Shown: one piece after another, positions 1 through 64,000 of the stretch
Layout: each line of letters opens with the position of its first letter
Position numbering within the stretch: position 1 is the stretch's first letter
Origin: an uncultured Mollicutes bacterium
Lineage (GTDB): Bacteria; Bacillota_I; Bacilli_A; RFN20; CAG-826
Length of the DNA: 64,000 nucleotides
Direction: 5' to 3'
Assembly: GCA_900539595.1 (NCBI GenBank)
Contig: UQCQ01000008.1
Span: forward strand, 7,993-71,992
The notes under the pieces: model-generated
Databases searched by the model: none
Told to the model about the DNA's origin: nothing
Seen by the model: the letters and a program-made list of their open reading frames with translations, nothing else
Position numbers and translations under genes: made by a program

Positions 1-892
1 AAACCTTGTCCTCGAGTTCGGGGAAGGCTTTTTTGACATACATGACAAAGGCGGGGCAGCAAGAGGAGGTGCACATTCCTTCTTCTGCTAAATCCCTAGC
101 TTCATTCATCGCGACGATATCCGCGCCGAGTGCGGCTTCTACCACATCTTGAACGCCAAGTTGCTTGATTCCCGTGACCACTTGGCCGAGTTTTACAAAG
201 CGAAGCTGGCTGGCGATGCTAGGAGCCACAATCATATAGACCTTGTAGTTCTTGCCTCCTTCTGCTCCGCGGATGATATCGATGGCCTTCGTGATGAAGG
301 ATTTATCCATGATGGCGCCAAAGGGGCAAGCGTAGGAGCACTGTCCGCAACGGACGCACCTCTCCTCATCGATTTGGGTGATGCCGTTAACGTCAGGATG
401 GATCGCGTTGACTTTGCAGGCGGATTCGCAGGGGCGTTTGTTGTTGACAATCGCGCCGAATTGGCAGGATTTCGCGCAGAGTCCGCAGTTGACGCAAAGG
501 TTCTTATCGATGCGGCAGCGCAAGTCGGAGCCAAAGCTAATCGCGTTGCGGTGGCAGGCTTGGGCGCAGCGGTGAGCCAAGCAGCCGCGGCATAAATCGG
601 TGACGGTGATGCCGCCGAAGGGGCATTGGTCGCAGGCAGCCTGGATCACTTCCAATAAATTCGCGTTTTTGGAATCGCCGCCTAGGGCAATCTTAATGCG
701 TTCCCGGACAATTTCTCTTTCCTTATAGATGCAGCAACGCATCGTGGCTTTTGGGCCCGGGGAAATGGAATAAGGAATCGCGTCGATTTCTTCGGGGCTT
801 AAATTCCCATCCCAATATCCACGGGCAATCGCGGTTAAAACCTTCCACTTCAGCTCTTGGACGAGGGTATCAAATCGATTTTCTATAGCCAT
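1..892 (-). CDS. [FeFe]-hydrogenase, catalytic type (HydA/HfsD-like); 5' part only, 3' end lies beyond the window edge
   Basis: Not in the ORF track because no stop falls in the window. Reverse-strand reading from ATG 892-890 gives MAIENRFDTLVQELKWKVL...EVIQAACDQCPFGGITVTDLCRGCLAHRCAQACHRNAI...CVNCGLCAKSCQFGAI...CVRCGQCSYACPFGAIMD...EEGMCTSSCCPAFV. This shows several ferredoxin-type Cys clusters followed by a TSCCP-like H-cluster motif. The + ORF 149..595 is its antisense shadow. Confidence 0.8.
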   Translation of the reverse strand, partial: MAIENRFDTLVQELKWKVLTAIARGYWDGNLSPEEIDAIPYSISPGPKATMRCCIYKEREIVRERIKIALGGDSKNANLLEVIQAACDQCPFGGITVTDLCRGCLAHRCAQACHRNAISFGSDLRCRIDKNLCVNCGLCAKSCQFGAIVNNKRPCESACKVNAIHPDVNGITQIDEERCVRCGQCSYACPFGAIMDKSFITKAIDIIRGAEGGKNYKVYMIVAPSIASQLRFVKLGQVVTGIKQLGVQDVVEAALGADIVAMNEARDLAEEGMCTSSCCPAFVMYVKKAFPELEDKV

Positions 893-905
893 AACAAACG
901 ACTCC

Positions 906-2084
906 TTAATAATAAAGAACTTCCACTTCCTTCCCGAGGGAACGTAATTCCTCGGCAAGGGAAGAGATGACGAACATTTTCATTTTGATGTTGAGGGCAG
1001 GGGAATCCTGATGGGCGGGGTTCATCGCGCACCCCACCCGGAAATGAATGGAAGTGGCTTCTTCGATCAACATCCTAGAAAGGCGCGAGGCTCCATCTTG
1101 ACGGAAGCTCCATTCAAAATAGAGTTCGTTCTTCCCCTTGTAGTCTTGAAGGATTTCTAGAACCTTGTTCAAGGTGATGATCCCTTCGGTGACGAGATCT
1201 ACCCCTTCAATTTGCGAAGTCGGCGGGACTTCGGAGTCTTCGTAATCCAAACTCCCAATGACTTCTTTGCCAAGGTATTTAGCGACGATCGTCGCGCTTG
1301 TCCCTCCGCAGACGACATGCGGCCCCGGAAGAGAGAAGAATTCTTTCAGCAATTTTTCGTCGTCTTCTTTCTTTTGGGGCGGACCCACCCAAATGTTCAG
1401 GGGGCTCGTCTTACGACGAGTGAGGACCAAAGCCGTCACATCGTCCCCCGGCCTCGAATTATAAAGAAGCCGGCAATGGTCTACAAGAAGCGTCGCCCGG
1501 TTTTTGGCGCTGGTAAGTGGATTCCAAAGTCCTTCGAGGTATTCTTTGATTTCTTCTCTTCCCCAGCCAAAATTTAACGTTTCTCCGACTCCTGCATAAA
1601 CCGCCCCATCCGTAAAGAGGGTCACTTCGTCTTCGACGTCCAAATAAAAGGAAGCAAATGCGACGGATTTTCCTTCTAAATTTAGGGATTTCCATTCGAT
1701 GTTCCTTGCTTTTCCTTTCCGTAAAACAATCGGTTCGGGATTATCGAAGCAATAGAGAGTGGCGGAAAAATCTTTCTCGACGCGCAGAACGTCGAACGTG
1801 CAATACGCTAGGCCCCCGCGGTCTTTGGCTACAGGTAGGGTGCGAACTAGGGTTGCGACCGCTTCTTCCATCGCGATTCCTTCTTCGATCATTCGTGAAA
1901 GCATCGTGGAAGTTAGGGTCGATAAAATGGAGGCGATGACTCCGCTTCCTAGTCCATCGGCTAAAACTAACGTCAAGGCTCCGTCCTCAGATTTGGCCGA
2001 AGCGACGTGATCCCCGCAAAGCTCTTCCCCTTTATGGTTCAGGCTTAAATATCCCCATTCTAAAAGGGAGGCGTTATTTTCCAT
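906..2084 (-). CDS. SpoIIE/PP2C-family protein phosphatase (HfsC-like)
   Basis: 392-aa ORF with CGDHVA...LVLADGLGSGV motifs typical of the SpoIIE-type PP2C domain. It overlaps the upstream sensory hydrogenase gene by 11 nt (2074-2084). Confidence 0.75.
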   Translation of the reverse strand: MENNASLLEWGYLSLNHKGEELCGDHVASAKSEDGALTLVLADGLGSGVIASILSTLTSTMLSRMIEEGIAMEEAVATLVRTLPVAKDRGGLAYCTFDVLRVEKDFSATLYCFDNPEPIVLRKGKARNIEWKSLNLEGKSVAFASFYLDVEDEVTLFTDGAVYAGVGETLNFGWGREEIKEYLEGLWNPLTSAKNRATLLVDHCRLLYNSRPGDDVTALVLTRRKTSPLNIWVGPPQKKEDDEKLLKEFFSLPGPHVVCGGTSATIVAKYLGKEVIGSLDYEDSEVPPTSQIEGVDLVTEGIITLNKVLEILQDYKGKNELYFEWSFRQDGASRLSRMLIEEATSIHFRVGCAMNPAHQDSPALNIKMKMFVISSLAEELRSLGKEVEVLYY

Positions 2085-3744
2085 GGTCCTCCTTGGTGGA
2101 GAGGGAAGCTTCTAGACGGGTTAAGGCGATTTTCGTTTCTGCGGCGGATTCTCCCAGCAATTGGGCGATTTGTTGAACCGCGGCCATGTTTTTCTCGATG
2201 ACTTCGTTGGCAAGGCTTGTGGCTTCTTTTCTTCGTTTTAAATTGGCTTGATGCTCCGCTTCGCGTTCCGTGCGGTCGTGGAGAATGGCCATTAATGTTC
2301 CATATTTTTCGGAGAAAAGCACGGTCGCTTCGACGACTTTCCCCGATTCAAGGTTCAATTTCTTGTTTTCGGCTCTTCCTTTTTCTACCGCGTCAGCGAT
2401 GAGTTCCATTGGGATCAGCTCGGAAAGGTCTTTGCCTAGCATCGTTTCCTTGGAGATACCAAATAGCTTCTCCGCGGCTTGGTTTGCTAATTCAATCTTC
2501 CATTCCTTGGAAGCGGTTAAGATGCCGTTAGGAGAATTTTCGTAGATATGGGCGGAGACGCTTTTGGCTTTTTCCATCAAATAAGGAAGGCACATCTCTA
2601 CCTGGGCTTTGCCTTCTAACACGGCGATTGCTTTTTCTCGGCAAGAAGAATACCCGCAGCAGGCGCAATTGAGTTCATCTTGCTTATTATGTTTCCCCAT
2701 TCGTTCCAAAACTTCTTGGATTTGGTCTTCGCTAAAAGAAGGTTTATGGCCATGGAAGCCATTAAAATCTTTTCTTATATCTTTTGCTATATATTCCTTG
2801 GAATCGAAATGACCCTGTCCGCCAAATTCTTCTAAAAGGATTTTAGATTCCACAGCCCCCGCTTTACGATTTGGCATCGCGGGGCCGTTAAGGCATGACC
2901 CGCGACAAGCGGAAAGCTCTAAGAAAACATGATGGAGTTTCCGCGCGCGGATTTCTTCTAACGCCTCGATAGTCGTCTCCACTCCCGATAAGGCAAGATA
3001 ACGATATCCAGGCTCTTCTTTCTTCATCGTGGCTAAGATTCCCCCTTCTTCGGGGTAAAGCCGTTCCAAGGGTCCTTGGGGTTCTTGCTCTTCTTGCAGA
3101 ACAAGATGATTTTCTTGAAGAAGGGCTTCTAAGTCCAAGAAGGTCAAAGCCAAATCCAAGGAATTGTTTTGACGGTCCGCTTCTTCCTTTTTGGCGATGC
3201 AGGGGCCGAAGAAAACCGTTTTGGCCTTCGGATGACGTTTTTTGATATCCAGGCAATGGGCTTCTAGGGGTGTAAAAACGGGAGCAAGGCAAGGCAATAA
3301 ATCCGCATAATGACGTTCTAGCAATAAATTAACGGAAGGGCAGGCCGAAGAAAGCAAAACGTCGTAGTTCGGCAAAATTTCTTCGTAGGCTTTGGAAACA
3401 AAGCGGGCTCCTCGAGAAGTTTCTTCGGCGTCTTGAAAACCTAATTGACGTAAAGCGCTTTGAAGGGAAGCAAAGCTAACGCGAGGGAAAGCGGCCCGGA
3501 AGCTTGGGGCGATCGAAGCGTAGCATTCTCCTTCTTTTAGGAGTTCATCTAGGCGCGGCTTATCATCGCGGATCACTTTCGCGTGGCTTGGGCAAGTTTC
3601 GTAGCAGGAGCCGCAATAAAGGCATTCGGATTGTTCGATATGGGCTTGCCCGTCGTGAAAGGATATTGCCTTCACGGGGCAATGACGGATGCATTTATAA
3701 CAGGTTCTGCAATCCGATTTTAAGCTTCGTAATGGGTAGTCCAT
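2074..3744 (-). CDS. Sensory (group C, HydS/HfsB-like) [FeFe]-hydrogenase homolog with C-terminal PAS-like domain
   Basis: 556-aa ORF with two N-terminal ferredoxin motifs (CRTCYKCIRHCP, CLYCGSCYETCP) and an H-domain-like region (SSACPSVN, FFGPCIAKKEE, ELSACRGSCLNGP). It also has an extra Cys cluster CACCGYSSC, then a PAS-like tail (NSPNGILTASKEWKIELANQAAEKLFGISKETMLGKDL). Confidence 0.75.
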   Translation of the reverse strand: MDYPLRSLKSDCRTCYKCIRHCPVKAISFHDGQAHIEQSECLYCGSCYETCPSHAKVIRDDKPRLDELLKEGECYASIAPSFRAAFPRVSFASLQSALRQLGFQDAEETSRGARFVSKAYEEILPNYDVLLSSACPSVNLLLERHYADLLPCLAPVFTPLEAHCLDIKKRHPKAKTVFFGPCIAKKEEADRQNNSLDLALTFLDLEALLQENHLVLQEEQEPQGPLERLYPEEGGILATMKKEEPGYRYLALSGVETTIEALEEIRARKLHHVFLELSACRGSCLNGPAMPNRKAGAVESKILLEEFGGQGHFDSKEYIAKDIRKDFNGFHGHKPSFSEDQIQEVLERMGKHNKQDELNCACCGYSSCREKAIAVLEGKAQVEMCLPYLMEKAKSVSAHIYENSPNGILTASKEWKIELANQAAEKLFGISKETMLGKDLSELIPMELIADAVEKGRAENKKLNLESGKVVEATVLFSEKYGTLMAILHDRTEREAEHQANLKRRKEATSLANEVIEKNMAAVQQIAQLLGESAAETKIALTRLEASLSTKEDHGK

Positions 3745-3763
3745 CTTCCCTCCTTATAAGGCA

Positions 3764-3790
3764 AAAGGAGGCCCGTTTTGGGGGCCTCCC
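3764..3790 (-). terminator. Intrinsic terminator/attenuator-like hairpin between the [2Fe-2S] gene and the sensory hydrogenase gene
   Basis: The minus strand reads GGAGGCCC-CCAAAAC-GGGCCTCC followed by TTTTGCC. The RBS AAGGAGGG of the next gene follows immediately. Confidence 0.55.
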
Positions 3791-3799
3791 CGTTTCGAA

Positions 3800-4057
3800 T
3801 CAGTCGAGTTGAGGCAGGATTTCTTCGTTCAGGATTCTTTCGCAGTCTTCGGGTTTCACCCCGTGGATGCGCTTATTTCCGACCTGGATTTCCACGCCGC
3901 CTTTTTGGCAATCCCCGAGACAAAAACTGGCTTTGAGGATCACTTTCTCTTCGAGATGAAGGCGCTTCAACTCTTTTTTGAAGGCCTCAATCACCCCGCG
4001 AGAATTGTTGAGATGGCAGCAGCTGCCGACACAGATGGCTAATTCAATCGATTTCAT
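3800..4057 (-). CDS. Thioredoxin-like [2Fe-2S] ferredoxin-domain protein (HfsA-like)
   Basis: 85-aa ORF with Cys pattern CVGSCCH...CLGDC. Its ATG overlaps the adhE stop (TAATG at 4055-4059). Confidence 0.7.
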   Translation of the reverse strand: MKSIELAICVGSCCHLNNSRGVIEAFKKELKRLHLEEKVILKASFCLGDCQKGGVEIQVGNKRIHGVKPEDCERILNEEILPQLD

Positions 4058-6717
4058 TAATTCCCTTTATAGGCATCCTTCATGATTTGGATCATGTCCT
4101 CGACCATGGGCTCTCTCGGGTTCGCCGGGGTGCACTGGTCTTCATAGGCAAGGTATGCGATCTCCTCTAGTTTGTTATTATAGAACGCTTCGTCGGGGAT
4201 AAGGGAGGCGAAATTCATATCGATGCCGATTTCTTTGCCAAGTTCCATGACGTGATCGGCCAAGACGTTGCGGGCGTCTTCGCGGCTTGGGCAATCCCAG
4301 CCCATCGTGCGGCAGATGCGTTGGTACTTCAAATCGCATTGATATTCTTCGTACTTCGGCCAGACCGAGAGTTTAGTCGGCTGCTGTCCGTTATAACGGA
4401 TGACGTGGGGGAGAAGGATCGCACAGGTTTGACCGTGGATCGTGTGGAATTCGCCACCCATCTTGTGGGCAAGGGAGTGGACCAAACCAAGGAAGCTATT
4501 GGCGAAGGCCATACCGGCGATCGTGGCGGCGTTATGCATCTTTTCGCGGGCTTTGAGGTCGTGCTTACCATCTTTGACCGCGCGGGGCAAATAGGTGAAG
4601 ACGAGCTCAATCGCTTCTAGAGCCAACCCATCCGTGAAGTCGCTGGCCATAACCGAGGTATAGGATTCGATCGCGTGAGTCAGGACGTCCATGCCGGTAT
4701 AGGCGGTAGAGCGCGGCGGGATGTTGGTCGTGAATTCGGGGTCGACAATCGCGATCGAGGGGGTCAAGGAATAGTCGGTAAGCGGATATTTCTTGAGGTT
4801 GGCCTTATCGGAGATGACGGCGAAGGGGGACACTTCACTGCCGGTGCCCGAGGTGGTCGGGATGCAGATGAGTTTGGATTTGCGGCCGAGTTCCGGATAT
4901 TTGAAGGCGCGTTTGCGGATATCCATGAACTTTTGCTTCAAGTCGTTGAAGTCGACTTCGGGGTGTTCGTAGAAGATCCACATGCCTTTGGCGGCGTCCA
5001 TGGCGGAGCCACCTCCCAAAGCAATGATCGTGTCGGGTTGGAACTCCTTCATGAGTTCAACGCCGCGGCGAACCGTCGTGATATCGGGATCGGGTTCGAC
5101 TTCGGCGAAGAGCTGATAGGTGACCGGGTTGCGGCGGGCCATAAGCTGATCGATGATCTTGTTGAGGAAGCCGAGTTGGACCATGGAATGGTCGGTGACG
5201 ATGAAGACTTTATCGACGTCTTTGGCCGATTTTAAGTATTGGATCGAATTGCGTTCGAAGTAAATCTTTTGCGGGACTTTGAACCATTGCATGGTGTTTC
5301 TCCTTTTGCCGACGCGCTTGACGTTGATGAGGTTGACCGCCGAGGTATTTCCCGCGACCGAGTTATGGCCATAGGAACCGCAGCCAAGGGTCAAGGACGG
5401 AAGGAAGCTGTTGTAGACGTTTCCGATGCCGCCGAAGGTAGTCGGGGAGTTCCAGATGATACGGATGGCCGGTTCTTTGTCGCCGAATTCATCCGCCATC
5501 TTTTGATCGTGGCAATGGATGCCGGCGCTGTGGCCAAGGCCGCCGAATTCGAGCATTTCCTTGCACTTGGCAAAGCCTTCTGCTGCATCTTGGACTTTAT
5601 AGATGGCGAGAACCGGGGAGAGTTTTTCTCTCGACATCGGTTCAGCAACCCCGACCGTGTCGCACAAAACGGCGATGACTTGGTCTTCTTTGGGGATTGC
5701 AAAACCCGAATTCTCAGCGATTTTGAAGGCGCTCATGCCGGCCACCGCGGGATTAAGACGGGCACTAGCCACATCTTCGGACCCTTTGGTGACGCCGAAC
5801 ATATACTTTTCAAGCATTCTCGTTTCTTTTTCGGAAGCAAAGTAAATGTGATAACGCTTCATCGTTTCGATCACTTGGTCATAGACCTTTTCGTGGATGA
5901 AGATGGCCGATTCGGAAGCGCAGATCATGCCGTTATCGAAGGATTTGGAAAGATAGATATCGTTGACGGATTGGTCGATATCCGCGGATTCGTCCACGTA
6001 AACCGGGACGTTACCGGCTCCAACCCCAAGCGCGGGTTTGCCGCAGCTATAAGCGGCGGTGACCATGGAGTTGCCACCGGTAGCAAGGATCGTGGCAACG
6101 CCAGGATGGTGCATCAAAGCGGTTGTGGCATCGAGAGAAGGATGTTCAATCCATTGGATGCAGTTTTCCGGGGCTCCAGCGGCAACGGCGGCATCGCGCA
6201 TGACGATGGCCGCGGCTTTGGAGCAATTTTGCGCACCCGGATGGAACCCAAAGATAATCGGGTTACGGGTTTTGATCGCGATTAAGGATTTGAAGATGAC
6301 GGTCGAAGTCGGGTTAGTGACCGGGGTAACCCCAGCGATCACGCCTAACGGCTCGGCAATTTCGGTGATGCCGGTGACCGGGTCTTCGGAGATGACGCCA
6401 ACCGTTTTGGTGTGGCGCATATTGTTAACGACATATTCACAGGCGAAGAGGTTCTTGGTCGCTTTGTCTTCGAAGACGCCGCGATGGGTTTCTTCAATCG
6501 CTTTACGGGCGAGGATGCCATGGTGATCCAAACCGGCAACGGACATCTTTGCCACGATGTAGTCGATTTTTTCTTGGTCGAAGGACATGAATTCGTCGAG
6601 GGCTTTTAAGCCTTTTTGGACGAGCTCATCGACCTCTTTTTCGGCAGCGGCCTTTTTGGCGGCTGCTTCTTCCGGGGTCAATTCTTTTTTAACGACGGGT
6701 TTCTTTTCATTAGCCAT
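4057..6717 (-). CDS. adhE: Bifunctional acetaldehyde-CoA/alcohol dehydrogenase
   Basis: 886-aa ORF. The N-terminal half is aldehyde-dehydrogenase-like (GVTPVTNPTST, FDNGMICASESA) and the C-terminal half is an iron-type alcohol dehydrogenase (ALGGGSAMDAAKGMW, His-rich metal site). Length and architecture are typical of AdhE. Confidence 0.95.
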   Translation of the reverse strand: MANEKKPVVKKELTPEEAAAKKAAAEKEVDELVQKGLKALDEFMSFDQEKIDYIVAKMSVAGLDHHGILARKAIEETHRGVFEDKATKNLFACEYVVNNMRHTKTVGVISEDPVTGITEIAEPLGVIAGVTPVTNPTSTVIFKSLIAIKTRNPIIFGFHPGAQNCSKAAAIVMRDAAVAAGAPENCIQWIEHPSLDATTALMHHPGVATILATGGNSMVTAAYSCGKPALGVGAGNVPVYVDESADIDQSVNDIYLSKSFDNGMICASESAIFIHEKVYDQVIETMKRYHIYFASEKETRMLEKYMFGVTKGSEDVASARLNPAVAGMSAFKIAENSGFAIPKEDQVIAVLCDTVGVAEPMSREKLSPVLAIYKVQDAAEGFAKCKEMLEFGGLGHSAGIHCHDQKMADEFGDKEPAIRIIWNSPTTFGGIGNVYNSFLPSLTLGCGSYGHNSVAGNTSAVNLINVKRVGKRRNTMQWFKVPQKIYFERNSIQYLKSAKDVDKVFIVTDHSMVQLGFLNKIIDQLMARRNPVTYQLFAEVEPDPDITTVRRGVELMKEFQPDTIIALGGGSAMDAAKGMWIFYEHPEVDFNDLKQKFMDIRKRAFKYPELGRKSKLICIPTTSGTGSEVSPFAVISDKANLKKYPLTDYSLTPSIAIVDPEFTTNIPPRSTAYTGMDVLTHAIESYTSVMASDFTDGLALEAIELVFTYLPRAVKDGKHDLKAREKMHNAATIAGMAFANSFLGLVHSLAHKMGGEFHTIHGQTCAILLPHVIRYNGQQPTKLSVWPKYEEYQCDLKYQRICRTMGWDCPSREDARNVLADHVMELGKEIGIDMNFASLIPDEAFYNNKLEEIAYLAYEDQCTPANPREPMVEDMIQIMKDAYKGN

Positions 6718-6718
6718 A

Positions 6719-7360
6719 TCACTTTTCCTCCTTGGCTAAAGCGATGTTGAGTTTGTGGCTCAATACCGCCAGGGACGACGCGAGATTGACGTTCTCCACG
6801 ACGATGTTCTCGGGGACATCGAGGTGAGTCGGGGCAAAATTCCATAGGGCTTTGGCTCCCGCTTTGATCGCTTCATCGGCGACTTGCTGCGCTTGCGACG
6901 CAGGGACGCAGATAATGGCGATATGGGCATTGAGCCGGGGGATCAAGTCTCCGAGTCTAGAAATCGGATAGACTTCTTTTTCTCCCACTTTATGGCCGAT
7001 TTTTTCTGGATTGGAATCAAATCCTGCTAGGATTTCTAATCCCATCTCCCGGAAGGCGGGGAAGTTCATGAGAGCCCCACCCATATGACCGACGCCGATG
7101 AGTACGGCGCTAGTGGAATCGCGGTAGCCTAAGAAGGATTCGATATCGTTCACGAGTTGGCGGACGCTTCTTCCTTTCTTGGGACGACCCGGTTCTAAGG
7201 AGACGTTCTGCAAGTCTTTGCGGACTTGTTCCTCGCTATAGCCAAGCTTTGCGGCGATGCGGGGAGAAGAGATCGTTTCCTCTCCTTTTTCTTGGAGTTC
7301 CTTAAAATATTTTAAGTAGACGGGATACCGTTCCAGTTGGTTCATGGAATAGGTTTTCAT
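6719..7360 (-). CDS. rex: Redox-sensing transcriptional repressor Rex
   Basis: The ORF-track start at 7381 is a TTG. The ATG at 7360 is preceded by AAAGGAGGAAAGACC. The product MKTYSMNQLERYPVYLKYF... has an N-terminal wHTH plus a Rossmann GVGHMGGAL motif. Its stop lies 1 nt before the adhE ATG. Confidence 0.9.
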   Translation of the reverse strand: MKTYSMNQLERYPVYLKYFKELQEKGEETISSPRIAAKLGYSEEQVRKDLQNVSLEPGRPKKGRSVRQLVNDIESFLGYRDSTSAVLIGVGHMGGALMNFPAFREMGLEILAGFDSNPEKIGHKVGEKEVYPISRLGDLIPRLNAHIAIICVPASQAQQVADEAIKAGAKALWNFAPTHLDVPENIVVENVNLASSLAVLSHKLNIALAKEEK

Positions 7361-7442
7361 GGTCTTTCCTCCTTTCTTCAAATCGTGGTTCTTGCCTCGA
7401 ACCGCGACAAGTTTAGAGCGTTATCAACATTAGGTAAATGTT

Positions 7443-7473
7443 TACCGATATATTGATACCGATATATTGATAC
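7443..7473. repeat. Tandem direct repeat TACCGATATATTGA, 2.2 copies, in the rex upstream region
   Basis: Read directly: TACCGATATATTGA TACCGATATATTGA TAC. Confidence 0.9.
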
Positions 7474-7711
7474 TGAAATCGCTTACATGCCACATGGAAG
7501 CGTTTACAAACGGTTATACAGTGTATAGTAAATGCAAGTTTATTTAGCAGTCCTGGCGTTTTCACTTATTTTTTATACAGTGTACATATTTTTAGGGTTT
7601 TAAGGGTCAGTTTTAGGCTTCGAACCCCTTTGGATTGGTCTACGAAATCGCCTGTTTTCTAAAAAGCCGCATAACGTCGATGGCATCGAAATAATCATTA
7701 AAAATATCGTG

Positions 7712-7759
7712 AAAAGTAGACTAAAAAGTAGACTAAAAAGTAGACTAAAAGTAGACTAA
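7712..7759. repeat. Tandem 12-nt word array (AAAAGTAGACTA-like, 4 copies)
   Basis: Read directly: gAAAAGTAGACTAAAAAGTAGACTAAAAAGTAGACTAAAAGTAGACTAA. One unit is 11 nt. Confidence 0.9.
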
Positions 7760-7871
7760 TATTTCGAGCGCAGCCGTTATTGTTATTAGGATTTTTTGGT
7801 TCTTTTAGGATGGCAGAAAAATTTTTTCCCTAACCCCCCTTGGGGGGGTATTGTGCTTTTGGCAAACCTGT

Positions 7872-8023
7872 ATTAGGATAAAGCCATCAAGGGAGAAATC
7901 CTTTGAATAGACCGTAACGAAGGGGACACCTATCGGATCCATCAACGGGTCATGAATAGTGTGCGGGGAAGAAATCGGGCTCCCACCATTATGGCGGGGA
8001 TGTACCTCGCTTTTTATTTTGCC
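7872..8023 (+). ncRNA. Conserved ~150-nt structured-RNA-like element, copy 1, forming the 5' leader of the DUF3800 gene (possible member of the reported DUF3800 RNA motif classes)
   Basis: Its first 71 nt are identical to copy 2. Blocks shared by all three copies are TAGACCGTAACGAAGGGGACACCTATC, GTGCGGGG-AGA-N-GGGCTCCCACC and CGGCGGGG-N5-CCTCGC+TTTTT. It ends 2 nt before the ATG at 8025. Confidence 0.55.
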
Positions 8024-8024
8024 A

Positions 8025-8699
8025 ATGAAAGAATTATCGATATTTGTAGACGAATCTGGAGATTTTGGGGCATACGACCATCATTGCCCCATTTATCTAT
8101 TTTCATTGGTTTATCACGATCAATCTTTAGATATCTCCGCTTTAACAAAATCCTTCCAAGATGGATTAAGCCAAATCGATGCAGGCATGACTTACTTTCA
8201 CGCAGGGCCATTAATTCGTCGAGAAGGCGAATATAAGGAAATGGATGTTTTTCAGCGAAGAAAAGCATTCAATAAAATGTCTTATCTCACGAAGAATCTC
8301 CCCATCAGTTACTCTGTCGTTTCCGTGGAGAAAACCCATATTTCTGGTCAAACTGAACTTTCTAACATATTGAGAAAGGCAACCGAGGCAATCCTTCTGG
8401 AAAATCTCACGTATTTCCAAAGTTTCGACTACATTAAAATTTATTATGACAATGGACAAAAGCAACTACTCCATCTTTTGAAAACCGCATTCGCGTCTTG
8501 CTTAGGCAGTTTAAAAATTAATATCGTAAAGCCCACTGATTACATCTTGTTCCAGGTTGCCGACTTTCTTACAACCATTGAATTGACTCGTTATAAATTC
8601 CAAATGAAAACAATATCTAGCAGTGAATTGCACTTCTTCAACAATGCCCGTGAGTTTCATAGGAACTTTTATCGTGGGATACTCTCTAAACGGTTATAA
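8025..8699 (+). CDS. DUF3800-family protein
   Basis: The ORF track starts at 7959, but that upstream extension only translates the repeated RNA element. The internal ATG at 8025 gives MKELSIFVDESGDFG..., the characteristic DUF3800 N-terminus (hhhDESG). Confidence 0.75.
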   Translation: MKELSIFVDESGDFGAYDHHCPIYLFSLVYHDQSLDISALTKSFQDGLSQIDAGMTYFHAGPLIRREGEYKEMDVFQRRKAFNKMSYLTKNLPISYSVVSVEKTHISGQTELSNILRKATEAILLENLTYFQSFDYIKIYYDNGQKQLLHLLKTAFASCLGSLKINIVKPTDYILFQVADFLTTIELTRYKFQMKTISSSELHFFNNAREFHRNFYRGILSKRL

Positions 8700-8756
8700 G
8701 ACACCGTGAAGAGCTCTCAATTTCGTTTTTTTCGCTTGCCGACACCATGCTTACGC

Positions 8757-8908
8757 ATTAGGATAAAGCCATCAAGGGAGAAATCCTTTGAATAGACCGT
8801 AACGAAGGGGACACCTATCGGATCCATTCTAGGATCGTGAATAGCGTGCGGGGTAGAATTTGGGCTCCCACCTACACGGCGGGGTTGAGCCTCGCTTTTT
8901 CTTTTGCC
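8757..8908 (+). ncRNA. Conserved structured-RNA-like element, copy 2 (no downstream DUF3800 gene)
   Basis: Same blocks and same terminal hairpin plus T-run as copy 1. It starts 58 nt after the DUF3800 stop. Confidence 0.5.
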
Positions 8909-8960
8909 TAGCGACTACCGCCTAGCATTTGCCCTTGTCCAAAGCCTCCACTTCTTCTAT

Positions 8961-9108
8961 GATGATGGAGCCAAAGGAAGCAATTCATTTGGCTAGACCG
9001 TAACGAAGGGGACACCTATCCGGTTTCATTTATGGACTGAGGTAGAGTGCGGGGAAGAAGTCGGGCTCCCACCTATACGGCGGGGAAATACCTCGCTTTT
9101 TATTTTAC
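8961..9108 (+). ncRNA. Conserved structured-RNA-like element, copy 3 (more diverged 5' part)
   Basis: The core TAGACCGTAACGAAGGGGACACCTATC, GTGCGGGGAAGAAGTCGGGCTCCCACC and CGGCGGGGAAATACCTCGCTTTTTATTTT are conserved. The 5' 35 nt are diverged. Confidence 0.5.
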
Positions 9109-9155
9109 CTCAGAAAAAACGGGGGATGACCGTCCCTGTCTATTCCGTTTTATTC

Positions 9156-10079
9156 CTAGTTATGGAACCAACCCGATTCTTGGATTTTTGCTTCTACTTC
9201 TTTTAAGTTTGGTAGGCCATCAATGGCTCCAAAGGACGTTGTATTTAACGCTGCGGCAATATTAGAAAAATAGAGCATCCTTTCAATCTCTTCTTTCTTT
9301 AAGGCGCGGATATCCTTCCCATCATATTGAGAAAGGAAGGCTCCTAAAAAGGCATCCCCTGCTCCGGTCGTATCTACTGGATGCACCTGAATCGAAGGGG
9401 CGTAGTAGCCCCTCCCTTGATAAAGGAGTTTCGAACCTTCTTTTCCTAAAGTAATCAGCACGATTTTATTGGGGAAAGAAGAGACATAATCTTCCCCGAA
9501 TAAGGCGACTTCATCTTCCGAGAATTTAAGAATATCTCCAAGAGGAAGAAATCCGCGATAGATACGGATTGCTTCTTCTTGAGAAGCATAGAGGTCTTCC
9601 CGGTAATTGACATCCATTGAAACGACTTGGCGTCTTTTTTTAGCGGAAGCAATCGCCTGAGATAAGAATTCCCTTCCTCGGGAACTCGCTAGCATCAAGG
9701 TTCCAAAATGCAGGATTGAGGCGGATTCAAAAGCAGGATTTAAAGGGGTAACCAAGCAATCATCCGCGGTGTGTTTCCGGTAGAAGCAAAAAGAACGTTC
9801 TCCGTTCTCTTCATGCTGGACCAAGGCTAGAGTCGTGTTATGGTCGTTATCTACTTGAATATAAGAAGGATCCAATCCCTGTTTTTTTGCCTCTTCTAAG
9901 AGAAAGCTCCCCATCTTGTCGTTACCGACGCATCCATAAAACAAAACGTCAGCCCCGAGTTTACGGGCGGCGACCGCTAGATTAAAGGGAGCCCCTCCCG
10001 CGTAACAGGTGTAGGTTCTTTCCCCGTTGACGTTCTCCCCAATCATATCGACGAGGATTTCTCCGATCACTCCAATCAT
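9156..10079 (-). CDS. PfkB-family carbohydrate kinase (fructokinase-like)
   Basis: 307-aa ORF with GGAPFNLAVAARKLG near the N-terminus and the PfkB signature DTTGAGDAFLGAF near the C-terminus. Confidence 0.85.
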   Translation of the reverse strand: MIGVIGEILVDMIGENVNGERTYTCYAGGAPFNLAVAARKLGADVLFYGCVGNDKMGSFLLEEAKKQGLDPSYIQVDNDHNTTLALVQHEENGERSFCFYRKHTADDCLVTPLNPAFESASILHFGTLMLASSRGREFLSQAIASAKKRRQVVSMDVNYREDLYASQEEAIRIYRGFLPLGDILKFSEDEVALFGEDYVSSFPNKIVLITLGKEGSKLLYQGRGYYAPSIQVHPVDTTGAGDAFLGAFLSQYDGKDIRALKKEEIERMLYFSNIAAALNTTSFGAIDGLPNLKEVEAKIQESGWFHN

Positions 10080-10262
10080 AGGCGTTCTCCTTGGGGATCA
10101 TTATAAAGAAAACAAAATCAACGAGACAGGTAGACGAACTTAAGGCAGCCCGACAAAGAGTTCTAAAATCTTCAAACTCCGTTGCAAGCTCAAAATTATT
10201 TCGAGTTTGCAACGCACTTTTGATATTTTTGGTTGATAAAAAGCTTAGGAGGTCAATCTAGT

Positions 10263-11609
10263 CTATTTCCAGTTGAAGGTAGAAAGGAACTCCTTGATTA
10301 AGAAGGCGCAGAAATGGGGGAAGGTAAGGATATTGGAGTCATAACCAATATTCGCATTGGCGATCTTAATCCCAAATTTAATTTCCTCATAGGAATCGCT
10401 TTGAATTAAGGTAGACAAGGCCTTTGAACGGTTGTTGCCTGCTTTCACCTCGATGGGAACCAAATAGTCTTGGCGACGGACGAAGAATTCTTCTTGAAGA
10501 GAGGAGTTCTTCTTCTTGTAATAGCAAAGGTCGTACCCAGATTTCACCAGAGCTTCCGCGACGATGCTTTCAAAGAAACCGCCTTTATAGACATCGAAAT
10601 TCTTATTTTGGCGAAAATCCATTTGGGCATCGTCGTCTAGTTGAGATAATAGCAATCCGCTGTCCGCGTAATAAAGAACGCAGGAATCATCGTTGACGTT
10701 GCCTTTTAAGGGCAAATGAGGGGTTAGAAGCGCGCGGCAAATAGAAACGATGCCCGCATCTTCCAGCCATTCAAAACAGCCGCGATAATCTTTGAATCGA
10801 GCGCCAGGACGTACTTTCGAAATCTGGAATTTTTTGTTCTCTTTCGCTAGCTGCGAGGGGACGGAACGAAATACGTTCTCGATCCGCCCTTTATCTAGTC
10901 CCACAGCGTATTTACGAATATCCCCTTCATAGCCAAGAACGATTTGGCGTTGAATCTCCAAGGTATTTTCGAACGTTTTTTTAGTAACAAAATCATAGAC
11001 CGCTTCTGGCATTCCCCCAACAATGCAATAATCCAAGAACAAATCATTATAAATTTTTAGCACGCTTGGGCTAAAAGCTCGAAATGCCTTCATGTGGGAC
11101 AAGATGTCCTCTTTGATCGAGTCTCCATACCCCAGAGCCCACAAAAATTCTTCGAAGTCCAAGGATCGCATTTCCACTTCGGTTTTATAGCCAACGCTGA
11201 TGCTAGAAATCTCTTGATAATGGATTCCAAGCAAGGACCCACTGCAAATGACATCAAACCGTCCATCTTGAGCAAAAAATTTTAAGCTCGTCGTCACATC
11301 GGGGAATTCTTGCACCTCATCGAAGAAAATAAGGGTTTTATGAGGGATGAATTTAACGCCCGCCCGAATCCGGGAGATATTTTGAATCACCGCTTCTGGA
11401 GAATATCCATTTTCCACAATTTGTTTAAACGTGGGTTCTTCTGCAAAGTTGATTTCAGCAACGCTTTCGTAATTCTTGTTGGCAAATTGCTGGATGGACT
11501 TTGTTTTTCCAACTTGTCTCGCCCCTTTAATAATCAAAGGCTTATGGCCTGGATTGGCTTTCCAATCAAGCAAATACTTGTCAATCTTACGTCTTAAATA
11601 CTCTTCCAT
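10263..11609 (-). CDS. AAA-family ATPase with DUF4143-type C-terminal domain (COG1373-like)
   Basis: 448-aa ORF with Walker A GARQVGKTKS and Walker B-like LIFFDEVQ. Length and layout are typical of the AAA_14 + DUF4143 family. Confidence 0.75.
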   Translation of the reverse strand: MEEYLRRKIDKYLLDWKANPGHKPLIIKGARQVGKTKSIQQFANKNYESVAEINFAEEPTFKQIVENGYSPEAVIQNISRIRAGVKFIPHKTLIFFDEVQEFPDVTTSLKFFAQDGRFDVICSGSLLGIHYQEISSISVGYKTEVEMRSLDFEEFLWALGYGDSIKEDILSHMKAFRAFSPSVLKIYNDLFLDYCIVGGMPEAVYDFVTKKTFENTLEIQRQIVLGYEGDIRKYAVGLDKGRIENVFRSVPSQLAKENKKFQISKVRPGARFKDYRGCFEWLEDAGIVSICRALLTPHLPLKGNVNDDSCVLYYADSGLLLSQLDDDAQMDFRQNKNFDVYKGGFFESIVAEALVKSGYDLCYYKKKNSSLQEEFFVRRQDYLVPIEVKAGNNRSKALSTLIQSDSYEEIKFGIKIANANIGYDSNILTFPHFCAFLIKEFLSTFNWK

Positions 11610-11669
11610 TGACCAAAATTCCTCCGTTTAGAGTCATTATATATACAAAACATCGATATTATCTAGTGT

Positions 11670-11760
11670 TTATGCAAAAAATGAGGATATTATCAATCAA
11701 TACTTACAAAAAAATGATGATATCAATTTGAAGTATTTACAAAAAAATGAGGATAACTAT
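11670..11760. repeat. Three spaced ~25-bp direct repeats (TTACAAAAAAATGAGGATA-like) upstream of the AAA/DUF4143 gene
   Basis: TTATGCAAAAAATGAGGATATTATCAAT (11670-11697), CTTACAAAAAAATGATGATATCAAT (11703-11727) and TTTACAAAAAAATGAGGATAACTAT (11736-11760). Confidence 0.85.
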
Positions 11761-11968
11761 AGTTTTTAAACAGTTGTTTATTTTTATTTTTTGGGTTTTT
11801 AGGAGAAATGAAACTTTGTCAATATAACAAAGAAAGACCTCCAACCGTCGTTTCAAGGAAAGATAGAAAGTAAAATTGTTCAGTGCTAGTGAACAATTTT
11901 TCTAGAAACACGGAAACGTTTGCTCTATTGAATTTGCGGAAAGGCTCTCTTTTGTTTTAAAAGCACCC

Positions 11969-12589
11969 TCATTCATTTTCATTCATAACTAGTTCCATGA
12001 TTTCGAAAACCGCCTTTTCTATCTTCATGGCTTTCGCATATCGAAATAGTTTCCTTTGGTTTGTATGTCCCGCTGCATACGCTTTTATTGCTTTCACAAA
12101 GGTTTCTCCGTCATATCGGTCCCGATACTTGATAAGATCGCAGATTGTTCTTTCTTTGTCATAAGCCTTGACCCGATTCCCAAACATCGTTGAAACTTCT
12201 TCTATTCCCAGGGAATAAATCTCTTCCTTGGAAATGTTTTGGATGACCAAAAGGGGGAGGGGCTTCCTAAAGGGGTGATAGCCTTGCGGTCCGGTAACAT
12301 AAATGCTTTCGGGAATTTTGTCCATTAGATGGTGGAGATAAAGAGCACTCATGCTAGAGAAGATGTATTGAGGGTAACGAGTTTGAAGAAGCCAATAATC
12401 ATCCACGGCAAAATCAGGGGAAGCATAAAACCCCGGGGCGATTTTCTTCAAGTCCTTCTTTTTAACGAAAGAAGAAAGAAACCAAGAGGGTATCTTTCTT
12501 TCATCCATCTCCCTGCGAGTAATGAATCCTTGATTCCCTTGGTAGATTTCCTCGATGATTTGGTCGTTCGTCATTTCTTCCATTTGCAC
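11969..12589 (-). CDS. AbiEi-family (type IV toxin-antitoxin) antitoxin-like protein, orphan
   Basis: 206-aa ORF. The N-terminal wHTH (GFITRREMDERKIPSWFLSSFVKKKDLKKIAPGFY) and C-terminal KERTICDLIKYRD segment match AbiEi layout. It is paralogous to 55711..56334. No AbiEii nucleotidyltransferase gene lies downstream. Confidence 0.7.
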   Translation of the reverse strand: MQMEEMTNDQIIEEIYQGNQGFITRREMDERKIPSWFLSSFVKKKDLKKIAPGFYASPDFAVDDYWLLQTRYPQYIFSSMSALYLHHLMDKIPESIYVTGPQGYHPFRKPLPLLVIQNISKEEIYSLGIEEVSTMFGNRVKAYDKERTICDLIKYRDRYDGETFVKAIKAYAAGHTNQRKLFRYAKAMKIEKAVFEIMELVMNENE

Positions 12590-12733
12590 ATTATTCTATA
12601 TTTTTTTACTGTGTATTTGGAAGTTTAGAGAGATTGTGTTTCTTTTACATCACGGATGATAAAGGGGATCCTTTCCATTTAAAAACACCCCATATCATCG
12701 ATATTTTTCATTTCCCATTGCGGATAATTTTCG

Positions 12734-12791
12734 TTTTCGGTGCCAAAAATGGCACTGAAATGGCACCGATTGGCACCGATGGCACCGAAAA
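12734..12791. repeat. Word array GGCACCGA (4 direct copies at 9-11-nt spacing) closed by an inverted copy
   Basis: TTTTCGGTGCC aaaaat GGCACTGAAAT GGCACCGATT GGCACCGAT GGCACCGAAAA. The outer 11-nt arms are reverse complements. It lies 145-200 nt upstream of the AbiEi start. Confidence 0.85.
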
Positions 12792-13212
12792 ACGGTTAGG
12801 TACAAGAAAGGTTCGTTTCGGGCAAGGATGGAGCCATCTTTAGCAGGCGCATTCATGTTTCAGCAAATCCTCCATCGAGCCCGTTGAAAATTAGCGTTGG
12901 AATTTCAATGTTTTTTAGAAAATTCCAACGCTATTTGGATGGTTGTGCGAGCGAAAAATGGACCATAGGTAGGAGGCTGATTCGACTTTTATACCCAACC
13001 GAATTATGGCAAATGGTTGGGTGTAAAGTTGGGAATAAAACCGGTGCCAGGATGGAAACCAGCGAAAGTGAAACGTATTGGGGGTCAGAAAGAGTCCGGA
13101 TACAGTTGTGGATCAGCTCTATGATTCCGGAGATAAGCACCACTACTTTTCCAAAACATCGAGTATCTCAAGGCCGTTGGATGCATCGATAAACCCTTTG
13201 TCAAAACTCTTT

Positions 13213-13914
13213 TTATCTATCATCTTCAACAATCTCCAAAATTTCAGTTGGAATGTATCGGCGGATCCGTTCCAAGACCAAATCACGCTTTCCCTTACGG
13301 CTTGCATAGGCAAATAAGGTCCGATAATTGATCACGTATCTCGAACACAAGGTATCTAGGGCGTATTCGATATCGATACCGGAATAGAAAGAATAAAGGT
13401 CTTCGTCACAAAGCAAATCAACGACTAGCTTTTCGATGCTCATCCTCCCATTAGGATCTAAGGGGCCGCGTTTGAATAATTCGATTACATAGATGGCCCC
13501 AGGCCTCCAATAATTCAATTTGTCTTCTTGGTTTGGCCTAAAAAGAACGACACGATTGGGAAAGATCGATTTTAGGGATTCAAAAACAGGGAATAGATAT
13601 TCCTTCTCCACCTCCACGAGATAGGTAGGGGAGCTAATTTGCTGGTTGATGCAAAAATTCAAAGAAGAGGAGCAAAATACGACGTTCTTAGGAGGCAGGG
13701 GAAACGATTTTAAAAGGGCATGGATTTGAGCCATGACCGCGTCTTCATCGAAGGCCAAAACATTGGGATGAGCTTGATAAAAGCCATATCCGTAATTGCC
13801 TAGTTTTTGCTTTTTGACGCTTCGAGATATCGCCATAGGGTACATTCCAACCCGTTGTAATTCTGAAATCGTCACCATCGTATTCATGACTATAGTATAT
13901 GTTATTTTTGCCAA
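13213..13914 (-). CDS. Hypothetical protein, possible N-terminal wHTH (AbiEi-like fold?)
   Basis: 233-aa ORF with no motif I can name with confidence. The N-terminal TISELQRVGMYPMAISRSVKKQKL looks HTH-like. Confidence 0.5.
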   Translation of the reverse strand: MAKITYTIVMNTMVTISELQRVGMYPMAISRSVKKQKLGNYGYGFYQAHPNVLAFDEDAVMAQIHALLKSFPLPPKNVVFCSSSLNFCINQQISSPTYLVEVEKEYLFPVFESLKSIFPNRVVLFRPNQEDKLNYWRPGAIYVIELFKRGPLDPNGRMSIEKLVVDLLCDEDLYSFYSGIDIEYALDTLCSRYVINYRTLFAYASRKGKRDLVLERIRRYIPTEILEIVEDDR

Positions 13915-13991
13915 TTTACAATATTATTGGCATTTATAACAAATAATACCCAATGGAAAACTTAATGGGTTCGAAGGCTTTTTTGCAGGCA

Positions 13992-14633
13992 TTAATGCTC
14001 CAATAAATCTTCCATCGAGCAGTGCAACGCCTTCGATAAATCATAAAGGGTCTCCGCATGGGCTTTATTAATATCGTTCACCCTTTGTTCATATAATTGT
14101 ATCGAACGAATATTCGTATTCGAGAGCCTCGCGAGTTCGCTTTGGGACAATTGATTCGCTTTCCGATAACGCTGGAGTTTGGTTTCTTTTTGACGTTCCT
14201 TCATCTTCGCGTTAATCGCTTCGATGACTCGCGTGATATCCATTTCATGATAGAGGGGATACATCGAGATCCATTCGCTTAAGGGGACGGTGGTTAGAAT
14301 ATCCCTAAAACTACGCGACGACTCAAATTGATATTGGGCAAGGGTCCAGCCCGCCCAATATTCCGGAGTCCGTTCGTAACGATAGACGGGCTTAGGAAAA
14401 TGAAAGTTCGGATAGGATTCTAGAATGACTACTTCTGCCAGTTCATATCCCGATTTCCCCGATATCATCCAGGGATTGCCTTTAGAAAATAAGCGACAAG
14501 CCTCCGATTTATACCATGCAAAACCCAGCTCATCTGGATCGAAGCCACATTCATGGATCGAATAATCCACGAAATTGGCCAATGTTTTCATGGCATCACT
14601 TAGATACAATTCGTTGTAAGCGGGGGTCGCCAT
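13992..14633 (-). CDS. XRE-family HTH protein with ~150-aa N-terminal domain of unknown function
   Basis: 213-aa ORF with a C-terminal HTH_3-like segment LQRYRKANQLSQSELARLSNTNIRSIQLYEQRVNDINKAHAETLYDLSKAL. Confidence 0.7.
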   Translation of the reverse strand: MATPAYNELYLSDAMKTLANFVDYSIHECGFDPDELGFAWYKSEACRLFSKGNPWMISGKSGYELAEVVILESYPNFHFPKPVYRYERTPEYWAGWTLAQYQFESSRSFRDILTTVPLSEWISMYPLYHEMDITRVIEAINAKMKERQKETKLQRYRKANQLSQSELARLSNTNIRSIQLYEQRVNDINKAHAETLYDLSKALHCSMEDLLEH

Positions 14634-14635
14634 TT

Positions 14636-15073
14636 TTAATCTCCTTTCGTAGGATGTCCATCAGGAAGAGGTCGTTGAAATAATTCGAATGCACCTTTGC
14701 ATTTTCTTTTTAGGATTATTTTGAAATCCGAATAGCTTTTGCTTGTGAAATCATAGGTAGCGCAACCACCAGATCGATTAAGCCTCAAAGTCCAAATCAG
14801 CCCAATCTGAACAGGGCGAAAATATTCCATCAATTCTTCATCCTCTTCAAACGTTTCATCCGCGTCGGCAAGCATGTTTTCTAATTCTATTGTCGTGACA
14901 TTCCTTTGATTCTTTTCCATTCGCCTAAAGAATTCGGAAAACAACTTTAGTTTTTCCTTATAAGCATCTTTTTGTTTGATTTTTCTTTTGATTAAAAGAT
15001 CAACGAGCAAAAACAGAATAACGCCGCAAACAATTCTAATTACTAATTCGATTACAATTTCATCCCACTGCAT
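14636..15073 (-). CDS. Small membrane-anchored hypothetical protein
   Basis: 145-aa ORF with one N-terminal hydrophobic helix (VIELVIRIVCGVILFLLVDLLI). Its stop lies 2 nt before the XRE gene start. Confidence 0.5.
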   Translation of the reverse strand: MQWDEIVIELVIRIVCGVILFLLVDLLIKRKIKQKDAYKEKLKLFSEFFRRMEKNQRNVTTIELENMLADADETFEEDEELMEYFRPVQIGLIWTLRLNRSGGCATYDFTSKSYSDFKIILKRKCKGAFELFQRPLPDGHPTKGD

Positions 15074-15206
15074 AAATACAGCCTCCTATATCCTTATTAT
15101 TACATGCGTTTTTTGCAAACTATAACTTGGAGTCAAAATTTCTTAAAAATTTTTCGCCAATGTCTAGTTGCTATAATTAGTTTGTTGAAAAAGGGGTTAG
15201 AAATAT

Positions 15207-16208
15207 ATGAGTGAGAATCTATTCGATTACGCGACCAAAGAATTATCGCAAGACGCTTTTCTTCGCTGGCTTCTCGAAAACTACAACGATCCCATCGTAG
15301 GACCTGCAGCAATCAAGTTACTTCGAAAGTGGATGGGGCTATATCCTGGGCAGGACTTTGATGTTTCTAAAATCACCAAAATTAAAACCTATGCACAGCA
15401 TAAACATATCGATTTAATCGTAGATGTTACCGCGGATAACAACCTCTATTCTTTCATTATCGAAGACAAGACGCGTTCCAGTGAACATGACAATCAACTA
15501 ACCCGTTACAACAAGGTTATCGATTCATGGAAGGATTCAAAATATAAATATAGGGTTTTCTATAAAACGGGTTATGTCGACGAAAACGAATTAGAACAAA
15601 TTAGCAAGCCGGGTTGGAAGTTATTTGGCGTTAAAGAGATTCGCGATACTTTCGAAGAATTCCAAAACTCAGAAAACGACGTTCTTGCTTATTATGCTAG
15701 ATACTGTGACGCCAAATACCAACAGACCACTTCTATATCTACCAAGCAACCTATCGATTGGTGTTTTGAAGAATGGCACACATGGCTCCGATTAGAACTA
15801 ACGCCAAGGATCGACCAGGAATTTAACGGCAAAGTAAAAATGTGGTATTGGACTTACCAAGGAAGATACGCTTCCACGGGCGCTTATTTTGGAGATCTTG
15901 TATTCGGTAAACACGAGCCAGTAATCGAATTCTTCTTTCGGAACGGTGAAACCATCACCGCGAATGTTCACGTTGAAACTCTAGGCGCGTCAGACGATAG
16001 TTGGGATAGAGCTAATATTACCGAACCGTTTTGGCAAGCGTTTAGTCAGCATTTTGACAACGGTGAGCTCCCTTCGTTTAAAAGGCTAAACACCAAACAT
16101 TGCATTGCCAAAATGAAGGAACCCATAGCAAAAGATAATCGAGAAAGCATCTTAGAGAACATGGTCTCAATGACCAGGGAGTTCTACGAATTCTTCCATA
16201 AATTTTAA
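15207..16208 (+). CDS. PD-(D/E)XK nuclease-superfamily protein
   Basis: 333-aa ORF. N-terminal ELSQDAFLRWLL and HIDLIVDV...FIIEDKTRS form a D...E-x-K catalytic-type motif as in the PDDEXK_9-like family. Confidence 0.65.
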   Translation: MSENLFDYATKELSQDAFLRWLLENYNDPIVGPAAIKLLRKWMGLYPGQDFDVSKITKIKTYAQHKHIDLIVDVTADNNLYSFIIEDKTRSSEHDNQLTRYNKVIDSWKDSKYKYRVFYKTGYVDENELEQISKPGWKLFGVKEIRDTFEEFQNSENDVLAYYARYCDAKYQQTTSISTKQPIDWCFEEWHTWLRLELTPRIDQEFNGKVKMWYWTYQGRYASTGAYFGDLVFGKHEPVIEFFFRNGETITANVHVETLGASDDSWDRANITEPFWQAFSQHFDNGELPSFKRLNTKHCIAKMKEPIAKDNRESILENMVSMTREFYEFFHKF

Positions 16209-16547
16209 TTCGCAAAACCGAACGCGTCCACTGCATCCTCCAAAGATTTGCCTTCCGCTAACAGGCCAGACACATGCTTGCTAAAATTGTCCATGCAGGT
16301 TTCCTTTCAAGTTTTGTACACAATAACATGTAACAGAAATCCTGTTTTTTTCGTGACCTCCTTCGCCCCCTAGGGGCCCCATTCCAGGATAAACAGAACG
16401 GAGGTGGATCAGGTCAAATCCACACAATTCCGGATGCCCCAACATATGGCGCACTATTTCCAAAGGGATATGCAATGGGATTCCAGAGATCGAAATAGGG
16501 TCGGACAGGAAGGGGTCCACGAAGTCTTAACCATATTCAATCAAGTA

Positions 16548-19500
16548 TCACATGAAACTCAGATATTTTTTCATTACTACGATTATTTTTTCTTTAGTCG
16601 TTAAACCTTTCCCAACCGAAACTTTCAGAAAAGGTATGGGCAGTAAATCGAAAATTTCTTTCCTTATATAACCCTTAAAGTCTTCGTATTTATACAAACC
16701 GTATTTTTCTATATCTTTTTTCATTTGATTATCGCGATATCGCAAGTCTTCGTCATATTCGAAATAATTAAACCAGCCTTCAATTTCCCCGGTTATAGTT
16801 AGAAAACTATTGGTGAAAACGTTAAGATGATAAACAGATACGGGAGAATAGACTTTGACGGTCTTAATTTTTACTTCGCCCTTTAACAACCGTGTCTTAC
16901 CGAGCCTACCCGATTTATTGACAAACACAAACTCATCATTTATGAAACTTTCGTAGTTATTTTTATTTATATAGAAATATTGTCTTTTGGAATAATTGTA
17001 GAAGCCGTGATCGACATGTATCTCTATATCGTGTCCATTATCAAACGACAATTTTAAAATAGGGGCAGTAACTATATTATTTTCGTTTTGATGATAGTTA
17101 TAGAAGAGTTTAGAAGATTCCAGCCTGCCCTGTTCATGGTCAAATACTAAAAGCTCATCATTCGGATTTAAATCCTCGACATTTTTCTCAGTGCCATCCG
17201 CCAATAAAACTTTGGTTCCATAGACAATGCAAAAATCTGCTTTGTGTATTAGGTTAATAGTCATTGTATATGCATTTCCAGTACCTAATTCAGTAACTTT
17301 AATTGTTAATGTAAAATTATCATCAGATTTACCCGTTCCACTAACCGTATGCAAAGTTATCTGTTCAACATCATTGACTATATTTTCAGGTTGTGTTTTG
17401 TCATTTATATACTGCCTACCGGCTAGTGACGCCGTTAACTTCCATTCAACAGAAGCCCACTTTGCTCCGTCATTTAATTTTAATGTGAATTGTATGTTTT
17501 CGTTATTTCCATATTTGTTAGCAAAACTAAAAGTTTGACTTTTTCCAGAGGAAACATTCATTGTAGCGCTATTTTTCTTATTATCCGCAATTGATATTGA
17601 GGAAATTGGGGTAATCTGGACTGATGGGATAACTTTCAGAAGATAATCTCCCGTCACGCCTCCACAACTAGCCGATATAATTACATCCCCAAGTTTTTTT
17701 CCGGTCACTTTTCCATTTTGATCGACCGTAGCAATCGTATTATCAGAACTGCTCCAAACAACCTTTTTATCGTATGCCTTTTCAATGTCATTAACATCGG
17801 CACGTAATTGAACCGCAGAGTCAACATAAAGTGGGACTTGTCCATCAACAGGAGGAGTCGTGCAAGTTACAGAGACCGATTGTACATCAAATTCATTTAT
17901 TCCGTTATTGTTATTCAAAATCCCTCTATTGCTGTTAGTTACGCAAACCAGTCCGTTGGTCACATTATATGGAACTAATGAATTTCTTATATATGCAGTA
18001 TTATTATGAAAAATAGTATAAACATTTGATATTAATTCAAATGAAAAATTTGTGATATCCTCCTCGAAAATCACTTTTTGTACCCCGTCGAAATTAATAT
18101 CATTAGAATGGTCGTTCAAAGAAATATTAAAAGAGGGCTTATAAGTATTCGAATTAGAAAAAACATTTACCCCAACACAAATCTTTTTCTTATTGAGATA
18201 TTCAGCAGCGACAATAGTAAGCTCTTCGTTGATTTCAAGGAAATTTTTAATTGTCCATGGTATTGTAATGCTACCGGAGTTCCCTAAATCCCACGGCTCT
18301 TTCGATGTAATCGTTTTAGCCCCGGCTGTAATGTTAGTTGGATTATTGCAGAATATATTGCCTGCAATTTTATTCATAGAGAGTTTAGCGGAGTCGGCAA
18401 TTTGTAACATTCCGTTTTCCATAAGCGGATACGCTTGTCTTCCTGAATTCAACACTCCCTGGCCTTTTCCTTTTTCCCCGTCATAAAACGCTGAATAAAC
18501 AACCAACTCATTGCCAGAGAGAGTAACATTATCTCCGACATATAGTTTACCGCCAGTCATTAACTTCATGCGTTGGTTAGATATGTTAAAAGTAGCTGAT
18601 TTTTGGTTTTCAGAGCATAACAACTCTACGTCAAATTTATAAGATAAAGGAAAATATGCTTGTTGCGTACTTAATTTAAGATTTTGGCCTTTCAAAGATA
18701 AATTAAATTCCAAAAAATTAAAAGTAAACCCACCATAGCACCTTGCCTTGAATGTCTTATTAACAGAGTTATATTTATATAGAATCTGTGAATATTTCGC
18801 TTCCGTTTGCTGAATTAAAAAAGTGTTTGTTGTACCCACAACACCTTTCTCAACAGTTATGGTTTCGTCTACGCCAAGCGTTTCATATTTCACATAAATA
18901 TTGATTATTCCTTGAATAGATGCATTATAGTTGACTTTAGTCAAACATTTGACGTTTCTAAACTCCATTTCGTTAAAAACGGAGCATCTTTCTTTATCAA
19001 TTGCACCATTGGTCATTCCATATGAGTAATTAAATCCTCGATAGTCATTTATTACAACAGGGATATATAGTTTTCCTTTTTGCAAGTCGAAAACACTATT
19101 GTTGTTTTGTGATTTTTCGTCAATAAATCCAAAGCAATAGGTTGTTGCATTGTTGTTGCCCGTTTGAACTATCGACGATCCCTCATTTAGCACGATTCTA
19201 GAATAACTATGGGAAGTTTGTCCCACGCAACCCGCGTTGCTTGTGCCTCCACTAAGATAGCCACTAATAAGCAAAGTTCCATTGTTGGTTAGTGTTTTCC
19301 CAGCTTCAATTTCTATCGAAATGCGCAAAAATTTTGCTTGATTGTTTTCTGCATATTGATCATAACCGCTAGATCCTTGATTGCGTTTTGGATTTTTCAA
19401 ACCATCGATATAAGTTTTAAGGGTCGACGAATTTGTCACTTCGGATTCAGATGCTTTATCTGTCGGAACAAAAAGAGTAACGCCTTCCTTAATTGTACAG

Positions 19501-19808
19501 TTTCTTTTAATCTTATACGTGACACTATCAGGCGCGATATTATTAGAATCATTTTTAAAATTAGCCTTTTGAGGGGGAATAACACAAACAATATCCCCAC
19601 TTTTAGCGATGTCTAACGCCTTTTCTATTGAGGTATATTTAATTTTTTCTTTACCAACAATATAAGCAACAGGCTTAGATACTGTGTCACGATTATTGAT
19701 TGAATACTGCCACTGCGAAGGAACAATCCAACTAGAGTATCCCACTGTTGCAATTAGGCTTGTTGCGGACATCACAAGCAAAGCCGTTGATTTCCATTTG
19801 TTTTTCAT
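16548..19808 (-). CDS. Large secreted/surface protein with Ig-like (Big_2-type) segment and C-terminal Hint (intein/hedgehog-like) domain
   Basis: 1086-aa ORF with N-terminus MKNKWKSTALLVMSATSLIATVGYSSWIV and a Big_2-like segment VVWSSSDNTIATVDQNGKVTGKKLGDVIISA. The Hint module starts at Cys codon 17229-17231 (ADF-CIVYGTKVLLADGTEKNVEDLNPNDELLV ... VYHLNVFTNSFLT), followed by an ~85-aa tail. Confidence 0.8.
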   Translation of the reverse strand: MKNKWKSTALLVMSATSLIATVGYSSWIVPSQWQYSINNRDTVSKPVAYIVGKEKIKYTSIEKALDIAKSGDIVCVIPPQKANFKNDSNNIAPDSVTYKIKRNCTIKEGVTLFVPTDKASESEVTNSSTLKTYIDGLKNPKRNQGSSGYDQYAENNQAKFLRISIEIEAGKTLTNNGTLLISGYLSGGTSNAGCVGQTSHSYSRIVLNEGSSIVQTGNNNATTYCFGFIDEKSQNNNSVFDLQKGKLYIPVVINDYRGFNYSYGMTNGAIDKERCSVFNEMEFRNVKCLTKVNYNASIQGIINIYVKYETLGVDETITVEKGVVGTTNTFLIQQTEAKYSQILYKYNSVNKTFKARCYGGFTFNFLEFNLSLKGQNLKLSTQQAYFPLSYKFDVELLCSENQKSATFNISNQRMKLMTGGKLYVGDNVTLSGNELVVYSAFYDGEKGKGQGVLNSGRQAYPLMENGMLQIADSAKLSMNKIAGNIFCNNPTNITAGAKTITSKEPWDLGNSGSITIPWTIKNFLEINEELTIVAAEYLNKKKICVGVNVFSNSNTYKPSFNISLNDHSNDINFDGVQKVIFEEDITNFSFELISNVYTIFHNNTAYIRNSLVPYNVTNGLVCVTNSNRGILNNNNGINEFDVQSVSVTCTTPPVDGQVPLYVDSAVQLRADVNDIEKAYDKKVVWSSSDNTIATVDQNGKVTGKKLGDVIISASCGGVTGDYLLKVIPSVQITPISSISIADNKKNSATMNVSSGKSQTFSFANKYGNNENIQFTLKLNDGAKWASVEWKLTASLAGRQYINDKTQPENIVNDVEQITLHTVSGTGKSDDNFTLTIKVTELGTGNAYTMTINLIHKADFCIVYGTKVLLADGTEKNVEDLNPNDELLVFDHEQGRLESSKLFYNYHQNENNIVTAPILKLSFDNGHDIEIHVDHGFYNYSKRQYFYINKNNYESFINDEFVFVNKSGRLGKTRLLKGEVKIKTVKVYSPVSVYHLNVFTNSFLTITGEIEGWFNYFEYDEDLRYRDNQMKKDIEKYGLYKYEDFKGYIRKEIFDLLPIPFLKVSVGKGLTTKEKIIVVMKKYLSFM

Positions 19809-20473
19809 ACATTCACCGCCTTAATATCGATTGAAAACGCCAAGCCCGAGGTCGACAGTGACGAATACACATCATTTGCAAAATCGGAAAATTCAAAGGA
19901 AAGGCGTATATTGCAATATATATTCGTTTCAAGAAGTCCTGACGATTTCGGAATGTCTATAGTGGATGATAGTGTTGAGCCAGCAACGGAAAATCTGCAT
20001 TCAAAATTACATTCAGGTTGAAATACATTGGAATCGAGACTATAGGCGGAGATCACCTGTCCACTAGTTGAATCGCGTTTCAAATAATTTGCATTAAAAA
20101 TATCGAAAGAAGATTCGTTGGTGATTTTTACTGTGAACGAAAGCCCGCCATTTCCCAATGACAAAACTTTTTCGAACCCTGTCGCGCTGCAATCGATCAG
20201 GATTGGAAAATAAATAGAACCAGACGAAACAATGGTTTCATCTTCGATAATGCCATACGGGCCATATCGAAACATATTCGGTTTTTGTACCTGAAATATG
20301 CTTCTAAGATCAATTAAATCATCGGCCGCGGCAGTCAAATCGCCGCTTCCGTTAGTCGATCCACCAAACGTCCACGCCGAAAACCCGACAGCAAACAAGC
20401 AGGCACTACTTAGAAATAGTACCCCCCCCCCGGAAATCCAGGCGGGTATCTTACCCAATTTCAGTTTCTTCAT
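19805..20473 (-). CDS. Secreted protein with SipW-class-like signal; contains a G10 tract in the signal-peptide codons
   Basis: 222-aa ORF: MKKLKLGKIPAWISGGGVLFLSSACLFAVGFSAWTFGGS. Its stop overlaps the next gene start by 4 nt. Confidence 0.75.
   Translation of the reverse strand: MKKLKLGKIPAWISGGGVLFLSSACLFAVGFSAWTFGGSTNGSGDLTAAADDLIDLRSIFQVQKPNMFRYGPYGIIEDETIVSSGSIYFPILIDCSATGFEKVLSLGNGGLSFTVKITNESSFDIFNANYLKRDSTSGQVISAYSLDSNVFQPECNFECRFSVAGSTLSSTIDIPKSSGLLETNIYCNIRLSFEFSDFANDVYSSLSTSGLAFSIDIKAVNV
20422..20431 (-). repeat. Homopolymeric G10 (C10 on + strand) inside a CDS, codons 15-17
   Basis: The + strand reads a-CCCCCCCCCC-gg. The minus strand reads TCC GGG GGG GGG GTA (S G G G V). Confidence 0.95.
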
Positions 20474-20545
20474 TTTAACGTTTCAACCCCTTTAACGTTA
20501 TCGCACTTCTTTTATCGTGCATTGTCATGTACATTTTGAGGCTCA

Positions 20546-21235
20546 TCATCCTAGAACCTCCACGTAATTTGCAGTCAACTCAAGCGAGTTACCCATGCTG
20601 GTATTTAGAACCAATCCGTCATTGATTCCGAATTTGGTCCCAGTTTTGTCTCCGTTGGCCCATTCCCCGTTGCTTTGTAGTTCTTTATACGTCAATGGAT
20701 CCGTAGACGAGAAGGATACCAGCTTATAAGCAACCTTATTCACAGTGAATTCATTTTCGATAGCAAGGTTCGATAATAAATAGAGATAGGGATTGCTATC
20801 GATAATCACACTTGTCGAATAATTCACCTGCTTCGGCGAGGCGCAAGTAACATGAATCGTTAGAATGGGGTCATAGACTGCATATAACGATAGGGTTTTA
20901 TTCGCCCTATCAAAGGAAGGTAATTCCACGAGTTTCAAGGACTCGGTATAGATATCCGTTCCATTCAACTCCTTCCAACCCTTGAAGTGCTCCGTTGCCG
21001 TATCGTCGATATAAGGCAAAGAGAAAGACGAATCGATTTCAAGATTTTCGTAAACGATCGGATTTTTATCGGCGTCGTTTCGATAGAACTTAACCGCATA
21101 ATGCACTTCATCAAAGGAAGGGGTCGTATCTTCTTTTTGAATGCTGGCCCATAAGGAAAATCCGGTGCCCGTTGCTGCAGAGACAAACCCCACGGATAAA
21201 AGGGAGATTAAGGCAATCTTGGCATTTCTTTTCAT
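20546..21235 (-). CDS. Secreted protein with SipW-class-like signal
   Basis: 229-aa ORF: MKRNAKIALISLLSVGFVSAATGTGFSLWASIQ. It has an HFKGW Listeria-Bacteroides-repeat-like motif. Confidence 0.7.
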   Translation of the reverse strand: MKRNAKIALISLLSVGFVSAATGTGFSLWASIQKEDTTPSFDEVHYAVKFYRNDADKNPIVYENLEIDSSFSLPYIDDTATEHFKGWKELNGTDIYTESLKLVELPSFDRANKTLSLYAVYDPILTIHVTCASPKQVNYSTSVIIDSNPYLYLLSNLAIENEFTVNKVAYKLVSFSSTDPLTYKELQSNGEWANGDKTGTKFGINDGLVLNTSMGNSLELTANYVEVLG

Positions 21236-21888
21236 GCGTTGCCTCCTAACCCGAAGCTCAGTCGGAAGGTAAGGTCGTTAAGCTTTAAACTCGTATCAGA
21301 CTTCATCGCCTGACGGGCTGCAATAACGATATAATGGGTAACGTTAAAGGATAAAATAGATGTGCTTGTTGCGTCTGGTACGACGAAAAGCAAATCCACG
21401 GAACCCGTAGAGCCATTAGAAGCAATGGTTTCTTTCGTTGCCCCTTCTCGTGTTGCCCCATACTTGCAGGATTTAACAATTTCTCCGGCATTGCCGTAAT
21501 AGGTTTTCTTGGTTTTGCTATATAGCCCAAAAGTGCACTTCAAGGTGAATTGGTTTAAATCAATCATCGTCTGACTCATTTTGGAACGATTCAAGTCAAT
21601 CTTGTATTCTAGGGGCGCTTCTTTAATGGCGGTATTATCCTTGCCATTATCAAAGAAATAGGTGCCAAAGCTCGGCAATGGCAATTCCGGGTTCATGGTG
21701 ATATCAATTCCATTGGTATCCCCAAGGAAGACGTAATCGGCCCCTCCGTTTAAGGTTCCCTGCCCTTCTGGATTGGTATTATCCCCTTGGATGACCCAAG
21801 CGGCGAAACCGGTGGAAGCTAAAACAGAGGCAGCAAGAACGCTGACACATAATAACATGACGTTTTTATTGGGCTTAAAAGGGTTCAT
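21232..21888 (-). CDS. Secreted protein with SipW-class-like signal
   Basis: 218-aa ORF with ...VLAASVLASTGFAAWVIQGDN. It has 4-nt overlaps with both neighbours. Confidence 0.7.
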   Translation of the reverse strand: MNPFKPNKNVMLLCVSVLAASVLASTGFAAWVIQGDNTNPEGQGTLNGGADYVFLGDTNGIDITMNPELPLPSFGTYFFDNGKDNTAIKEAPLEYKIDLNRSKMSQTMIDLNQFTLKCTFGLYSKTKKTYYGNAGEIVKSCKYGATREGATKETIASNGSTGSVDLLFVVPDATSTSILSFNVTHYIVIAARQAMKSDTSLKLNDLTFRLSFGLGGNA

Positions 21889-24752
21889 GATGCAGTCCCC
21901 CTTGTAATCTCTTTAAAGTTCGAATCGTACATATGGCCATTCTCATCAAAGTAATAAAGTCCAGCAGTCAACACCTTGCCCGAGGAATCCTTGATGTTAT
22001 TGATTTTATGGGATGGGACATAATAAGTTCCATTAGCCATAAGGGTTCCATCGTCTTTGGCGAGATATACTGAATAGTTGGAGCCGGATTGCTTTTCAAA
22101 TAACCCGACGCCGGCTTTAATGGATTTATAGTAGCAATATTTAACGGTGCCAATTGTGCTAATTGCGATATCCTGACTTAGACCAACCACATTATTCACC
22201 GTTACGAGACGTTCAACGGTTGCAGCATCGTTAAAGAAATAACGCGCTTGGATACCAAACCCCGTGATACCGGTAGAAGCCGTGAATACCGCGGACATGC
22301 CCTGATAAGCGTATTGATTGGATCCAAAGAAATACCATTTGCCATTTTCTTGGTACCATTTCTTGTTGCTGACGACGACTCCGGATTGCAGATAATAATA
22401 ATGATTATCGCCAGTTTTATAGTTGGTATTGGTAGACGAATAATGGAACAGACCGGTTCTGCCTGTTGCCATGACGTCATTTTCTAGCAAGACGGTTTTG
22501 ATAACACCGTTATTGTCGATCGTCTTAAATAAGCCAGATTTTGTTGCATGTTCCGTAGATAAAGACCAGCGATCAAGAACTTTGTCATAGTGATAAGTGT
22601 TTCCGGGAACGGATTGGGTGTAACTGTGATCGCCATTTTGGAGTTTGGCACAACTATGAGGAATTGAAACATAAGTTATGTCCGACCCGCTTTGGGTACA
22701 TTGGTGTACCCCTGGAAAAGAAGTTGCATCCGATAATTGGATAATTCCGGTCCTTCTCGGAGAAATAATTCGAGCGCCAACGTTTGTCTGAGATTGTTCG
22801 CCCGTAGTCATGAAATAGGAATTTTGGTCCATTAAGAACGTTCCATCCAAGGAAAATTTAGCGTCAACCAAATCAGCAGTCGTCCTTTTTTTGTGAGCGG
22901 TTGGCGTAAAAGGAACAAGTTGTAGGGGGGCATTAAGGGCATAGTCACCCCAATTATCCTGATCATATAGAACAATGCTATGCCCTTGGCCGATTCTGAA
23001 CGTTGCTCCATTTTCAACATTGATTTCGGAACCTGGCAAAAAGTCCAAATCCTGATTGACAATGCAATCGCTGCCTTCTTTAAAGATAAAAGAAATATTG
23101 CCATTAATGGGAAGGACATATTTCGAAGAATCCATATCTACTTTTTTCCCAAGTAGTTCAACAACAAACGAAATGCCAGATAATACACCCTTGCCGGACA
23201 AAACAATCTCTAGTCGATCTAAAGAGGCATTATATTTTTTGGTCAGATAACCAGTAGAAAGAGCAAACATGCCACCATCCCCAATAAACGTAAAACAGGG
23301 TTCTGTAGAACCACCAATACTACCCACGGTAATATCTTTTGACATGTACATCCCAGTAGTAGTTCTCAGTGTTGATCCCGCGTCGAGTCTCAACAGGCAC
23401 TCTATGTTCTGAACATAGTATTGATTAACCATGAAAACCTTCTGTTTGTTACCGTCCATTGACAGCGATGCGGTGCCACCACGCCAAGTAGTAATCTGGA
23501 ACATCTCGTAGATGGTCGCGCCCGTTTTTGCCAAAATATTTCCATCGCCGGTAGCAAATCCCCAGCAAAAGAACTTCGCACTATTTTGCACAATTATCGA
23601 CGAGAGCTGTTCCAAAACAATTTGTCCGTAGCCACCGGTTGGAATGCCAGTATCGGTAGGCCCTTTTAATAAAATTTTACAAGCCACGACCAATGTTCCG
23701 TATACCGTTAAGGATGACCCTGATGGCAAAATCAACTTCTTATACAAAGACCGTGGCTCAGCACTATTGCAAAACTTCGGTTTTTCAGTCGCAAATTCAG
23801 AGGCCAATGCACCTTCCTGACACGGCACCATTAACGTAACTTTGGAAGGGATACTATAATTTTTTTGAGCGATTTTACCACTTTTTGCAACTACTACAGT
23901 ATGGTCTTTTTCATTTGCCAAAGCAGTGGAGATAGCGGAATCCAAATCAGCAAAATACTGACCGTCATTTAAAAACATAGCGTTAGAATTCTCGACAGAG
24001 AAAATGGCGGTTACCGTACATGGCTCAGATTCTCTGAAAATGCAGGGTGACTCAATATTGCGGATTTGAAACCCCGATCCGAAATCTGCTTGCCAACCTA
24101 CAAAACTATAACCATTGTTCGGGGTCGCAATAAGTTTATACCCTTCGCGGGAATCTTTCGGCTCAGGCTTATACGTTTCATTTACGGCATAGCCGTCGAC
24201 CGTGTACGCTCCATTAACGGACGGAGAAAAAATAAGTTGGGGCCTCGAGATCTTCAACGCCGTTATTGCGTACAATGATAAATCTGATTTCTTTTGCTTA
24301 TTATCTGCGTGTAATTCAATGGTTAAACTAGAGGAACTGGAAAGTGTGAGCGTCTTTTCCTGCCCGAGAATATTTTGTGTATATTTATCACCGCCAATAT
24401 CCACATATCCGCCAGTCGTTTGGAAATCCCACCCAAATGATAGTTCAATGTCATTTCCCGAAACGTTGCTAACAACAATACTACCGGTTTTATCTCCGAG
24501 AAGACTAACACCACCGGTAACGGTCCCAGAAATAGAATCGCCCCCCACCATCCACGTCGCATCTTTTCGAACACCGAACCCGCTTTTCTCGGAGACGCTA
24601 ATCAAGGATGATAAGCCACCGTTTAACGATCCAGAAAAACTGGCATACCCTACATTCGCAGTAACGCTGACGCCCGCTAGCAGCCCAAACAGCATGCCAA
24701 AAGAGGCAATCACGCTTCTGAATGCTTTACGGTGTCGAGAGAAGAATCCCAT
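21885..24752 (-). CDS. Large secreted protein with C-terminal cell-wall-binding (choline-binding-type) repeats
   Basis: 955-aa ORF with an N-terminal TM/signal ...GVSVTANVGYASFSG and a GYSFVGW repeat. C-terminal repeats are GKWYFFGSNQYAYQG and GLYYFDENGHMYD. Confidence 0.75.
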   Translation of the reverse strand: MGFFSRHRKAFRSVIASFGMLFGLLAGVSVTANVGYASFSGSLNGGLSSLISVSEKSGFGVRKDATWMVGGDSISGTVTGGVSLLGDKTGSIVVSNVSGNDIELSFGWDFQTTGGYVDIGGDKYTQNILGQEKTLTLSSSSSLTIELHADNKQKKSDLSLYAITALKISRPQLIFSPSVNGAYTVDGYAVNETYKPEPKDSREGYKLIATPNNGYSFVGWQADFGSGFQIRNIESPCIFRESEPCTVTAIFSVENSNAMFLNDGQYFADLDSAISTALANEKDHTVVVAKSGKIAQKNYSIPSKVTLMVPCQEGALASEFATEKPKFCNSAEPRSLYKKLILPSGSSLTVYGTLVVACKILLKGPTDTGIPTGGYGQIVLEQLSSIIVQNSAKFFCWGFATGDGNILAKTGATIYEMFQITTWRGGTASLSMDGNKQKVFMVNQYYVQNIECLLRLDAGSTLRTTTGMYMSKDITVGSIGGSTEPCFTFIGDGGMFALSTGYLTKKYNASLDRLEIVLSGKGVLSGISFVVELLGKKVDMDSSKYVLPINGNISFIFKEGSDCIVNQDLDFLPGSEINVENGATFRIGQGHSIVLYDQDNWGDYALNAPLQLVPFTPTAHKKRTTADLVDAKFSLDGTFLMDQNSYFMTTGEQSQTNVGARIISPRRTGIIQLSDATSFPGVHQCTQSGSDITYVSIPHSCAKLQNGDHSYTQSVPGNTYHYDKVLDRWSLSTEHATKSGLFKTIDNNGVIKTVLLENDVMATGRTGLFHYSSTNTNYKTGDNHYYYLQSGVVVSNKKWYQENGKWYFFGSNQYAYQGMSAVFTASTGITGFGIQARYFFNDAATVERLVTVNNVVGLSQDIAISTIGTVKYCYYKSIKAGVGLFEKQSGSNYSVYLAKDDGTLMANGTYYVPSHKINNIKDSSGKVLTAGLYYFDENGHMYDSNFKEITRGTAS

Positions 24753-24789
24753 GGTTATTGCCTCCTTTCTTGGTTAATTAATAAATGAA

Positions 24790-25869
24790 TTAGGCTTGCA
24801 CCCAACGGGCGAAGAGCTTGATATCGCCCCAGACGTTGGTGAGGTCGGTGAATTTACCGGTCGTGGGTTTCACCACATTAGAAGTATACCACCCATCGAA
24901 TTCATAGTTGGGGCGAGATGCTAAAGGAACTTCGATGGATTCGCTGTAGAAATTACGACCCCGTTTGATTTGGATTTGGCTTTGCGCATCGTATAGGAAT
25001 TTCGCATCCGCGGCATTTAAATCAAAGGTGACGGTATAAAGCTGGTTGGATTGATCCGCTAAAGAAATCATAAGTTGCCAACCTTTATCCGCGTCAAAAT
25101 AATAAATCGCGTTGCCATCTTGATCGTAATAGAAATCTCCCGCTTGTCCTTGGCTAGGACGTGGGGCACCTTTGCCAGAAATCCAGCCCGATTGGCGTTT
25201 CAAAACAAAGGATTCGGATTCGCCATTCGAATAATGAAGGGTGACGGTGATATTGCCTTCTTCGTCGGCAGTAGACTCGCTAGAAACAACTCCCGTCCCT
25301 TGGGGGATGACAATAGAATCATCGATGGAGCCATCGCTAAAGGTAATTGTTAAGCGAATGGAACCATCCGCCTGGGTTTGGGAGGCAATGGATTCGATCC
25401 CTTTGCCATCTTTCCCGTCTTGTCCCGGGTCTCCTTTTTCGCCTTTCGACAAAGTGATTTGGTTTTTGTCCGTCGTCCCATCCGTATAATGGATCGTTAA
25501 GGTAATGGAACCATCCTCGTTATAGGTCGGTTCAATATAATCAAGAGATCGGACCGCAGGAACGGTGAAGGAAGTGGATTTGCCATCACTAGTTTTAAAG
25601 GTGATCGTTGTTTCCCCTTTTTCGTTTTTGGTCGCCGTGACTTCGGTAACTCCAATCCCTGCTGGAACGGTAAAGGAGGTCGAGGGTTTATCTTCATTCG
25701 CGTAGATAATCGTGACTAACGTATCCCCGTTTTGAAGGGTCGTGGTATCTACCCGTGAAATCGTGATCGCATCGTCTCCGGAAAAGAAGCCATTGCAGGA
25801 AGTCACTGTTCCTAATACTCCTAAGGCAAGAAAGCTTAGGACCAAATGTTTGAGACTACTTTTTTTCAT
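24790..25869 (-). CDS. Lipoprotein with internal beta-rich repeats and a short collagen-like triplet run
   Basis: The ATG at 25869 is preceded by AAAGGAGAA (the ORF track extends to 25908). Lipobox MKKSSLKHLVLSFLALGVLGTVTSC. Repeats are TITFKTSDGKSTSFTVP, ITLTIHYTDGTTD, IRLTITFSDGSIDDSIVIP and ITVTLHYSNGESESFVL. It also has GEKGDPGQDGKDGKG and a C-terminal YEFDGWY. Confidence 0.75.
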   Translation of the reverse strand: MKKSSLKHLVLSFLALGVLGTVTSCNGFFSGDDAITISRVDTTTLQNGDTLVTIIYANEDKPSTSFTVPAGIGVTEVTATKNEKGETTITFKTSDGKSTSFTVPAVRSLDYIEPTYNEDGSITLTIHYTDGTTDKNQITLSKGEKGDPGQDGKDGKGIESIASQTQADGSIRLTITFSDGSIDDSIVIPQGTGVVSSESTADEEGNITVTLHYSNGESESFVLKRQSGWISGKGAPRPSQGQAGDFYYDQDGNAIYYFDADKGWQLMISLADQSNQLYTVTFDLNAADAKFLYDAQSQIQIKRGRNFYSESIEVPLASRPNYEFDGWYTSNVVKPTTGKFTDLTNVWGDIKLFARWVQA

Positions 25870-25888
25870 ATTCGTTCTCCTTTTGCTT

Positions 25889-28405
25889 TTATAAGGCGCT
25901 TGTCGCATTTTGTTTTAAGGTATCTAGATTTGGGTATTTGCCAAATCGAGATCCCGAAGAATCAAAGAAACCAAACTGGAAGGGAGCAAATCCCGTAACC
26001 ATCGTTACAATCCGGTAGAGAAGATTCCAATAGACTTCTTGGCCTTGTGAAGGACGGTACAAGTAATAATGGACCAAATCGCAATTCTTGATTCCCGCGT
26101 AATGGTCGTTGAAATTCTTCCAACGGTAGGTTTCTACATTGCTTCCATTATATCCGCCTCCATAGAAAGCGATGGGGACAGAGATCGTGCCTTGCTCACT
26201 ATAGACGAGATTTTCGTCTTTGGCTAACTGGGTGAGGACTTCTTTTAACGGGAAGATTGCATCAATCGAGATATCCTTATTGAGCTTATGGATCTTATCT
26301 TTGATTTCATCGGGAAGGATCGAAATTAACCCCGTGAAATCCTGTTGGAGGATGCCGTCTAACACGAAGTCGCTTGGCTTCTTATCATCAAAGAAATCCG
26401 TCTTGCCGATTAAATTTAATTTAGAAGGAGCCATGTTGAAGGCCATGTTTTTAGGAACAAAGGGAACAAGGCTATGTCCGGCCCCGTCGATCGGAGTATT
26501 CAAGGCTTGGATTAAGGTTCCCATTAAAGACGGGGAGAGGTTATATAAGAAAGGGCCATTGAAGGAATTTTCTAAGCCAATCGGCGAGACCCCACTTCGA
26601 TAGAAAAGGGTATCTTCGACTTCTAGACTCGTCGCATAATCATGTAAGCCGGTTTTTGGATGCGAGGCAGATTGCAAAGAGTTGATCGCTCCTTCGGCCG
26701 CGCGGGATTCTGTGGCATCTCCCCCTAAACTCCCTAGATAGCTCGTTAAGACGTCTTGCCCAGGGCCGTTCAGGTAATCGTCATACGCCGCGGATTTTTT
26801 GGAGCCGTCTAGCTGCAAGAACGAAGAGGTGGCATCGGGATCAACGGGAGTCGCCTCATCGCTTCCTAGGGTAAGGCAGAAATTTAAAGCGTCGCTTAAA
26901 AGACAATTCACGATTTTAGAATTCTTCGAAGAGAAGGCGCGGACCACGTTTTTGCCGTTATGGAGTTTGGAATTTCGGATTTCGATGTGGTCGCCATGTA
27001 AATTCATGACGGTTCCTGCGTATTGGAGGAAAGAATAGGAATCTCCATAATCCGCGTTTTTCACGTCGAGGTCGTTCACTAGGATATCGTTTCCATCTAA
27101 ATAGATCCCCGCGTTATCTTCCCCATATAATCCAATTAACGGGAAACGCTTGGGGTCGCCCATGCAGTAAGTAAATAAAGGGCCGCGGAATAAATTGGAG
27201 GTCGTTAAAGAAGGGACGGTCGCGGTTTTCCCGTCACTAGTTACCATCGTGGTCTTGCCATAAGGATAAGCAAGATTATGGAAATTCAGGGTATACCCGT
27301 TCCCATAGAAATCCTTTTGGATACGAAGTCCCGCGTAAAGCGACTTCGAAAGGATCGAATCGCGATATAAGGACGAAGAGGAGGCAAACTCGTTCCAAGC
27401 ATCGATATAAGCCGTGTTGCCCGTCGTCTCATGAGAATAGACTTCGTTTTTGAAGTTCCATTTGGCCGAGCCGTCTTTTTCTTTGCCTAAATAGGTGCCA
27501 AATAAGGCGACGTTATTTTTCTTGGCAACCGGAACTCCATTTTCGAGCTTCATGTTCCCCTTTTCGTCTTTTAAGGCAAAATTATCGAGGGATTCGAAGG
27601 ATTTACGGAGGCAGATGATTTCGCCCTGTTCCGACTGGTTCGAACAGCTTAATAAGGTGGAATAGTCATAGACGTTGATGCCATTTTGAACCACGACAAA
27701 GCTAGTCTTACGGATCTTGCCATGATATTCCAAGGTGAAGAAAGCTTCTTCCAAGGGCTTTTGGATATCTTGAATCTCTACGGTGCCTTTATGGAGGTCC
27801 ACCGAAAGATTGGAACTTGCTTCTTCTAGGCGTAATGCGTTCGTCGTATCCGCGGGGAAGGGGGTAAAGCTATATTCAATCACTGCTTTCTTTTTGTTAG
27901 AACCCGTTCCATCGTATTCCCCATAATAGAGTTTCGAATCAATATTCGCGTTACTAGCTTCTACTTTGGGAGTAACGGTTAATCCATAGGAAGAATAAAA
28001 CACCGCGGTCGTCGTCTTTTTGATCGTTCCCTTCCGGTTCGAGACGCTTAAATAGACGTCTCCTTCTTTAAGAGGCGTTAGATAATAATCGAAATTCCCC
28101 TGGCTATTGATGCGGTCGGAGACCGTTAAGGTGCAATAAACCTCTTCATCGCTCGGATCGACGTTTTCAATCTGCCAAACTAAATCATTCCCATAAGCCA
28201 ACATGCAGGTCTTGTCGTAAATTTGCTCGGCTTCCAGCTTAATGGGCTGGGCCTGGATTTTAAATCCCACCTGGGAAGGATAGTCCCACTCAATATCAAT
28301 CAAATCCTTTTCGATGCGATTAAACCCTCCCGTCGCGGTGCTGACTCCTAAAAAAGCCACGACAAACGGGAAGAGAAGGAGGAAGACTAGATTGCCCTTT
28401 TTCAT
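25889..28405 (-). CDS. Large secreted protein, possibly beta-helix fold
   Basis: 838-aa ORF with N-terminal signal MKKGNLVFLLLFPFVVAFLGVSTATGGF. Repetitive N/G/S-rich segments such as NSKLHNGKNVVRAFSSKNSKIVNCLLSDALNF suggest parallel beta-helix repeats, which is a weak inference. Confidence 0.6.
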   Translation of the reverse strand: MKKGNLVFLLLFPFVVAFLGVSTATGGFNRIEKDLIDIEWDYPSQVGFKIQAQPIKLEAEQIYDKTCMLAYGNDLVWQIENVDPSDEEVYCTLTVSDRINSQGNFDYYLTPLKEGDVYLSVSNRKGTIKKTTTAVFYSSYGLTVTPKVEASNANIDSKLYYGEYDGTGSNKKKAVIEYSFTPFPADTTNALRLEEASSNLSVDLHKGTVEIQDIQKPLEEAFFTLEYHGKIRKTSFVVVQNGINVYDYSTLLSCSNQSEQGEIICLRKSFESLDNFALKDEKGNMKLENGVPVAKKNNVALFGTYLGKEKDGSAKWNFKNEVYSHETTGNTAYIDAWNEFASSSSLYRDSILSKSLYAGLRIQKDFYGNGYTLNFHNLAYPYGKTTMVTSDGKTATVPSLTTSNLFRGPLFTYCMGDPKRFPLIGLYGEDNAGIYLDGNDILVNDLDVKNADYGDSYSFLQYAGTVMNLHGDHIEIRNSKLHNGKNVVRAFSSKNSKIVNCLLSDALNFCLTLGSDEATPVDPDATSSFLQLDGSKKSAAYDDYLNGPGQDVLTSYLGSLGGDATESRAAEGAINSLQSASHPKTGLHDYATSLEVEDTLFYRSGVSPIGLENSFNGPFLYNLSPSLMGTLIQALNTPIDGAGHSLVPFVPKNMAFNMAPSKLNLIGKTDFFDDKKPSDFVLDGILQQDFTGLISILPDEIKDKIHKLNKDISIDAIFPLKEVLTQLAKDENLVYSEQGTISVPIAFYGGGYNGSNVETYRWKNFNDHYAGIKNCDLVHYYLYRPSQGQEVYWNLLYRIVTMVTGFAPFQFGFFDSSGSRFGKYPNLDTLKQNATSAL

Positions 28406-28406
28406 C

Positions 28407-29999
28407 TTAGTTTCCTACCTCCATATCCTCCCAGAGGTTCTTCTTTTGCTTCATAAAATAAAGGACTCCGGGAAAAGAGATTACTAGCAACACGGCAAAG
28501 GCGATTAAATAGATGATTCCTACCGGCAAACGCAAAAACGAGAACAAAGCGGCAATCCCTAAGAATAGGAAAGGGGCCCCATAAGAATATAAAGAAGATA
28601 ATAAGGTAAGGTTCGCTCCCGACCTCGTTTTCTTCATTTCTTCCATTAAGCGAAGCAAGGACAAGGAGAATAAAGCAACTTCCCCAAATAGATAGGCAAG
28701 CCAGGTGGCAGCCGCCCCCAGAACCCCAGTAGAAGAGACCACAATCGAGGTGATGAGGAAGGAAACCGAAGAAGCAAGGAAAGTCGGAGCGAATTTCAAA
28801 ACGAGCTGTTTCATGGGGGAGAAAGGAATCGTTTTTAATATCTTCATCGCTTCCCCTTCTCTCCCAAAATAATCCATGCCCCCACTAGAGACGCAAAGAA
28901 ATAACATCAAAAGGGCAAAGAAATTGATGTAAGTGGCTAGATTGGGGAACGAAACAAAATAATAAGCGACGGTCCCGCTAGAAAAGACGGTATTTAAGGC
29001 ATAGAGGATCGAATAGGCTAGGTACGGGCTTAATAGCAAGAATCCTGCAAAAGAGAATAAACTAGTCGAATCGCGGAAAAGCAAAATGAATTCTTTTTTA
29101 AAATAGGCTTTCTCGGGGCTTAGGGGTTTAAAACGGGTTTTAGGAACTTTTACATGGGCTTTGGCCCCCCCGCCGATATTACGGCTATAGAAAGGAACCG
29201 ATAGCAATAAGCCAAGAATAAAGGCAAAAAGGCTAAAGGCGGCCCATAATAGTAACCCGCTACTAGAACCCGCGAAGAAAAGCTGAACCAAATAATTCGC
29301 GACGATCCAGTATTTACGGTTCGCCACCATCTTGGATAAATTCGCATCGGTCAAGAAGGCGTTGATGCCACTCCCTGAAACCAAAGAAACGAAGACGTCG
29401 AGAAGCTTGGCATAGGCAAAAGCCCCAAGTCCCAAAAGAATAGCAATCACGATAAATTCTAGATAAGGACGGGAAGATAATAATTGCTTCAAATAATGGA
29501 AAGGATAAACCAAGGCTAAGGCTAGGCCCACTTCAAAGAAGAAGGTCGTCAAGGGATAAAAAATCCCCAAGAAATAGAAGAAAACGAGCTTATGGAAGAC
29601 AAGCCCATAAGATAAAAGAACAGGATAAACAAATAAGAAATCGAGTAAATAATGGGAACCAAGCAAGAGAATCAATTTGGAGAATATCTTTTTTGCTGGG
29701 GAAATCGGAAGGATATCCATGTCGCGACGGTCCGATTCATCAAAAAGGAGTTTCTCGGCTTGAAGTAACGAGAATAGAATCGAGAACAAAGAAACGATGA
29801 ATAGAAATAAGGTCGTAAAGCTTAACGAAGCCCCTGGGAAGGAAGATAATTTTGTAAGGATTTCGCGGTACAAATAGCTTTCGACAAAAACTAAAACCCC
29901 AAGGCCAAGCACCAAAAAGAGGACGCGAAGGAAAAGGGAGACTCCTTTTTCTTTGCCTCCTAAAAGCAATTTGATGTCTTTGGCGATGAGATTCAGCAT
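28407..29999 (-). CDS. Polytopic membrane protein, putative ABC-exporter permease partner
   Basis: 530-aa ORF that is almost entirely hydrophobic segments (about 12 or more). Its ATG overlaps the stop of the ABC ATPase gene (TAATG at 29997-30001). Confidence 0.65.
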   Translation of the reverse strand: MLNLIAKDIKLLLGGKEKGVSLFLRVLFLVLGLGVLVFVESYLYREILTKLSSFPGASLSFTTLFLFIVSLFSILFSLLQAEKLLFDESDRRDMDILPISPAKKIFSKLILLLGSHYLLDFLFVYPVLLSYGLVFHKLVFFYFLGIFYPLTTFFFEVGLALALVYPFHYLKQLLSSRPYLEFIVIAILLGLGAFAYAKLLDVFVSLVSGSGINAFLTDANLSKMVANRKYWIVANYLVQLFFAGSSSGLLLWAAFSLFAFILGLLLSVPFYSRNIGGGAKAHVKVPKTRFKPLSPEKAYFKKEFILLFRDSTSLFSFAGFLLLSPYLAYSILYALNTVFSSGTVAYYFVSFPNLATYINFFALLMLFLCVSSGGMDYFGREGEAMKILKTIPFSPMKQLVLKFAPTFLASSVSFLITSIVVSSTGVLGAAATWLAYLFGEVALFSLSLLRLMEEMKKTRSGANLTLLSSLYSYGAPFLFLGIAALFSFLRLPVGIIYLIAFAVLLVISFPGVLYFMKQKKNLWEDMEVGN

Positions 30000-30769
30000 T
30001 ATTTTTCTTTTCCCTCGCTTTCATAGACTTCAAAGAAGGTGCGTTTTAAGCTAAGTCTTGCATTCGGGTTCTTCTTTAAATCGAGCAGTAAAGCAATTTT
30101 GCCATGGTTTAAAATGGCGACGCGGTCGCAGAGTTCACGGACTAAATCGATATTATGGCTGGTTAATAGAACCGTTTGGCCATTATCCGCGTATTCGCGC
30201 ATCATCTTCGTTAATTCTTCTACGGCCATGACGTCAAGGCCGACGGTTGGTTCATCCAAAATCCAAATTTCCGGGCGATGGAGAAGAGAAGCAATTAAGC
30301 AAAGCTTCTGCTTCATGCCGTGGCTATATCCCGAGGTCGGACGGCTCAAGGCTTCTTCGCTTAAATCCAAGCGCTTGGCGAGGTATTTCGCGTTATTAGC
30401 AAAATCGACCTGGGAGACGGAATAAACGGAAGCGATGAAATCTAAATATTCGTATCCCGTCATCGATTCGTAGCAATTGGGTTCACTAGCTACATACCCA
30501 AAATGGGCTTTGGCTTCTAAAGGATGAAGCAAAATATCGTCCCCTAGGATTTTAATTTCGCCGCTTTGGAATTTCTTGCAGCCGATCACGCAATCAATGG
30601 TCGTGGATTTGCCAACGCCGTTTTTCCCTAAAAACCCAAAAACTTCTCCTTTTTTGACTTGGAGATTGAGCCCCTGAATCACTTCTTTTTTGCCGTAGCT
30701 TTTATGAAGTTCATTAATTTCGAGGGCACATTCAGAGGAGGGGAGTTTTTCTAAATGATTGAAATCCAT
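29999..30769 (-). CDS. ABC transporter ATP-binding protein
   Basis: Walker A GKNGVGKST, signature-like YSHGMKQKL and Walker B ILDEPTVGLD. The likely start is ATG 30769 (MDFNHLEK), preceded by AGGAGG and overlapping the upstream stop as TAATG. The ORF track extends to 30802. Confidence 0.9.
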   Translation of the reverse strand: MDFNHLEKLPSSECALEINELHKSYGKKEVIQGLNLQVKKGEVFGFLGKNGVGKSTTIDCVIGCKKFQSGEIKILGDDILLHPLEAKAHFGYVASEPNCYESMTGYEYLDFIASVYSVSQVDFANNAKYLAKRLDLSEEALSRPTSGYSHGMKQKLCLIASLLHRPEIWILDEPTVGLDVMAVEELTKMMREYADNGQTVLLTSHNIDLVRELCDRVAILNHGKIALLLDLKKNPNARLSLKRTFFEVYESEGKEK

Positions 30770-32100
30770 TATTCTTCTTCCTCCTTTTGGCTGATTACCC
30801 ATAAGCGGGTTTGCTTTTTCTTCGTTTGAATAAAGGCGTATTTGCTATGGCAATGGGGACATTCTTTGACATACCCCTCTTCTAGCATCCCCTTTTCTCC
30901 GCATACCGGGCAATAAAGGGAATACAAGGGGATCGAAGCTTCCTTTAATTCTCCTTTGCCTTGGAAAAGACGCTTTAATAACGCTTCTTCTCCATCTTCT
31001 TGGTGAAGAGGAAAATATTTTTTTCTTCCTAGTATCGCCGTATCCCAAATGGAGAGGACATCGATTTCATCGTAAGCAGAAGTTTCTCCCGCGTATTTTC
31101 CTAGGCTAAATCCTTCTAGAGAATCGCTAGCGGTAAATAACAGCAAATATTTGGCCGTCGGATGATCTTCTTTCCCCAGGGGAGTGAGTTCAAAACGCAA
31201 CGCATCGAAATCAACGCGATTGATGACCAATAAGAAATCCGCGGAAATCAAGCGGATGTCTTTGGAATGGGTTAAGAAATCGTTTTTCGAATCCATAGAG
31301 ACGCGGTTGGATTTCGGGCTTAATGCATAACCCGCGTTTAAAAGTAACTTTAAGATATAGCAATAGAAATAGGTGCCCAAATCTTCCGTGGCGCTATGAT
31401 TACGGCCATATTGGCTGATTTCAAGGTAAAAACGGTACACCCGGTGATAGAGGCGGTCCGATTTTAAAATGTTCGTTGGATAAATCCGGGGAAGATTGCA
31501 ATTGGCTTTGGAAACGATTCGGTAGAAATCGCTTTTTTGAATCCTCTCGATTTTACTAAATAAACGGGGAAAGGCGCATAAGGCTTCGTAAGTGCGATCG
31601 CTATCTAAGCTTAATCGAGTCGAATTCACCAAATGGATGCGATTCTCGTAGAAGGCTTTCCGGTGACGTAATTCTTTCTCAATCCGGCGTAAGGCCATCA
31701 CAATGAAAAGGTTCTCGTAGATTAAAATATCGTCTTCGTTTTCTTTGTGATGGACGTATTCCGGTTCCATTCTCCCTGCTTTGTTTTTCCATAAAGCCGG
31801 GTCGCGGAGAGTTTTGGCAAAGGAATCGTTGCTTAAGGAACCCGCCTGATCGGCGCGGAGAATCGTCTCCACGTTTTTGGAGACTACATGGGGCTTATGG
31901 CAGATCGTTTCGATGATTGACAAAATATGAGAGGCTTCCTCGAAGAAGGCAAAGTCTCCCTCGATGAAAGCCCCTTGCAACGATAGAAAGGGGGAAGAAG
32001 AAAGCGAGTCAAAGAACCCGCGGATCGTCGGGCTTGAGCTCTTCAACGAAGCAATATGTGCACTAGCTTCTTGAAGCCGCCTTTCTTCTTCCTTTCTCAT
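30769..32100 (-). CDS. Unknown partner protein with C-terminal double-CxxC zinc ribbon, in the position of a McrC-like partner
   Basis: 443-aa ORF whose C-terminus is YCPVCGEKGMLEEGYVKECPHCHSKY. I could not recognise a clear PD-(D/E)XK motif by eye. It sits immediately downstream of the McrB-like ATPase. Confidence 0.5.
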   Translation of the reverse strand: MRKEEERRLQEASAHIASLKSSSPTIRGFFDSLSSSPFLSLQGAFIEGDFAFFEEASHILSIIETICHKPHVVSKNVETILRADQAGSLSNDSFAKTLRDPALWKNKAGRMEPEYVHHKENEDDILIYENLFIVMALRRIEKELRHRKAFYENRIHLVNSTRLSLDSDRTYEALCAFPRLFSKIERIQKSDFYRIVSKANCNLPRIYPTNILKSDRLYHRVYRFYLEISQYGRNHSATEDLGTYFYCYILKLLLNAGYALSPKSNRVSMDSKNDFLTHSKDIRLISADFLLVINRVDFDALRFELTPLGKEDHPTAKYLLLFTASDSLEGFSLGKYAGETSAYDEIDVLSIWDTAILGRKKYFPLHQEDGEEALLKRLFQGKGELKEASIPLYSLYCPVCGEKGMLEEGYVKECPHCHSKYAFIQTKKKQTRLWVISQKEEEE

Positions 32101-32117
32101 GATAACCCCTTTCTGGA

Positions 32118-34052
32118 CTAAAAGCGACGTAACATTCGTTTAATAGCGTCGCGCGATTGATTGAATTTGTTATCCCCGTATAAGGATGAGATCAAATCGA
32201 GGATATGTTCTAAGCCCGGTTTGACATTATCTTCATAACGCCCTTCGAGTTTGGAGAGGATTTTGCGGGTCAAGAAGAAATCGAGAACCGTTTCTTTCTT
32301 GCCGCCGCAGGCGATAAATACCGGGACCATCTTCTCCATCTGCATGAGGATACGGTTACCAAAGGCGACCCCGAATTCATCATAGACGTAATCGGTGATT
32401 TGCTCGAATTTGGTTTCGTCGGCTTCCGTTAAGGCATAATCCTTATTCGCTTCCGCTTCCTCAAATAAGGCGTGGAGCTTGGAGGCGCTTAAAACGATGG
32501 GTTCGACGTCTTCTTTGGGGGCGAAAGCCGCGTTACGGTTATGGAAGGATAAGGTGATCGCACGGTCATAGACCTTATCGGCAATCGAGAAGGTGGAATC
32601 GTCTTGGTTCGCCGTTCCAATAAAATAGGCAGAACCTGGAATACCCACTTTTCCGTCTTCGAGTTTAGCAGGTCCAACAAACCCGCTGGGGAAATGCATG
32701 ACGCGGATCTTCCATTCGTCTTCGGGATATTCCAAGACAGAGAGGAAATCGGCAAAATAATATTCGACGCGGGAGATATTCATTTCATCCAAAACGAAGA
32801 GATAAATCCGGTCCGGGTTGTAATTGGCTTCATAAAGATTCATCAAGAAGTCCGTCTCGCGGTAAGTTTTGGAGAAATCGTTAAAATAACCAATCAAGGC
32901 CGTTTTATCTCTCCAAGTCGCTTGGACAGGAACGAAGACCGAGACGCCTCCTACGAATTTAGCAAAGCTACGGGGGAGGGAGGATTTCCCCGTTCCCGAT
33001 AAGCCTTCTAGAATTTCTAGATGGGAAGCGGCTAGACCTGCCACAAAGAAACGAAGGGTGTCGGTATCGTAATAGAGTTTTTCTTTTCCCGCTAAGAAAG
33101 AACGGAATTTGGTGATTAATTCGGGCAAAGCGATATCATCCCCATGGATCGATTCAATCGCATAGCCTTCATAATGCTTATCGATTTTGCATAAAGAGGG
33201 GAAGACGATTTCTCTTTCTGCAAGGGCTTCGGCAGCGGCGCCACTTCCGGCTCCCCCAGCTCCTCCGCCTTCAACATTTTCGGCAGAGATTTGGCTCGAG
33301 ACGCTTTGGAAGCCGTTATTTCCTTCTTCTCCCATCCCTTTGGCCACATCTTCATTTCGGTCTTCTTCTTCTAAAGAATCGCCCACTTTAGCAAACGGCT
33401 TACCAAGATGAACGAAGTTGACTAAGCAAAGAAGAACGGCAGAAATCAAAACGGCGAAGAAAAGATAAAGCAATAAGCTGATTAAGAGGGATTCGCCAAG
33501 GAACGTCATGGCGTTGCCTAGATTCTCTTTGCTGTGGGGGACTTGGAGGAGTAAACCAAATCCAACGGAAAGAGCAAGGCAGACTAGTAAAGTCCCTACA
33601 TACCAAAGCCAATTCTTCTTCGCGTACCACTTCTTGCCGTCGAGAATCGCGTGACGGTATTCAAAGATAAAGGCAAAGACGAAAAGGCTGATAAAAATGG
33701 CGACGAGAACATTTAACGTCTGTCCGCCCATATGGGCGTTAATCGCGGGTAATCCTAGGCTTTGACGGAGCAAGGCAATCGGGTTTTTCGAGGAAACAAT
33801 GCTCGATTCCCCTTCTCCGTGCACGGTGATGCAGATCCCGACGAAAATCATTAAGAAGGTGAAGAACATCGATAACCCGATGGAAATTAGATTTCCGCGG
33901 GTAAGATATTCCCTTCGAATTCCTTTCGTTGGCTTTTCTTTACTCTCGGGGGCTTTGGGAGCTTCAGGCTCTGAAGTGGAATTCGCGGTTAACGAATCCA
34001 TCCCGAGGTTTTCATTTTCTTGAATGTCCATGGGGGTATTCCTTTCATTCAT
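32118..34052 (-). CDS. Membrane-anchored AAA+ protein with McrB-like (AAA_5) NTPase domain
   Basis: At least 4 N-terminal TM helices (LISIGLSMFFTFLMIFVGICITV, LNVLVAIFISLFVFAFIF, WLWYVGTLLVCLALSVGFGLLL, LLISLLLYLFFAVLISAVLLCLVNFV) and a G/A-rich linker. Walker A is GLSGTGKSS. The Walker B region LFVLDEMNISRVEYYFADFLSVLE and FIGTANQDD match the McrB/AAA_5 pattern. The start is uncertain (ATG 34052, 34031 or 34103); 34052 overlaps the sipW stop. Confidence 0.7.
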   Translation of the reverse strand: MNERNTPMDIQENENLGMDSLTANSTSEPEAPKAPESKEKPTKGIRREYLTRGNLISIGLSMFFTFLMIFVGICITVHGEGESSIVSSKNPIALLRQSLGLPAINAHMGGQTLNVLVAIFISLFVFAFIFEYRHAILDGKKWYAKKNWLWYVGTLLVCLALSVGFGLLLQVPHSKENLGNAMTFLGESLLISLLLYLFFAVLISAVLLCLVNFVHLGKPFAKVGDSLEEEDRNEDVAKGMGEEGNNGFQSVSSQISAENVEGGGAGGAGSGAAAEALAEREIVFPSLCKIDKHYEGYAIESIHGDDIALPELITKFRSFLAGKEKLYYDTDTLRFFVAGLAASHLEILEGLSGTGKSSLPRSFAKFVGGVSVFVPVQATWRDKTALIGYFNDFSKTYRETDFLMNLYEANYNPDRIYLFVLDEMNISRVEYYFADFLSVLEYPEDEWKIRVMHFPSGFVGPAKLEDGKVGIPGSAYFIGTANQDDSTFSIADKVYDRAITLSFHNRNAAFAPKEDVEPIVLSASKLHALFEEAEANKDYALTEADETKFEQITDYVYDEFGVAFGNRILMQMEKMVPVFIACGGKKETVLDFFLTRKILSKLEGRYEDNVKPGLEHILDLISSLYGDNKFNQSRDAIKRMLRRF

Positions 34053-35169
34053 AATCTTTCGTCGTATCTTGGATTTCTTCTTCGTTATTTTGTTCTTCTT
34101 CATAACTTGAAGTATCCATGAGTTCTTCTTCTTGAATCGGGGTTTCCCCCATCAAGAAGCTAGAGGAGGTTTCTTGGCCGTTAGAAGTGACGACCTTTTT
34201 GAGGTTATTGCCGCTTCCAGGGGCTACTTCTTTAGAGAGGAAGCCCGTTTCATTGAAGTGATAGGCGTAGCCTCCGTAATAGATCGTCTCGCGGAAAGCA
34301 GAGCTTAGATTCTTCGGGTCTTTTTTGACGGAGACCGAATCCACAATCTCCGATAATTTTTGGACCCGTTCTTCTTCCGCCTTGTCGATTTTTCCCGCGA
34401 GGTAATTAAACATCAAGATGCTATAGGCCACGGAGAGAATCGTGATGATGCCGTGGGGGGATTGGAAGAACATGACTAACATTCCAATTCCTTGGATCTT
34501 CTTCCCGTTATAGACGCCTTTGATGTCGTCTAGGGTGGCGTAATACTGTTCTTGGCCGGCGTTATCTGTGGCGTTATTGGCATCTCCCCGGGTCACGTAA
34601 CGGGTCACCCCATCCGATCCGGTTTTGATATCAATCACGCGGTGGATATAAATCGCATTCGCCGCGGGATTCCGGTTATAGAAGGCGACGACATCATAGA
34701 GGTGGATGTCGCTAGCGTCATGAACCTTCGTCACGAAGATCATGTCGTATTGGGCGAATTGATTGTCTAACGTATAGGTCTTTTGCTTCTCTTCGTCGAA
34801 TAAATAGCTATTCGCGTCGTTTTTAAAGCTCATGGAGCCGGAAGCAACGACTAACATCGATTCGTTCCCAAATCCCGTTAGATTCCCTTGGGCTTTATTG
34901 ATTAGAGCGAAGGCGAACGCGGGGGTAATTAAGGCTAAGAAACCATAGAACAATACGTTAGAGATGATGGTTCCGGCTTTCTTCCGTCGCTTGGCTTTGA
35001 CGTCCTGCTCGGTGATTTCCCGGTCAATGAGTTCGATGTCGCGTTTTCCTTCTTTCGTCTCCTTCACGTTGGCTTTGACGTATTTGCCAAATAGGATCGT
35101 GAAGACGGCGCAGAAGCTCACTACACCCAGCAAACTCATCACCAGGCTGATGATGTCCGCGGATTTCAT
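34045..35169 (-). CDS. sipW: Signal peptidase I, archaeal/ER (SipW) type, with long C-terminal extension
   Basis: 374-aa ORF with catalytic-type motifs VVASGSMSF (Ser), IYIHRVID (His) and TRGDANNATD (Asp). It has TM helices at the N-terminus and after the catalytic domain, plus an acidic ~130-aa tail. Confidence 0.75.
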   Translation of the reverse strand: MKSADIISLVMSLLGVVSFCAVFTILFGKYVKANVKETKEGKRDIELIDREITEQDVKAKRRKKAGTIISNVLFYGFLALITPAFAFALINKAQGNLTGFGNESMLVVASGSMSFKNDANSYLFDEEKQKTYTLDNQFAQYDMIFVTKVHDASDIHLYDVVAFYNRNPAANAIYIHRVIDIKTGSDGVTRYVTRGDANNATDNAGQEQYYATLDDIKGVYNGKKIQGIGMLVMFFQSPHGIITILSVAYSILMFNYLAGKIDKAEEERVQKLSEIVDSVSVKKDPKNLSSAFRETIYYGGYAYHFNETGFLSKEVAPGSGNNLKKVVTSNGQETSSSFLMGETPIQEEELMDTSSYEEEQNNEEEIQDTTKDYE

Positions 35170-35171
35170 GA

Positions 35172-35966
35172 TTAATTGATCTCCGCGGTGAGAATCGCCG
35201 TAAAACTTAATTCCGGCAGGTCTTTTTCATCAGTTGGATAAGGTCCCGTAAAGTCTTTCCCATAATGGAGGAGAGTTGTGAATTTCTTCATCTCTTCTCG
35301 CATTTTTTCATCGGGGATCGAAGCCCCTCCTTTAGGACCAGCGTCATCATAATAAATGGAGGGTTTCATATGATTGAATTTATCACCCCATCTAAACCCG
35401 AGGGTTACATCAAAGGATTTAGAATCATTGGCGGTGTCAAGCGCCCCAAGAGGAATCTCTACCGGCGTATTGATATAATCCGTCGAATTATTAATCGGCT
35501 CCAGTTCGATATAGCCAGCTTCTATCGCATCTAAAATCGGATTGCCCTTATATCCCGTATAGGCCGTCGCGGTTTGTAACTGCAACGTGACTCTTGAGAT
35601 ATAAGTCCAGGGCATGACGTTGCCCTGAATGCGGACGGTTAGATGTTCATAGAGGTGCTTCCCATCATCGAAATAACGGAAGCGACCCGTGTTATCATCT
35701 TTCGGCGCATCAAAACAAATGGTGTTATACAAATCGTCGTTGGTGGCCTTATAGAAATCGGTGAGTTGGCCTCCATCTGTCGATTCAAAACGGACTTTTG
35801 CGTCTTGGATGACACCGATATGGGCGTTGCCGCCACTAGAGGCCGAGGCGGAACTCGTAACGACGAAAGCCGCCGCTCCAACGGAGCAAAGCGAAACCAC
35901 GGCGAAAACGGAGACACCGAGTGTCACCATTTTCTTGGTCTGTTTCTCCATCTTGGAGCGGCGCAT
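35172..35966 (-). CDS. Secreted paralog family protein 4 (SipW-class-like signal)
   Basis: 264-aa ORF with ...VVSLCSVGAAAFVVTSSASAS. It shares the family motif LGFRWGDKFNHMKPSIYYD. Confidence 0.75.
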   Translation of the reverse strand: MRRSKMEKQTKKMVTLGVSVFAVVSLCSVGAAAFVVTSSASASSGGNAHIGVIQDAKVRFESTDGGQLTDFYKATNDDLYNTICFDAPKDDNTGRFRYFDDGKHLYEHLTVRIQGNVMPWTYISRVTLQLQTATAYTGYKGNPILDAIEAGYIELEPINNSTDYINTPVEIPLGALDTANDSKSFDVTLGFRWGDKFNHMKPSIYYDDAGPKGGASIPDEKMREEMKKFTTLLHYGKDFTGPYPTDEKDLPELSFTAILTAEIN

Positions 35967-36011
35967 CTAGTTCTAATTCCCCTTATATATATTTATATAG
36001 ATATAGAACAA

Positions 36012-36863
36012 TTAGGCGGCGGAGCCGGCAGTGTCAGCTTTGATAATAACGGCGAAATTCATCGTGGTGAAATCAGTGGCCGGAGCGGCGGCTGCTTCAC
36101 CAGGTTTATATTCAATTCCTGTCATTGCGTAATAGAAGTTGCCGAGATCGGTTTTGAAGGTACTATCGTTGTAATCCTTCTTGCCAGTATCGGAGTCATA
36201 GAATTCGGACGGATTCAAATTCTTTTTTGTAGTTCCGTCGTAAAAATGGCTGCCCCATTCAAAGGAAATCGTATAAGCAAATTCCGCAACACCGTCCGCG
36301 CCAACAGTAATCGTTCCGTTGCCATCGTTCGAAGTAAATGCGGCTCCTTTGGTATTGAAGGTCACACCATCACCACCCTTAGTCCCGCCAGCCCAGCAAG
36401 CGGGAAGTTTAATGTAATTGCTGACATTGGCAGCGTCTTCAATACGTTTTTCAGCAGCGGTATCAACCACAAAGTTGCCTGCCGTATCAACGGTTCCCAT
36501 ATGGAGCCCAATGGAGAAATTGTTGACATAGGAAGCCGGTTTGTATTTGCCGGTTACAACAAGCGAAAGATTCTCATAATGGTCTTTGCCGTCATAACGA
36601 ACGCGTCCGGAAAGGTCGGTCTTAACGGGTTCAAACGAGAAATAATCGCGAGTACCGTCAACTTCCTTGAATTTGACTTCGGTGATTTCAATCGACTTTT
36701 CGGAAATGGTACCAACGTTAACGTTTCCTTGGACGTTTTTGGTCGCAGAGCTGGAGATAACCCAGGCTGCAAACCCAGTTGCAACAAGAGCAATGCCCGC
36801 AAAGGCGGTGGCTCCAACAACCATCGCCTTGCGTTGGTAGGATTTTCTAGTTAATTTAGCCAT
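36012..36863 (-). CDS. Secreted paralog family protein 3 (SipW-class-like signal)
   Basis: 283-aa ORF with ...GIALVATGFAAWVISSSAT. Family motif ISFEWGSHFYDGTTKKNLNPSEFYD. Confidence 0.8.
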   Translation of the reverse strand: MAKLTRKSYQRKAMVVGATAFAGIALVATGFAAWVISSSATKNVQGNVNVGTISEKSIEITEVKFKEVDGTRDYFSFEPVKTDLSGRVRYDGKDHYENLSLVVTGKYKPASYVNNFSIGLHMGTVDTAGNFVVDTAAEKRIEDAANVSNYIKLPACWAGGTKGGDGVTFNTKGAAFTSNDGNGTITVGADGVAEFAYTISFEWGSHFYDGTTKKNLNPSEFYDSDTGKKDYNDSTFKTDLGNFYYAMTGIEYKPGEAAAAPATDFTTMNFAVIIKADTAGSAA

Positions 36864-36884
36864 AACAACAACGACTCCTTATTC

Positions 36885-37640
36885 TTATTTACGATCAACG
36901 CGAATGGTGAGGGTGAATTTGTTTTGTTGGATTTTGGCCAATTTATCAAGAGAAGCAAACGCGTCATCAGCCCAAGAAGAGACTCCTTCAGCAAGCGTAG
37001 CCTTCCCAGTGTTATCCGCACCGTCAGTAGAAACGGTGTTGTAGAACTCATAGGGGTTCTTGGCCACGCCATCGATTTCGAAGTGTTTGCCCCATTTAAA
37101 CGTGACATTCATGGAAACGGTAACGGCACCAGTAGTTCCATTGAATGTATATTCGCCGTTTTCTGGTGCAAACGTAATGACAGGCGCGGTCACCAATTCG
37201 GCGTTGACGGCATCGGTCCAAGCAGCGGAGGCTTCCCACACATCACCAGTCACGTCGGCCTTCTTTGCTTCTACCTTGAAATCTTTGGCATTATCGCAAG
37301 CCACTTTGATTGTTCCGGTGTCTTTAGTATCTTTCGTTTTAACGGTGAAGGTGAATGTGTCTTCCAATTGTTCTGATGGAACTCCTTCGAAGCTGAACCA
37401 GGGCTTTTCAGCCGAAACGGTTCCGCCTTTTCCGAAAACAACATTCCCTTTCGCGGCATTGGCCGTCGTCCATTTGCCACCTTCAACGGACAAACGATGG
37501 TCGACCACGTCATAAGCGGTAATAAGTCCATCCGCAGAAGCGGTGGTATTCGCCGAGATAACCCAGCCTGCAAAGCCGGTACCGATGAGAGCCATGGATC
37601 CGAGGCTAGCCACGGCCATGATCATTGCTTTTTTCTTCAT
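36885..37640 (-). CDS. Secreted paralog family protein 2 (SipW-class-like signal)
   Basis: 251-aa ORF with ...SMALIGTGFAGWVISANT. Family motif VTFKWGKHFEIDGVAKNPYEFYN. Confidence 0.8.
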   Translation of the reverse strand: MKKKAMIMAVASLGSMALIGTGFAGWVISANTTASADGLITAYDVVDHRLSVEGGKWTTANAAKGNVVFGKGGTVSAEKPWFSFEGVPSEQLEDTFTFTVKTKDTKDTGTIKVACDNAKDFKVEAKKADVTGDVWEASAAWTDAVNAELVTAPVITFAPENGEYTFNGTTGAVTVSMNVTFKWGKHFEIDGVAKNPYEFYNTVSTDGADNTGKATLAEGVSSWADDAFASLDKLAKIQQNKFTLTIRVDRK

Positions 37641-37692
37641 GATTTTTTACTCCTTTTAATATTTATAAAACTAATGAAGGAAACTAATTTAA

Positions 37693-38442
37693 TTACTCCG
37701 CCGAAACGGTGAAGGATAGGGCGAACTTGACGTTAGCACCCAAATTCTTTAATTCACCAATTTTTTGAGTGGCATCTGCTTGAAGATCAGCGGTATAAGG
37801 CTTCGAATTGTAATATTTATACGGGTTTTGGTAATCGAAGTATTTACCCCAAGCAAAATTGATAGAAATGGTGAAGGACATTTCGGTCGCCTTACTGTCA
37901 ACGCTGGCAGTAGCTACGCCGTCAGCGCACGTAAACGCCGTCCCTGAAGTTTTCGCAAGTTTGATATCGCCATGTCCGGCGGTAGCGGCTACGTTATTGT
38001 TGAACGCTGGCAAAGTGCCCAATTGATTTTGACCACCATTTGATAAAGCACTATAGTTCGTCCCACCATCTTTTTCCGCCAACGTAACGCCATAAACTTT
38101 AATTGTGGTTACATTGCTAATGCCCAAATTTACGGTGTAAACGGCCGTAAGGTCCTCTTCGCCGTTTTCATTATTAGCTCCAAGCCAGTTGTAGGTTTCC
38201 TTGGTGATTTTTGGAGCGAAGCAAATGGCGCCATTCGTCGCGGCATCCGATTCCAGTCCAAAACCAGAGGTTTCTTTAATGGATATGGACTTAGACGTAA
38301 CATTTCCATCCGCGGTGATAGAACCATTCCCTTCTTTCGTTTGAGGTTGTGCCGAGATAATCCACCCTGCAAAGCCGGTGGAAATCACGCCGATGGACCC
38401 TAGCAGGGAAATGCCTGCTACAGCCATTTTTTTGTTTTTCAT
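37693..38442 (-). CDS. Secreted paralog family protein 1 (SipW-class-like signal), first gene of the cluster
   Basis: 249-aa ORF with ...SIGVISTGFAGWIISAQP. Family motif INFAWGKYFDYQNPYKYYN. Confidence 0.8.
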   Translation of the reverse strand: MKNKKMAVAGISLLGSIGVISTGFAGWIISAQPQTKEGNGSITADGNVTSKSISIKETSGFGLESDAATNGAICFAPKITKETYNWLGANNENGEEDLTAVYTVNLGISNVTTIKVYGVTLAEKDGGTNYSALSNGGQNQLGTLPAFNNNVAATAGHGDIKLAKTSGTAFTCADGVATASVDSKATEMSFTISINFAWGKYFDYQNPYKYYNSKPYTADLQADATQKIGELKNLGANVKFALSFTVSAE

Positions 38443-38468
38443 GTTATTCCCCTTTATTGATAAGTCGT

Positions 38469-38518
38469 GTGTACGCGTGGTTTCTTCTTCGATAGGAATG
38501 AAGAAAATACGCGTACAC
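38469..38518 (-). promoter_or_regulatory. Nested inverted repeat in the leader/promoter of the surface-protein cluster
   Basis: GTGTACGCGT (38469-38478) pairs with ACGCGTACAC (38509-38518). The 30-nt spacer itself contains TTCTTC...GAAGAA. The element lies 27-76 nt upstream of the ATG at 38442. Confidence 0.4.
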
Positions 38519-38661
38519 GCGAGGACTATTGTACTCAGGAAACGCCAAAAAAGTGCTAAAGAAAAATAAAAATGAGGAAATAAAAATAAAAAGTCCGATG
38601 CAATCGGGCCTTTTGATGGGAACTTTTAAGAAAAAAGTAAGGAAAAAACTCGAATTACTTT

Positions 38662-39495
38662 TTAGATGCCTTTGGCCTTGTACCAGAGGATCGCCGCGAC
38701 TAGAATCGCGACGATATAACCGAGGGCGAATAAGCAATCGATATAGAAGTGAATCTCGTTATAACGGGTCTTCTTAAAGACGAAGGGGACGACGTTAAAT
38801 AATACCATCGGGATAAATAATCCCAGTAACCCATACCAGGAGGGTTGCTTTAATTGGAAAACAGCCAAGCAACTTAATATAATCCCCGCGACTCCTAATA
38901 CCATCAAGATGATATAGAAACCGAGTAACCAGGGTTTGGATTCTTTCTTGGGTTCGGGTTGAACTCCTTCTCCTTGCTCCTTGGTTTGGGGGGCGAGTTC
39001 AAGTAACAACGATTCGATCCGTTGTTGGATTTCGGGTTTGGCTTTAGAAAACCCTTTGGAGGCTTTCGCTGCCAAGAAGCAATCATAGGCTTCGAGGCGT
39101 TTCGAGGCGTCGTTATAGAGCCATAATCCAAGGTTATAGGCACTGAAGAAATCCCCGGCTTCTTTGCCTAAGCGAGCATATTCCATGGCTTTAGTTTCAT
39201 CCTTGGCGGTACCCAGGCCTTTTTTATAGCAAAGCGAAACATAGTTATAGCTTTGGGGAACTTGGTGTTCCGCGGCTTTTAAAAAGCATTCAAAGGCTTT
39301 GGCATCATCCTTTTTATCGAACTGATAGATTTTGCCGGCATAGAGATATCCATGGGGATCCCCGCATTCGGCTTCCTTTAAAAAGCATTCGATGGCTTTG
39401 TCTTTATCCACGGTTCCTTCTGAACCGGAATCAAAAGCAATCCCTGCTTTCTTGTATTCGTTCGCCTGCTCGGAAATCGCCATGGAGTCCATCAA
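38662..39495 (-). CDS. Sel1-like/TPR repeat protein with C-terminal transmembrane helices
   Basis: 277-aa ORF with repeated A-x-x-[CW]-[FY]-x-K-A-A motifs (KAIECFLKEAECGDPHGYLYAGKIY, KAFECFLKAAEHQVPQSYNYVSLCY). The C-terminus has three hydrophobic helices. Confidence 0.7.
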   Translation of the reverse strand: MMDSMAISEQANEYKKAGIAFDSGSEGTVDKDKAIECFLKEAECGDPHGYLYAGKIYQFDKKDDAKAFECFLKAAEHQVPQSYNYVSLCYKKGLGTAKDETKAMEYARLGKEAGDFFSAYNLGLWLYNDASKRLEAYDCFLAAKASKGFSKAKPEIQQRIESLLLELAPQTKEQGEGVQPEPKKESKPWLLGFYIILMVLGVAGIILSCLAVFQLKQPSWYGLLGLFIPMVLFNVVPFVFKKTRYNEIHFYIDCLFALGYIVAILVAAILWYKAKGI

Positions 39496-39560
39496 CCTTT
39501 CGTTTTCTTTCTAAAAAGCAAACTTAGTTTATCGCGCATTCCTTTACGAAGAAAGCAAAA

Positions 39561-39587
39561 TCGGCTTTTTAGGCCTGTTTAGAGGGG
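39561..39587. repeat. 27-bp direct repeat, copy 1 (TCGGCTTTTTAGGCCTGTTTAGAGGGG)
   Basis: Identical to 40812-40838. Weaker similarity continues ~30 nt further (GACGCTTCCGTTC versus AACGCTTACGTTC). Confidence 0.9.
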
Positions 39588-39932
39588 CGGAGTATATCCT
39601 TTGACGCTTCCGTTCTAGTCTCATAACCCTTTTGGGCATAAGTTCCGTTTTAATCGAATAGGCCCCATCAAGGCAAAAGAACATCGCCAATCAATATCCT
39701 TTCCGCTTTTCATCGGCCAGAATCATGCTTTTTCTTTCTTCACCCAAATATCGAGCTTATTGAACCCGGCCATTCCACGGCCTTCCCCATCGACAATCAT
39801 GATGAGATGAATCTCCTCCGCACGTCCGTGTAACTCCTAAAAACACGTCCCAAATGCGATCAAAGGAATGAAGTTGGTTTTTGATAGGCCTGTAGGACTT
39901 ACGGTGCAACGGGTAAAAAGGAACCCCCTTCA

Positions 39933-40235
39933 TTAGAACACCATGGAGTCCATATGCATTTTATAAATTCTATCGACGATAGGAATTCGCTCAAAGGCCA
40001 CGATCCGATGATGGTATTCGTTTTTCCCCATCCAATTTCCAAACGATTCATCTTTGGCTTTCCAATACCCAAATTTATTCGATCCCACCCTTTCTATCAA
40101 CCCCTTATTTTTCAAATGCTCCGTCGCTTTATCGATGGTTGATTTTCCGACATGCAATTCTTTGACCATTTGGGGCTTCGTTGCATTCGGATTATCTCTT
40201 AGTAAATGGGGAACCTTGACGTAATGATCGGGCAT
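39933..40235 (-). pseudogene. 3' fragment of a COG2865-like (AlbA_2 + HATPase_c_4 + wHTH) regulator gene
   Basis: The 100-aa ORF carries only the terminal wHTH (LLRDNPNATKPQMVKELHVGKSTIDKATEHLKNKGLIERVGSNKFGYWKA). Upstream out-of-frame remnants are GGTGATAAA words at 40240-40290 and a G-D-G-I-P-like segment near 40400. Confidence 0.6.
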
Positions 40236-40811
40236 CTCTTGTTTATCACCCCACTGATTTTTATCGCCCCGGGGTGATAAAAATCAATTCATCTCCCGTT
40301 GCTAGTTAAAAAATGATGTGAAACGCTTTAAGCGTTTGGGACCTCCTCGTCTCCCCCGGATCGTTCATCGACTTAGCCAGCTTTTCAAACTCCGCCCCAT
40401 TCGGAGGTTTCGTATTAAGCGCCATTTCGGGTATCCCGTCACCCTGTAAAATGCCCCCCTAGTCACACCTAGCCTTTCTCTAGTGGCGATTTTCGAAGGT
40501 AATTTCTTTGCCACTTTTCGATTAAATATCCATCGTCATCCCTCTTCGTTTTCTTGGTCGAAGACATTATAGGCGAGATGTCTTTTCCGTTCCCCGCCAT
40601 CCTTGGCTCTTATCCAAGGGTTTTGGGATCCGTTATTCTCCTCCGATTTTGTTTCACATCATTTGATATTGATATAGAACACCTTACTTTCGCAGTAAGG
40701 GTTTTCTCACAATCCATTCGTTTACTCGTAATTTTGCTACGATTTTTTGAGAAAACCATTCTTTTTTGGATATTCTTGATCCTAAAAATCTCTATGGTTG
40801 ATGTTATAGGG

Positions 40812-40838
40812 TCGGCTTTTTAGGCCTGTTTAGAGGGG
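40812..40838. repeat. 27-bp direct repeat, copy 2
   Basis: Identical to 39561-39587. Confidence 0.9.
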
Positions 40839-41023
40839 TGAATAGCAAATGAACGCTTACGTTCCCGAACTTTCCCCCAATCAGCAATCACAACACGCCC
40901 AGTCTCATCCGCTACCTCATCGGAATGGGATGAGGTATATGCCATACTCATCCTATCTACATCAGAGATGGATGAACCTTAAAGTGGTACTACCGGTACT
41001 TTTCGGTACCCATTTTTAAGCGT

Positions 41024-41489
41024 TTAATCCTTAACTATCCAATACCCCGCTTTGTTTGAACCGATTCTTTCGATGCGTCCAGCAGCCCTAAGATACTCGA
41101 TGTTGTTTTGAACTGCGGTGATGCTTATCCCAAGAATCACCGAGAACTAAGCTGAGGTTATGTTCGGATTGTTTCTGACCTCAGACAGAATTTTTTTCGG
41201 TTGGGTGTTATCTTGGTATCGGTTTTATTACCAACTTTATTATCAACCGCACATGATCAAAAAGTTGGGTATAAATTTGCCTTTTAGCGCATTCCCCATT
41301 CGAAATCTTTTTAACATTACACTTCGCTTTAAAGGAGCGTGGACAAAAAGCCGGACCATGAAAGGAAGGAATGCCGTGGCTCAGTTTTTGGTCCGTACTT
41401 CCATTCTTTATAGGGTCTAATAGGCTTATTGGCGATATTCCTTCCTCAAAAATAAGGATGGAGCAAGAAAAAGTCTTGAACCGTGGCAC
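41024..41489 (-). pseudogene. Disrupted 3' fragment of a COG2865-like regulator gene (frameshift plus in-frame TAG)
   Basis: My minus-strand reading gives ...IPNFLIMCG (frameshift) VDNKVGNKTDTKITPNRKKILSEVRNNPNITSA-stop(41146-41148)-FSVILGISITAVQNNIEYLRAAGRIERIGSNKAGYWIVKD-stop. It is collinear with the 42099..42608 fragment. Confidence 0.6.
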
Positions 41490-41538
41490 GAGCAGGGCTT
41501 ATTCGTTTTTCCCTTTGATGAAATAAAAGCCTTTTTTT

Positions 41539-41778
41539 CTAGGCACCTAGGAATTCGATGTAATGATGCAATTTTCTTTTGATATTGTTTTTCAAGATAT
41601 CCAACGCAACTTCAGGCTGCTTTTCTTTGATTAGGTTAAGTAGATTTTTTGTGCTGATTCCTGGGTTTTGCTGTATTGCTTGTAGAATCAGTAATTCTAA
41701 GTCCCCCAGTCTATCATCCTCGATTTTTACAGGGTCATTTACAGGGTCAACATAATTTTGGTTCGGCAATGTCAGCAT
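41539..41778 (-). pseudogene. Short wHTH-only fragment related to COG2865-like regulator C-termini
   Basis: 79-aa ORF with a VDPVNDPVK repeat linker followed by LELLILQAIQQNPGISTKNLLNLI. Confidence 0.45.
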
Positions 41779-42098
41779 GAAGAAATTACCGCTTGGATTA
41801 AAAACAGGCTGTTTATCGGCACCTTCCTACGCCTGAAGGATTCTAGGGATGCCCGTATTTATATCTTGTTCCTTCTATTTAAATGACGGGAAACAAAGTC
41901 GAAGGGAGCGGAAAACCAGAAACCCCCGACGATAAGCAGCGGGAAAAGGAAAGGGCGCCTCGCCTATATTGTTTTCGACCAAGAAAGCGAAGGAAGGTGC
42001 CAATGGATATTGTAACCGAAAACGGCAACAAAACTGATGTGCGATGTGAGTGGGGCAAGGCGCCCCAAACCCTTAAAGTGTTTCGTGCCATCCGCCAA

Positions 42099-42608
42099 CT
42101 AACATTTCCAATAACTGGACTTATTCGATCCGACTCTTTCGATATACCCTTTCTTCTTGAGAACAGAAATTATATTGTCCACAGATGTCTTTCCGAGATT
42201 ACAGGCCATCATAAGCTGCGGTTTTGTGATATTCGGATTGTTCCGTATCTCGGCGAGCACCCTGGTTTGGGAATCGTTGAGAGTTTTATCACCCACTTTA
42301 TCACCCACTTTATCACCCACTTTATCACCCACCTCGTTGATGAAGTTGAATGGGATGGTGACGGTAATGTCGTTGTCGGAGAAATCAAACGCCCCTTCGC
42401 CGTATTCGGATGAAATCACAGGAATTCCCCTTCCTGTTTTCTCACTGATGTGCAGTTGCAGAAATATTTCCGATAGCTTTGCGTTCACAGGGACAGAATG
42501 GCCGCGAAAGAAACCGGTTTTTGTCTGCAATGGCGCCAAGCCTCCTCTTGAGAGTATCTCGATCCTGTCGGAATAAATGGTAATCATTGGTTCATTGCCA
42601 TCCATCAA
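42099..42608 (-). pseudogene. N-terminally truncated COG2865-like regulator (HATPase_c_4 tail + (GDKV)4 linker + wHTH)
   Basis: 169-aa ORF: ...IEILSRGGL...EKTGRGIPVI...NEVGDKVGDKVGDKVGDKTLNDSQTRVLAEIRNNPNITKPQL...KKKGYIERVGSNKSSYWKC. It lacks the AlbA_2 N-terminal half present in the 471- and 480-aa paralogs. Confidence 0.65.
42285..42332 (-). repeat. Perfect 4 x 12-nt tandem repeat inside a coding sequence (encodes GDKV x4)
   Basis: The + strand reads TTTATCACCCAC four times. Confidence 0.95.
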
Positions 42609-42870
42609 TTTATTCGGAAGGAAAGCACCTTATTTTCCGGATTTTCCTAGCATAAAAACTATCATTCGAAGACTGTCCTTTGTTGATTGTGCGATAGATA
42701 GTTCCAATTGCCTTATTTCGTCGGCTTAAATGTACAGAAACATTAAAGGTATTCACTGCTTAGAATAAAGCATTCACGTTCTTTCTTTTTTAGGATTACC
42801 AACTAACTCGGCACGTCAAGTTTTCACATTGTCGAATATAAATTCCGAACGAGACTCTATTCAGGAAGCA

Positions 42871-43494
42871 TTACATGCCTTTATGAACAATATCTTTGTA
42901 GTGAACCAAATTCGATATATCTTGTTTGGTTTTTTCGTAAGCAGCATCTATATAAGTCTCGGGATCGTTCATAAATTCCGAATACCTGCAAAGAACAGCA
43001 AATCTACCATTATCGTCAAAATGTCCGCAGGCATTTTTCTTTAACCAGTAGTTTTCAGAAAATTCCCTTATAACCGTTGAGTCGTCTAGGTTAATAGACG
43101 TGACCGCCTTTCCGCAATGTTGGCAAATCGAAGTTGAGCCGTATACTTTCCCTTCCATTTCCGGGAGAACAATACCTAAAAGCCCATCCCTAGGATTACC
43201 GACTCGATCATACAAAGTGGCCTGAAGTTCTCTTATGATGAACGCTTGCTCGTTCCTACCCTCCAAATCAAGCCCTTCGTTTTCGGAAGAATGTTCGCCT
43301 ATCAAAAATAAAGTCACGGTCGTGCCTGCCATGTATTCATTCCTGATGACTTGCATAACATAATCAATATCGTCCGAATCAATCCATCGGTCTAACGATT
43401 TTCCAGTGATTCGCTTTTCACCGAGTTTTTCAACAATCTTCTTTCTGTATTTTTTGTCTTCTTTTTTAAAGCTAATAAAGCAATTATGGCTCAT
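42871..43494 (-). CDS. thsB: Thoeris ThsB-type TIR-like (DUF1863) protein, copy 2
   Basis: The ATG at 43494 is preceded by AAGGAGG (the ORF track extends to 43551). MSHNCFISFKKEDKKYRKKI...TVTLFLIGEHSSEN...FIIRELQ matches the ThsB/DUF1863 TIR-like pattern. Confidence 0.7.
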   Translation of the reverse strand: MSHNCFISFKKEDKKYRKKIVEKLGEKRITGKSLDRWIDSDDIDYVMQVIRNEYMAGTTVTLFLIGEHSSENEGLDLEGRNEQAFIIRELQATLYDRVGNPRDGLLGIVLPEMEGKVYGSTSICQHCGKAVTSINLDDSTVIREFSENYWLKKNACGHFDDNGRFAVLCRYSEFMNDPETYIDAAYEKTKQDISNLVHYKDIVHKGM

Positions 43495-43507
43495 AGCAAG
43501 ACCTCCT

Positions 43508-44389
43508 TTAGTCAAAAATAGATACTTTGTCTTTGTCACCGTTATAAACAACTATATTTATTGATCCGTTTATCTCATCGGAGGTGAGAACCGATGACTT
43601 GATTATCTTTAACGATTGTTCGTGCGTTATTCCAACTCTAGACGATCCGGTCCCCATCAAAGGCAAAAACATTGGAATCCCTTGTCCGTTCTCATCATAA
43701 AACTTAATCAAAGAATCAATGGAATCTCTTAGTTCTTTTTTCGTTGATTGAGCGTTGTTTTTATCATTGAAAGATGAAATGGCCAATAGGTAAAAAATGG
43801 TGTTATTATTTCCACCAACAATTGCCACAGTTCCTTTTTTATATCTTATTTTATTGCCTTTTTTTCTATCAATTTCTTCACCAACAGCACCGTGTTTTTT
43901 CAAGGATGCTTGAATACGTTCGTCTAAGTCGCAATCGCTTATTTTTTGTTGGCTGCAAAACTTCTCTATCCAAGCACCGTGTAATGTTTTTTTACTGACA
44001 AGTGGTTTGTTGGTCTTCTCGTCGGCTATTTCAATCTTGGTATCAAACGTGTCATTAACTGGGATTACCACTATTTTTTGCTCTTCATACCTCTTGTTAA
44101 AAGCGAGTTTCATTAAGTCACCGTAAGATGCCGAAACAGAATTTTTCCCTTTTCTCCAAATCCTATTTCTTCTCAGCACGAAAATAACCAATACGCAACT
44201 AGACAAAAACGAAACAAGCAAAACGCCAAACAAAATCGATAATTTAATCCAGAAATTAGTGACTTTCAATTCATCCCATGAAGCAAACAAAAGAAACGTT
44301 GATAAAATGCCAAACAAAGCACTCGCTATATTTAGTGTCCATCCGCCAATGGACGAGATATTCATTTTCAGTCTTGTTAGAACATTCAT
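43508..44389 (-). CDS. thsA: Thoeris type II ThsA-like effector: 2 TM helices + C-terminal Macro-like domain
   Basis: 293-aa ORF with TM helices GGWTLNIASALFGILSTFLLFASW and FWIKLSILFGVLLVSFLSSCVLVIFVL. The C-terminal IVVIPVNDTFDT...GTVAIVGG...IPMFLPLMGTGSSRVG is macro-domain-like. It is flanked by two TIR-like genes. Confidence 0.65.
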   Translation of the reverse strand: MNVLTRLKMNISSIGGWTLNIASALFGILSTFLLFASWDELKVTNFWIKLSILFGVLLVSFLSSCVLVIFVLRRNRIWRKGKNSVSASYGDLMKLAFNKRYEEQKIVVIPVNDTFDTKIEIADEKTNKPLVSKKTLHGAWIEKFCSQQKISDCDLDERIQASLKKHGAVGEEIDRKKGNKIRYKKGTVAIVGGNNNTIFYLLAISSFNDKNNAQSTKKELRDSIDSLIKFYDENGQGIPMFLPLMGTGSSRVGITHEQSLKIIKSSVLTSDEINGSINIVVYNGDKDKVSIFD

Positions 44390-44404
44390 AATTCATCATT
44401 TCCT

Positions 44405-44908
44405 TTACATGAAGCGCTCAAATGCATTCTTAACGGCGTAATAATCAAAACCGCACGAATTTTTCATAGGTATATGTATTCCAGAGGTTCTAATAACTTC
44501 TGGACACCAATCTTTAAAAACATACTTAGAATTGTACAAAACGATTATGTTCATGTGATCTCTAACGGCTTTTGAACATTCGTAATCAACGAAACTATCA
44601 AAAGAAACATTGCCGCCTGAATAGCATCTATTATTAAAGTAATGCGAGCAATATCGGCACGATCCTGAGTTGACACTTTTCGTTTTTGGACCAACAACAA
44701 GCACAAATAGTTTGGAGTGCTCCATTCTATCGCAAAGTGATTTTTTTATATTACAAGGGTTGCTTGTGTCTCTTGCTTGTTTAAATTCATGGGCGTCAAC
44801 GAAATCTAGTGACCAGTAATTGCTTTCCTTCCACTTATATAATTGGGTGATGGCATCAGAATCTTCATCCCAAGCGCCTGCAATGTATGTCCGTGTCTTG
44901 TAATACAT
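44405..44908 (-). CDS. thsB: Thoeris ThsB-type TIR-like (DUF1863) protein, copy 1
   Basis: 167-aa ORF. The N-terminus MYYKTRTYIAGAWDEDSDAITQLYKWKESNYW matches the x-x-Y-I-A-x-D-x-D...W-K pattern of DUF1863 TIR-like proteins. Confidence 0.65.
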   Translation of the reverse strand: MYYKTRTYIAGAWDEDSDAITQLYKWKESNYWSLDFVDAHEFKQARDTSNPCNIKKSLCDRMEHSKLFVLVVGPKTKSVNSGSCRYCSHYFNNRCYSGGNVSFDSFVDYECSKAVRDHMNIIVLYNSKYVFKDWCPEVIRTSGIHIPMKNSCGFDYYAVKNAFERFM

Positions 44909-45254
44909 AAAACACCCTCCAAAACTATTTGAAAAATAAAACTAAAGATGCTTTGGTTTCTAATTCAAATTAATTATAGCAGTCAATAAAAAGTAGACAC
45001 CAACATTATTTGTAGTCACCTCGTTCCGAGTTTTGCATAAAGCCATTGGAAGATATAGACGTTGGCTCAGCGATACGCCGTCGCTCACGAAACCACGCAA
45101 CGAATCGCACATTTCTCGGCGGTTTGCATCGATGACCTCGTAAGTTTATTGTCGGCGAAAATCCTCTACGTTTTCTTGAAATGCAAAACCCTCTTCGGCA
45201 ATCACCTTCTAGCAAAAATCCTCCCGTTACTAACAAATGCAAACGACCCTCTAT

Positions 45255-45285
45255 AGAAAATGGAGCCGCGTTTTGAAGCGGCTCC
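45255..45285 (-). terminator. Intrinsic terminator (copy A of a duplicated 38-nt segment) after the ASCH gene
   Basis: The minus strand reads GGAGCCGC-TTCAAAAC-GCGGCTCC-ATTTTCT. The 38-nt segment 45257-45294 equals 48242-48279 except for 1 nt in the loop. Confidence 0.8.
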
Positions 45286-45305
45286 ATATCGTTAACCAGA
45301 CAACA

Positions 45306-45677
45306 TTATTTCACATAGGCAAAAGACTGTGGGGCCATCCTTAAGCCAAAGTCCGATAAGGATTTTGGCCTTTCGTATACTTTAACTTCTCCAAGCTTAT
45401 AGGCATAAGCAACCTGCTTATCCTTAAAGTATTCATCAAAGAACGACTTAGTGATTCCGGATTGGTTCTTGGTTAGATTCCAAAGTTCTTCGGGCGAAGT
45501 GGCGATAACACCTAGGATTTCTACTTCTGCGACAACCTTCATTATTGGTTTTGTTGCATAGATAATAAGAGTATCAACCTGTTGTTTAGCAACCCTTGTC
45601 CGATATTCGAGCTTCTTCTCCCCACTTAGGATTTTTTCGACGTATTCTGGATTGATAGAAATAAGTATCTTCTTCAT
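45306..45677 (-). CDS. ASCH-domain (PUA-like fold) protein
   Basis: The likely start is ATG 45677 (MKKILISINPEYVEKILSGEKKLEYRT...). The K-x-x-E-Y-R motif and ~120-aa size are typical of ASCH. The ORF track extends to 45731. Confidence 0.7.
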   Translation of the reverse strand: MKKILISINPEYVEKILSGEKKLEYRTRVAKQQVDTLIIYATKPIMKVVAEVEILGVIATSPEELWNLTKNQSGITKSFFDEYFKDKQVAYAYKLGEVKVYERPKSLSDFGLRMAPQSFAYVK

Positions 45678-45727
45678 TGCTACCCCCAATTTTTGGCCTT
45701 TCTGCGTATCGTTTTTTCTTCCGTGGC

Positions 45728-48133
45728 TCAAAACACGCTTCGATCCAATTTATGTTCTATAAGCAGCGTTTTATCTTTATCAACGGATACAACATATCGA
45801 AAACTTAGAAATACATAATAATTGGTCGATTTAAGTCTCTTTATCAATTCTTCTTTTGTAATATAGAAACTATGTTTGTCATTATCGCCAATGTCATAGT
45901 AGCGATATAAGCCATTTTCGAAAGGCTTATAGTGACGCTGAATAATGGACTCGATTTCATCGTTGTCCAAGCGCCGTATTAACGATGCTTTCTCATCAAT
46001 TTTGGCATTAAATCGAATGGCACCTTCTCTCCAATAAACTTCCGAAGTCAAGTTCGGGACTTTTTTTAAGTTAAGATTTTCTATCTCCTCACGGTATCTA
46101 TTATTTTCGTTGTCTAAATAAGCCTGCGTCCAATATGCGGTAGACTCAAATTCCGGTTTTAAATCTAGAATCCATTTTGCAATATCATCTGGCGCGGTTT
46201 TATCACTTTTCTCTTTTTTGAATGCCGCAGTACCTACCGCTTCACCAATTTCTCTATCAAATTGTGATGGAACCTGCCCCAAAAAGGACGTTAGACCACT
46301 TTTATGGTTGTAGCTCCATATCATCGTATACAAATGCTCAGAAGTTCCATTCGATGCATCAATCGTTGGGTCATAAAACGGATTTGCTTTTAGTGCTTTC
46401 TCAAACTCATCGACAATCAAACAATTGTCTTGATCGAGGTCGACAACATCGGGTTGTTGTTTGTTTGCCTTTTCATCATAAAAAACGTCGTGGAAGTCGA
46501 CTAATTGTTTGACCATACCTTTGAAAAGATGATTTACAACGTTAAATTCCAACCGCCGCAATCCAAGGAAATCCAAAAACGATTGATCGATATCCTCTTT
46601 AAGTTTTCCTCCTTCGAGCCAGTTTTCAGAAAGTTCTTCCGCAAGCGCTTCTTTGTCGTTCGGAGCCAAATCAGCTAGGATTTTGGATAAGTCTATCGTC
46701 GGGGAATAGACTCGTGCGGAAGCAAAGACAAGCAAAAGCCAATCGTGAAATAGATCCTCTTTTTTGAATGTGTCATTGCCATCATGGACATTTGTAATCC
46801 GATTTCCATCGAAATCAAAAACGGATTCGGATACAGAATTGTAGTATTTTAGAAACGTTGAAATTGATTTGGGGATATTCTCTTCCTTAGTCCTTTTTGG
46901 CGCTTCCTGCATCCAATGTCTCCATTTGGTTCCATCTGCGTTGAGGCCTTTTGATTTTTCATCCAAAACGGCTTCAATTGCTTGTTTTTCGCTGTCGGCC
47001 CAAATCGATTTCGTAGACAAATGATTCATCAGCATACAAGCGAAGAAGCCAATCGGTTGTTCTCCAAATTGAAAAAGATCCCTCGGATGCCAATCGTTAT
47101 CTCGAAGCAATTTCAAAAACCATGGATCACCTTTGTTTAAGGTGTTCGCTAACATATAGACAACAACCGAAAGTCCTATCGCGTTATCAAAATCAGAGGC
47201 ATGATAGATACCATCATAGGAAACCAACGCATTCACTTTTTCTTTTTCCTTCTCCCCAAGTTCAAGAGCACAGCAAAGGTCGTGGAGCTGTAAGAGCGAC
47301 ATTGCCAATGCACGGTAATGTTTTTGCAGTTCCGCGAAATTGAGCTTCTTGCTCAGTTCCCCCGATATAACGATTCGAATATTCTCATACCCGCAATTCA
47401 CCGCCTCGGCAACCGTAATATCACTTAGCAAAAACGTTTGATTTAGCTGATATTTTGTCACGTTTTCTTGGACATTGTGAAAATAACTATCCTGTTTGGC
47501 CATTAGATAGTCGATCAAATCGTAGGGATTTGCATCGTGCCGTCTTAGTGTCTTAAAAGCCTCTTTAATCCCTTCTGCCATCAAAATATTAAGTACTATG
47601 GTTTCAAAGGTATTGTCTCCATGATCTCTAAAGGGGCTTTCTTCTTTCTCCTTTAACAAATATTTCTGTTTCACAACACGTTTAACAGCCGATTTTGGAT
47701 GAGCAACAATTGAAATATCCTGGAATGAGAAAATGATTGAATAGAGGAAGGAAATGGCTTCCAAGCAATAAAGCGATATTTTTAAGGTATGAACAAACAA
47801 CAGAGAATGGGCACCTAAGAGCACGCAAACGACAACCATTTTATGCAGATGGTCAAAATACCACTTGCCTCGAATTTCATTAATATCGGAAATCGTCGCA
47901 CCATAAATCTTGTCTTTGTAAATTCCGAGAACAACGGACACAACCGTAACGGTGCACGGAATTAAGGTTATTGTCACGGCGTAGGATTCCATCGGCATAG
48001 TTTTATAGGCTTCTTCGCTTATATGGAATTTGAACCCCATAACTTCCAAAATCACCGCCGTGATCAGCAGAATAACAAACAAAGTGTCAGCAGCATAACT
48101 CAAAAGATGTTTGGAAAATATCTTGTACCTCAT
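45728..48133 (-). CDS. 801-aa membrane-anchored protein of unknown function
   Basis: About 4 N-terminal hydrophobic helices (LLSYAADTLFVILLITAVILEVMGF, SYAVTITLIPCTVTVVSVVLGIY, VVVCVLLGAHSLLFV, LYCLEAISFLYSIIFSF), then a ~650-aa soluble region with no motif I recognise. Confidence 0.6.
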   Translation of the reverse strand: MRYKIFSKHLLSYAADTLFVILLITAVILEVMGFKFHISEEAYKTMPMESYAVTITLIPCTVTVVSVVLGIYKDKIYGATISDINEIRGKWYFDHLHKMVVVCVLLGAHSLLFVHTLKISLYCLEAISFLYSIIFSFQDISIVAHPKSAVKRVVKQKYLLKEKEESPFRDHGDNTFETIVLNILMAEGIKEAFKTLRRHDANPYDLIDYLMAKQDSYFHNVQENVTKYQLNQTFLLSDITVAEAVNCGYENIRIVISGELSKKLNFAELQKHYRALAMSLLQLHDLCCALELGEKEKEKVNALVSYDGIYHASDFDNAIGLSVVVYMLANTLNKGDPWFLKLLRDNDWHPRDLFQFGEQPIGFFACMLMNHLSTKSIWADSEKQAIEAVLDEKSKGLNADGTKWRHWMQEAPKRTKEENIPKSISTFLKYYNSVSESVFDFDGNRITNVHDGNDTFKKEDLFHDWLLLVFASARVYSPTIDLSKILADLAPNDKEALAEELSENWLEGGKLKEDIDQSFLDFLGLRRLEFNVVNHLFKGMVKQLVDFHDVFYDEKANKQQPDVVDLDQDNCLIVDEFEKALKANPFYDPTIDASNGTSEHLYTMIWSYNHKSGLTSFLGQVPSQFDREIGEAVGTAAFKKEKSDKTAPDDIAKWILDLKPEFESTAYWTQAYLDNENNRYREEIENLNLKKVPNLTSEVYWREGAIRFNAKIDEKASLIRRLDNDEIESIIQRHYKPFENGLYRYYDIGDNDKHSFYITKEELIKRLKSTNYYVFLSFRYVVSVDKDKTLLIEHKLDRSVF

Positions 48134-48240
48134 CTAGCACCCTCCAGCGAAGCTTTCTTTGATTCATTTTGTAACTGGGTCAGGAATTTAGCAACATAAT
48201 CGTGCTTAACCCTCGTACTTCTTCTAGTTTGCGCCTAATT

Positions 48241-48270
48241 AAAAATGGAGCCGCATTTTGAAGCGGCTCC
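48241..48270 (-). terminator. Intrinsic terminator (copy B) after the 571-aa surface protein gene
   Basis: The minus strand reads GGAGCCGC-TTCAAAAT-GCGGCTCC-ATTTTTAATT. Confidence 0.8.
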
Positions 48271-48295
48271 ATATCGTTAGATATCCTTAGGAGGA

Positions 48296-50011
48296 TTAGT
48301 TGGATTTCTTACGACGGAAGAAGAGTAGAGATGCACTAGCGGCAATCGTAACGGCTCCAATGCCAACAAGAGTCCAGGTGGTGGAATCCGTTGCGCCCGG
48401 GAGCATCAAGGCATTGGCTTTAGTGGTAGTGCGACGGCCAAGGAAGTCATGAAGAGCAGCGTATTTGGTTTTAATAATGAAGTCATAACCCGCAAGAGCT
48501 TGCTTCATTTTCTCGCCTTCAAAATTGCCGTATTTAATAGCCATCTTATCGGGGATAGATAGCGCATCAAACGTGGCTTCGGCTTCACTCCATTTGGCTT
48601 CCGTAAGAGCCGTATTGCCAGTTGGATCACAAATTTCGTTTAGCTTAGCTAGGAAGATTTCGGCCCAAGTTTCGGTTCCAAAGGTCACAGGCGCATCGGA
48701 AGAAACATAGATGGACACAGGCTGTTGACCCGACGAATAGCATGAGAACAAAGGGCTGTTTGGCTTGTTCGGATTAAACCGAAGAATATTACGCGTATTT
48801 TTACCCGTGAATTGCACTTTCCACGTGGAATCCACACAAGTCATTTTTGCAAACGAATTCTCATCAATATTATTGAAGTCGGTTTCCGTTTTTAGCAAAT
48901 TGCTCGAGCTATCTGCTGCATACAAAACGCCTTTGCTAACTTCATCATACAAAGCAAACGTACCGCTCTTGGAAGTGGGCAAAACCAAAAGAGAAGCAAA
49001 CTCAGAATTTTCAACCAACCGATCAGTGGCCTTACCGTTCGCTACACCAGAACGATTCTTTTCTTTTTGGGCCCCAAGCACGAAGCTGCCATCGGAGTTT
49101 GCAATCATAATCTTTTTGCCAACGGCGATACTAGAAGCGTCTACAGATTTCGAATAGAAATTACCTTTAATTGCCTTAACGGTAAATTGGCAACGGCGTT
49201 CAGTTTCACCTGAACCATATACGAAATTCAATACATTTGCGCCTTCAACGAGATCAGGGTTTTCAATCGTTACGCCAGTTTTAAGAACGCTCTCGGTCGT
49301 ATCTTCATGTGTTGCAGTGATAACGAAATCATCGAGCGTAACTTTGTCGCCAACATAGAACACGGCGTTGGGATTTGCCAAGCCCGCAGATATAGACTTG
49401 ACCGGAGACGCAGGCTCGGCAGAGGTTGATTCAAAAAATTCAACTTTCGAAATTTGTACAAATCCGTTTGCCGAACCAGAAGCACAATCAAAGATTATCT
49501 TGTAATACAAATTAGGAGCTGGTTTGGATAATGAAAACTCCTTATCACCTATTGAAACGTCATTAAGTTGGACCGTTTCAACCAAATTTGTGAATTCTGC
49601 ATCGCTGGCAGCGACGAGTTTAATTGAGTTGACATTTGTGGCATTCACTTTATCAAATGTCACAGCAACCTTGGCAACGGCTTTGTCCAACGCAGCCACA
49701 GTAGCAATGGAAGCAACCGAGGCATTCCCGTTTCTACCACATTTTACGTAGGTCCAGCTATTATTGTTATTATTAAAGTTAGTTACAGAAAAAACGGTCT
49801 CGTTATTAGCCGTACATGTCCAGGAAGTAGTATATCCGCTCACGCCTTTGCTATTTGTTTTGCTTGAAAAGGTTAGTGTAGAAAACGCCGTTTCCGCATC
49901 TTCCGCCTTCACCATCATCGTATCTTGATGGCCGAAGCCCATCTTTACTCCGCCTAGGGTCACACCGAAAGCAAGGGCTCCTAAGGCTAACGCTAAGAAT
50001 CTTTTCTTCAT
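48296..50011 (-). CDS. Secreted surface protein with Ig-like segment and C-terminal sorting-signal-like anchor
   Basis: 571-aa ORF with signal MKKRFLALALGALAFGVTLGG. The C-terminus LPGATDSTTWTLVGIGAVTIAASASLLFFRRKKSN is a motif followed by a hydrophobic helix and a basic tail. Confidence 0.7.
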   Translation of the reverse strand: MKKRFLALALGALAFGVTLGGVKMGFGHQDTMMVKAEDAETAFSTLTFSSKTNSKGVSGYTTSWTCTANNETVFSVTNFNNNNNSWTYVKCGRNGNASVASIATVAALDKAVAKVAVTFDKVNATNVNSIKLVAASDAEFTNLVETVQLNDVSIGDKEFSLSKPAPNLYYKIIFDCASGSANGFVQISKVEFFESTSAEPASPVKSISAGLANPNAVFYVGDKVTLDDFVITATHEDTTESVLKTGVTIENPDLVEGANVLNFVYGSGETERRCQFTVKAIKGNFYSKSVDASSIAVGKKIMIANSDGSFVLGAQKEKNRSGVANGKATDRLVENSEFASLLVLPTSKSGTFALYDEVSKGVLYAADSSSNLLKTETDFNNIDENSFAKMTCVDSTWKVQFTGKNTRNILRFNPNKPNSPLFSCYSSGQQPVSIYVSSDAPVTFGTETWAEIFLAKLNEICDPTGNTALTEAKWSEAEATFDALSIPDKMAIKYGNFEGEKMKQALAGYDFIIKTKYAALHDFLGRRTTTKANALMLPGATDSTTWTLVGIGAVTIAASASLLFFRRKKSN

Positions 50012-50044
50012 GTTCTTTGTTTCTCCTATTTTGATTAACGCGCT

Positions 50045-50143
50045 TTATCCTTGGCCGTGAAGCGGGTTGCACCCGTTTAGTGGCCGGGAAACGGCGCCTT
50101 CTGGGAGAAGGGTGCACCGCTTCTACTAGACGGCCAAGGATAA
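50045..50143. other. Long GC-rich imperfect hairpin (~99 nt) in a 405-nt intergenic spacer; possible structured RNA
   Basis: TTATCCTTGGCCGT (50045-50058) pairs with ACGGCCAAGGATAA (50130-50143). The inner pairs are GAAGCGG/CCGCTTC and TGCACCC/GGGTGCA. Confidence 0.4.
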
Positions 50144-50416
50144 GGCCTTGGCAAGTTCGCTTCCTTTGCTAACGAATAGGAAGAACGGTCTAATAGACTA
50201 GAGGAGAGAAGGGGCCCGTTTCTAACCTCTTTTAGGCATAGAATCCCCATAGGCCGGATCTCACGGCTCTAGTCTACCCTACTACGTAGAGGATTGAAAC
50301 ATTAAATTTAAACAAGGGGGATTCTATGCGCCTAAACAACCATGAAAGCGGTTACTACGCTCCAAAGAAAAGATGCTGTCCCGAGTTGGGGACGGCACGA
50401 AGTACGATTTATTGCC

Positions 50417-51322
50417 TTAATAACTCGAAGGATCAATGCCAGCAAAGGACAAAGAAATCGATACGGATCCGTTTTGGCAGGCGTCCTGGTTTTCCATCTC
50501 AGTGCCTTCTAGCCAGACCACCCCATAATAATAACGGGTGCCTTGGGCGGCTAGTTGACCCATATATTGTTTGCTCGTAAAAGGGGTGAACTGGTTGGGC
50601 ATCGAAAAATCTTCGATATAGAAATGATTCAATGAAGCATCATCGCTATAACGGGAGGTCGATACGGTTCGATCGGTATTTAAAATCGGCGAATCGATAT
50701 AGGTATCTAGCGATGCGTCCTTCTTTTTTTCAAAAACCATCTTGCATTCGCCTAGATAGGCTCCATTCGCGTCTTTTCGGTCGTAGTTTTTCTTATTTAC
50801 TTCTAAAACCGATACGCGGGTCCATTGGGATAACATGACATCCGCGTCGCTTTCTTTATCCACGGGATTAATCGAAGTCCCGTTGCATAAAAATAACGGC
50901 AATTCCGTGGTTCCGGGGTTCGTCACCGAAAACCGGAACAGAGTGTAATAATGATAATCCCCAGTTACGTTTTTAACGTTATAGCATTTCCCGCCTAATT
51001 GGGACGTATCCATCCAGTCGGGACGATAGATGGTTCGTCCGTCTTTGCTGGATACATCCTTGGTTACGGATTCGCTTGAGAGCAAGGTTTGATGAACGCC
51101 ATTATGGTCACCATCTTCTTCTTGTATCACCGCCTTAGGGTCAGATATCGAATCGATCGATACTCTTAAATGGCCGTAATTGCCATTGATGGTAATCGAA
51201 GAATAATTCATCGATACCGAGCGGTTTACATTAAACCAAGCAAGAGTGGAAACCGCCGCGGTGGATAAAGAAGCCACGATTAAAACCGAGATGGTAATCA
51301 GGGCTTTGTTGAAATTTTTCAT
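50417..51322 (-). CDS. TasA/camelysin-like secreted protein, paralog C (SipW-class signal)
   Basis: 301-aa ORF with ...SLSTAAVSTLAWFNVNRS and C-terminal motif VVWLEGTEMENQDACQNGSVSISLSF. Confidence 0.65.
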   Translation of the reverse strand: MKNFNKALITISVLIVASLSTAAVSTLAWFNVNRSVSMNYSSITINGNYGHLRVSIDSISDPKAVIQEEDGDHNGVHQTLLSSESVTKDVSSKDGRTIYRPDWMDTSQLGGKCYNVKNVTGDYHYYTLFRFSVTNPGTTELPLFLCNGTSINPVDKESDADVMLSQWTRVSVLEVNKKNYDRKDANGAYLGECKMVFEKKKDASLDTYIDSPILNTDRTVSTSRYSDDASLNHFYIEDFSMPNQFTPFTSKQYMGQLAAQGTRYYYGVVWLEGTEMENQDACQNGSVSISLSFAGIDPSSY

Positions 51323-51413
51323 CGCGGCGGTTTCCTTTCTTCTTGATAGTAGAGATAAGCGGGAGAGGGAATCCCCTCCCCCGCTTCTAGACGTAGGGTT
51401 TTAACGAAACGGA

Positions 51414-52307
51414 TTAAGCGCCAACAGTCTCGATACCAGTGAGTTTCAACGTGACATCAACAGCTCCGCCGGCAGCCGCGTCTTGGTTGTCGGATTCGGT
51501 GCCTTCGAGCCACACGGAAACGATATAAGCTTTGGTTGCATTCGCGGTCAATTCGCCTAAATAAGCAACGTTGCCCGTGGTTTTGGTAGTGCCCGAAACA
51601 ACGGCATCGAAAGCCCCAAGTTTGTGGGTCGCAGTAGCAACATCCGCCAACTTCGGCTTTCCTTCGTTTAGTGCGGCTTCGGCAATTCCTTTGGATTTGG
51701 TGGATCCGGAGTCCACGTTTTCAAAGAGAACTTTCAACGTAGCATCAGCAGTATCTCCGGCCACCGGATCCTTTGTGCTGTCTTTTGCTTCCAAAACAGC
51801 GACACGAGTCCATTTGGCAAGCGCGACATCGGCGGCGTTTCCGGACGTGTTGGCATTAACCGCGGTTCCTTCGTTGAAGAAAACGTGGGTAGCGGTGTTG
51901 CCGGTGTTCTTGACCGTGAAATAGAATTGCGTATAGCCGGTTGTAACCTCTTTCACGCTATAAGCCTGTTGTTCATTGCCGGCGACGCCCTTCCAGTCGG
52001 GTTTGAAGAATTTCTTGCCATCAACAGAGGAAACATCAGTAGTAAAGGAACTGTTTGATTCTACCCGAATGGCATCCGAGAATTTACCGGTCGACGATTC
52101 ATAATTTGATGCATGGAGACCATCATCAGTAATGCCTCCAAGGGTAACTTCAAGTTTGGCGTTGGAAGATTGCGCGGTGATTTTAGTATAGGTGAGGGTC
52201 GCGCTGCGGTTGGTGGTGAACCAAGCAAAGGTGCCGGTAGCGCCGGCAACCGCGGTTCCGGCTGTGAGGACGGAGAGAGCGAGGACGAGTTTAGCTTTCG
52301 TTTTCAT
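51414..52307 (-). CDS. TasA/camelysin-like secreted protein, paralog B (SipW-class signal)
   Basis: The likely start is ATG 52307 (MKTKAKLVLALSVLTAGTAVAGATGTFAWFTTNRS); the ORF track extends to 52382. C-terminal motif VSVWLEGTESDNQDAAAGGAVDVTLKL. Confidence 0.65.
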   Translation of the reverse strand: MKTKAKLVLALSVLTAGTAVAGATGTFAWFTTNRSATLTYTKITAQSSNAKLEVTLGGITDDGLHASNYESSTGKFSDAIRVESNSSFTTDVSSVDGKKFFKPDWKGVAGNEQQAYSVKEVTTGYTQFYFTVKNTGNTATHVFFNEGTAVNANTSGNAADVALAKWTRVAVLEAKDSTKDPVAGDTADATLKVLFENVDSGSTKSKGIAEAALNEGKPKLADVATATHKLGAFDAVVSGTTKTTGNVAYLGELTANATKAYIVSVWLEGTESDNQDAAAGGAVDVTLKLTGIETVGA

Positions 52308-52356
52308 TTGTTTTGATTTCCTTTCAATGAATAAATATGAATGAATTGAAGATGAA

Positions 52357-53316
52357 TTAAGCGATGGCTTGGGAGAGGGCATTGATTTCGAGATTAATGT
52401 CCACCTTGCCGCCTTGGGCGGAACGTTGGTTATTATTCTCGGTGCCTTCTAGCCAGACGCGGACCACATAATAGGAGGTGGTTCCGCTTGCGATCGTGCT
52501 GAGATAGTTCTTGGAATGGATGTTGGAGTCTTTGCTCGTATTGGCAAACACTCCTTCGTCTCCGAGAACGTAATGACGATCGCTAGTTTGATAGGATGCG
52601 AGATCCAATTTGTCGTCACCGGTTAAATTCTTGGACTGCACATATTGGGTCTTATCCGCGGTCACTTCCGCAGCTGGCTTCGATTCGAACGTCAGGATGG
52701 GAGTGAGTTCGCTAGAAACGATATCATCGTGGCTAGCGATTGGGGTTTCGGGATTTTCTCCTTGGAGAATCGCCACGCGAGTCCAGCTGGTCGCGGCCTC
52801 ATTGGCTTTCTTTTGGGCTTCGTCGCTATCATCGTGGGCGAAGACTCTCGTGCCTGCGGTCAGATAGACTTCAAATGGACGATCCGTTTTGGCGTTATAG
52901 CCGGCTTCGCCTGCTTTAATCCCTTTGTGGGTTAACGAGAAGGCGTATTCAGCATAATAGGTATTGGCGCCGCCTTCGGAGACATCATTGACGCGGACGG
53001 GGGCTTTGTCGTTACCGATTTCCATTCCCCAGTCTGGAGAATAGAAGGCCTTGCCGTCTTTGCTACTCACATCGCTTGCGGTGCTTGTGGCTCCAGAAAT
53101 CGTTTGGGCTTTGTCACTTCCGGTAGCCGCTGTTCCATCCAAGCTAATGAGTTTGCCGCTTAATTCCGCGGCGCGATTTTGCATCGTGACCGAGGAATAG
53201 GCTAGAGCCACCGTCCGGTTCACTTGGAACCAGGCGAAGGTGGATGCGCCTGCGGCTGCCAAAGCGCCAACTGAGAGGACGGAGATCGCCATCAAAGCTT
53301 TGGTTTTGCCTTTCAT
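52357..53316 (-). CDS. TasA/camelysin-like secreted protein, paralog A (SipW-class signal)
   Basis: 319-aa ORF with ...GALAAAGASTFAWFQVNRT and C-terminal motif VRVWLEGTENNNQRSAQGGKVDINLEI. Confidence 0.65.
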   Translation of the reverse strand: MKGKTKALMAISVLSVGALAAAGASTFAWFQVNRTVALAYSSVTMQNRAAELSGKLISLDGTAATGSDKAQTISGATSTASDVSSKDGKAFYSPDWGMEIGNDKAPVRVNDVSEGGANTYYAEYAFSLTHKGIKAGEAGYNAKTDRPFEVYLTAGTRVFAHDDSDEAQKKANEAATSWTRVAILQGENPETPIASHDDIVSSELTPILTFESKPAAEVTADKTQYVQSKNLTGDDKLDLASYQTSDRHYVLGDEGVFANTSKDSNIHSKNYLSTIASGTTSYYVVRVWLEGTENNNQRSAQGGKVDINLEINALSQAIA

Positions 53317-53875
53317 TGCTTCCTTTCTGTTCCTTATTCTTTATTTATTAGGAACTTGAATCCGCGTATTTGGGCGTTCCCCGCCAACGCGGATGCGGGG
53401 AATTTGAATTCCAGCACGACGAAGAATTGGGCTCCCCCGTAGGCTAGATGGCTCTATTATAGAATTTAAGAAACGGGTTTCAACCATAAAGTAAGCATTC
53501 CCTTACTATTTCTTTGTTTTATGCGATGATTAGGGGATTTGTACCTCTTTCTCTTTGGGTACTAGACTTCCACTAGATTGGGATTCTTGCTCCTTCTTAT
53601 CCTCCTATTGACTTCTTTTAGTCTATGGGGTTCCTACGAAGAGTTGGAACACCAAGCAGTCTCCGTTCAGTAGACGCTTCCCCATTTCTTTATCTTCTAG
53701 GATTCCATATGCTAATTGGGCTTCTATGACCCATAGACTCGATATAAGCGGTTACGATGTCCCTTTATCTATTTCAGGCCTTTCCATACGGTTGGCTTTA
53801 CGTAAGTAATCCCGGGCGTTTCTATGGCTATCTTAGATTCGTTTGATTGCTTTTGCCCCATCGGAAGGAACGGTA

Positions 53876-53967
53876 AGGGCACATGAGGGAACATGATAGG
53901 GCACATGATATGGTTTTCGCAGGGCACATGATAGGGCACATGATATTGTTTTTGCAGGGCACATGAT
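53876..53967. repeat. Array of 12-nt words AGGGCACATGAT (6 copies, 1 degenerate) in pairs separated by related 11-nt spacers
   Basis: AGGGCACATGAG GGAACATGAT AGGGCACATGAT atggttttcgc AGGGCACATGAT AGGGCACATGAT attgtttttgc AGGGCACATGAT. The array ends 29 nt before the GTG start at 53997. Confidence 0.9.
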
Positions 53968-53996
53968 GCAAAATATATTTGTCAGGAGGATTTACC

Positions 53997-55394
53997 GTGA
54001 AAAATCTTGAAGAATTAGTTCAAGCGGATTTTTTCGAGAATAAAGAATGCGAATATAAGCTTCATTTGGAGACGAGTGAGGACAAGGTAGAAAAATGGGC
54101 CAAAACTTTAGTTGGCTACGCGAATACCTATGGCGGATATATATTGGTTGGGGTGTCCAACAACAAGGATGTCGTCGGCATTGATGGAGACGAAGTGGAT
54201 CGAACAAAGATTTTGGTCCTCAAAACCATAAACAGGCATATATTCCCCCATATCGAAGTTTCTTTTTCGGTTTTCCCTTGTGGTGAAGACAAATACATTC
54301 TCGCCATTTGGACCGATTATTTGAACGAAATGGTCATCTTCAAGTCTGGCGATTACAACGAAAAGGTTTACATCAGGGAAGATGGCTCTACTCTGCCTGC
54401 GACCATTAGCCAAATCCTTTCCATGGGAAAAAGAAAAATGGGAATGGACACTCAATTGCTGAACGAACAATATGAAGTAAAAAATTTTTCCAAATTAAGC
54501 AAATTGGCGGCCCTCTATAGAAAAGATGGGGAAAAACCAACGGAAAAAATGCTCATAAGCAAAGAAATCGTCGGTCAGGACGGAAGAATAACCGAAGGAT
54601 TAAAGATGTTCTCTGATGACTTCGATGGCGACGAGACATTGGCCGTATGCAGGCTTTGGAACGGCTTCGACAAAGGAAGCGACGAGGTGATCGACAAAAA
54701 GGAATTCAAAGGGTGTCTTTGCGATGTGTTCGATAACATCATGGATTTCGTAAGCAGGAATAGTCGGAGTGGATTCGTCAAAAACGCGGATGGATCAAGA
54801 CTCGACACCTCCTCCTATCCGAAAATCGCCCTGAGGGAAGCCGTTGTCAACGCCCTGGCCCATAGGGACTACTCCATCGATGGGACACAGGTCGACGTCG
54901 ATATCTTTAAGGATCGGCTTGTCATCACCTCTCCAGGCGGGTGGCTTCTCCCGAAAAAGCCCGATGAATACAATCTTGATTCGATACCATCCGTAAGAAG
55001 GAATAAGGTCATATGCCGTTGCTTTGAGATTGCCGGTCTCATGGAAAGGAGCGGCAGCGGACTTAGAAAGATATACAACGTATACAAGAAGCTGAAATTC
55101 AAGGAACCCCAATTGAATGATCAGCACGATTATTTTCTGATTACCCTATACGATATGCTGGGCGAAAAAAATAACAGTGTGATCCTCAACGGCAAGTACG
55201 ACGAAGCGATATTATCCTTCTGCAATGGCGTCGCTCGTTCCAGAGAAGAAATTCAGGCTCATATCGGATATAAGAGCAGAAGCCATTTTATGGCCGACAT
55301 ATTAAAACCGTTGCTAGAAGCCGGTTCCTTGGAAACAACCGCGAATAGCAAATCGAGAAACGCGAAATATATAGCGACAATTAAGATGGACTGA
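53997..55394 (+). CDS. COG2865-like putative transcriptional regulator (AlbA_2/divergent-AAA N-domain + HATPase_c_4-like + wHTH)
   Basis: GTG 53997 has AGGAGGA 6 nt upstream (the ORF track starts at in-frame TTG 53979). Motifs are ECEYKLHLE, VGYANTYGGYILVGV, REAVVNALAHRDY, ITSPGG and ERSGSGLRKI. Confidence 0.75.
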   Translation: MKNLEELVQADFFENKECEYKLHLETSEDKVEKWAKTLVGYANTYGGYILVGVSNNKDVVGIDGDEVDRTKILVLKTINRHIFPHIEVSFSVFPCGEDKYILAIWTDYLNEMVIFKSGDYNEKVYIREDGSTLPATISQILSMGKRKMGMDTQLLNEQYEVKNFSKLSKLAALYRKDGEKPTEKMLISKEIVGQDGRITEGLKMFSDDFDGDETLAVCRLWNGFDKGSDEVIDKKEFKGCLCDVFDNIMDFVSRNSRSGFVKNADGSRLDTSSYPKIALREAVVNALAHRDYSIDGTQVDVDIFKDRLVITSPGGWLLPKKPDEYNLDSIPSVRRNKVICRCFEIAGLMERSGSGLRKIYNVYKKLKFKEPQLNDQHDYFLITLYDMLGEKNNSVILNGKYDEAILSFCNGVARSREEIQAHIGYKSRSHFMADILKPLLEAGSLETTANSKSRNAKYIATIKMD

Positions 55395-55710
55395 TTTCTA
55401 AATGTTTCCGCAAGGAGCATGATAAAAGTTCGATTTTGAAGCGAGGTTTTCTTTTGTTTTATGGGTCTTTAGAGTCCCATTACTTTGTGGCCATTGGTCA
55501 TAAGTTTTGGCACCTTATTTTGATTAGAGGATGAAATAAATTGGCAAAAAATCTAGCCAGTCACTTCTTCTTTTCTCACCTCTCCCAGGAACAGTGTCCC
55601 GTTTGCCTTTCAAAGAGAAACATCAAGCAAGGGGATCCGTCTTTCCTTTTGAAAAATTGCGTCCAAACTATGGACAATGGATGATATCTCGGTTACACGG
55701 AATTTGAAAA

Positions 55711-56334
55711 ATGGTGATACCAATGAATCAAAATAACGAGATGCTAGAAAGGATGATGGAAACAGGCGACGGCAGCATATCCAGGAAAGACGCCCTTGCT
55801 AACGGGGTACCGCCAGCGAGTTTTGCCAGGTACGTCCGTTCCCATCATCTTTTTAGAATTAGCCAGGGCGTCTACGCCAAGGAAGGCGCCGTCGATGAAC
55901 TATTTCAATGGCAAAGAAGGTATCCAAGGATGGTCTATTCCGGTATCACAGCACTTTATCTACTCGGGCTGACCGATCGGATACCGGCTTCTATCGATTT
56001 CACGATGCCGAAAGGCTGCAGGGTGAGAAAGGAAAGCATCGCCCCCTATGCCGTTTGTCACATTGAAAACAACGCCGAACTATTCGCTTGGGGCAATGTC
56101 GGTGCCGAAACCATGTTTGGAAATACGGTCACTTGTTTCTCTAAAGAAAAGATGATCGTCGAGAGGATGCGGAAGAGGAAAGATTACGATTCGGAGCTGT
56201 TCCTTAAGGCCGTGAAGACGTTCCTGAAGGGGAAGGACAAAGACATGGATTTTCTCTTTCCATACGCGAAAAAGAGAAAAATAGAAGAGAAGGTATATCC
56301 AATGTTGGAGGCCATGGATTATGAAGATTCATAG
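55711..56334 (+). CDS. AbiEi-family antitoxin-like protein, orphan (second copy)
   Basis: 207-aa ORF collinear with 11969..12589 (GSISRKDALANGVPPASFARYVRSHHLFRISQGVY ... YSGITALYLLGLTDRIP ... KEKMIVERMRKRKDYD). Confidence 0.7.
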   Translation: MVIPMNQNNEMLERMMETGDGSISRKDALANGVPPASFARYVRSHHLFRISQGVYAKEGAVDELFQWQRRYPRMVYSGITALYLLGLTDRIPASIDFTMPKGCRVRKESIAPYAVCHIENNAELFAWGNVGAETMFGNTVTCFSKEKMIVERMRKRKDYDSELFLKAVKTFLKGKDKDMDFLFPYAKKRKIEEKVYPMLEAMDYEDS

Positions 56335-56374
56335 GGATTCGCTTTCATCGAGGGCAACTCTAGGCCTCTGTTAG
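56321..56374 (+). pseudogene. Possible 17-codon stump of the cognate AbiEii toxin gene
   Basis: The ATG at 56321 overlaps the AbiEi stop, as is typical for AbiEi/AbiEii pairs. It reads MKIHRDSLSSRATLGLC-stop. The assignment rests only on position and an M-K-I-H-x-D-like start. Confidence 0.3.
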
Positions 56375-56461
56375 GGGAACGTTTCCTCTTTTTCGTTTTC
56401 AACTCTCATCTAAAGGTTTTCAAGTTCGTTGCTCCCTTTCGTTTTTTCTCCGTCTGAATGA

Positions 56462-56555
56462 AGTATTTATTTCATTAATTTTATTTTTTAGTGAAATTAT
56501 TACTGCTTTTTCAGTATTTATTTCATTAATTTTCCTTTTTAATGAAATGATTACT
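56462..56555. repeat. Two tandem ~44-nt repeats (period 51 nt), each containing a 10-bp inverted repeat
   Basis: AGTATTTATTTCATTAATTTTATTTTTTAGTGAAATTATTACT (56462-) and AGTATTTATTTCATTAATTTTCCTTTTTAATGAAATGATTACT (56513-). The arms are ATTTCATTAA / TTAATGAAAT. Confidence 0.85.
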
Positions 56556-56748
56556 ATTCCTAGCAAATGGGATAAAACGGCCGTGAAGACAAAAAGGGCA
56601 TGTGCTTTGATTCATCCTATAGATATCGATGCAAGCCAATGGCCGATACCTTTTCTTTATCGAGCAGGATAAGGAAAGCTCTTCTTTGCTACTTTAAAAT
56701 TTCTCCGCTTCGTTCCGATGCTTTTTGAAATGAAATTCTTCCAAAATA

Positions 56749-59700
56749 TCAGGCTTTCGGATAGACAACCGTCCCATTCAGGGAGATGGTCACCGTGATG
56801 GTGCCGGATGGTTCTTTGGTAAAAGTAATCGTGGGATGAGGATCTAGTTGATCTTCTCCTGCTGCAAGGAAGCCCTGAATCGTTTGGTAGCCATCCCCAT
56901 CGGGATCAACCAAGGTTAAGGTGTATTGGAAGGTAGCTTCCGTTTGGGGAGTTCCGTCCGCCTTCTTATTAATATAAGAATAGGAGAATCCCACCAAAAC
57001 GTTAGAAGCAGCGGGATCGTTCCATTGGATCGAATCTAGTTCGCTTGACTCGTAGACCGAGCCTTGTTTTTTCTCTCCTTCTGCTTCATCGCGGTAGATC
57101 GGGACGATGGAAGTATCGGTGAGCTCAGAGGTATCTTCTACCCAAGACGAATTCTCATCTTGATAATAACGATGGATTTCCCGCGGGGCTTTGGTCGTGG
57201 AGGTCGTCCCCGTTAATAAATTTTCCGAAGTTAAGGTTTCATCGAGGAAATCCACGCGGGCTAAGGTTCGCTTATTCACGGAGTAATCATAGAAATGCAA
57301 TCGACGTAGGGTCTTGGTTTTCCTCGAAAATGGCTCCGGATCTTTCAAGGTCTCTCCGGTGGGGGACTTCAATTCGATTCCATCCCCTTTAAACGATGGA
57401 GAAACGGAATCATCGACGCCGCCGACTTCCACTTTCTGGTCTTCGGGAGCGGAATCCCGTTGCAAGGTTAAAGTCCCGGCATATCCCGATCGAACCAAGA
57501 CGCAAACCGAATCGGTGGGGTCTACCGACGAGGTACCGGTCGCCACAAGGGATACACCCAAGGGGAAATAAAACGATTCTTGGATTTCGTGGATGAATTC
57601 CGTGACGCGGGTACGGTTGATTTCTTTGGCGGATGCCCCGATATCGAGGTACATCAAATAGCAGCCAACGCCCCCGGAAACGGAGCCCAAGGCATATTCC
57701 CCTTCGTTGACGGGGACTTCAAAGTAATAGGCTTTCTTGAATTCCAAATCGTCTCGCTTCATGATGCGAGCGACATCGAAAATCGAAGAATACCCCGTGG
57801 GCTTGCTAGAGGACTTCTCATAGGATTCTTCCATGGGGGTTACCCCATCCATTTCTAGCTTCTCACCCTTATCGCTTAAACGATAGGGCAAAGAATAAGA
57901 TCCGTCCTTGTAGGCATAAACATAGGGGTATTCGGGATGGTCATCGTTACGAAGGATCGCTTGGATTTGACGAATTTCATGCACCTTGGACTCGTTCCCC
58001 AAATCGCGGACAATTTGATGCAAAGAAAAGAAGCTGTTGTTGCGCCCCTCGCCGCCAGAGCCAGAATCAAAATACGTTCCCGACATGAAATTGATGCTGC
58101 CCTTTTCTTTCAGTTGGAAATCAATGGAATTGGCGGGCATTTGATAGTTCGTATGGGTTTGGTTATTGATGGAAACCCAAGGGGCGGTGACAAGATTATC
58201 CGTAGAGAGGTTTGCATCCATAAAGTGGATGCCCCAGATGCTTTTGCTTCCCTTCAAGCTATTGTTCCAAAGCCCGTTGGTGACTTCGGAATATTTGCTT
58301 AGAACCGTGTCGTCGCCTTCGGCCGTCCAAACGGTTTTGCCGTTGATGTTTTTTGAAGAAATCACGGCGTTTTCTCCCTGATTATTGACCGTTTGGACGT
58401 TAAAAAATCCCTCGCTATCGGAATAGCAATCCGAAATATTTCCAGAGATGGCGAATTTGCCGAAACGGAAATTGACGTGGTGATAATCGTAAGTTTCAAG
58501 ATACGAATCCTTATAAGTGGATCCCCCGATCAGATAACCGGTGTTATTCTCCGTCGGCTCGTATTTGTTCGCTCCATATTTCGAGGCTTCTTCTTGCGTC
58601 GTGTATGCGTTAATCGGAGAGAAAGTATTTTCGTTGCCAGAATAATCGACCTTGGATTCGGAATGGTCAAAGATTTCGCGTCTTATCGTTTCAAAAGGAT
58701 TCGTGGATTCTCTCACTTCGACACGTTCGGAACTAGTGGCCCCCTGAAGAGAAACGAGGGTGACGCTGGAAGTCTCTTCGGAAGCCGTCCAGTTGCTATT
58801 ATTGAAGGTAAGATAGTAATTGCCAAACCAATAAGAGTAATAAAGAGAGACCATGGAGCTAAGGGAAGACGAAGAAAAACGCAAATTCGAATTCGAACTC
58901 GTGGAAACGCCTACGCTTGCCGTCGGATTAAAAAACGAACCCGAAAGGGAAATATCAAGATAATACCGAGAGGAATTCACCGTGGTATAGACCTTGGCCT
59001 CATTTTGGTTGTTTTCAATGGTCCACCGCGTGGCCTCCCAGGGATTGGTCGTATTTTCCACCCCGTTTCGGCTATCCTTGATTTTCAAATAATTGGAGCC
59101 AGAAGAAATCAGAAACGTGGAACCGCTGGTAAATTGGGAGCGTTCCACTAACGACCACCCGGCAGTCGCTCCCGTTTCCGAGGGAATGGTGAAATGGAGA
59201 TAATAGGTCTTCCCGTTAAGGATCGAAGAGATTTTGGAAGAGGGATCCACGTACCAGTCGGTGGCGCGAGAAGAATCCGTTGTGGTTTTTAGGCTACCAG
59301 CATCGTTAATCAAATAATATTCCGTGCCATCACGGACTTGGGAAATGGTGCCGTAATCGCCGGAAGATGGCATTTTCCAAACGTAGGGGTTCTCGGCGTT
59401 TTCTTCATAACCGAGGGAACCATCTCCTAGAAGAGAAAGGAAGTAATCGCTTCCCCCGTTGGAAGAAACGATGGCTGAATAATAGCGCGTTTCAACCTCT
59501 TCCCGGTAAATATTAGTGCGTTGGTAGTACCCGCCATCGAGCAACGTATAGATTTGGCGGACTTTCGATGCATCCTCCTTATCGGTTCCATTGTTCCGAT
59601 AAAGGAAATTGTAATTCCCAATTTTGGGGTTATAGGCCACGGAATGGAAATCCGAGTTATAAAGGCGGGCCTCGCCAATACCCCGAGAATTATCTTCGCT

Positions 59701-60789
59701 TTGGTCGTTCCCGTTTTGCCAATTCCCCTTATCCGATTCGGTTTTCACTCCAGAAGAAGAGATGTTGTAGGTGCGATCGTAATAATAAGGATGGGAACTC
59801 GTTCCGACATCGCAATAATTATCGCGGATATCCTGCAAACGGGTGTTGATGGACTTCATATCAATGCCCCCGCCCCAACCGGCTTTCGAGCCTTGGCCAT
59901 TGGCGACAAAGTTCTTCTGCTGGGTTTCGGGGCTAGAGACGGAATAGGACATTTTCTCGACCGCGTTTTCATACTCGGGCTCGCAATATCCCACTAGGGA
60001 ATATTTGGAGATGCAGGAAAAAGAGGGGGATCCCGAAGTATAGGCATAGGCCTCCTTTTGGATTTTTAGGGCCGAAGAAGCCGTACTGGAATTGGATATC
60101 GCAACGTCAGACATCACTCCGTTAACGTATCCCGCGGCCAAACCCATCAGGACTTGGTTTTGTTCTCCCGAAGCGGAGTTCGTATCCGAGACGGTTGCGT
60201 CCATCAACGTGAAATTCTTGATTTCGGGAGTAATCGAAGCATAGGGGGAAGAGCCTGTTACGGCGGGCTTATATTCTCCGACTACGCCGAAAAGGCCGAG
60301 GATATGGAAATAGCTATCCCCTTGATCCGAGATGCTTTTGACGGCGCTAGGGGCATTCAACTCGCTTCGGGTATTGGCGATTTTTAGCCCTTTGATCGTT
60401 TTGCCGTTCCCGTTGAACGTCCCCACGAAAGGGTTTTCCGTCGTCCCAATGGGGGGCAACGTTAAAGTGGAGGCATCGAAATCGTCTCCGAGTTCAAAAT
60501 GGAATTGTTGCTTCAGCTTCCCCGATTCGTCCAACTGGTTGAAATGGCCAAGGTATTGTAGCCATGCTAGGTTATAGAGGTGCAGGGGGCGAGTGATGCC
60601 ATAAGGCTTCTCCGCCGTTCCGTTTCCGTAAGCAAAATAGGAACCGTAGCTTTTTCCAACGAAGGCCTCTTGGATGATGTCTTTGTTTTTGAACCAGGCG
60701 TAGGAGAAAGAAACTAGCGATGTGGTGAGGGCGATGAACGAAGACAAAACGCCGGAAAAGAGCAATTTAAAGGTTTTGTCCTTCATCAT
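56749..60789 (-). CDS. Giant secreted adhesin-like protein with SipW-class-like signal
   Basis: 1346-aa ORF with N-terminus ...FIALTTSLVSFSYAWFKNKD. The segment NPFVGTFNGNGKTIKGLKI resembles the F-x-G-x-F-D-G-N-G-x-x-I motif of GLUG-type adhesins. Its start overlaps the upstream gene by 4 nt. Confidence 0.7.
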   Translation of the reverse strand: MMKDKTFKLLFSGVLSSFIALTTSLVSFSYAWFKNKDIIQEAFVGKSYGSYFAYGNGTAEKPYGITRPLHLYNLAWLQYLGHFNQLDESGKLKQQFHFELGDDFDASTLTLPPIGTTENPFVGTFNGNGKTIKGLKIANTRSELNAPSAVKSISDQGDSYFHILGLFGVVGEYKPAVTGSSPYASITPEIKNFTLMDATVSDTNSASGEQNQVLMGLAAGYVNGVMSDVAISNSSTASSALKIQKEAYAYTSGSPSFSCISKYSLVGYCEPEYENAVEKMSYSVSSPETQQKNFVANGQGSKAGWGGGIDMKSINTRLQDIRDNYCDVGTSSHPYYYDRTYNISSSGVKTESDKGNWQNGNDQSEDNSRGIGEARLYNSDFHSVAYNPKIGNYNFLYRNNGTDKEDASKVRQIYTLLDGGYYQRTNIYREEVETRYYSAIVSSNGGSDYFLSLLGDGSLGYEENAENPYVWKMPSSGDYGTISQVRDGTEYYLINDAGSLKTTTDSSRATDWYVDPSSKISSILNGKTYYLHFTIPSETGATAGWSLVERSQFTSGSTFLISSGSNYLKIKDSRNGVENTTNPWEATRWTIENNQNEAKVYTTVNSSRYYLDISLSGSFFNPTASVGVSTSSNSNLRFSSSSLSSMVSLYYSYWFGNYYLTFNNSNWTASEETSSVTLVSLQGATSSERVEVRESTNPFETIRREIFDHSESKVDYSGNENTFSPINAYTTQEEASKYGANKYEPTENNTGYLIGGSTYKDSYLETYDYHHVNFRFGKFAISGNISDCYSDSEGFFNVQTVNNQGENAVISSKNINGKTVWTAEGDDTVLSKYSEVTNGLWNNSLKGSKSIWGIHFMDANLSTDNLVTAPWVSINNQTHTNYQMPANSIDFQLKEKGSINFMSGTYFDSGSGGEGRNNSFFSLHQIVRDLGNESKVHEIRQIQAILRNDDHPEYPYVYAYKDGSYSLPYRLSDKGEKLEMDGVTPMEESYEKSSSKPTGYSSIFDVARIMKRDDLEFKKAYYFEVPVNEGEYALGSVSGGVGCYLMYLDIGASAKEINRTRVTEFIHEIQESFYFPLGVSLVATGTSSVDPTDSVCVLVRSGYAGTLTLQRDSAPEDQKVEVGGVDDSVSPSFKGDGIELKSPTGETLKDPEPFSRKTKTLRRLHFYDYSVNKRTLARVDFLDETLTSENLLTGTTSTTKAPREIHRYYQDENSSWVEDTSELTDTSIVPIYRDEAEGEKKQGSVYESSELDSIQWNDPAASNVLVGFSYSYINKKADGTPQTEATFQYTLTLVDPDGDGYQTIQGFLAAGEDQLDPHPTITFTKEPSGTITVTISLNGTVVYPKA

Positions 60790-61688
60790 TCCCCCTCCTT
60801 CACCGAAAGAGTGAAATCCCGATAATAAGCCACATACCCTAGACGCTCCCCGTCAGAAGAAAGCATCCCCTCCTCAAAAAGGGCGTTGCCGATATTGTCC
60901 GTATAAAGGCTTGTAACAGCTTCCGCGTTATAATCGAGCATTAGCCAAACATTTCTCGCCCCGTCTAAGGTCAATTGGACCTCATTTTCCCCCGAAGGGA
61001 TTTCCAAATATCCTTGCGGGGCATAGGTCAAAGTCACTGGGGCGGTGGAGACGTCCACATCCACAAAACCCTTGACCGCTTTTTTCTTTGGAATGGACAA
61101 GCAGGAATAGGTTTGCCCTTCTTCCGTCGTCACTTCTTGCAACGTTTGGTTGATCTCCGAGTCGGCATAGGAAGCAAACGCGATGACCGCGGAGAGGGGG
61201 TTGGTAAGGGAATTGGCTTTAGCCAAACTCTCTTCGAAGGTCGAAGGCCAGTCCCAAGAAGAAGAATCCCCTTCTTGACGGGGTTCTAAAATCGTTGGGC
61301 GATCGGAGCGGGCAAAGGCGACAACACGATCAAAAGAAGCCAAAACAGGGATTTGAATGAGCATCCGATAGCTCGATTCTCCCAAAAGGTCTTTATCGCG
61401 ATATGCCCCGATATCAAAGGTATTGTCCGTGATTTTGGCAAAATAATAAGGGTCGCCCTCTTGAGTGGAAACGGGGCGAACGTGACGATAGTAGGTAGGC
61501 GTTCCAAGGATCGTGGGGTCACGGGCCACGATTTGGGAATAAGTCGTTTTGGCGGAGCGGTTGGTGGTGAACCAGGCAAAGGTGGAAACCCCAATCGTGG
61601 ACAATACCAAAGCACCTAAAAATGCGATGGCTACGAAACGGATACGAGCCATACGACGGCGTTTTAATACGGTTTGGATGTTTGCCAT
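60786..61688 (-). CDS. Secreted protein with SipW-class signal (TasA-like family, divergent)
   Basis: 300-aa ORF with ...VLSTIGVSTFAWFTTNRSAKTTYSQIV. It is translationally coupled to the 1346-aa gene. Confidence 0.65.
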   Translation of the reverse strand: MANIQTVLKRRRMARIRFVAIAFLGALVLSTIGVSTFAWFTTNRSAKTTYSQIVARDPTILGTPTYYRHVRPVSTQEGDPYYFAKITDNTFDIGAYRDKDLLGESSYRMLIQIPVLASFDRVVAFARSDRPTILEPRQEGDSSSWDWPSTFEESLAKANSLTNPLSAVIAFASYADSEINQTLQEVTTEEGQTYSCLSIPKKKAVKGFVDVDVSTAPVTLTYAPQGYLEIPSGENEVQLTLDGARNVWLMLDYNAEAVTSLYTDNIGNALFEEGMLSSDGERLGYVAYYRDFTLSVKEGE

Positions 61689-62185
61689 AAGGGTCTAGTG
61701 GCAACTGGCTGTCTAAAAAACTAGACCCTTTAGTTTTGCGTCGCCGAATCACTTCGGTTTTGCTTTTAACCTTACTAGATTATCATTGCGCTTCCTTTTT
61801 TTCAACGAAAAGGAAGGGAATTAATCAAGGGATGGATATAAAAGAAAATAATTATCAAAAGAAAAAGCGTGCGGAATCTCTTTATCGGGTGGGGTTTCAA
61901 AGCAAGGTTTATAGCTTGAAACAGCATTTTAAAATATTAAAACGTTTTAGGATCAAGCATCTCTCCTCGGAGTAGGCGCCTAATCAATCTGACCCGCTTC
62001 GTGAATCCTAAAGGGTGAACCTCTATCGTTAATGGGATTGCATTTTGCCCCTTACCTCTCGAACCATTTCTCTAGTAACCCCGAGGTGATAGGAACAAGC
62101 GTAAAAAGCGTCGTTATTTTTCCAATCGATCATCCTTTTCCTTTCTCTTCAAGCGAAATCTGAAAAGAATTTTTGGAAGTTGAAA

Positions 62186-62237
62186 CGAAATTTGAAGCGA
62201 AATTGGCGAAATTGAAACGAAATTTTTTTCGCTTCAA
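62186..62237. repeat. 52-bp direct repeat, upstream copy, built from GAAACGAAAT/GAAGCGAAAT words
   Basis: CGAAATTTGAAGCGAAATTGGCGAAATTGAAACGAAATTTTTTTCGCTTCAA. It matches 63746-63797 with 1 mismatch and contains the inverted pair TTGAAGCGAAA...TTTCGCTTCAA. Confidence 0.9.
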
Positions 62238-62290
62238 TTGATATTAATTTCGTTTCAACTATAATTATAACAATCCAAGGAGGACGAGAT

Positions 62291-63733
62291 ATGAACCTGA
62301 GTGATTTACTAAAAAAGGATATCTTTGAAGATCGAAAAAACGAATGGAAACAACGTTTAAACGAAGAAGACCCCCTCAGTTGGCTCAAATCCGTCGCAGG
62401 TTTTGCCAACGGGAATGGCGGGACCTTATATATCGGGGTCAAAGATGACGGCACGTTATGCGGATTCACCCAAGACGAGATCGATCACGAAATGCGTTTG
62501 TTTCTTCAAAATATACGCCTCTACTTATCCCCTCGGCCTTATTTTACCACTCAATATCCACGTTATGCGGAGGGGACCCATTCGCTTTATATCATCGCCA
62601 TTAATATCCCCTCTTCGGAAATCAAACCCATCTATACCACTTATAAGGGGGCCCAAAACGTCTATCTACGGGACGAGGGCTATGTTCGTTTAGCAAGCCG
62701 AGATGAAATCGGGACGATGTATCTTCGAAGCGAAAACATTCCTTTTGATATGCAAAAAACCGACATCCGGTTTAGCCCCAAGAATTTTAAAAAGCTCTAC
62801 GTTCAATACGAACAGGCTACCGGCAAAAAACTAAATGAAAAAACGCTGGCCGCCATCTCATTTTTCGATGAATCCGGGTTCCTTCGCCAAGGGTCTTTGT
62901 TCTTTCAAGACGATTATTCCGGCGAAGATACGTTAATCAAAGCCGTACAATGGCCTTCTTTAAATCGGGCGACCGATACGTATCTACACCCCGCTTCTTT
63001 TCAGGGGAATTTGCTCGATGCGGTAGAATTTGCCCTTTCCTTTGTCCGCGGTCATTCTTCTAGTGGCTTCCAGAAAACGCCCCATGGGCGCGTCGAATAC
63101 AACGCCTACCCCAAACGTTCCGTTTACGAAGCCGTGGTGAACGCTTTTGTCCACCGCAACTACTATTTGCAGGGTTCCTTCATCACCCTCGATTTGTTCC
63201 GCGACCGCTTGGAAATTTGCTCCCCGGGATCCCTTGTCAGTGGATACGGACAAAAAGAAACCATCTACGACATCGCCTCCATTCGCCCCCAAAACCGAAA
63301 CCCCTTGATTTCTCGGGTGTTCCAACTCCTACAAATGATGGAATCCCTAGGAACGGGATTTGACAAAATCACCCAGGAATACGCTTCTTACGGGGAGAAC
63401 AAAAAGCCGTTTGTGACCATCGACCACGAGTCCTTCTTGATTACGCTTCCGGATACTCAATATGGTCCTGGCATCGTCAATGCTTCGATTGCCCCGGAAA
63501 TCCGTCATGGTTATATCGATTCCCCCACCGAATACGACGACAAAATCCTAAGCTATTGCTACGCTGCCCCCCGAAGCGTCAAAGAAATCGCCACTTACCT
63601 CGGGATATCCGTGTCTACCCATTTGCGAAAAGGAATTCTTGGCAACTTGGAATCCCAGGGATTTTTAACTCCTAATCTCAAAGGCAAGACCACTTATTAC
63701 CAATCAAACCCCGATTCGGTTTATCTCCTTTGA
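62291..63733 (+). CDS. COG2865-like putative transcriptional regulator (AlbA_2 N-domain + HATPase_c_4-like + wHTH), second intact copy
   Basis: 480-aa ORF preceded by the RBS AAGGAGGA. Motifs are NEWKQRL, AGFANGNGGTLYIGV, YEAVVNAFVHRNY, ICSPGS and ESLGTGFDKI, with a C-terminal wHTH (RSVKEIATYLGISVSTHLRKGILGNLESQGFL). Confidence 0.75.
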   Translation: MNLSDLLKKDIFEDRKNEWKQRLNEEDPLSWLKSVAGFANGNGGTLYIGVKDDGTLCGFTQDEIDHEMRLFLQNIRLYLSPRPYFTTQYPRYAEGTHSLYIIAINIPSSEIKPIYTTYKGAQNVYLRDEGYVRLASRDEIGTMYLRSENIPFDMQKTDIRFSPKNFKKLYVQYEQATGKKLNEKTLAAISFFDESGFLRQGSLFFQDDYSGEDTLIKAVQWPSLNRATDTYLHPASFQGNLLDAVEFALSFVRGHSSSGFQKTPHGRVEYNAYPKRSVYEAVVNAFVHRNYYLQGSFITLDLFRDRLEICSPGSLVSGYGQKETIYDIASIRPQNRNPLISRVFQLLQMMESLGTGFDKITQEYASYGENKKPFVTIDHESFLITLPDTQYGPGIVNASIAPEIRHGYIDSPTEYDDKILSYCYAAPRSVKEIATYLGISVSTHLRKGILGNLESQGFLTPNLKGKTTYYQSNPDSVYLL

Positions 63734-63745
63734 TTTCTTTGGAAG

Positions 63746-63797
63746 CGAAATTTGAAGCGAAATTAGCGAAATTGAAACGAAATTTTTTTCGCTTCAA
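63746..63797. repeat. 52-bp direct repeat, downstream copy
   Basis: CGAAATTTGAAGCGAAATTAGCGAAATTGAAACGAAATTTTTTTCGCTTCAA. More GAAACGAAA words follow up to about 63900. Confidence 0.9.
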
Positions 63798-64000
63798 AAA
63801 GAAGCAATTTCGCTTCAAAAAGAAAAGTTGGCTTTTTATCGAAACTTTTTGATAACGTGAAACGAAACTGAAACGAAATAATAAGTGCGAGGAAACGAAA
63901 GGAGCGGAGAATGAGTTTCCAAGAAGAAGAAATATAGAGGAAAGTAGATAGCAAAAGAAAACAAGCGTAGGCAGGCGGATTTGTCGAAAAAGGTACAAGT

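Follow-up and report, generated by a model that had tools for sequence, protein, structure and literature searches.

We describe a membrane-anchored McrB-type NTPase and a McrC-like partner that has lost its nuclease, encoded side by side in the 64,000-nucleotide stretch of DNA analysed here (the window). The NTPase belongs to the NxD branch of the McrB proteins, and a four-helix anchor replaces the DNA-binding N-terminal domain of McrB. We favour, with reasonable but not strong confidence, the view that the pair is a McrBC-derived, NTP-driven membrane module that acts on protein rather than DNA, together with a signal peptidase. Both genes have a fixed place in a conserved, tightly packed operon, and the module is a constant component of a signal-peptidase-dependent surface-protein operon of hundreds of gut Firmicutes.

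The NTPase gene is on the minus strand, like all the genes described below. Its longest ORF (34103-32118) codes for the 661 residues reported in the first-pass annotation. Nevertheless, the likely start is Met18 at 34052, which yields a gene at 32118..34052 and a product of 644 residues, the same length as a 99%-identical database protein (P0001). With this start, the previously noticed overlap with the sipW stop codon is retained and amounts to 8 nt (ATGAATGA). Kyte-Doolittle analyses revealed four hydrophobic segments at residues 52-81, 108-137, 148-174 and 180-221 (644-residue numbering), and the AlphaFold2 model showed four long transmembrane (TM) helices at 52-75, 108-137, 145-168 and 175-215, and, within the first loop outside, a short one at 91-98. 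The proposal of at least four N-terminal TM helices is thus borne out, with 84 of 85 orthologues harbouring four to five hydrophobic segments. This conserved anchor (33408..33899) is predicted to be N-in/C-in, with its basic loop RHAILDGKKWYAKKNW likely in the cytoplasm based on the positive-inside rule and a conserved KNP motif in the first outside loop. The Gly/Ala-rich linker observed initially corresponds to residues 217-275 (33228..33404). It connects the anchor to the NTPase domain, is also rich in acidic residues, varies across the alignment and is predicted to be disordered (pLDDT <50).

The motifs of the NTPase domain, Walker A (GLSGTGKSS; 32979..33005), Walker B (VLDEMN; 32778..32795) and the sensor-1 McrB signature (NQDD; 32598..32609), are near-invariant in the orthologues. 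The signature, found as GTAN[KRQN]D[DE]S in 83 of the 85, agrees with the N-x-D-(D/E) motif defined in PMC11090510. It assigns the protein to the 'NxD' branch of McrB GTPases, and the enzyme is probably a GTPase. The only significant sequence match among solved structures (PDB) is E. coli McrB, although it is very weak (E 1e-3), and the NCBIfam McrB match is weak as well. The domain is 36-40% identical to plasmid-encoded GTPases of the CoCoNuT type (E down to 2e-60), which harbour a 'GTANHDE' motif, match AAA_5 above the cutoff and have DUF2357 partners with or without PDDEXK_7. Among annotated proteins, the closest relatives are McrB homologues of the CoCoNuT type with DUF2357 partners. Of the McrB/AAA_5 pattern proposed in the first-pass annotation, the McrB part stands by sequence and genetic context, but a Pfam search gave no direct AAA_5 match, and McrB is missing from the top 50 Foldseek matches of the full-length model. 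As generic AAA+ folds (MCM, RavA, Lon and NorQ) top the Foldseek results, the assignment to McrB is made by sequence and context, not by fold ranking.

The partner gene (30769..32100; 443 residues) is separated from the NTPase gene by 17 nt that include a ribosome-binding site. It had been described as sitting in the position of McrC, and Pfam agrees, with a DUF2357 match of 29.7 bits for a gathering score of 23.3. In addition, hhalign aligned its N-terminal half with McrC/CnuC-like proteins (probability 98.7, E 1.6e-16), the alignment stopping where the nuclease core of the latter starts. This McrC N-terminal (DUF2357/'MN') domain, which in McrBC plugs the pore of the McrB hexamer and activates hydrolysis, spans residues ~50-262 (31315..31953) and harbours the invariant motifs LWK, PEYV, IYEN.F and TNIL..D..Y..VYRFY. 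In contrast with the recovery of this domain by sequence, Foldseek matched the partner model neither to the McrC structure nor to any other PDB entry at E<0.001, and no nuclease fold was found. The failure to see a PD-(D/E)XK motif at first reading was well founded, with no nuclease match in Pfam or PADLOC, a middle domain devoid of conserved residues and no position of residues 226-392 conserved at ≥85% among 83 orthologues. The protein ends with the zinc ribbon that had been spotted in its translation (YSLYCPVCG...CPHCHSKY; 30838..30924). Of 84 orthologues, 83 share a YCPxC...CPxC...Y ending, the four Cys residues of which are 99% conserved. Such a ribbon could bind nucleic acid.

In the window, the operon starts with four paralogous genes coding for secreted proteins of 249 (37693..38442), 251 (36885..37640), 283 (36012..36863) and 264 residues (35172..35966). 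Their signals are STGFAGWI, of the SipW type, GTGFAGWV, ATGFAAWV and SVGAAAFV, respectively, and the second protein has a C-terminal WG..F...NP..YY motif. Homologues are found upstream of sipW in most of 85 loci. We detected no resemblance to TasA, to camelysin or to proteins of solved structure, and 'fibre' is a putative label for these proteins. The next gene codes for a SipW-like (archaeal/ER-type) signal peptidase of 374 residues (34045..35169), with a TIGR02228 score (E 7e-13, 48.7 bits) slightly below the cutoff of 51.85. It has three TM segments, with an extra N-terminal TM and charged loop, and a tail of ~115 residues in the cytoplasm. Its catalytic residues are Ser112, His176 and Asp196/202, and Ser/His/Asp are 100% conserved across 79 orthologues. 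By its sequence, the peptidase is catalytically intact, with unusual cytoplasmic extensions. Downstream of the pair is the gene of an ABC transporter ATPase (DrrA/ABC-2 type; 29999..30769; 85/85 loci), whose start overlaps the stop of the partner gene as TAATG, as annotated initially. It is followed by genes for a permease-like membrane protein of 530 residues (28407..29999; 82/85 loci), the orthologues of which match Pfam 12TM_1, an exported protein of 838 residues that has a signal or anchor at its N terminus and belongs to no known family (25889..28405; 76/85), and a 372-residue protein with a Listeria-Bacteroides/Flg_new-type repeat (24790..25908; 66/85), probably a lipoprotein according to its N-terminal sequence. 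Less conserved cargo genes (21232..24752) code for a 955-residue surface protein (Flg_new_2) and a fifth signal protein (STGFAAWV, 218 residues; 21232-21888).

The 85 loci that we compared come from 80 species genomes and five metagenome or MAG contigs. The cluster is collinear and tightly packed in all of them, apart from insertions or a rearrangement in four (L070, L073, L078 and L079). The genes code, in order, for small secreted proteins, SipW (82/85 loci), GTPase, partner, ABC ATPase, 12-TM permease, ~830-residue exported protein and lipoprotein. Intergenic distances are mostly between -8 and +17 nt, and, in most loci, the partner and ABC ATPase genes are -4 to +6 nt apart. The pair thus travels with sipW and the secreted-protein genes, in a fixed order and without a nuclease; it is no stray restriction system. 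Relatives form at least 2336 clusters at 90% identity and are encoded in at least 561 GTDB species genomes of Bacilli and Clostridia. None was found in 2.9 million viral contigs, and no close copies of the family were detected on plasmids.

A sister family of systems was also identified, in which the GTPase has one or two TM helices and a coiled coil, with SipW encoded directly upstream. In two of its loci (L091 and L093), we found a McrC-N::coiled-coil::TM::SipW fusion, the SipW part of which is a complete peptidase (87-88 bits against TIGR02228, cutoff 51.85). EAL (c-di-GMP) genes adjoin the sister systems, which in our reading points to surface or biofilm biology. This family matches the "CoCoPALM" systems that Bell et al. 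(eLife 2024; PMC11090510) named in one paragraph, without description. The membrane-tethered module had been presented initially as possibly being of an undescribed kind; as the general kind already bears a name, this holds only in part. We found no published experiments on NxD-branch McrB homologues or CoCoPALM, and no follow-up to PMC11090510.

The loss of the nuclease, the membrane anchor and the fixed place in a surface-protein operon together make it probable that the module powers or regulates the export or assembly of proteins and does not cut DNA. The first-pass annotation had hesitated between a repurposed engine linked to the SipW substrates and a restriction or abortive module. The collinearity of the 85 loci and the two fusions of a McrC-like protein with SipW favour the former. 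The latter fits poorly with a fixed gene order, a conserved cluster devoid of nuclease and the absence of the family from viral contigs. In the mechanism that we propose, six NTPase subunits would form a ring under the membrane, with 24 TM helices. The partner would thread this ring and stimulate GTP hydrolysis, with W104/K105 as a candidate activating finger. The complex would dock on SipW, which would take the place of the McrBC nuclease as effector. Hydrolysis might gate the cleavage of the signal peptides of the GFAGW-signal subunits, or couple it mechanically to their release or polymerization, and polymerization might yield a surface fibre or adhesin layer. Later steps would involve the ABC transporter and the 838-residue protein. 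We infer the hexamer, the GTP specificity and the contact with SipW. SipW-dependent fibres of the TasA type form extracellularly and are not known to draw on cytoplasmic energy, so that the need for an NTPase is not obvious. The McrBC clade is also overwhelmingly devoted to defence, which counts against an export module.

The pair might instead be a regulatory switch for a target other than the peptidase, namely the adjacent ABC exporter, or the expression of the operon through a nucleic acid-binding zinc ribbon. The overlap of the partner stop with the ABC ATPase start, the short junction in most loci and the 99% conservation of the ribbon Cys residues are in keeping with this, as is the restriction of the ABC/12TM_1 module to the multi-pass family, since the sister family lacks it. 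However, SipW, not the ABC transporter, is common to both families, the sole domain fusion found joins McrC-N with SipW, and no HTH or other DNA-binding domain was detected. We thus consider a switch of this type unlikely.

Less probable again is a role of the membrane-tethered pair in defence or abortive infection, or a whole cluster that is a conflict system. In such a scenario, the ring would sense, at the membrane, phage DNA entry or envelope damage and act through another protein of the operon, for example by blocking secretion or permeabilizing the membrane. Descent from the McrBC clade fits with defence, as do the nearest annotated relatives, plasmid CoCoNuT-type systems found beside helicases and kinases, and a zinc ribbon that could contact nucleic acid. 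Furthermore, such systems came to light when Bell et al. surveyed type IV restriction systems (PMC11090510), and the NTPase scores E 6e-47 with PDC-M26A, a candidate-defence profile of PADLOC. Nevertheless, every NxD GTPase tested scores similarly with that profile, so the match is informative at the clade level only, and the partner matched nothing in PADLOC. The conserved genes all lack nuclease, HEPN and other toxin domains. Defence islands are patchy and modular, whereas this order is fixed in 85 loci of two bacterial classes, where the pair is translationally coupled to sipW and the ABC transporter genes. The family was found neither in viral contigs nor on plasmids.

We regard it as very improbable that the NTPase belongs with the MoxR/RavA-like AAA+ chaperones, rather than with McrB, and serves the maturation or insertion of an exported protein, with an unrelated adaptor as partner. 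RavA, NorQ and the MoxR-type CHU_0153 are among the best Foldseek matches, with McrB outside the top 50, but all the Foldseek E-values, at about 1e-3 or worse, are weak, and such matches are generic for AAA+ proteins. Conversely, McrB is the sole PDB match by sequence, CoCoNuT McrB homologues are the nearest relatives, the McrB-specific N-x-D-(D/E) signature is kept in 83 of 85 orthologues, and the partner is a DUF2357/McrC-N protein, not a vWA protein. Lastly, the chance insertion of an ordinary type IV restriction system between sipW and the ABC transporter gene, for which McrB/McrC ancestry is the sole argument, is refuted by the same arrangement in all 85 loci, which represent at least 80 species. 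The absence of a nuclease and a membrane anchor where a DNA-binding domain would be also count against it.

We thus return to the export-linked module and compare it with known systems. With canonical McrBC of E. coli (PDB 6HZ4, 6UT6 and 7VSR), it shares an AAA+ NTPase with the sensor-1 McrB signature, a McrC-N partner and the gene order, NTPase then partner. However, the motif of E. coli McrB is NxxD and its N-terminal domain is a DNA reader, and E. coli McrC carries an active PD-(D/E)xK nuclease; none of these features is present here. As in the tapA-sipW-tasA and sipW-bsaA operons of Bacillus and Clostridium, an archaeal/ER-type peptidase is encoded beside several paralogous exported proteins. 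A small-aromatic-Ala-x-aromatic pattern closes the TasA signal (TWA|AF) and likewise those of the signal proteins here (GFA|GW). The substrates here match neither TasA/Peptidase_M73 nor the NCBIfam SipW-cognate models, and their SipW is twice as long, with cytoplasmic extensions. We know of no NTPase, McrC-like protein or ABC transporter in those operons.

CoCoNuT systems (CnuB/CnuC) have in common with the pair an NxD-(D/E) GTPase, 36-40% identical over the domain, and a DUF2357 partner. They are NxD-branch McrBC relatives predicted to target RNA, and CnuC also occurs with zinc ribbons and with inactivated or absent PD-(D/E)xK domains (PMC11090510). Their GTPases are nevertheless soluble proteins that have long coiled coils but lack TM helices, unlike the membrane-anchored NTPase here. 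They always come with a nuclease (HEPN or PD-(D/E)xK), often with helicases (PMC11090510), and they occur on plasmids, unlike this family.

The closest resemblance is with CoCoPALM, which also comprises a membrane-anchored, McrB-like GTPase of the NxD branch, about 41% identical to the NTPase over its domain, a McrC-N (DUF2357) partner without active nuclease, a SipW-type peptidase immediately upstream and small exported proteins upstream of the latter. The CoCoPALM anchor is a single, FtsB-like TM with a coiled coil, whereas here it is a multi-pass segment of four to five helices followed by a disordered Gly/Ala/acidic linker. The partner, of about 430 residues, carries a zinc ribbon and has neither the long coiled coil nor the peptidase fusion. 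The secreted substrates are also of another family, and no EAL gene is adjacent. Finally, the ABC ATPase, 12TM_1 permease, ~830-residue exported protein and lipoprotein are obligatory here and absent from CoCoPALM. Our best reading is thus that the system is a new, multi-pass, coiled-coil-free and ABC-linked variant of CoCoPALM.

The genes of the operon are arranged head-to-tail, all on the minus strand of the window. Four paralogous proteins of ~250 aa with signal peptides ending in (S/G)TGFA(G/A)W(V/I) (38442-37693, 37640-36885, 36863-36012 and 35966-35172) precede a SipW-like signal peptidase of 374 aa (35169-34045), the membrane-anchored McrB-like NTPase (34103/34052-32118) and its McrC-like zinc-ribbon partner (32100-30769). 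These are followed by an ABC ATPase (30769-29999), a polytopic protein of 530 aa (29999-28407), an exported protein of 838 aa (28405-25889) and a probable lipoprotein of 372 aa (25908-24790). The translational chaining of the pair to its neighbours, described in the first-pass annotation, holds at both ends: TAATG joins the stop of the partner gene to the start of the ABC ATPase gene, and the sipW stop and the NTPase start both lie within ATGAATGA if translation starts at M18, which yields 644 aa, the length of a 99%-identical database protein. The spacer between the NTPase and partner genes is 17 nt long and contains a ribosome-binding site. Scanning the operon for promoters and terminators gave counts not above those in shuffled sequence, which are thus no guide to its boundaries, and an Rfam search upstream of it revealed no riboswitch or other family. 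A fifth protein with such a signal peptide (STGFAAWV; 218 aa, 21888-21232, minus strand) is encoded among further surface proteins, ~13 kb downstream of the other four and beyond a 955-aa surface protein, so that the SipW regulon probably reaches at least as far as 21232.

Elsewhere in the window, ORFs of 300 aa (61688-60786) and 1346 aa (60789-56749) are immediately preceded by a c-di-GMP-I riboswitch (Rfam RF01051; 61697-61774, minus strand; 55.7 bits, gathering score 35), and neither has a Pfam match. They may represent another surface-protein operon, controlled by c-di-GMP. Only short ORFs are found between 40236 and 42870, one of which (41883-42413, plus strand) ends in a tandem HFIT repeat (HFITHFITHFITHL); this stretch may be non-coding or decayed. 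The bifunctional aldehyde/alcohol dehydrogenase of the AdhE type (Aldedh and Fe-ADH domains) encoded at 4057-6717 on the minus strand is consistent with the ordinary fermentative metabolism of an anaerobic gut Firmicute.

Analyses by tblastn of the window's proteins against 85 related loci revealed one common order on a single strand: secreted paralogues, sipW, NTPase, partner, ABC ATPase, 12TM_1 permease, ~830-aa protein and lipoprotein. Only four loci deviate, and the absence of genes from some of the others is explained by contig ends. The sipW gene directly precedes that of the NTPase in 78 of the 85 loci; it is undetected in three, at a contig end, and displaced in four. In three loci (L073, L078 and L079) ~2.5 kb is inserted between the two genes, and in L070 sipW separates the NTPase gene from that of the partner. 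Neighbouring genes are mostly spaced by -8 to +17 nt. The refuting condition of the first-pass annotation, with pairs mostly in unrelated defence islands and an intact McrC nuclease, does not hold: the pair travels with sipW and the GFAGW-signal genes, its second member has no recognizable nuclease, and the operon context is conserved rather than a product of chance. The NTPase family comprises at least 2336 clusters at 90% identity, with relatives in at least 561 GTDB species genomes, most of them from uncultured species and all from gut or rumen MAG lineages of Bacilli (RF39/Acholeplasmatales-like, Ca. Enteromonas, Ca. Onthovivens) and Clostridia (Christensenellaceae-like and others). None is encoded in 2.9 million viral contigs, and plasmids harbour only distant relatives of the CoCoNuT type.

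Hydropathy analysis and the AlphaFold2 model (mean pLDDT 74) concur on four transmembrane (TM) helices in the NTPase, followed in the model by a disordered linker rich in Gly, Ala and acidic residues and by an AAA+ domain of ~365 aa. The orthologues have four or five such helices. The positive-inside rule places both termini of the protein in the cytoplasm; its NTPase domain is therefore predicted to be cytoplasmic. No Pfam match to DivIC, FtsB or FtsL was found in it. Translation confirmed the Walker A (GLSGTGKSS), Walker B (VLDEMN) and sensor-1 (NQDD) motifs, which are near-invariant in 85 orthologues. The NQDD motif (32598-32609) aligns with NTAD of Escherichia coli McrB, and 83 of the 85 orthologues harbour GTAN-x-D-(D/E)-S, with an invariant Asp at the third position of the NxD motif and Asp or Glu at the fourth. 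These features agree with the 'NxD' branch as defined for McrB GTPases, where the residue after NxD is usually Glu or a second Asp (PMC11090510).

The assignment of the NTPase to the McrB clade in the first-pass annotation is upheld. Its only sequence matches in the PDB are E. coli McrB entries (E 1e-3 with the single sequence, 0.04 with the profile), and NCBIfam gives a weak McrB match. Plasmid-borne proteins of Deinococcus, Polaromonas and Nostoc share 36-40% identity with the NTPase domain (E down to 2e-60); they match AAA_5 above the cutoff, contain long coiled coils and a 'GTANHDE' motif, and have DUF2357 partners. These closest annotated relatives correspond to the McrB homologues of the CoCoNuT type in Bell et al. 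The NTPase itself has no direct Pfam AAA_5 match. As to whether it belongs with McrB or with MoxR, sequence comparisons point to McrB; Foldseek with the full-length model ranked generic AAA+ proteins (MCM, RavA, Lon, NorQ) on top, at E ~1e-3 or worse, and McrB was absent among the best 50. We regard this ranking as uninformative, and hence neutral rather than contradictory for McrB ancestry. By its sequence, the NTPase is a McrB-clade AAA+ protein, with predicted GTPase activity and hexameric assembly. In the plasmids of its Deinococcus, Polaromonas and Nostoc relatives, a common five-gene cluster (L086 856-10266, L087 913-10023, L088 748-10171) codes for a protein kinase (annotated as such in L087 and L088 but as hypothetical in L086), an MkoA-like helicase, a ~480-aa protein, a coiled-coil NxD GTPase and a DUF2357 protein; it is probably a CoCoNuT type II/III system.

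The partner had been proposed to occupy the position of McrC without a visible nuclease motif, and both parts of this proposal are upheld. It matches Pfam DUF2357 (PF09823, the McrC N-terminal domain) with 29.7 bits for a gathering score of 23.3, and precomputed matches to this family exist for 9 of 11 homologues. Its residues 55-262 align by hhalign (probability 98.7, E 1.6e-16) with the DUF2357 proteins of CoCoNuT-like loci, two of which also carry PDDEXK_7, and the alignment ends at residue 262, where the nuclease core of the comparison proteins starts. In 83 orthologues, conservation reaches 85% only within residues 41-225, with the motifs LWK, PEYV, IYEN.F and TNIL..D..Y..VYRFY, and within the zinc ribbon (393-421); residues 226-392 contain no such position. 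The AlphaFold2 model (pLDDT 77) shows an alpha/beta domain across residues 226-392 that could be a decayed nuclease fold. Foldseek of this model against the PDB gave no match below E 0.04 and no nuclease, and no Pfam PDDEXK match was detected, whereas control CnuC proteins match PDDEXK_7. Thus, the partner is McrC-like in its activator half, with a terminal zinc ribbon and no recognizable active nuclease. The ribbon is kept in 83 of 84 orthologues; the exception, L010 (8141-9451), has a Pro-, Leu- and Gly-rich C-terminus whose appearance suggests a frameshift or misassembly rather than a real variant.

The signal peptidase of the window matches the SipW model (E 1.7e-10) and TIGR02228 (E 7e-13), the latter with 48.7 bits, just short of the 51.85 cutoff. 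Its residues S112, H176, D196 and D202 are fully conserved in 79 orthologues, and it is therefore predicted to be catalytically intact. It has three TM segments, one of them an extra N-terminal helix. The loop of residues 32-66 is cytoplasmic and highly charged, and the cytoplasmic C-terminal tail of ~115 aa is acidic, with R268, L272 and Y303 conserved across the same 79 orthologues. SipW of Bacillus subtilis is about half as long (~190 aa), and to our knowledge it has neither these three TM segments nor the cytoplasmic tail. The four secreted paralogues have no match in Pfam, including TasA/camelysin (Peptidase_M73), in NCBIfam or among PDB profiles, and no Pfam, NCBIfam or PDB match was found for the 838-aa protein or the permease.

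Using the NTPase domain in an exhaustive search, we collected 8090 representatives at E<=1e-3, 718 of them at E<=1e-30; N-x-D-(D/E) is present in all of the best 150 relatives for which the motif search gave a match. Sorted by similarity, the relatives display three architectures: multi-pass proteins with 4-12 TM helices, including the NTPase of the window; proteins of ~460-580 aa with one or two TM helices and a short coiled coil; and soluble proteins of 700-870 aa with long coiled coils, of the CoCoNuT type. In some relatives (P0155, 812 aa; P0281, 901 aa; P0166, 841 aa) the membrane domain is much bigger, with 11-12 predicted TM segments, or the N-terminus is long and of low complexity, and the membrane module of the clade is therefore highly variable.

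The second architecture defines a sister family with at least 8000 clusters, mainly in Oscillospiraceae, Ruminococcus and other Clostridia. Its members, such as P0188, combine one or two TM helices and a coiled coil with a faint FtsL_2 match. Their loci code in order for an EAL protein, a ~240-aa membrane or secreted protein, SipW, the GTPase and a DUF2357 protein. Genes for EAL-domain proteins (c-di-GMP phosphodiesterases) are found in or beside such clusters (L091 7587-8342, L092 11524-12636, L093 7745-8503); the cluster of the window has none. This family matches the CoCoPALM of Bell et al., who defined it in one paragraph as a GTPase fused to an FtsB-like TM segment and coiled coil, gave association with a protein of the signal peptidase family as a criterion and coiled coils as a 'usual' feature, and deferred its description to a future publication (PMC11090510). 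The text of their supplement has no CoCoPALM entries (PMC11090510). In our literature search, the name appeared only in that paper and its preprint, with no published description or experiment, and 'SipW' together with 'McrB' retrieved only strain genotypes.

In two sister loci from Ruminococcus/Clostridia metagenomes (L091 12181-15114, L093 11665-14616), DUF2357 and SipW are fused in proteins of 977 and 983 aa. In them, a charged coiled coil of ~380 aa and then a TM helix link the McrC N-terminal domain to a complete SipW-type peptidase, after which comes a second TM helix. The peptidase domains reach 87-88 bits for TIGR02228 (cutoff 51.85) and harbour SGSM, HR and GDAN motifs. In these fusions the peptidase stands in the place of McrC's nuclease. 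Both loci also have a second, free-standing SipW gene upstream of the GTPase.

Taken together, the observations describe a nuclease-free pair derived from McrB and McrC, with an anchored NTPase and coupled to an intact SipW and its presumed substrates. We consider it reasonably probable that this module does not act in defence and is functionally linked to the SipW-dependent biogenesis of surface proteins. The steps of a mechanism can be proposed from structural knowledge of McrBC (Niu et al. 2020, as summarised in PMC11090510), with far less credence for the particular mechanical details than for the overall reading. The NTPase would form a hexamer beneath the membrane, and the N-domain of the partner would pass through the pore of the ring to activate hydrolysis, with W104/K105 as a candidate basic finger touching the NxD aspartate. 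Docked on SipW, this assembly might use nucleotide hydrolysis to gate signal-peptide cleavage or to couple it mechanically to the hand-off of the mature N-terminus. Cleavage after GFA, by analogy with TasA, which is cleaved between TWA and AF, would expose GWVIS..., a plausible donor strand, and the subunit would then be added to a surface polymer as it grows. Export or anchoring steps would probably fall to the ABC transporter and the 838-aa protein, both particular to this variant. More tentatively, the McrBC architecture of NTPase ring, pore-threading activator and effector may have been rebuilt with a signal peptidase as the effector, giving a cytoplasmically energised machine that couples signal-peptide cleavage to surface-fibre assembly in Gram-positive and wall-reduced gut Firmicutes.

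The TAATG junction is also compatible with a regulatory role, be it on the ABC transporter or on gene expression via the zinc ribbon. We find this unlikely, as it leaves unexplained that SipW is the element common to both families and that the only fusion found is to SipW. Slightly less likely again is a role in defence or abortive infection, which the first-pass annotation had raised as a tethered module: the argument from ancestry is retained, but no effector, mobility or modularity supports it. The NTPase matches the PADLOC profile PDC-M26A (E 6e-47), but this is a clade-level match because the same profile matches every NxD GTPase tried (1e-32 to 1e-47), and we dropped it as evidence for defence. 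The partner matches no PADLOC profile, which leaves PDC-M26 with its A component only, and no literature on 'PDC-M26' was found. That the NTPase is a MoxR-type chaperone is very improbable: the generic fold ranks are its sole basis, the likeness to RavA and NorQ in Foldseek is weak, and the partner carries DUF2357 and not vWA/MIDAS. Chance insertion between sipW and the ABC transporter is refuted by the synteny.

The reading that we favour, a module tied to SipW-dependent biogenesis, bears on a textbook GTP-driven restriction enzyme. At least 561 species of gut Bacilli and Clostridia retain the motor and activator of McrBC without the nuclease, membrane-anchored and fixed within a signal-peptidase operon. 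SipW-type fibres are thought to assemble without energy input. If the module powers or gates SipW-dependent processing, it would provide these fibres with an energy source and be a clear case of a defence machine turned to cell-surface biogenesis. Some ten conserved 'hypothetical' genes, probably coding for major surface determinants of abundant gut bacteria, would also gain an assigned role. Should the signal peptidase indeed be the effector, these systems would represent a kind of secretion or assembly apparatus not recognised before, of which the multi-pass, ABC-linked form of the window would be the most elaborate. The McrC-N::SipW fusions of the sister family make the hypothesis directly testable. 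The apparent use of a restriction-enzyme motor for cell-surface biogenesis is surprising and widespread in abundant gut lineages, but not unprecedented.

Compared with canonical McrBC, the system of the window has a TM anchor in place of the DNA-recognition domain of McrB and lacks the PD-(D/E)xK nuclease of McrC, and its pair keeps one conserved operon context in 85 loci, unlike a stand-alone two-gene module found in variable contexts. CoCoNuT systems have a long GTPase coiled coil and a HEPN or PD-(D/E)xK nuclease, neither of which occurs in the conserved cluster of the window. With the TasA/SipW matrix-fibre operons it shares a SipW-type peptidase with the catalytic Ser, His and Asp, but the substrates there are TasA/camelysin (Peptidase_M73) donor-strand proteins, a family that the window's secreted proteins do not match. 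With CoCoPALM it shares the SipW-like peptidase gene beside that of the GTPase, whose start overlaps its stop in the window. The system of the window is of a kind named earlier but without a published description, and it departs from CoCoPALM in two features: 4-5 TM helices and a disordered, G/A-rich linker replace the FtsB-like single TM segment and coiled coil, and neither of its two proteins has a long charged helix, whereas sister partners harbour charged coiled coils of ~380 aa. It adds a zinc-ribbon partner and a fixed module of ABC ATPase, 12TM_1 permease, 838-aa protein and lipoprotein.
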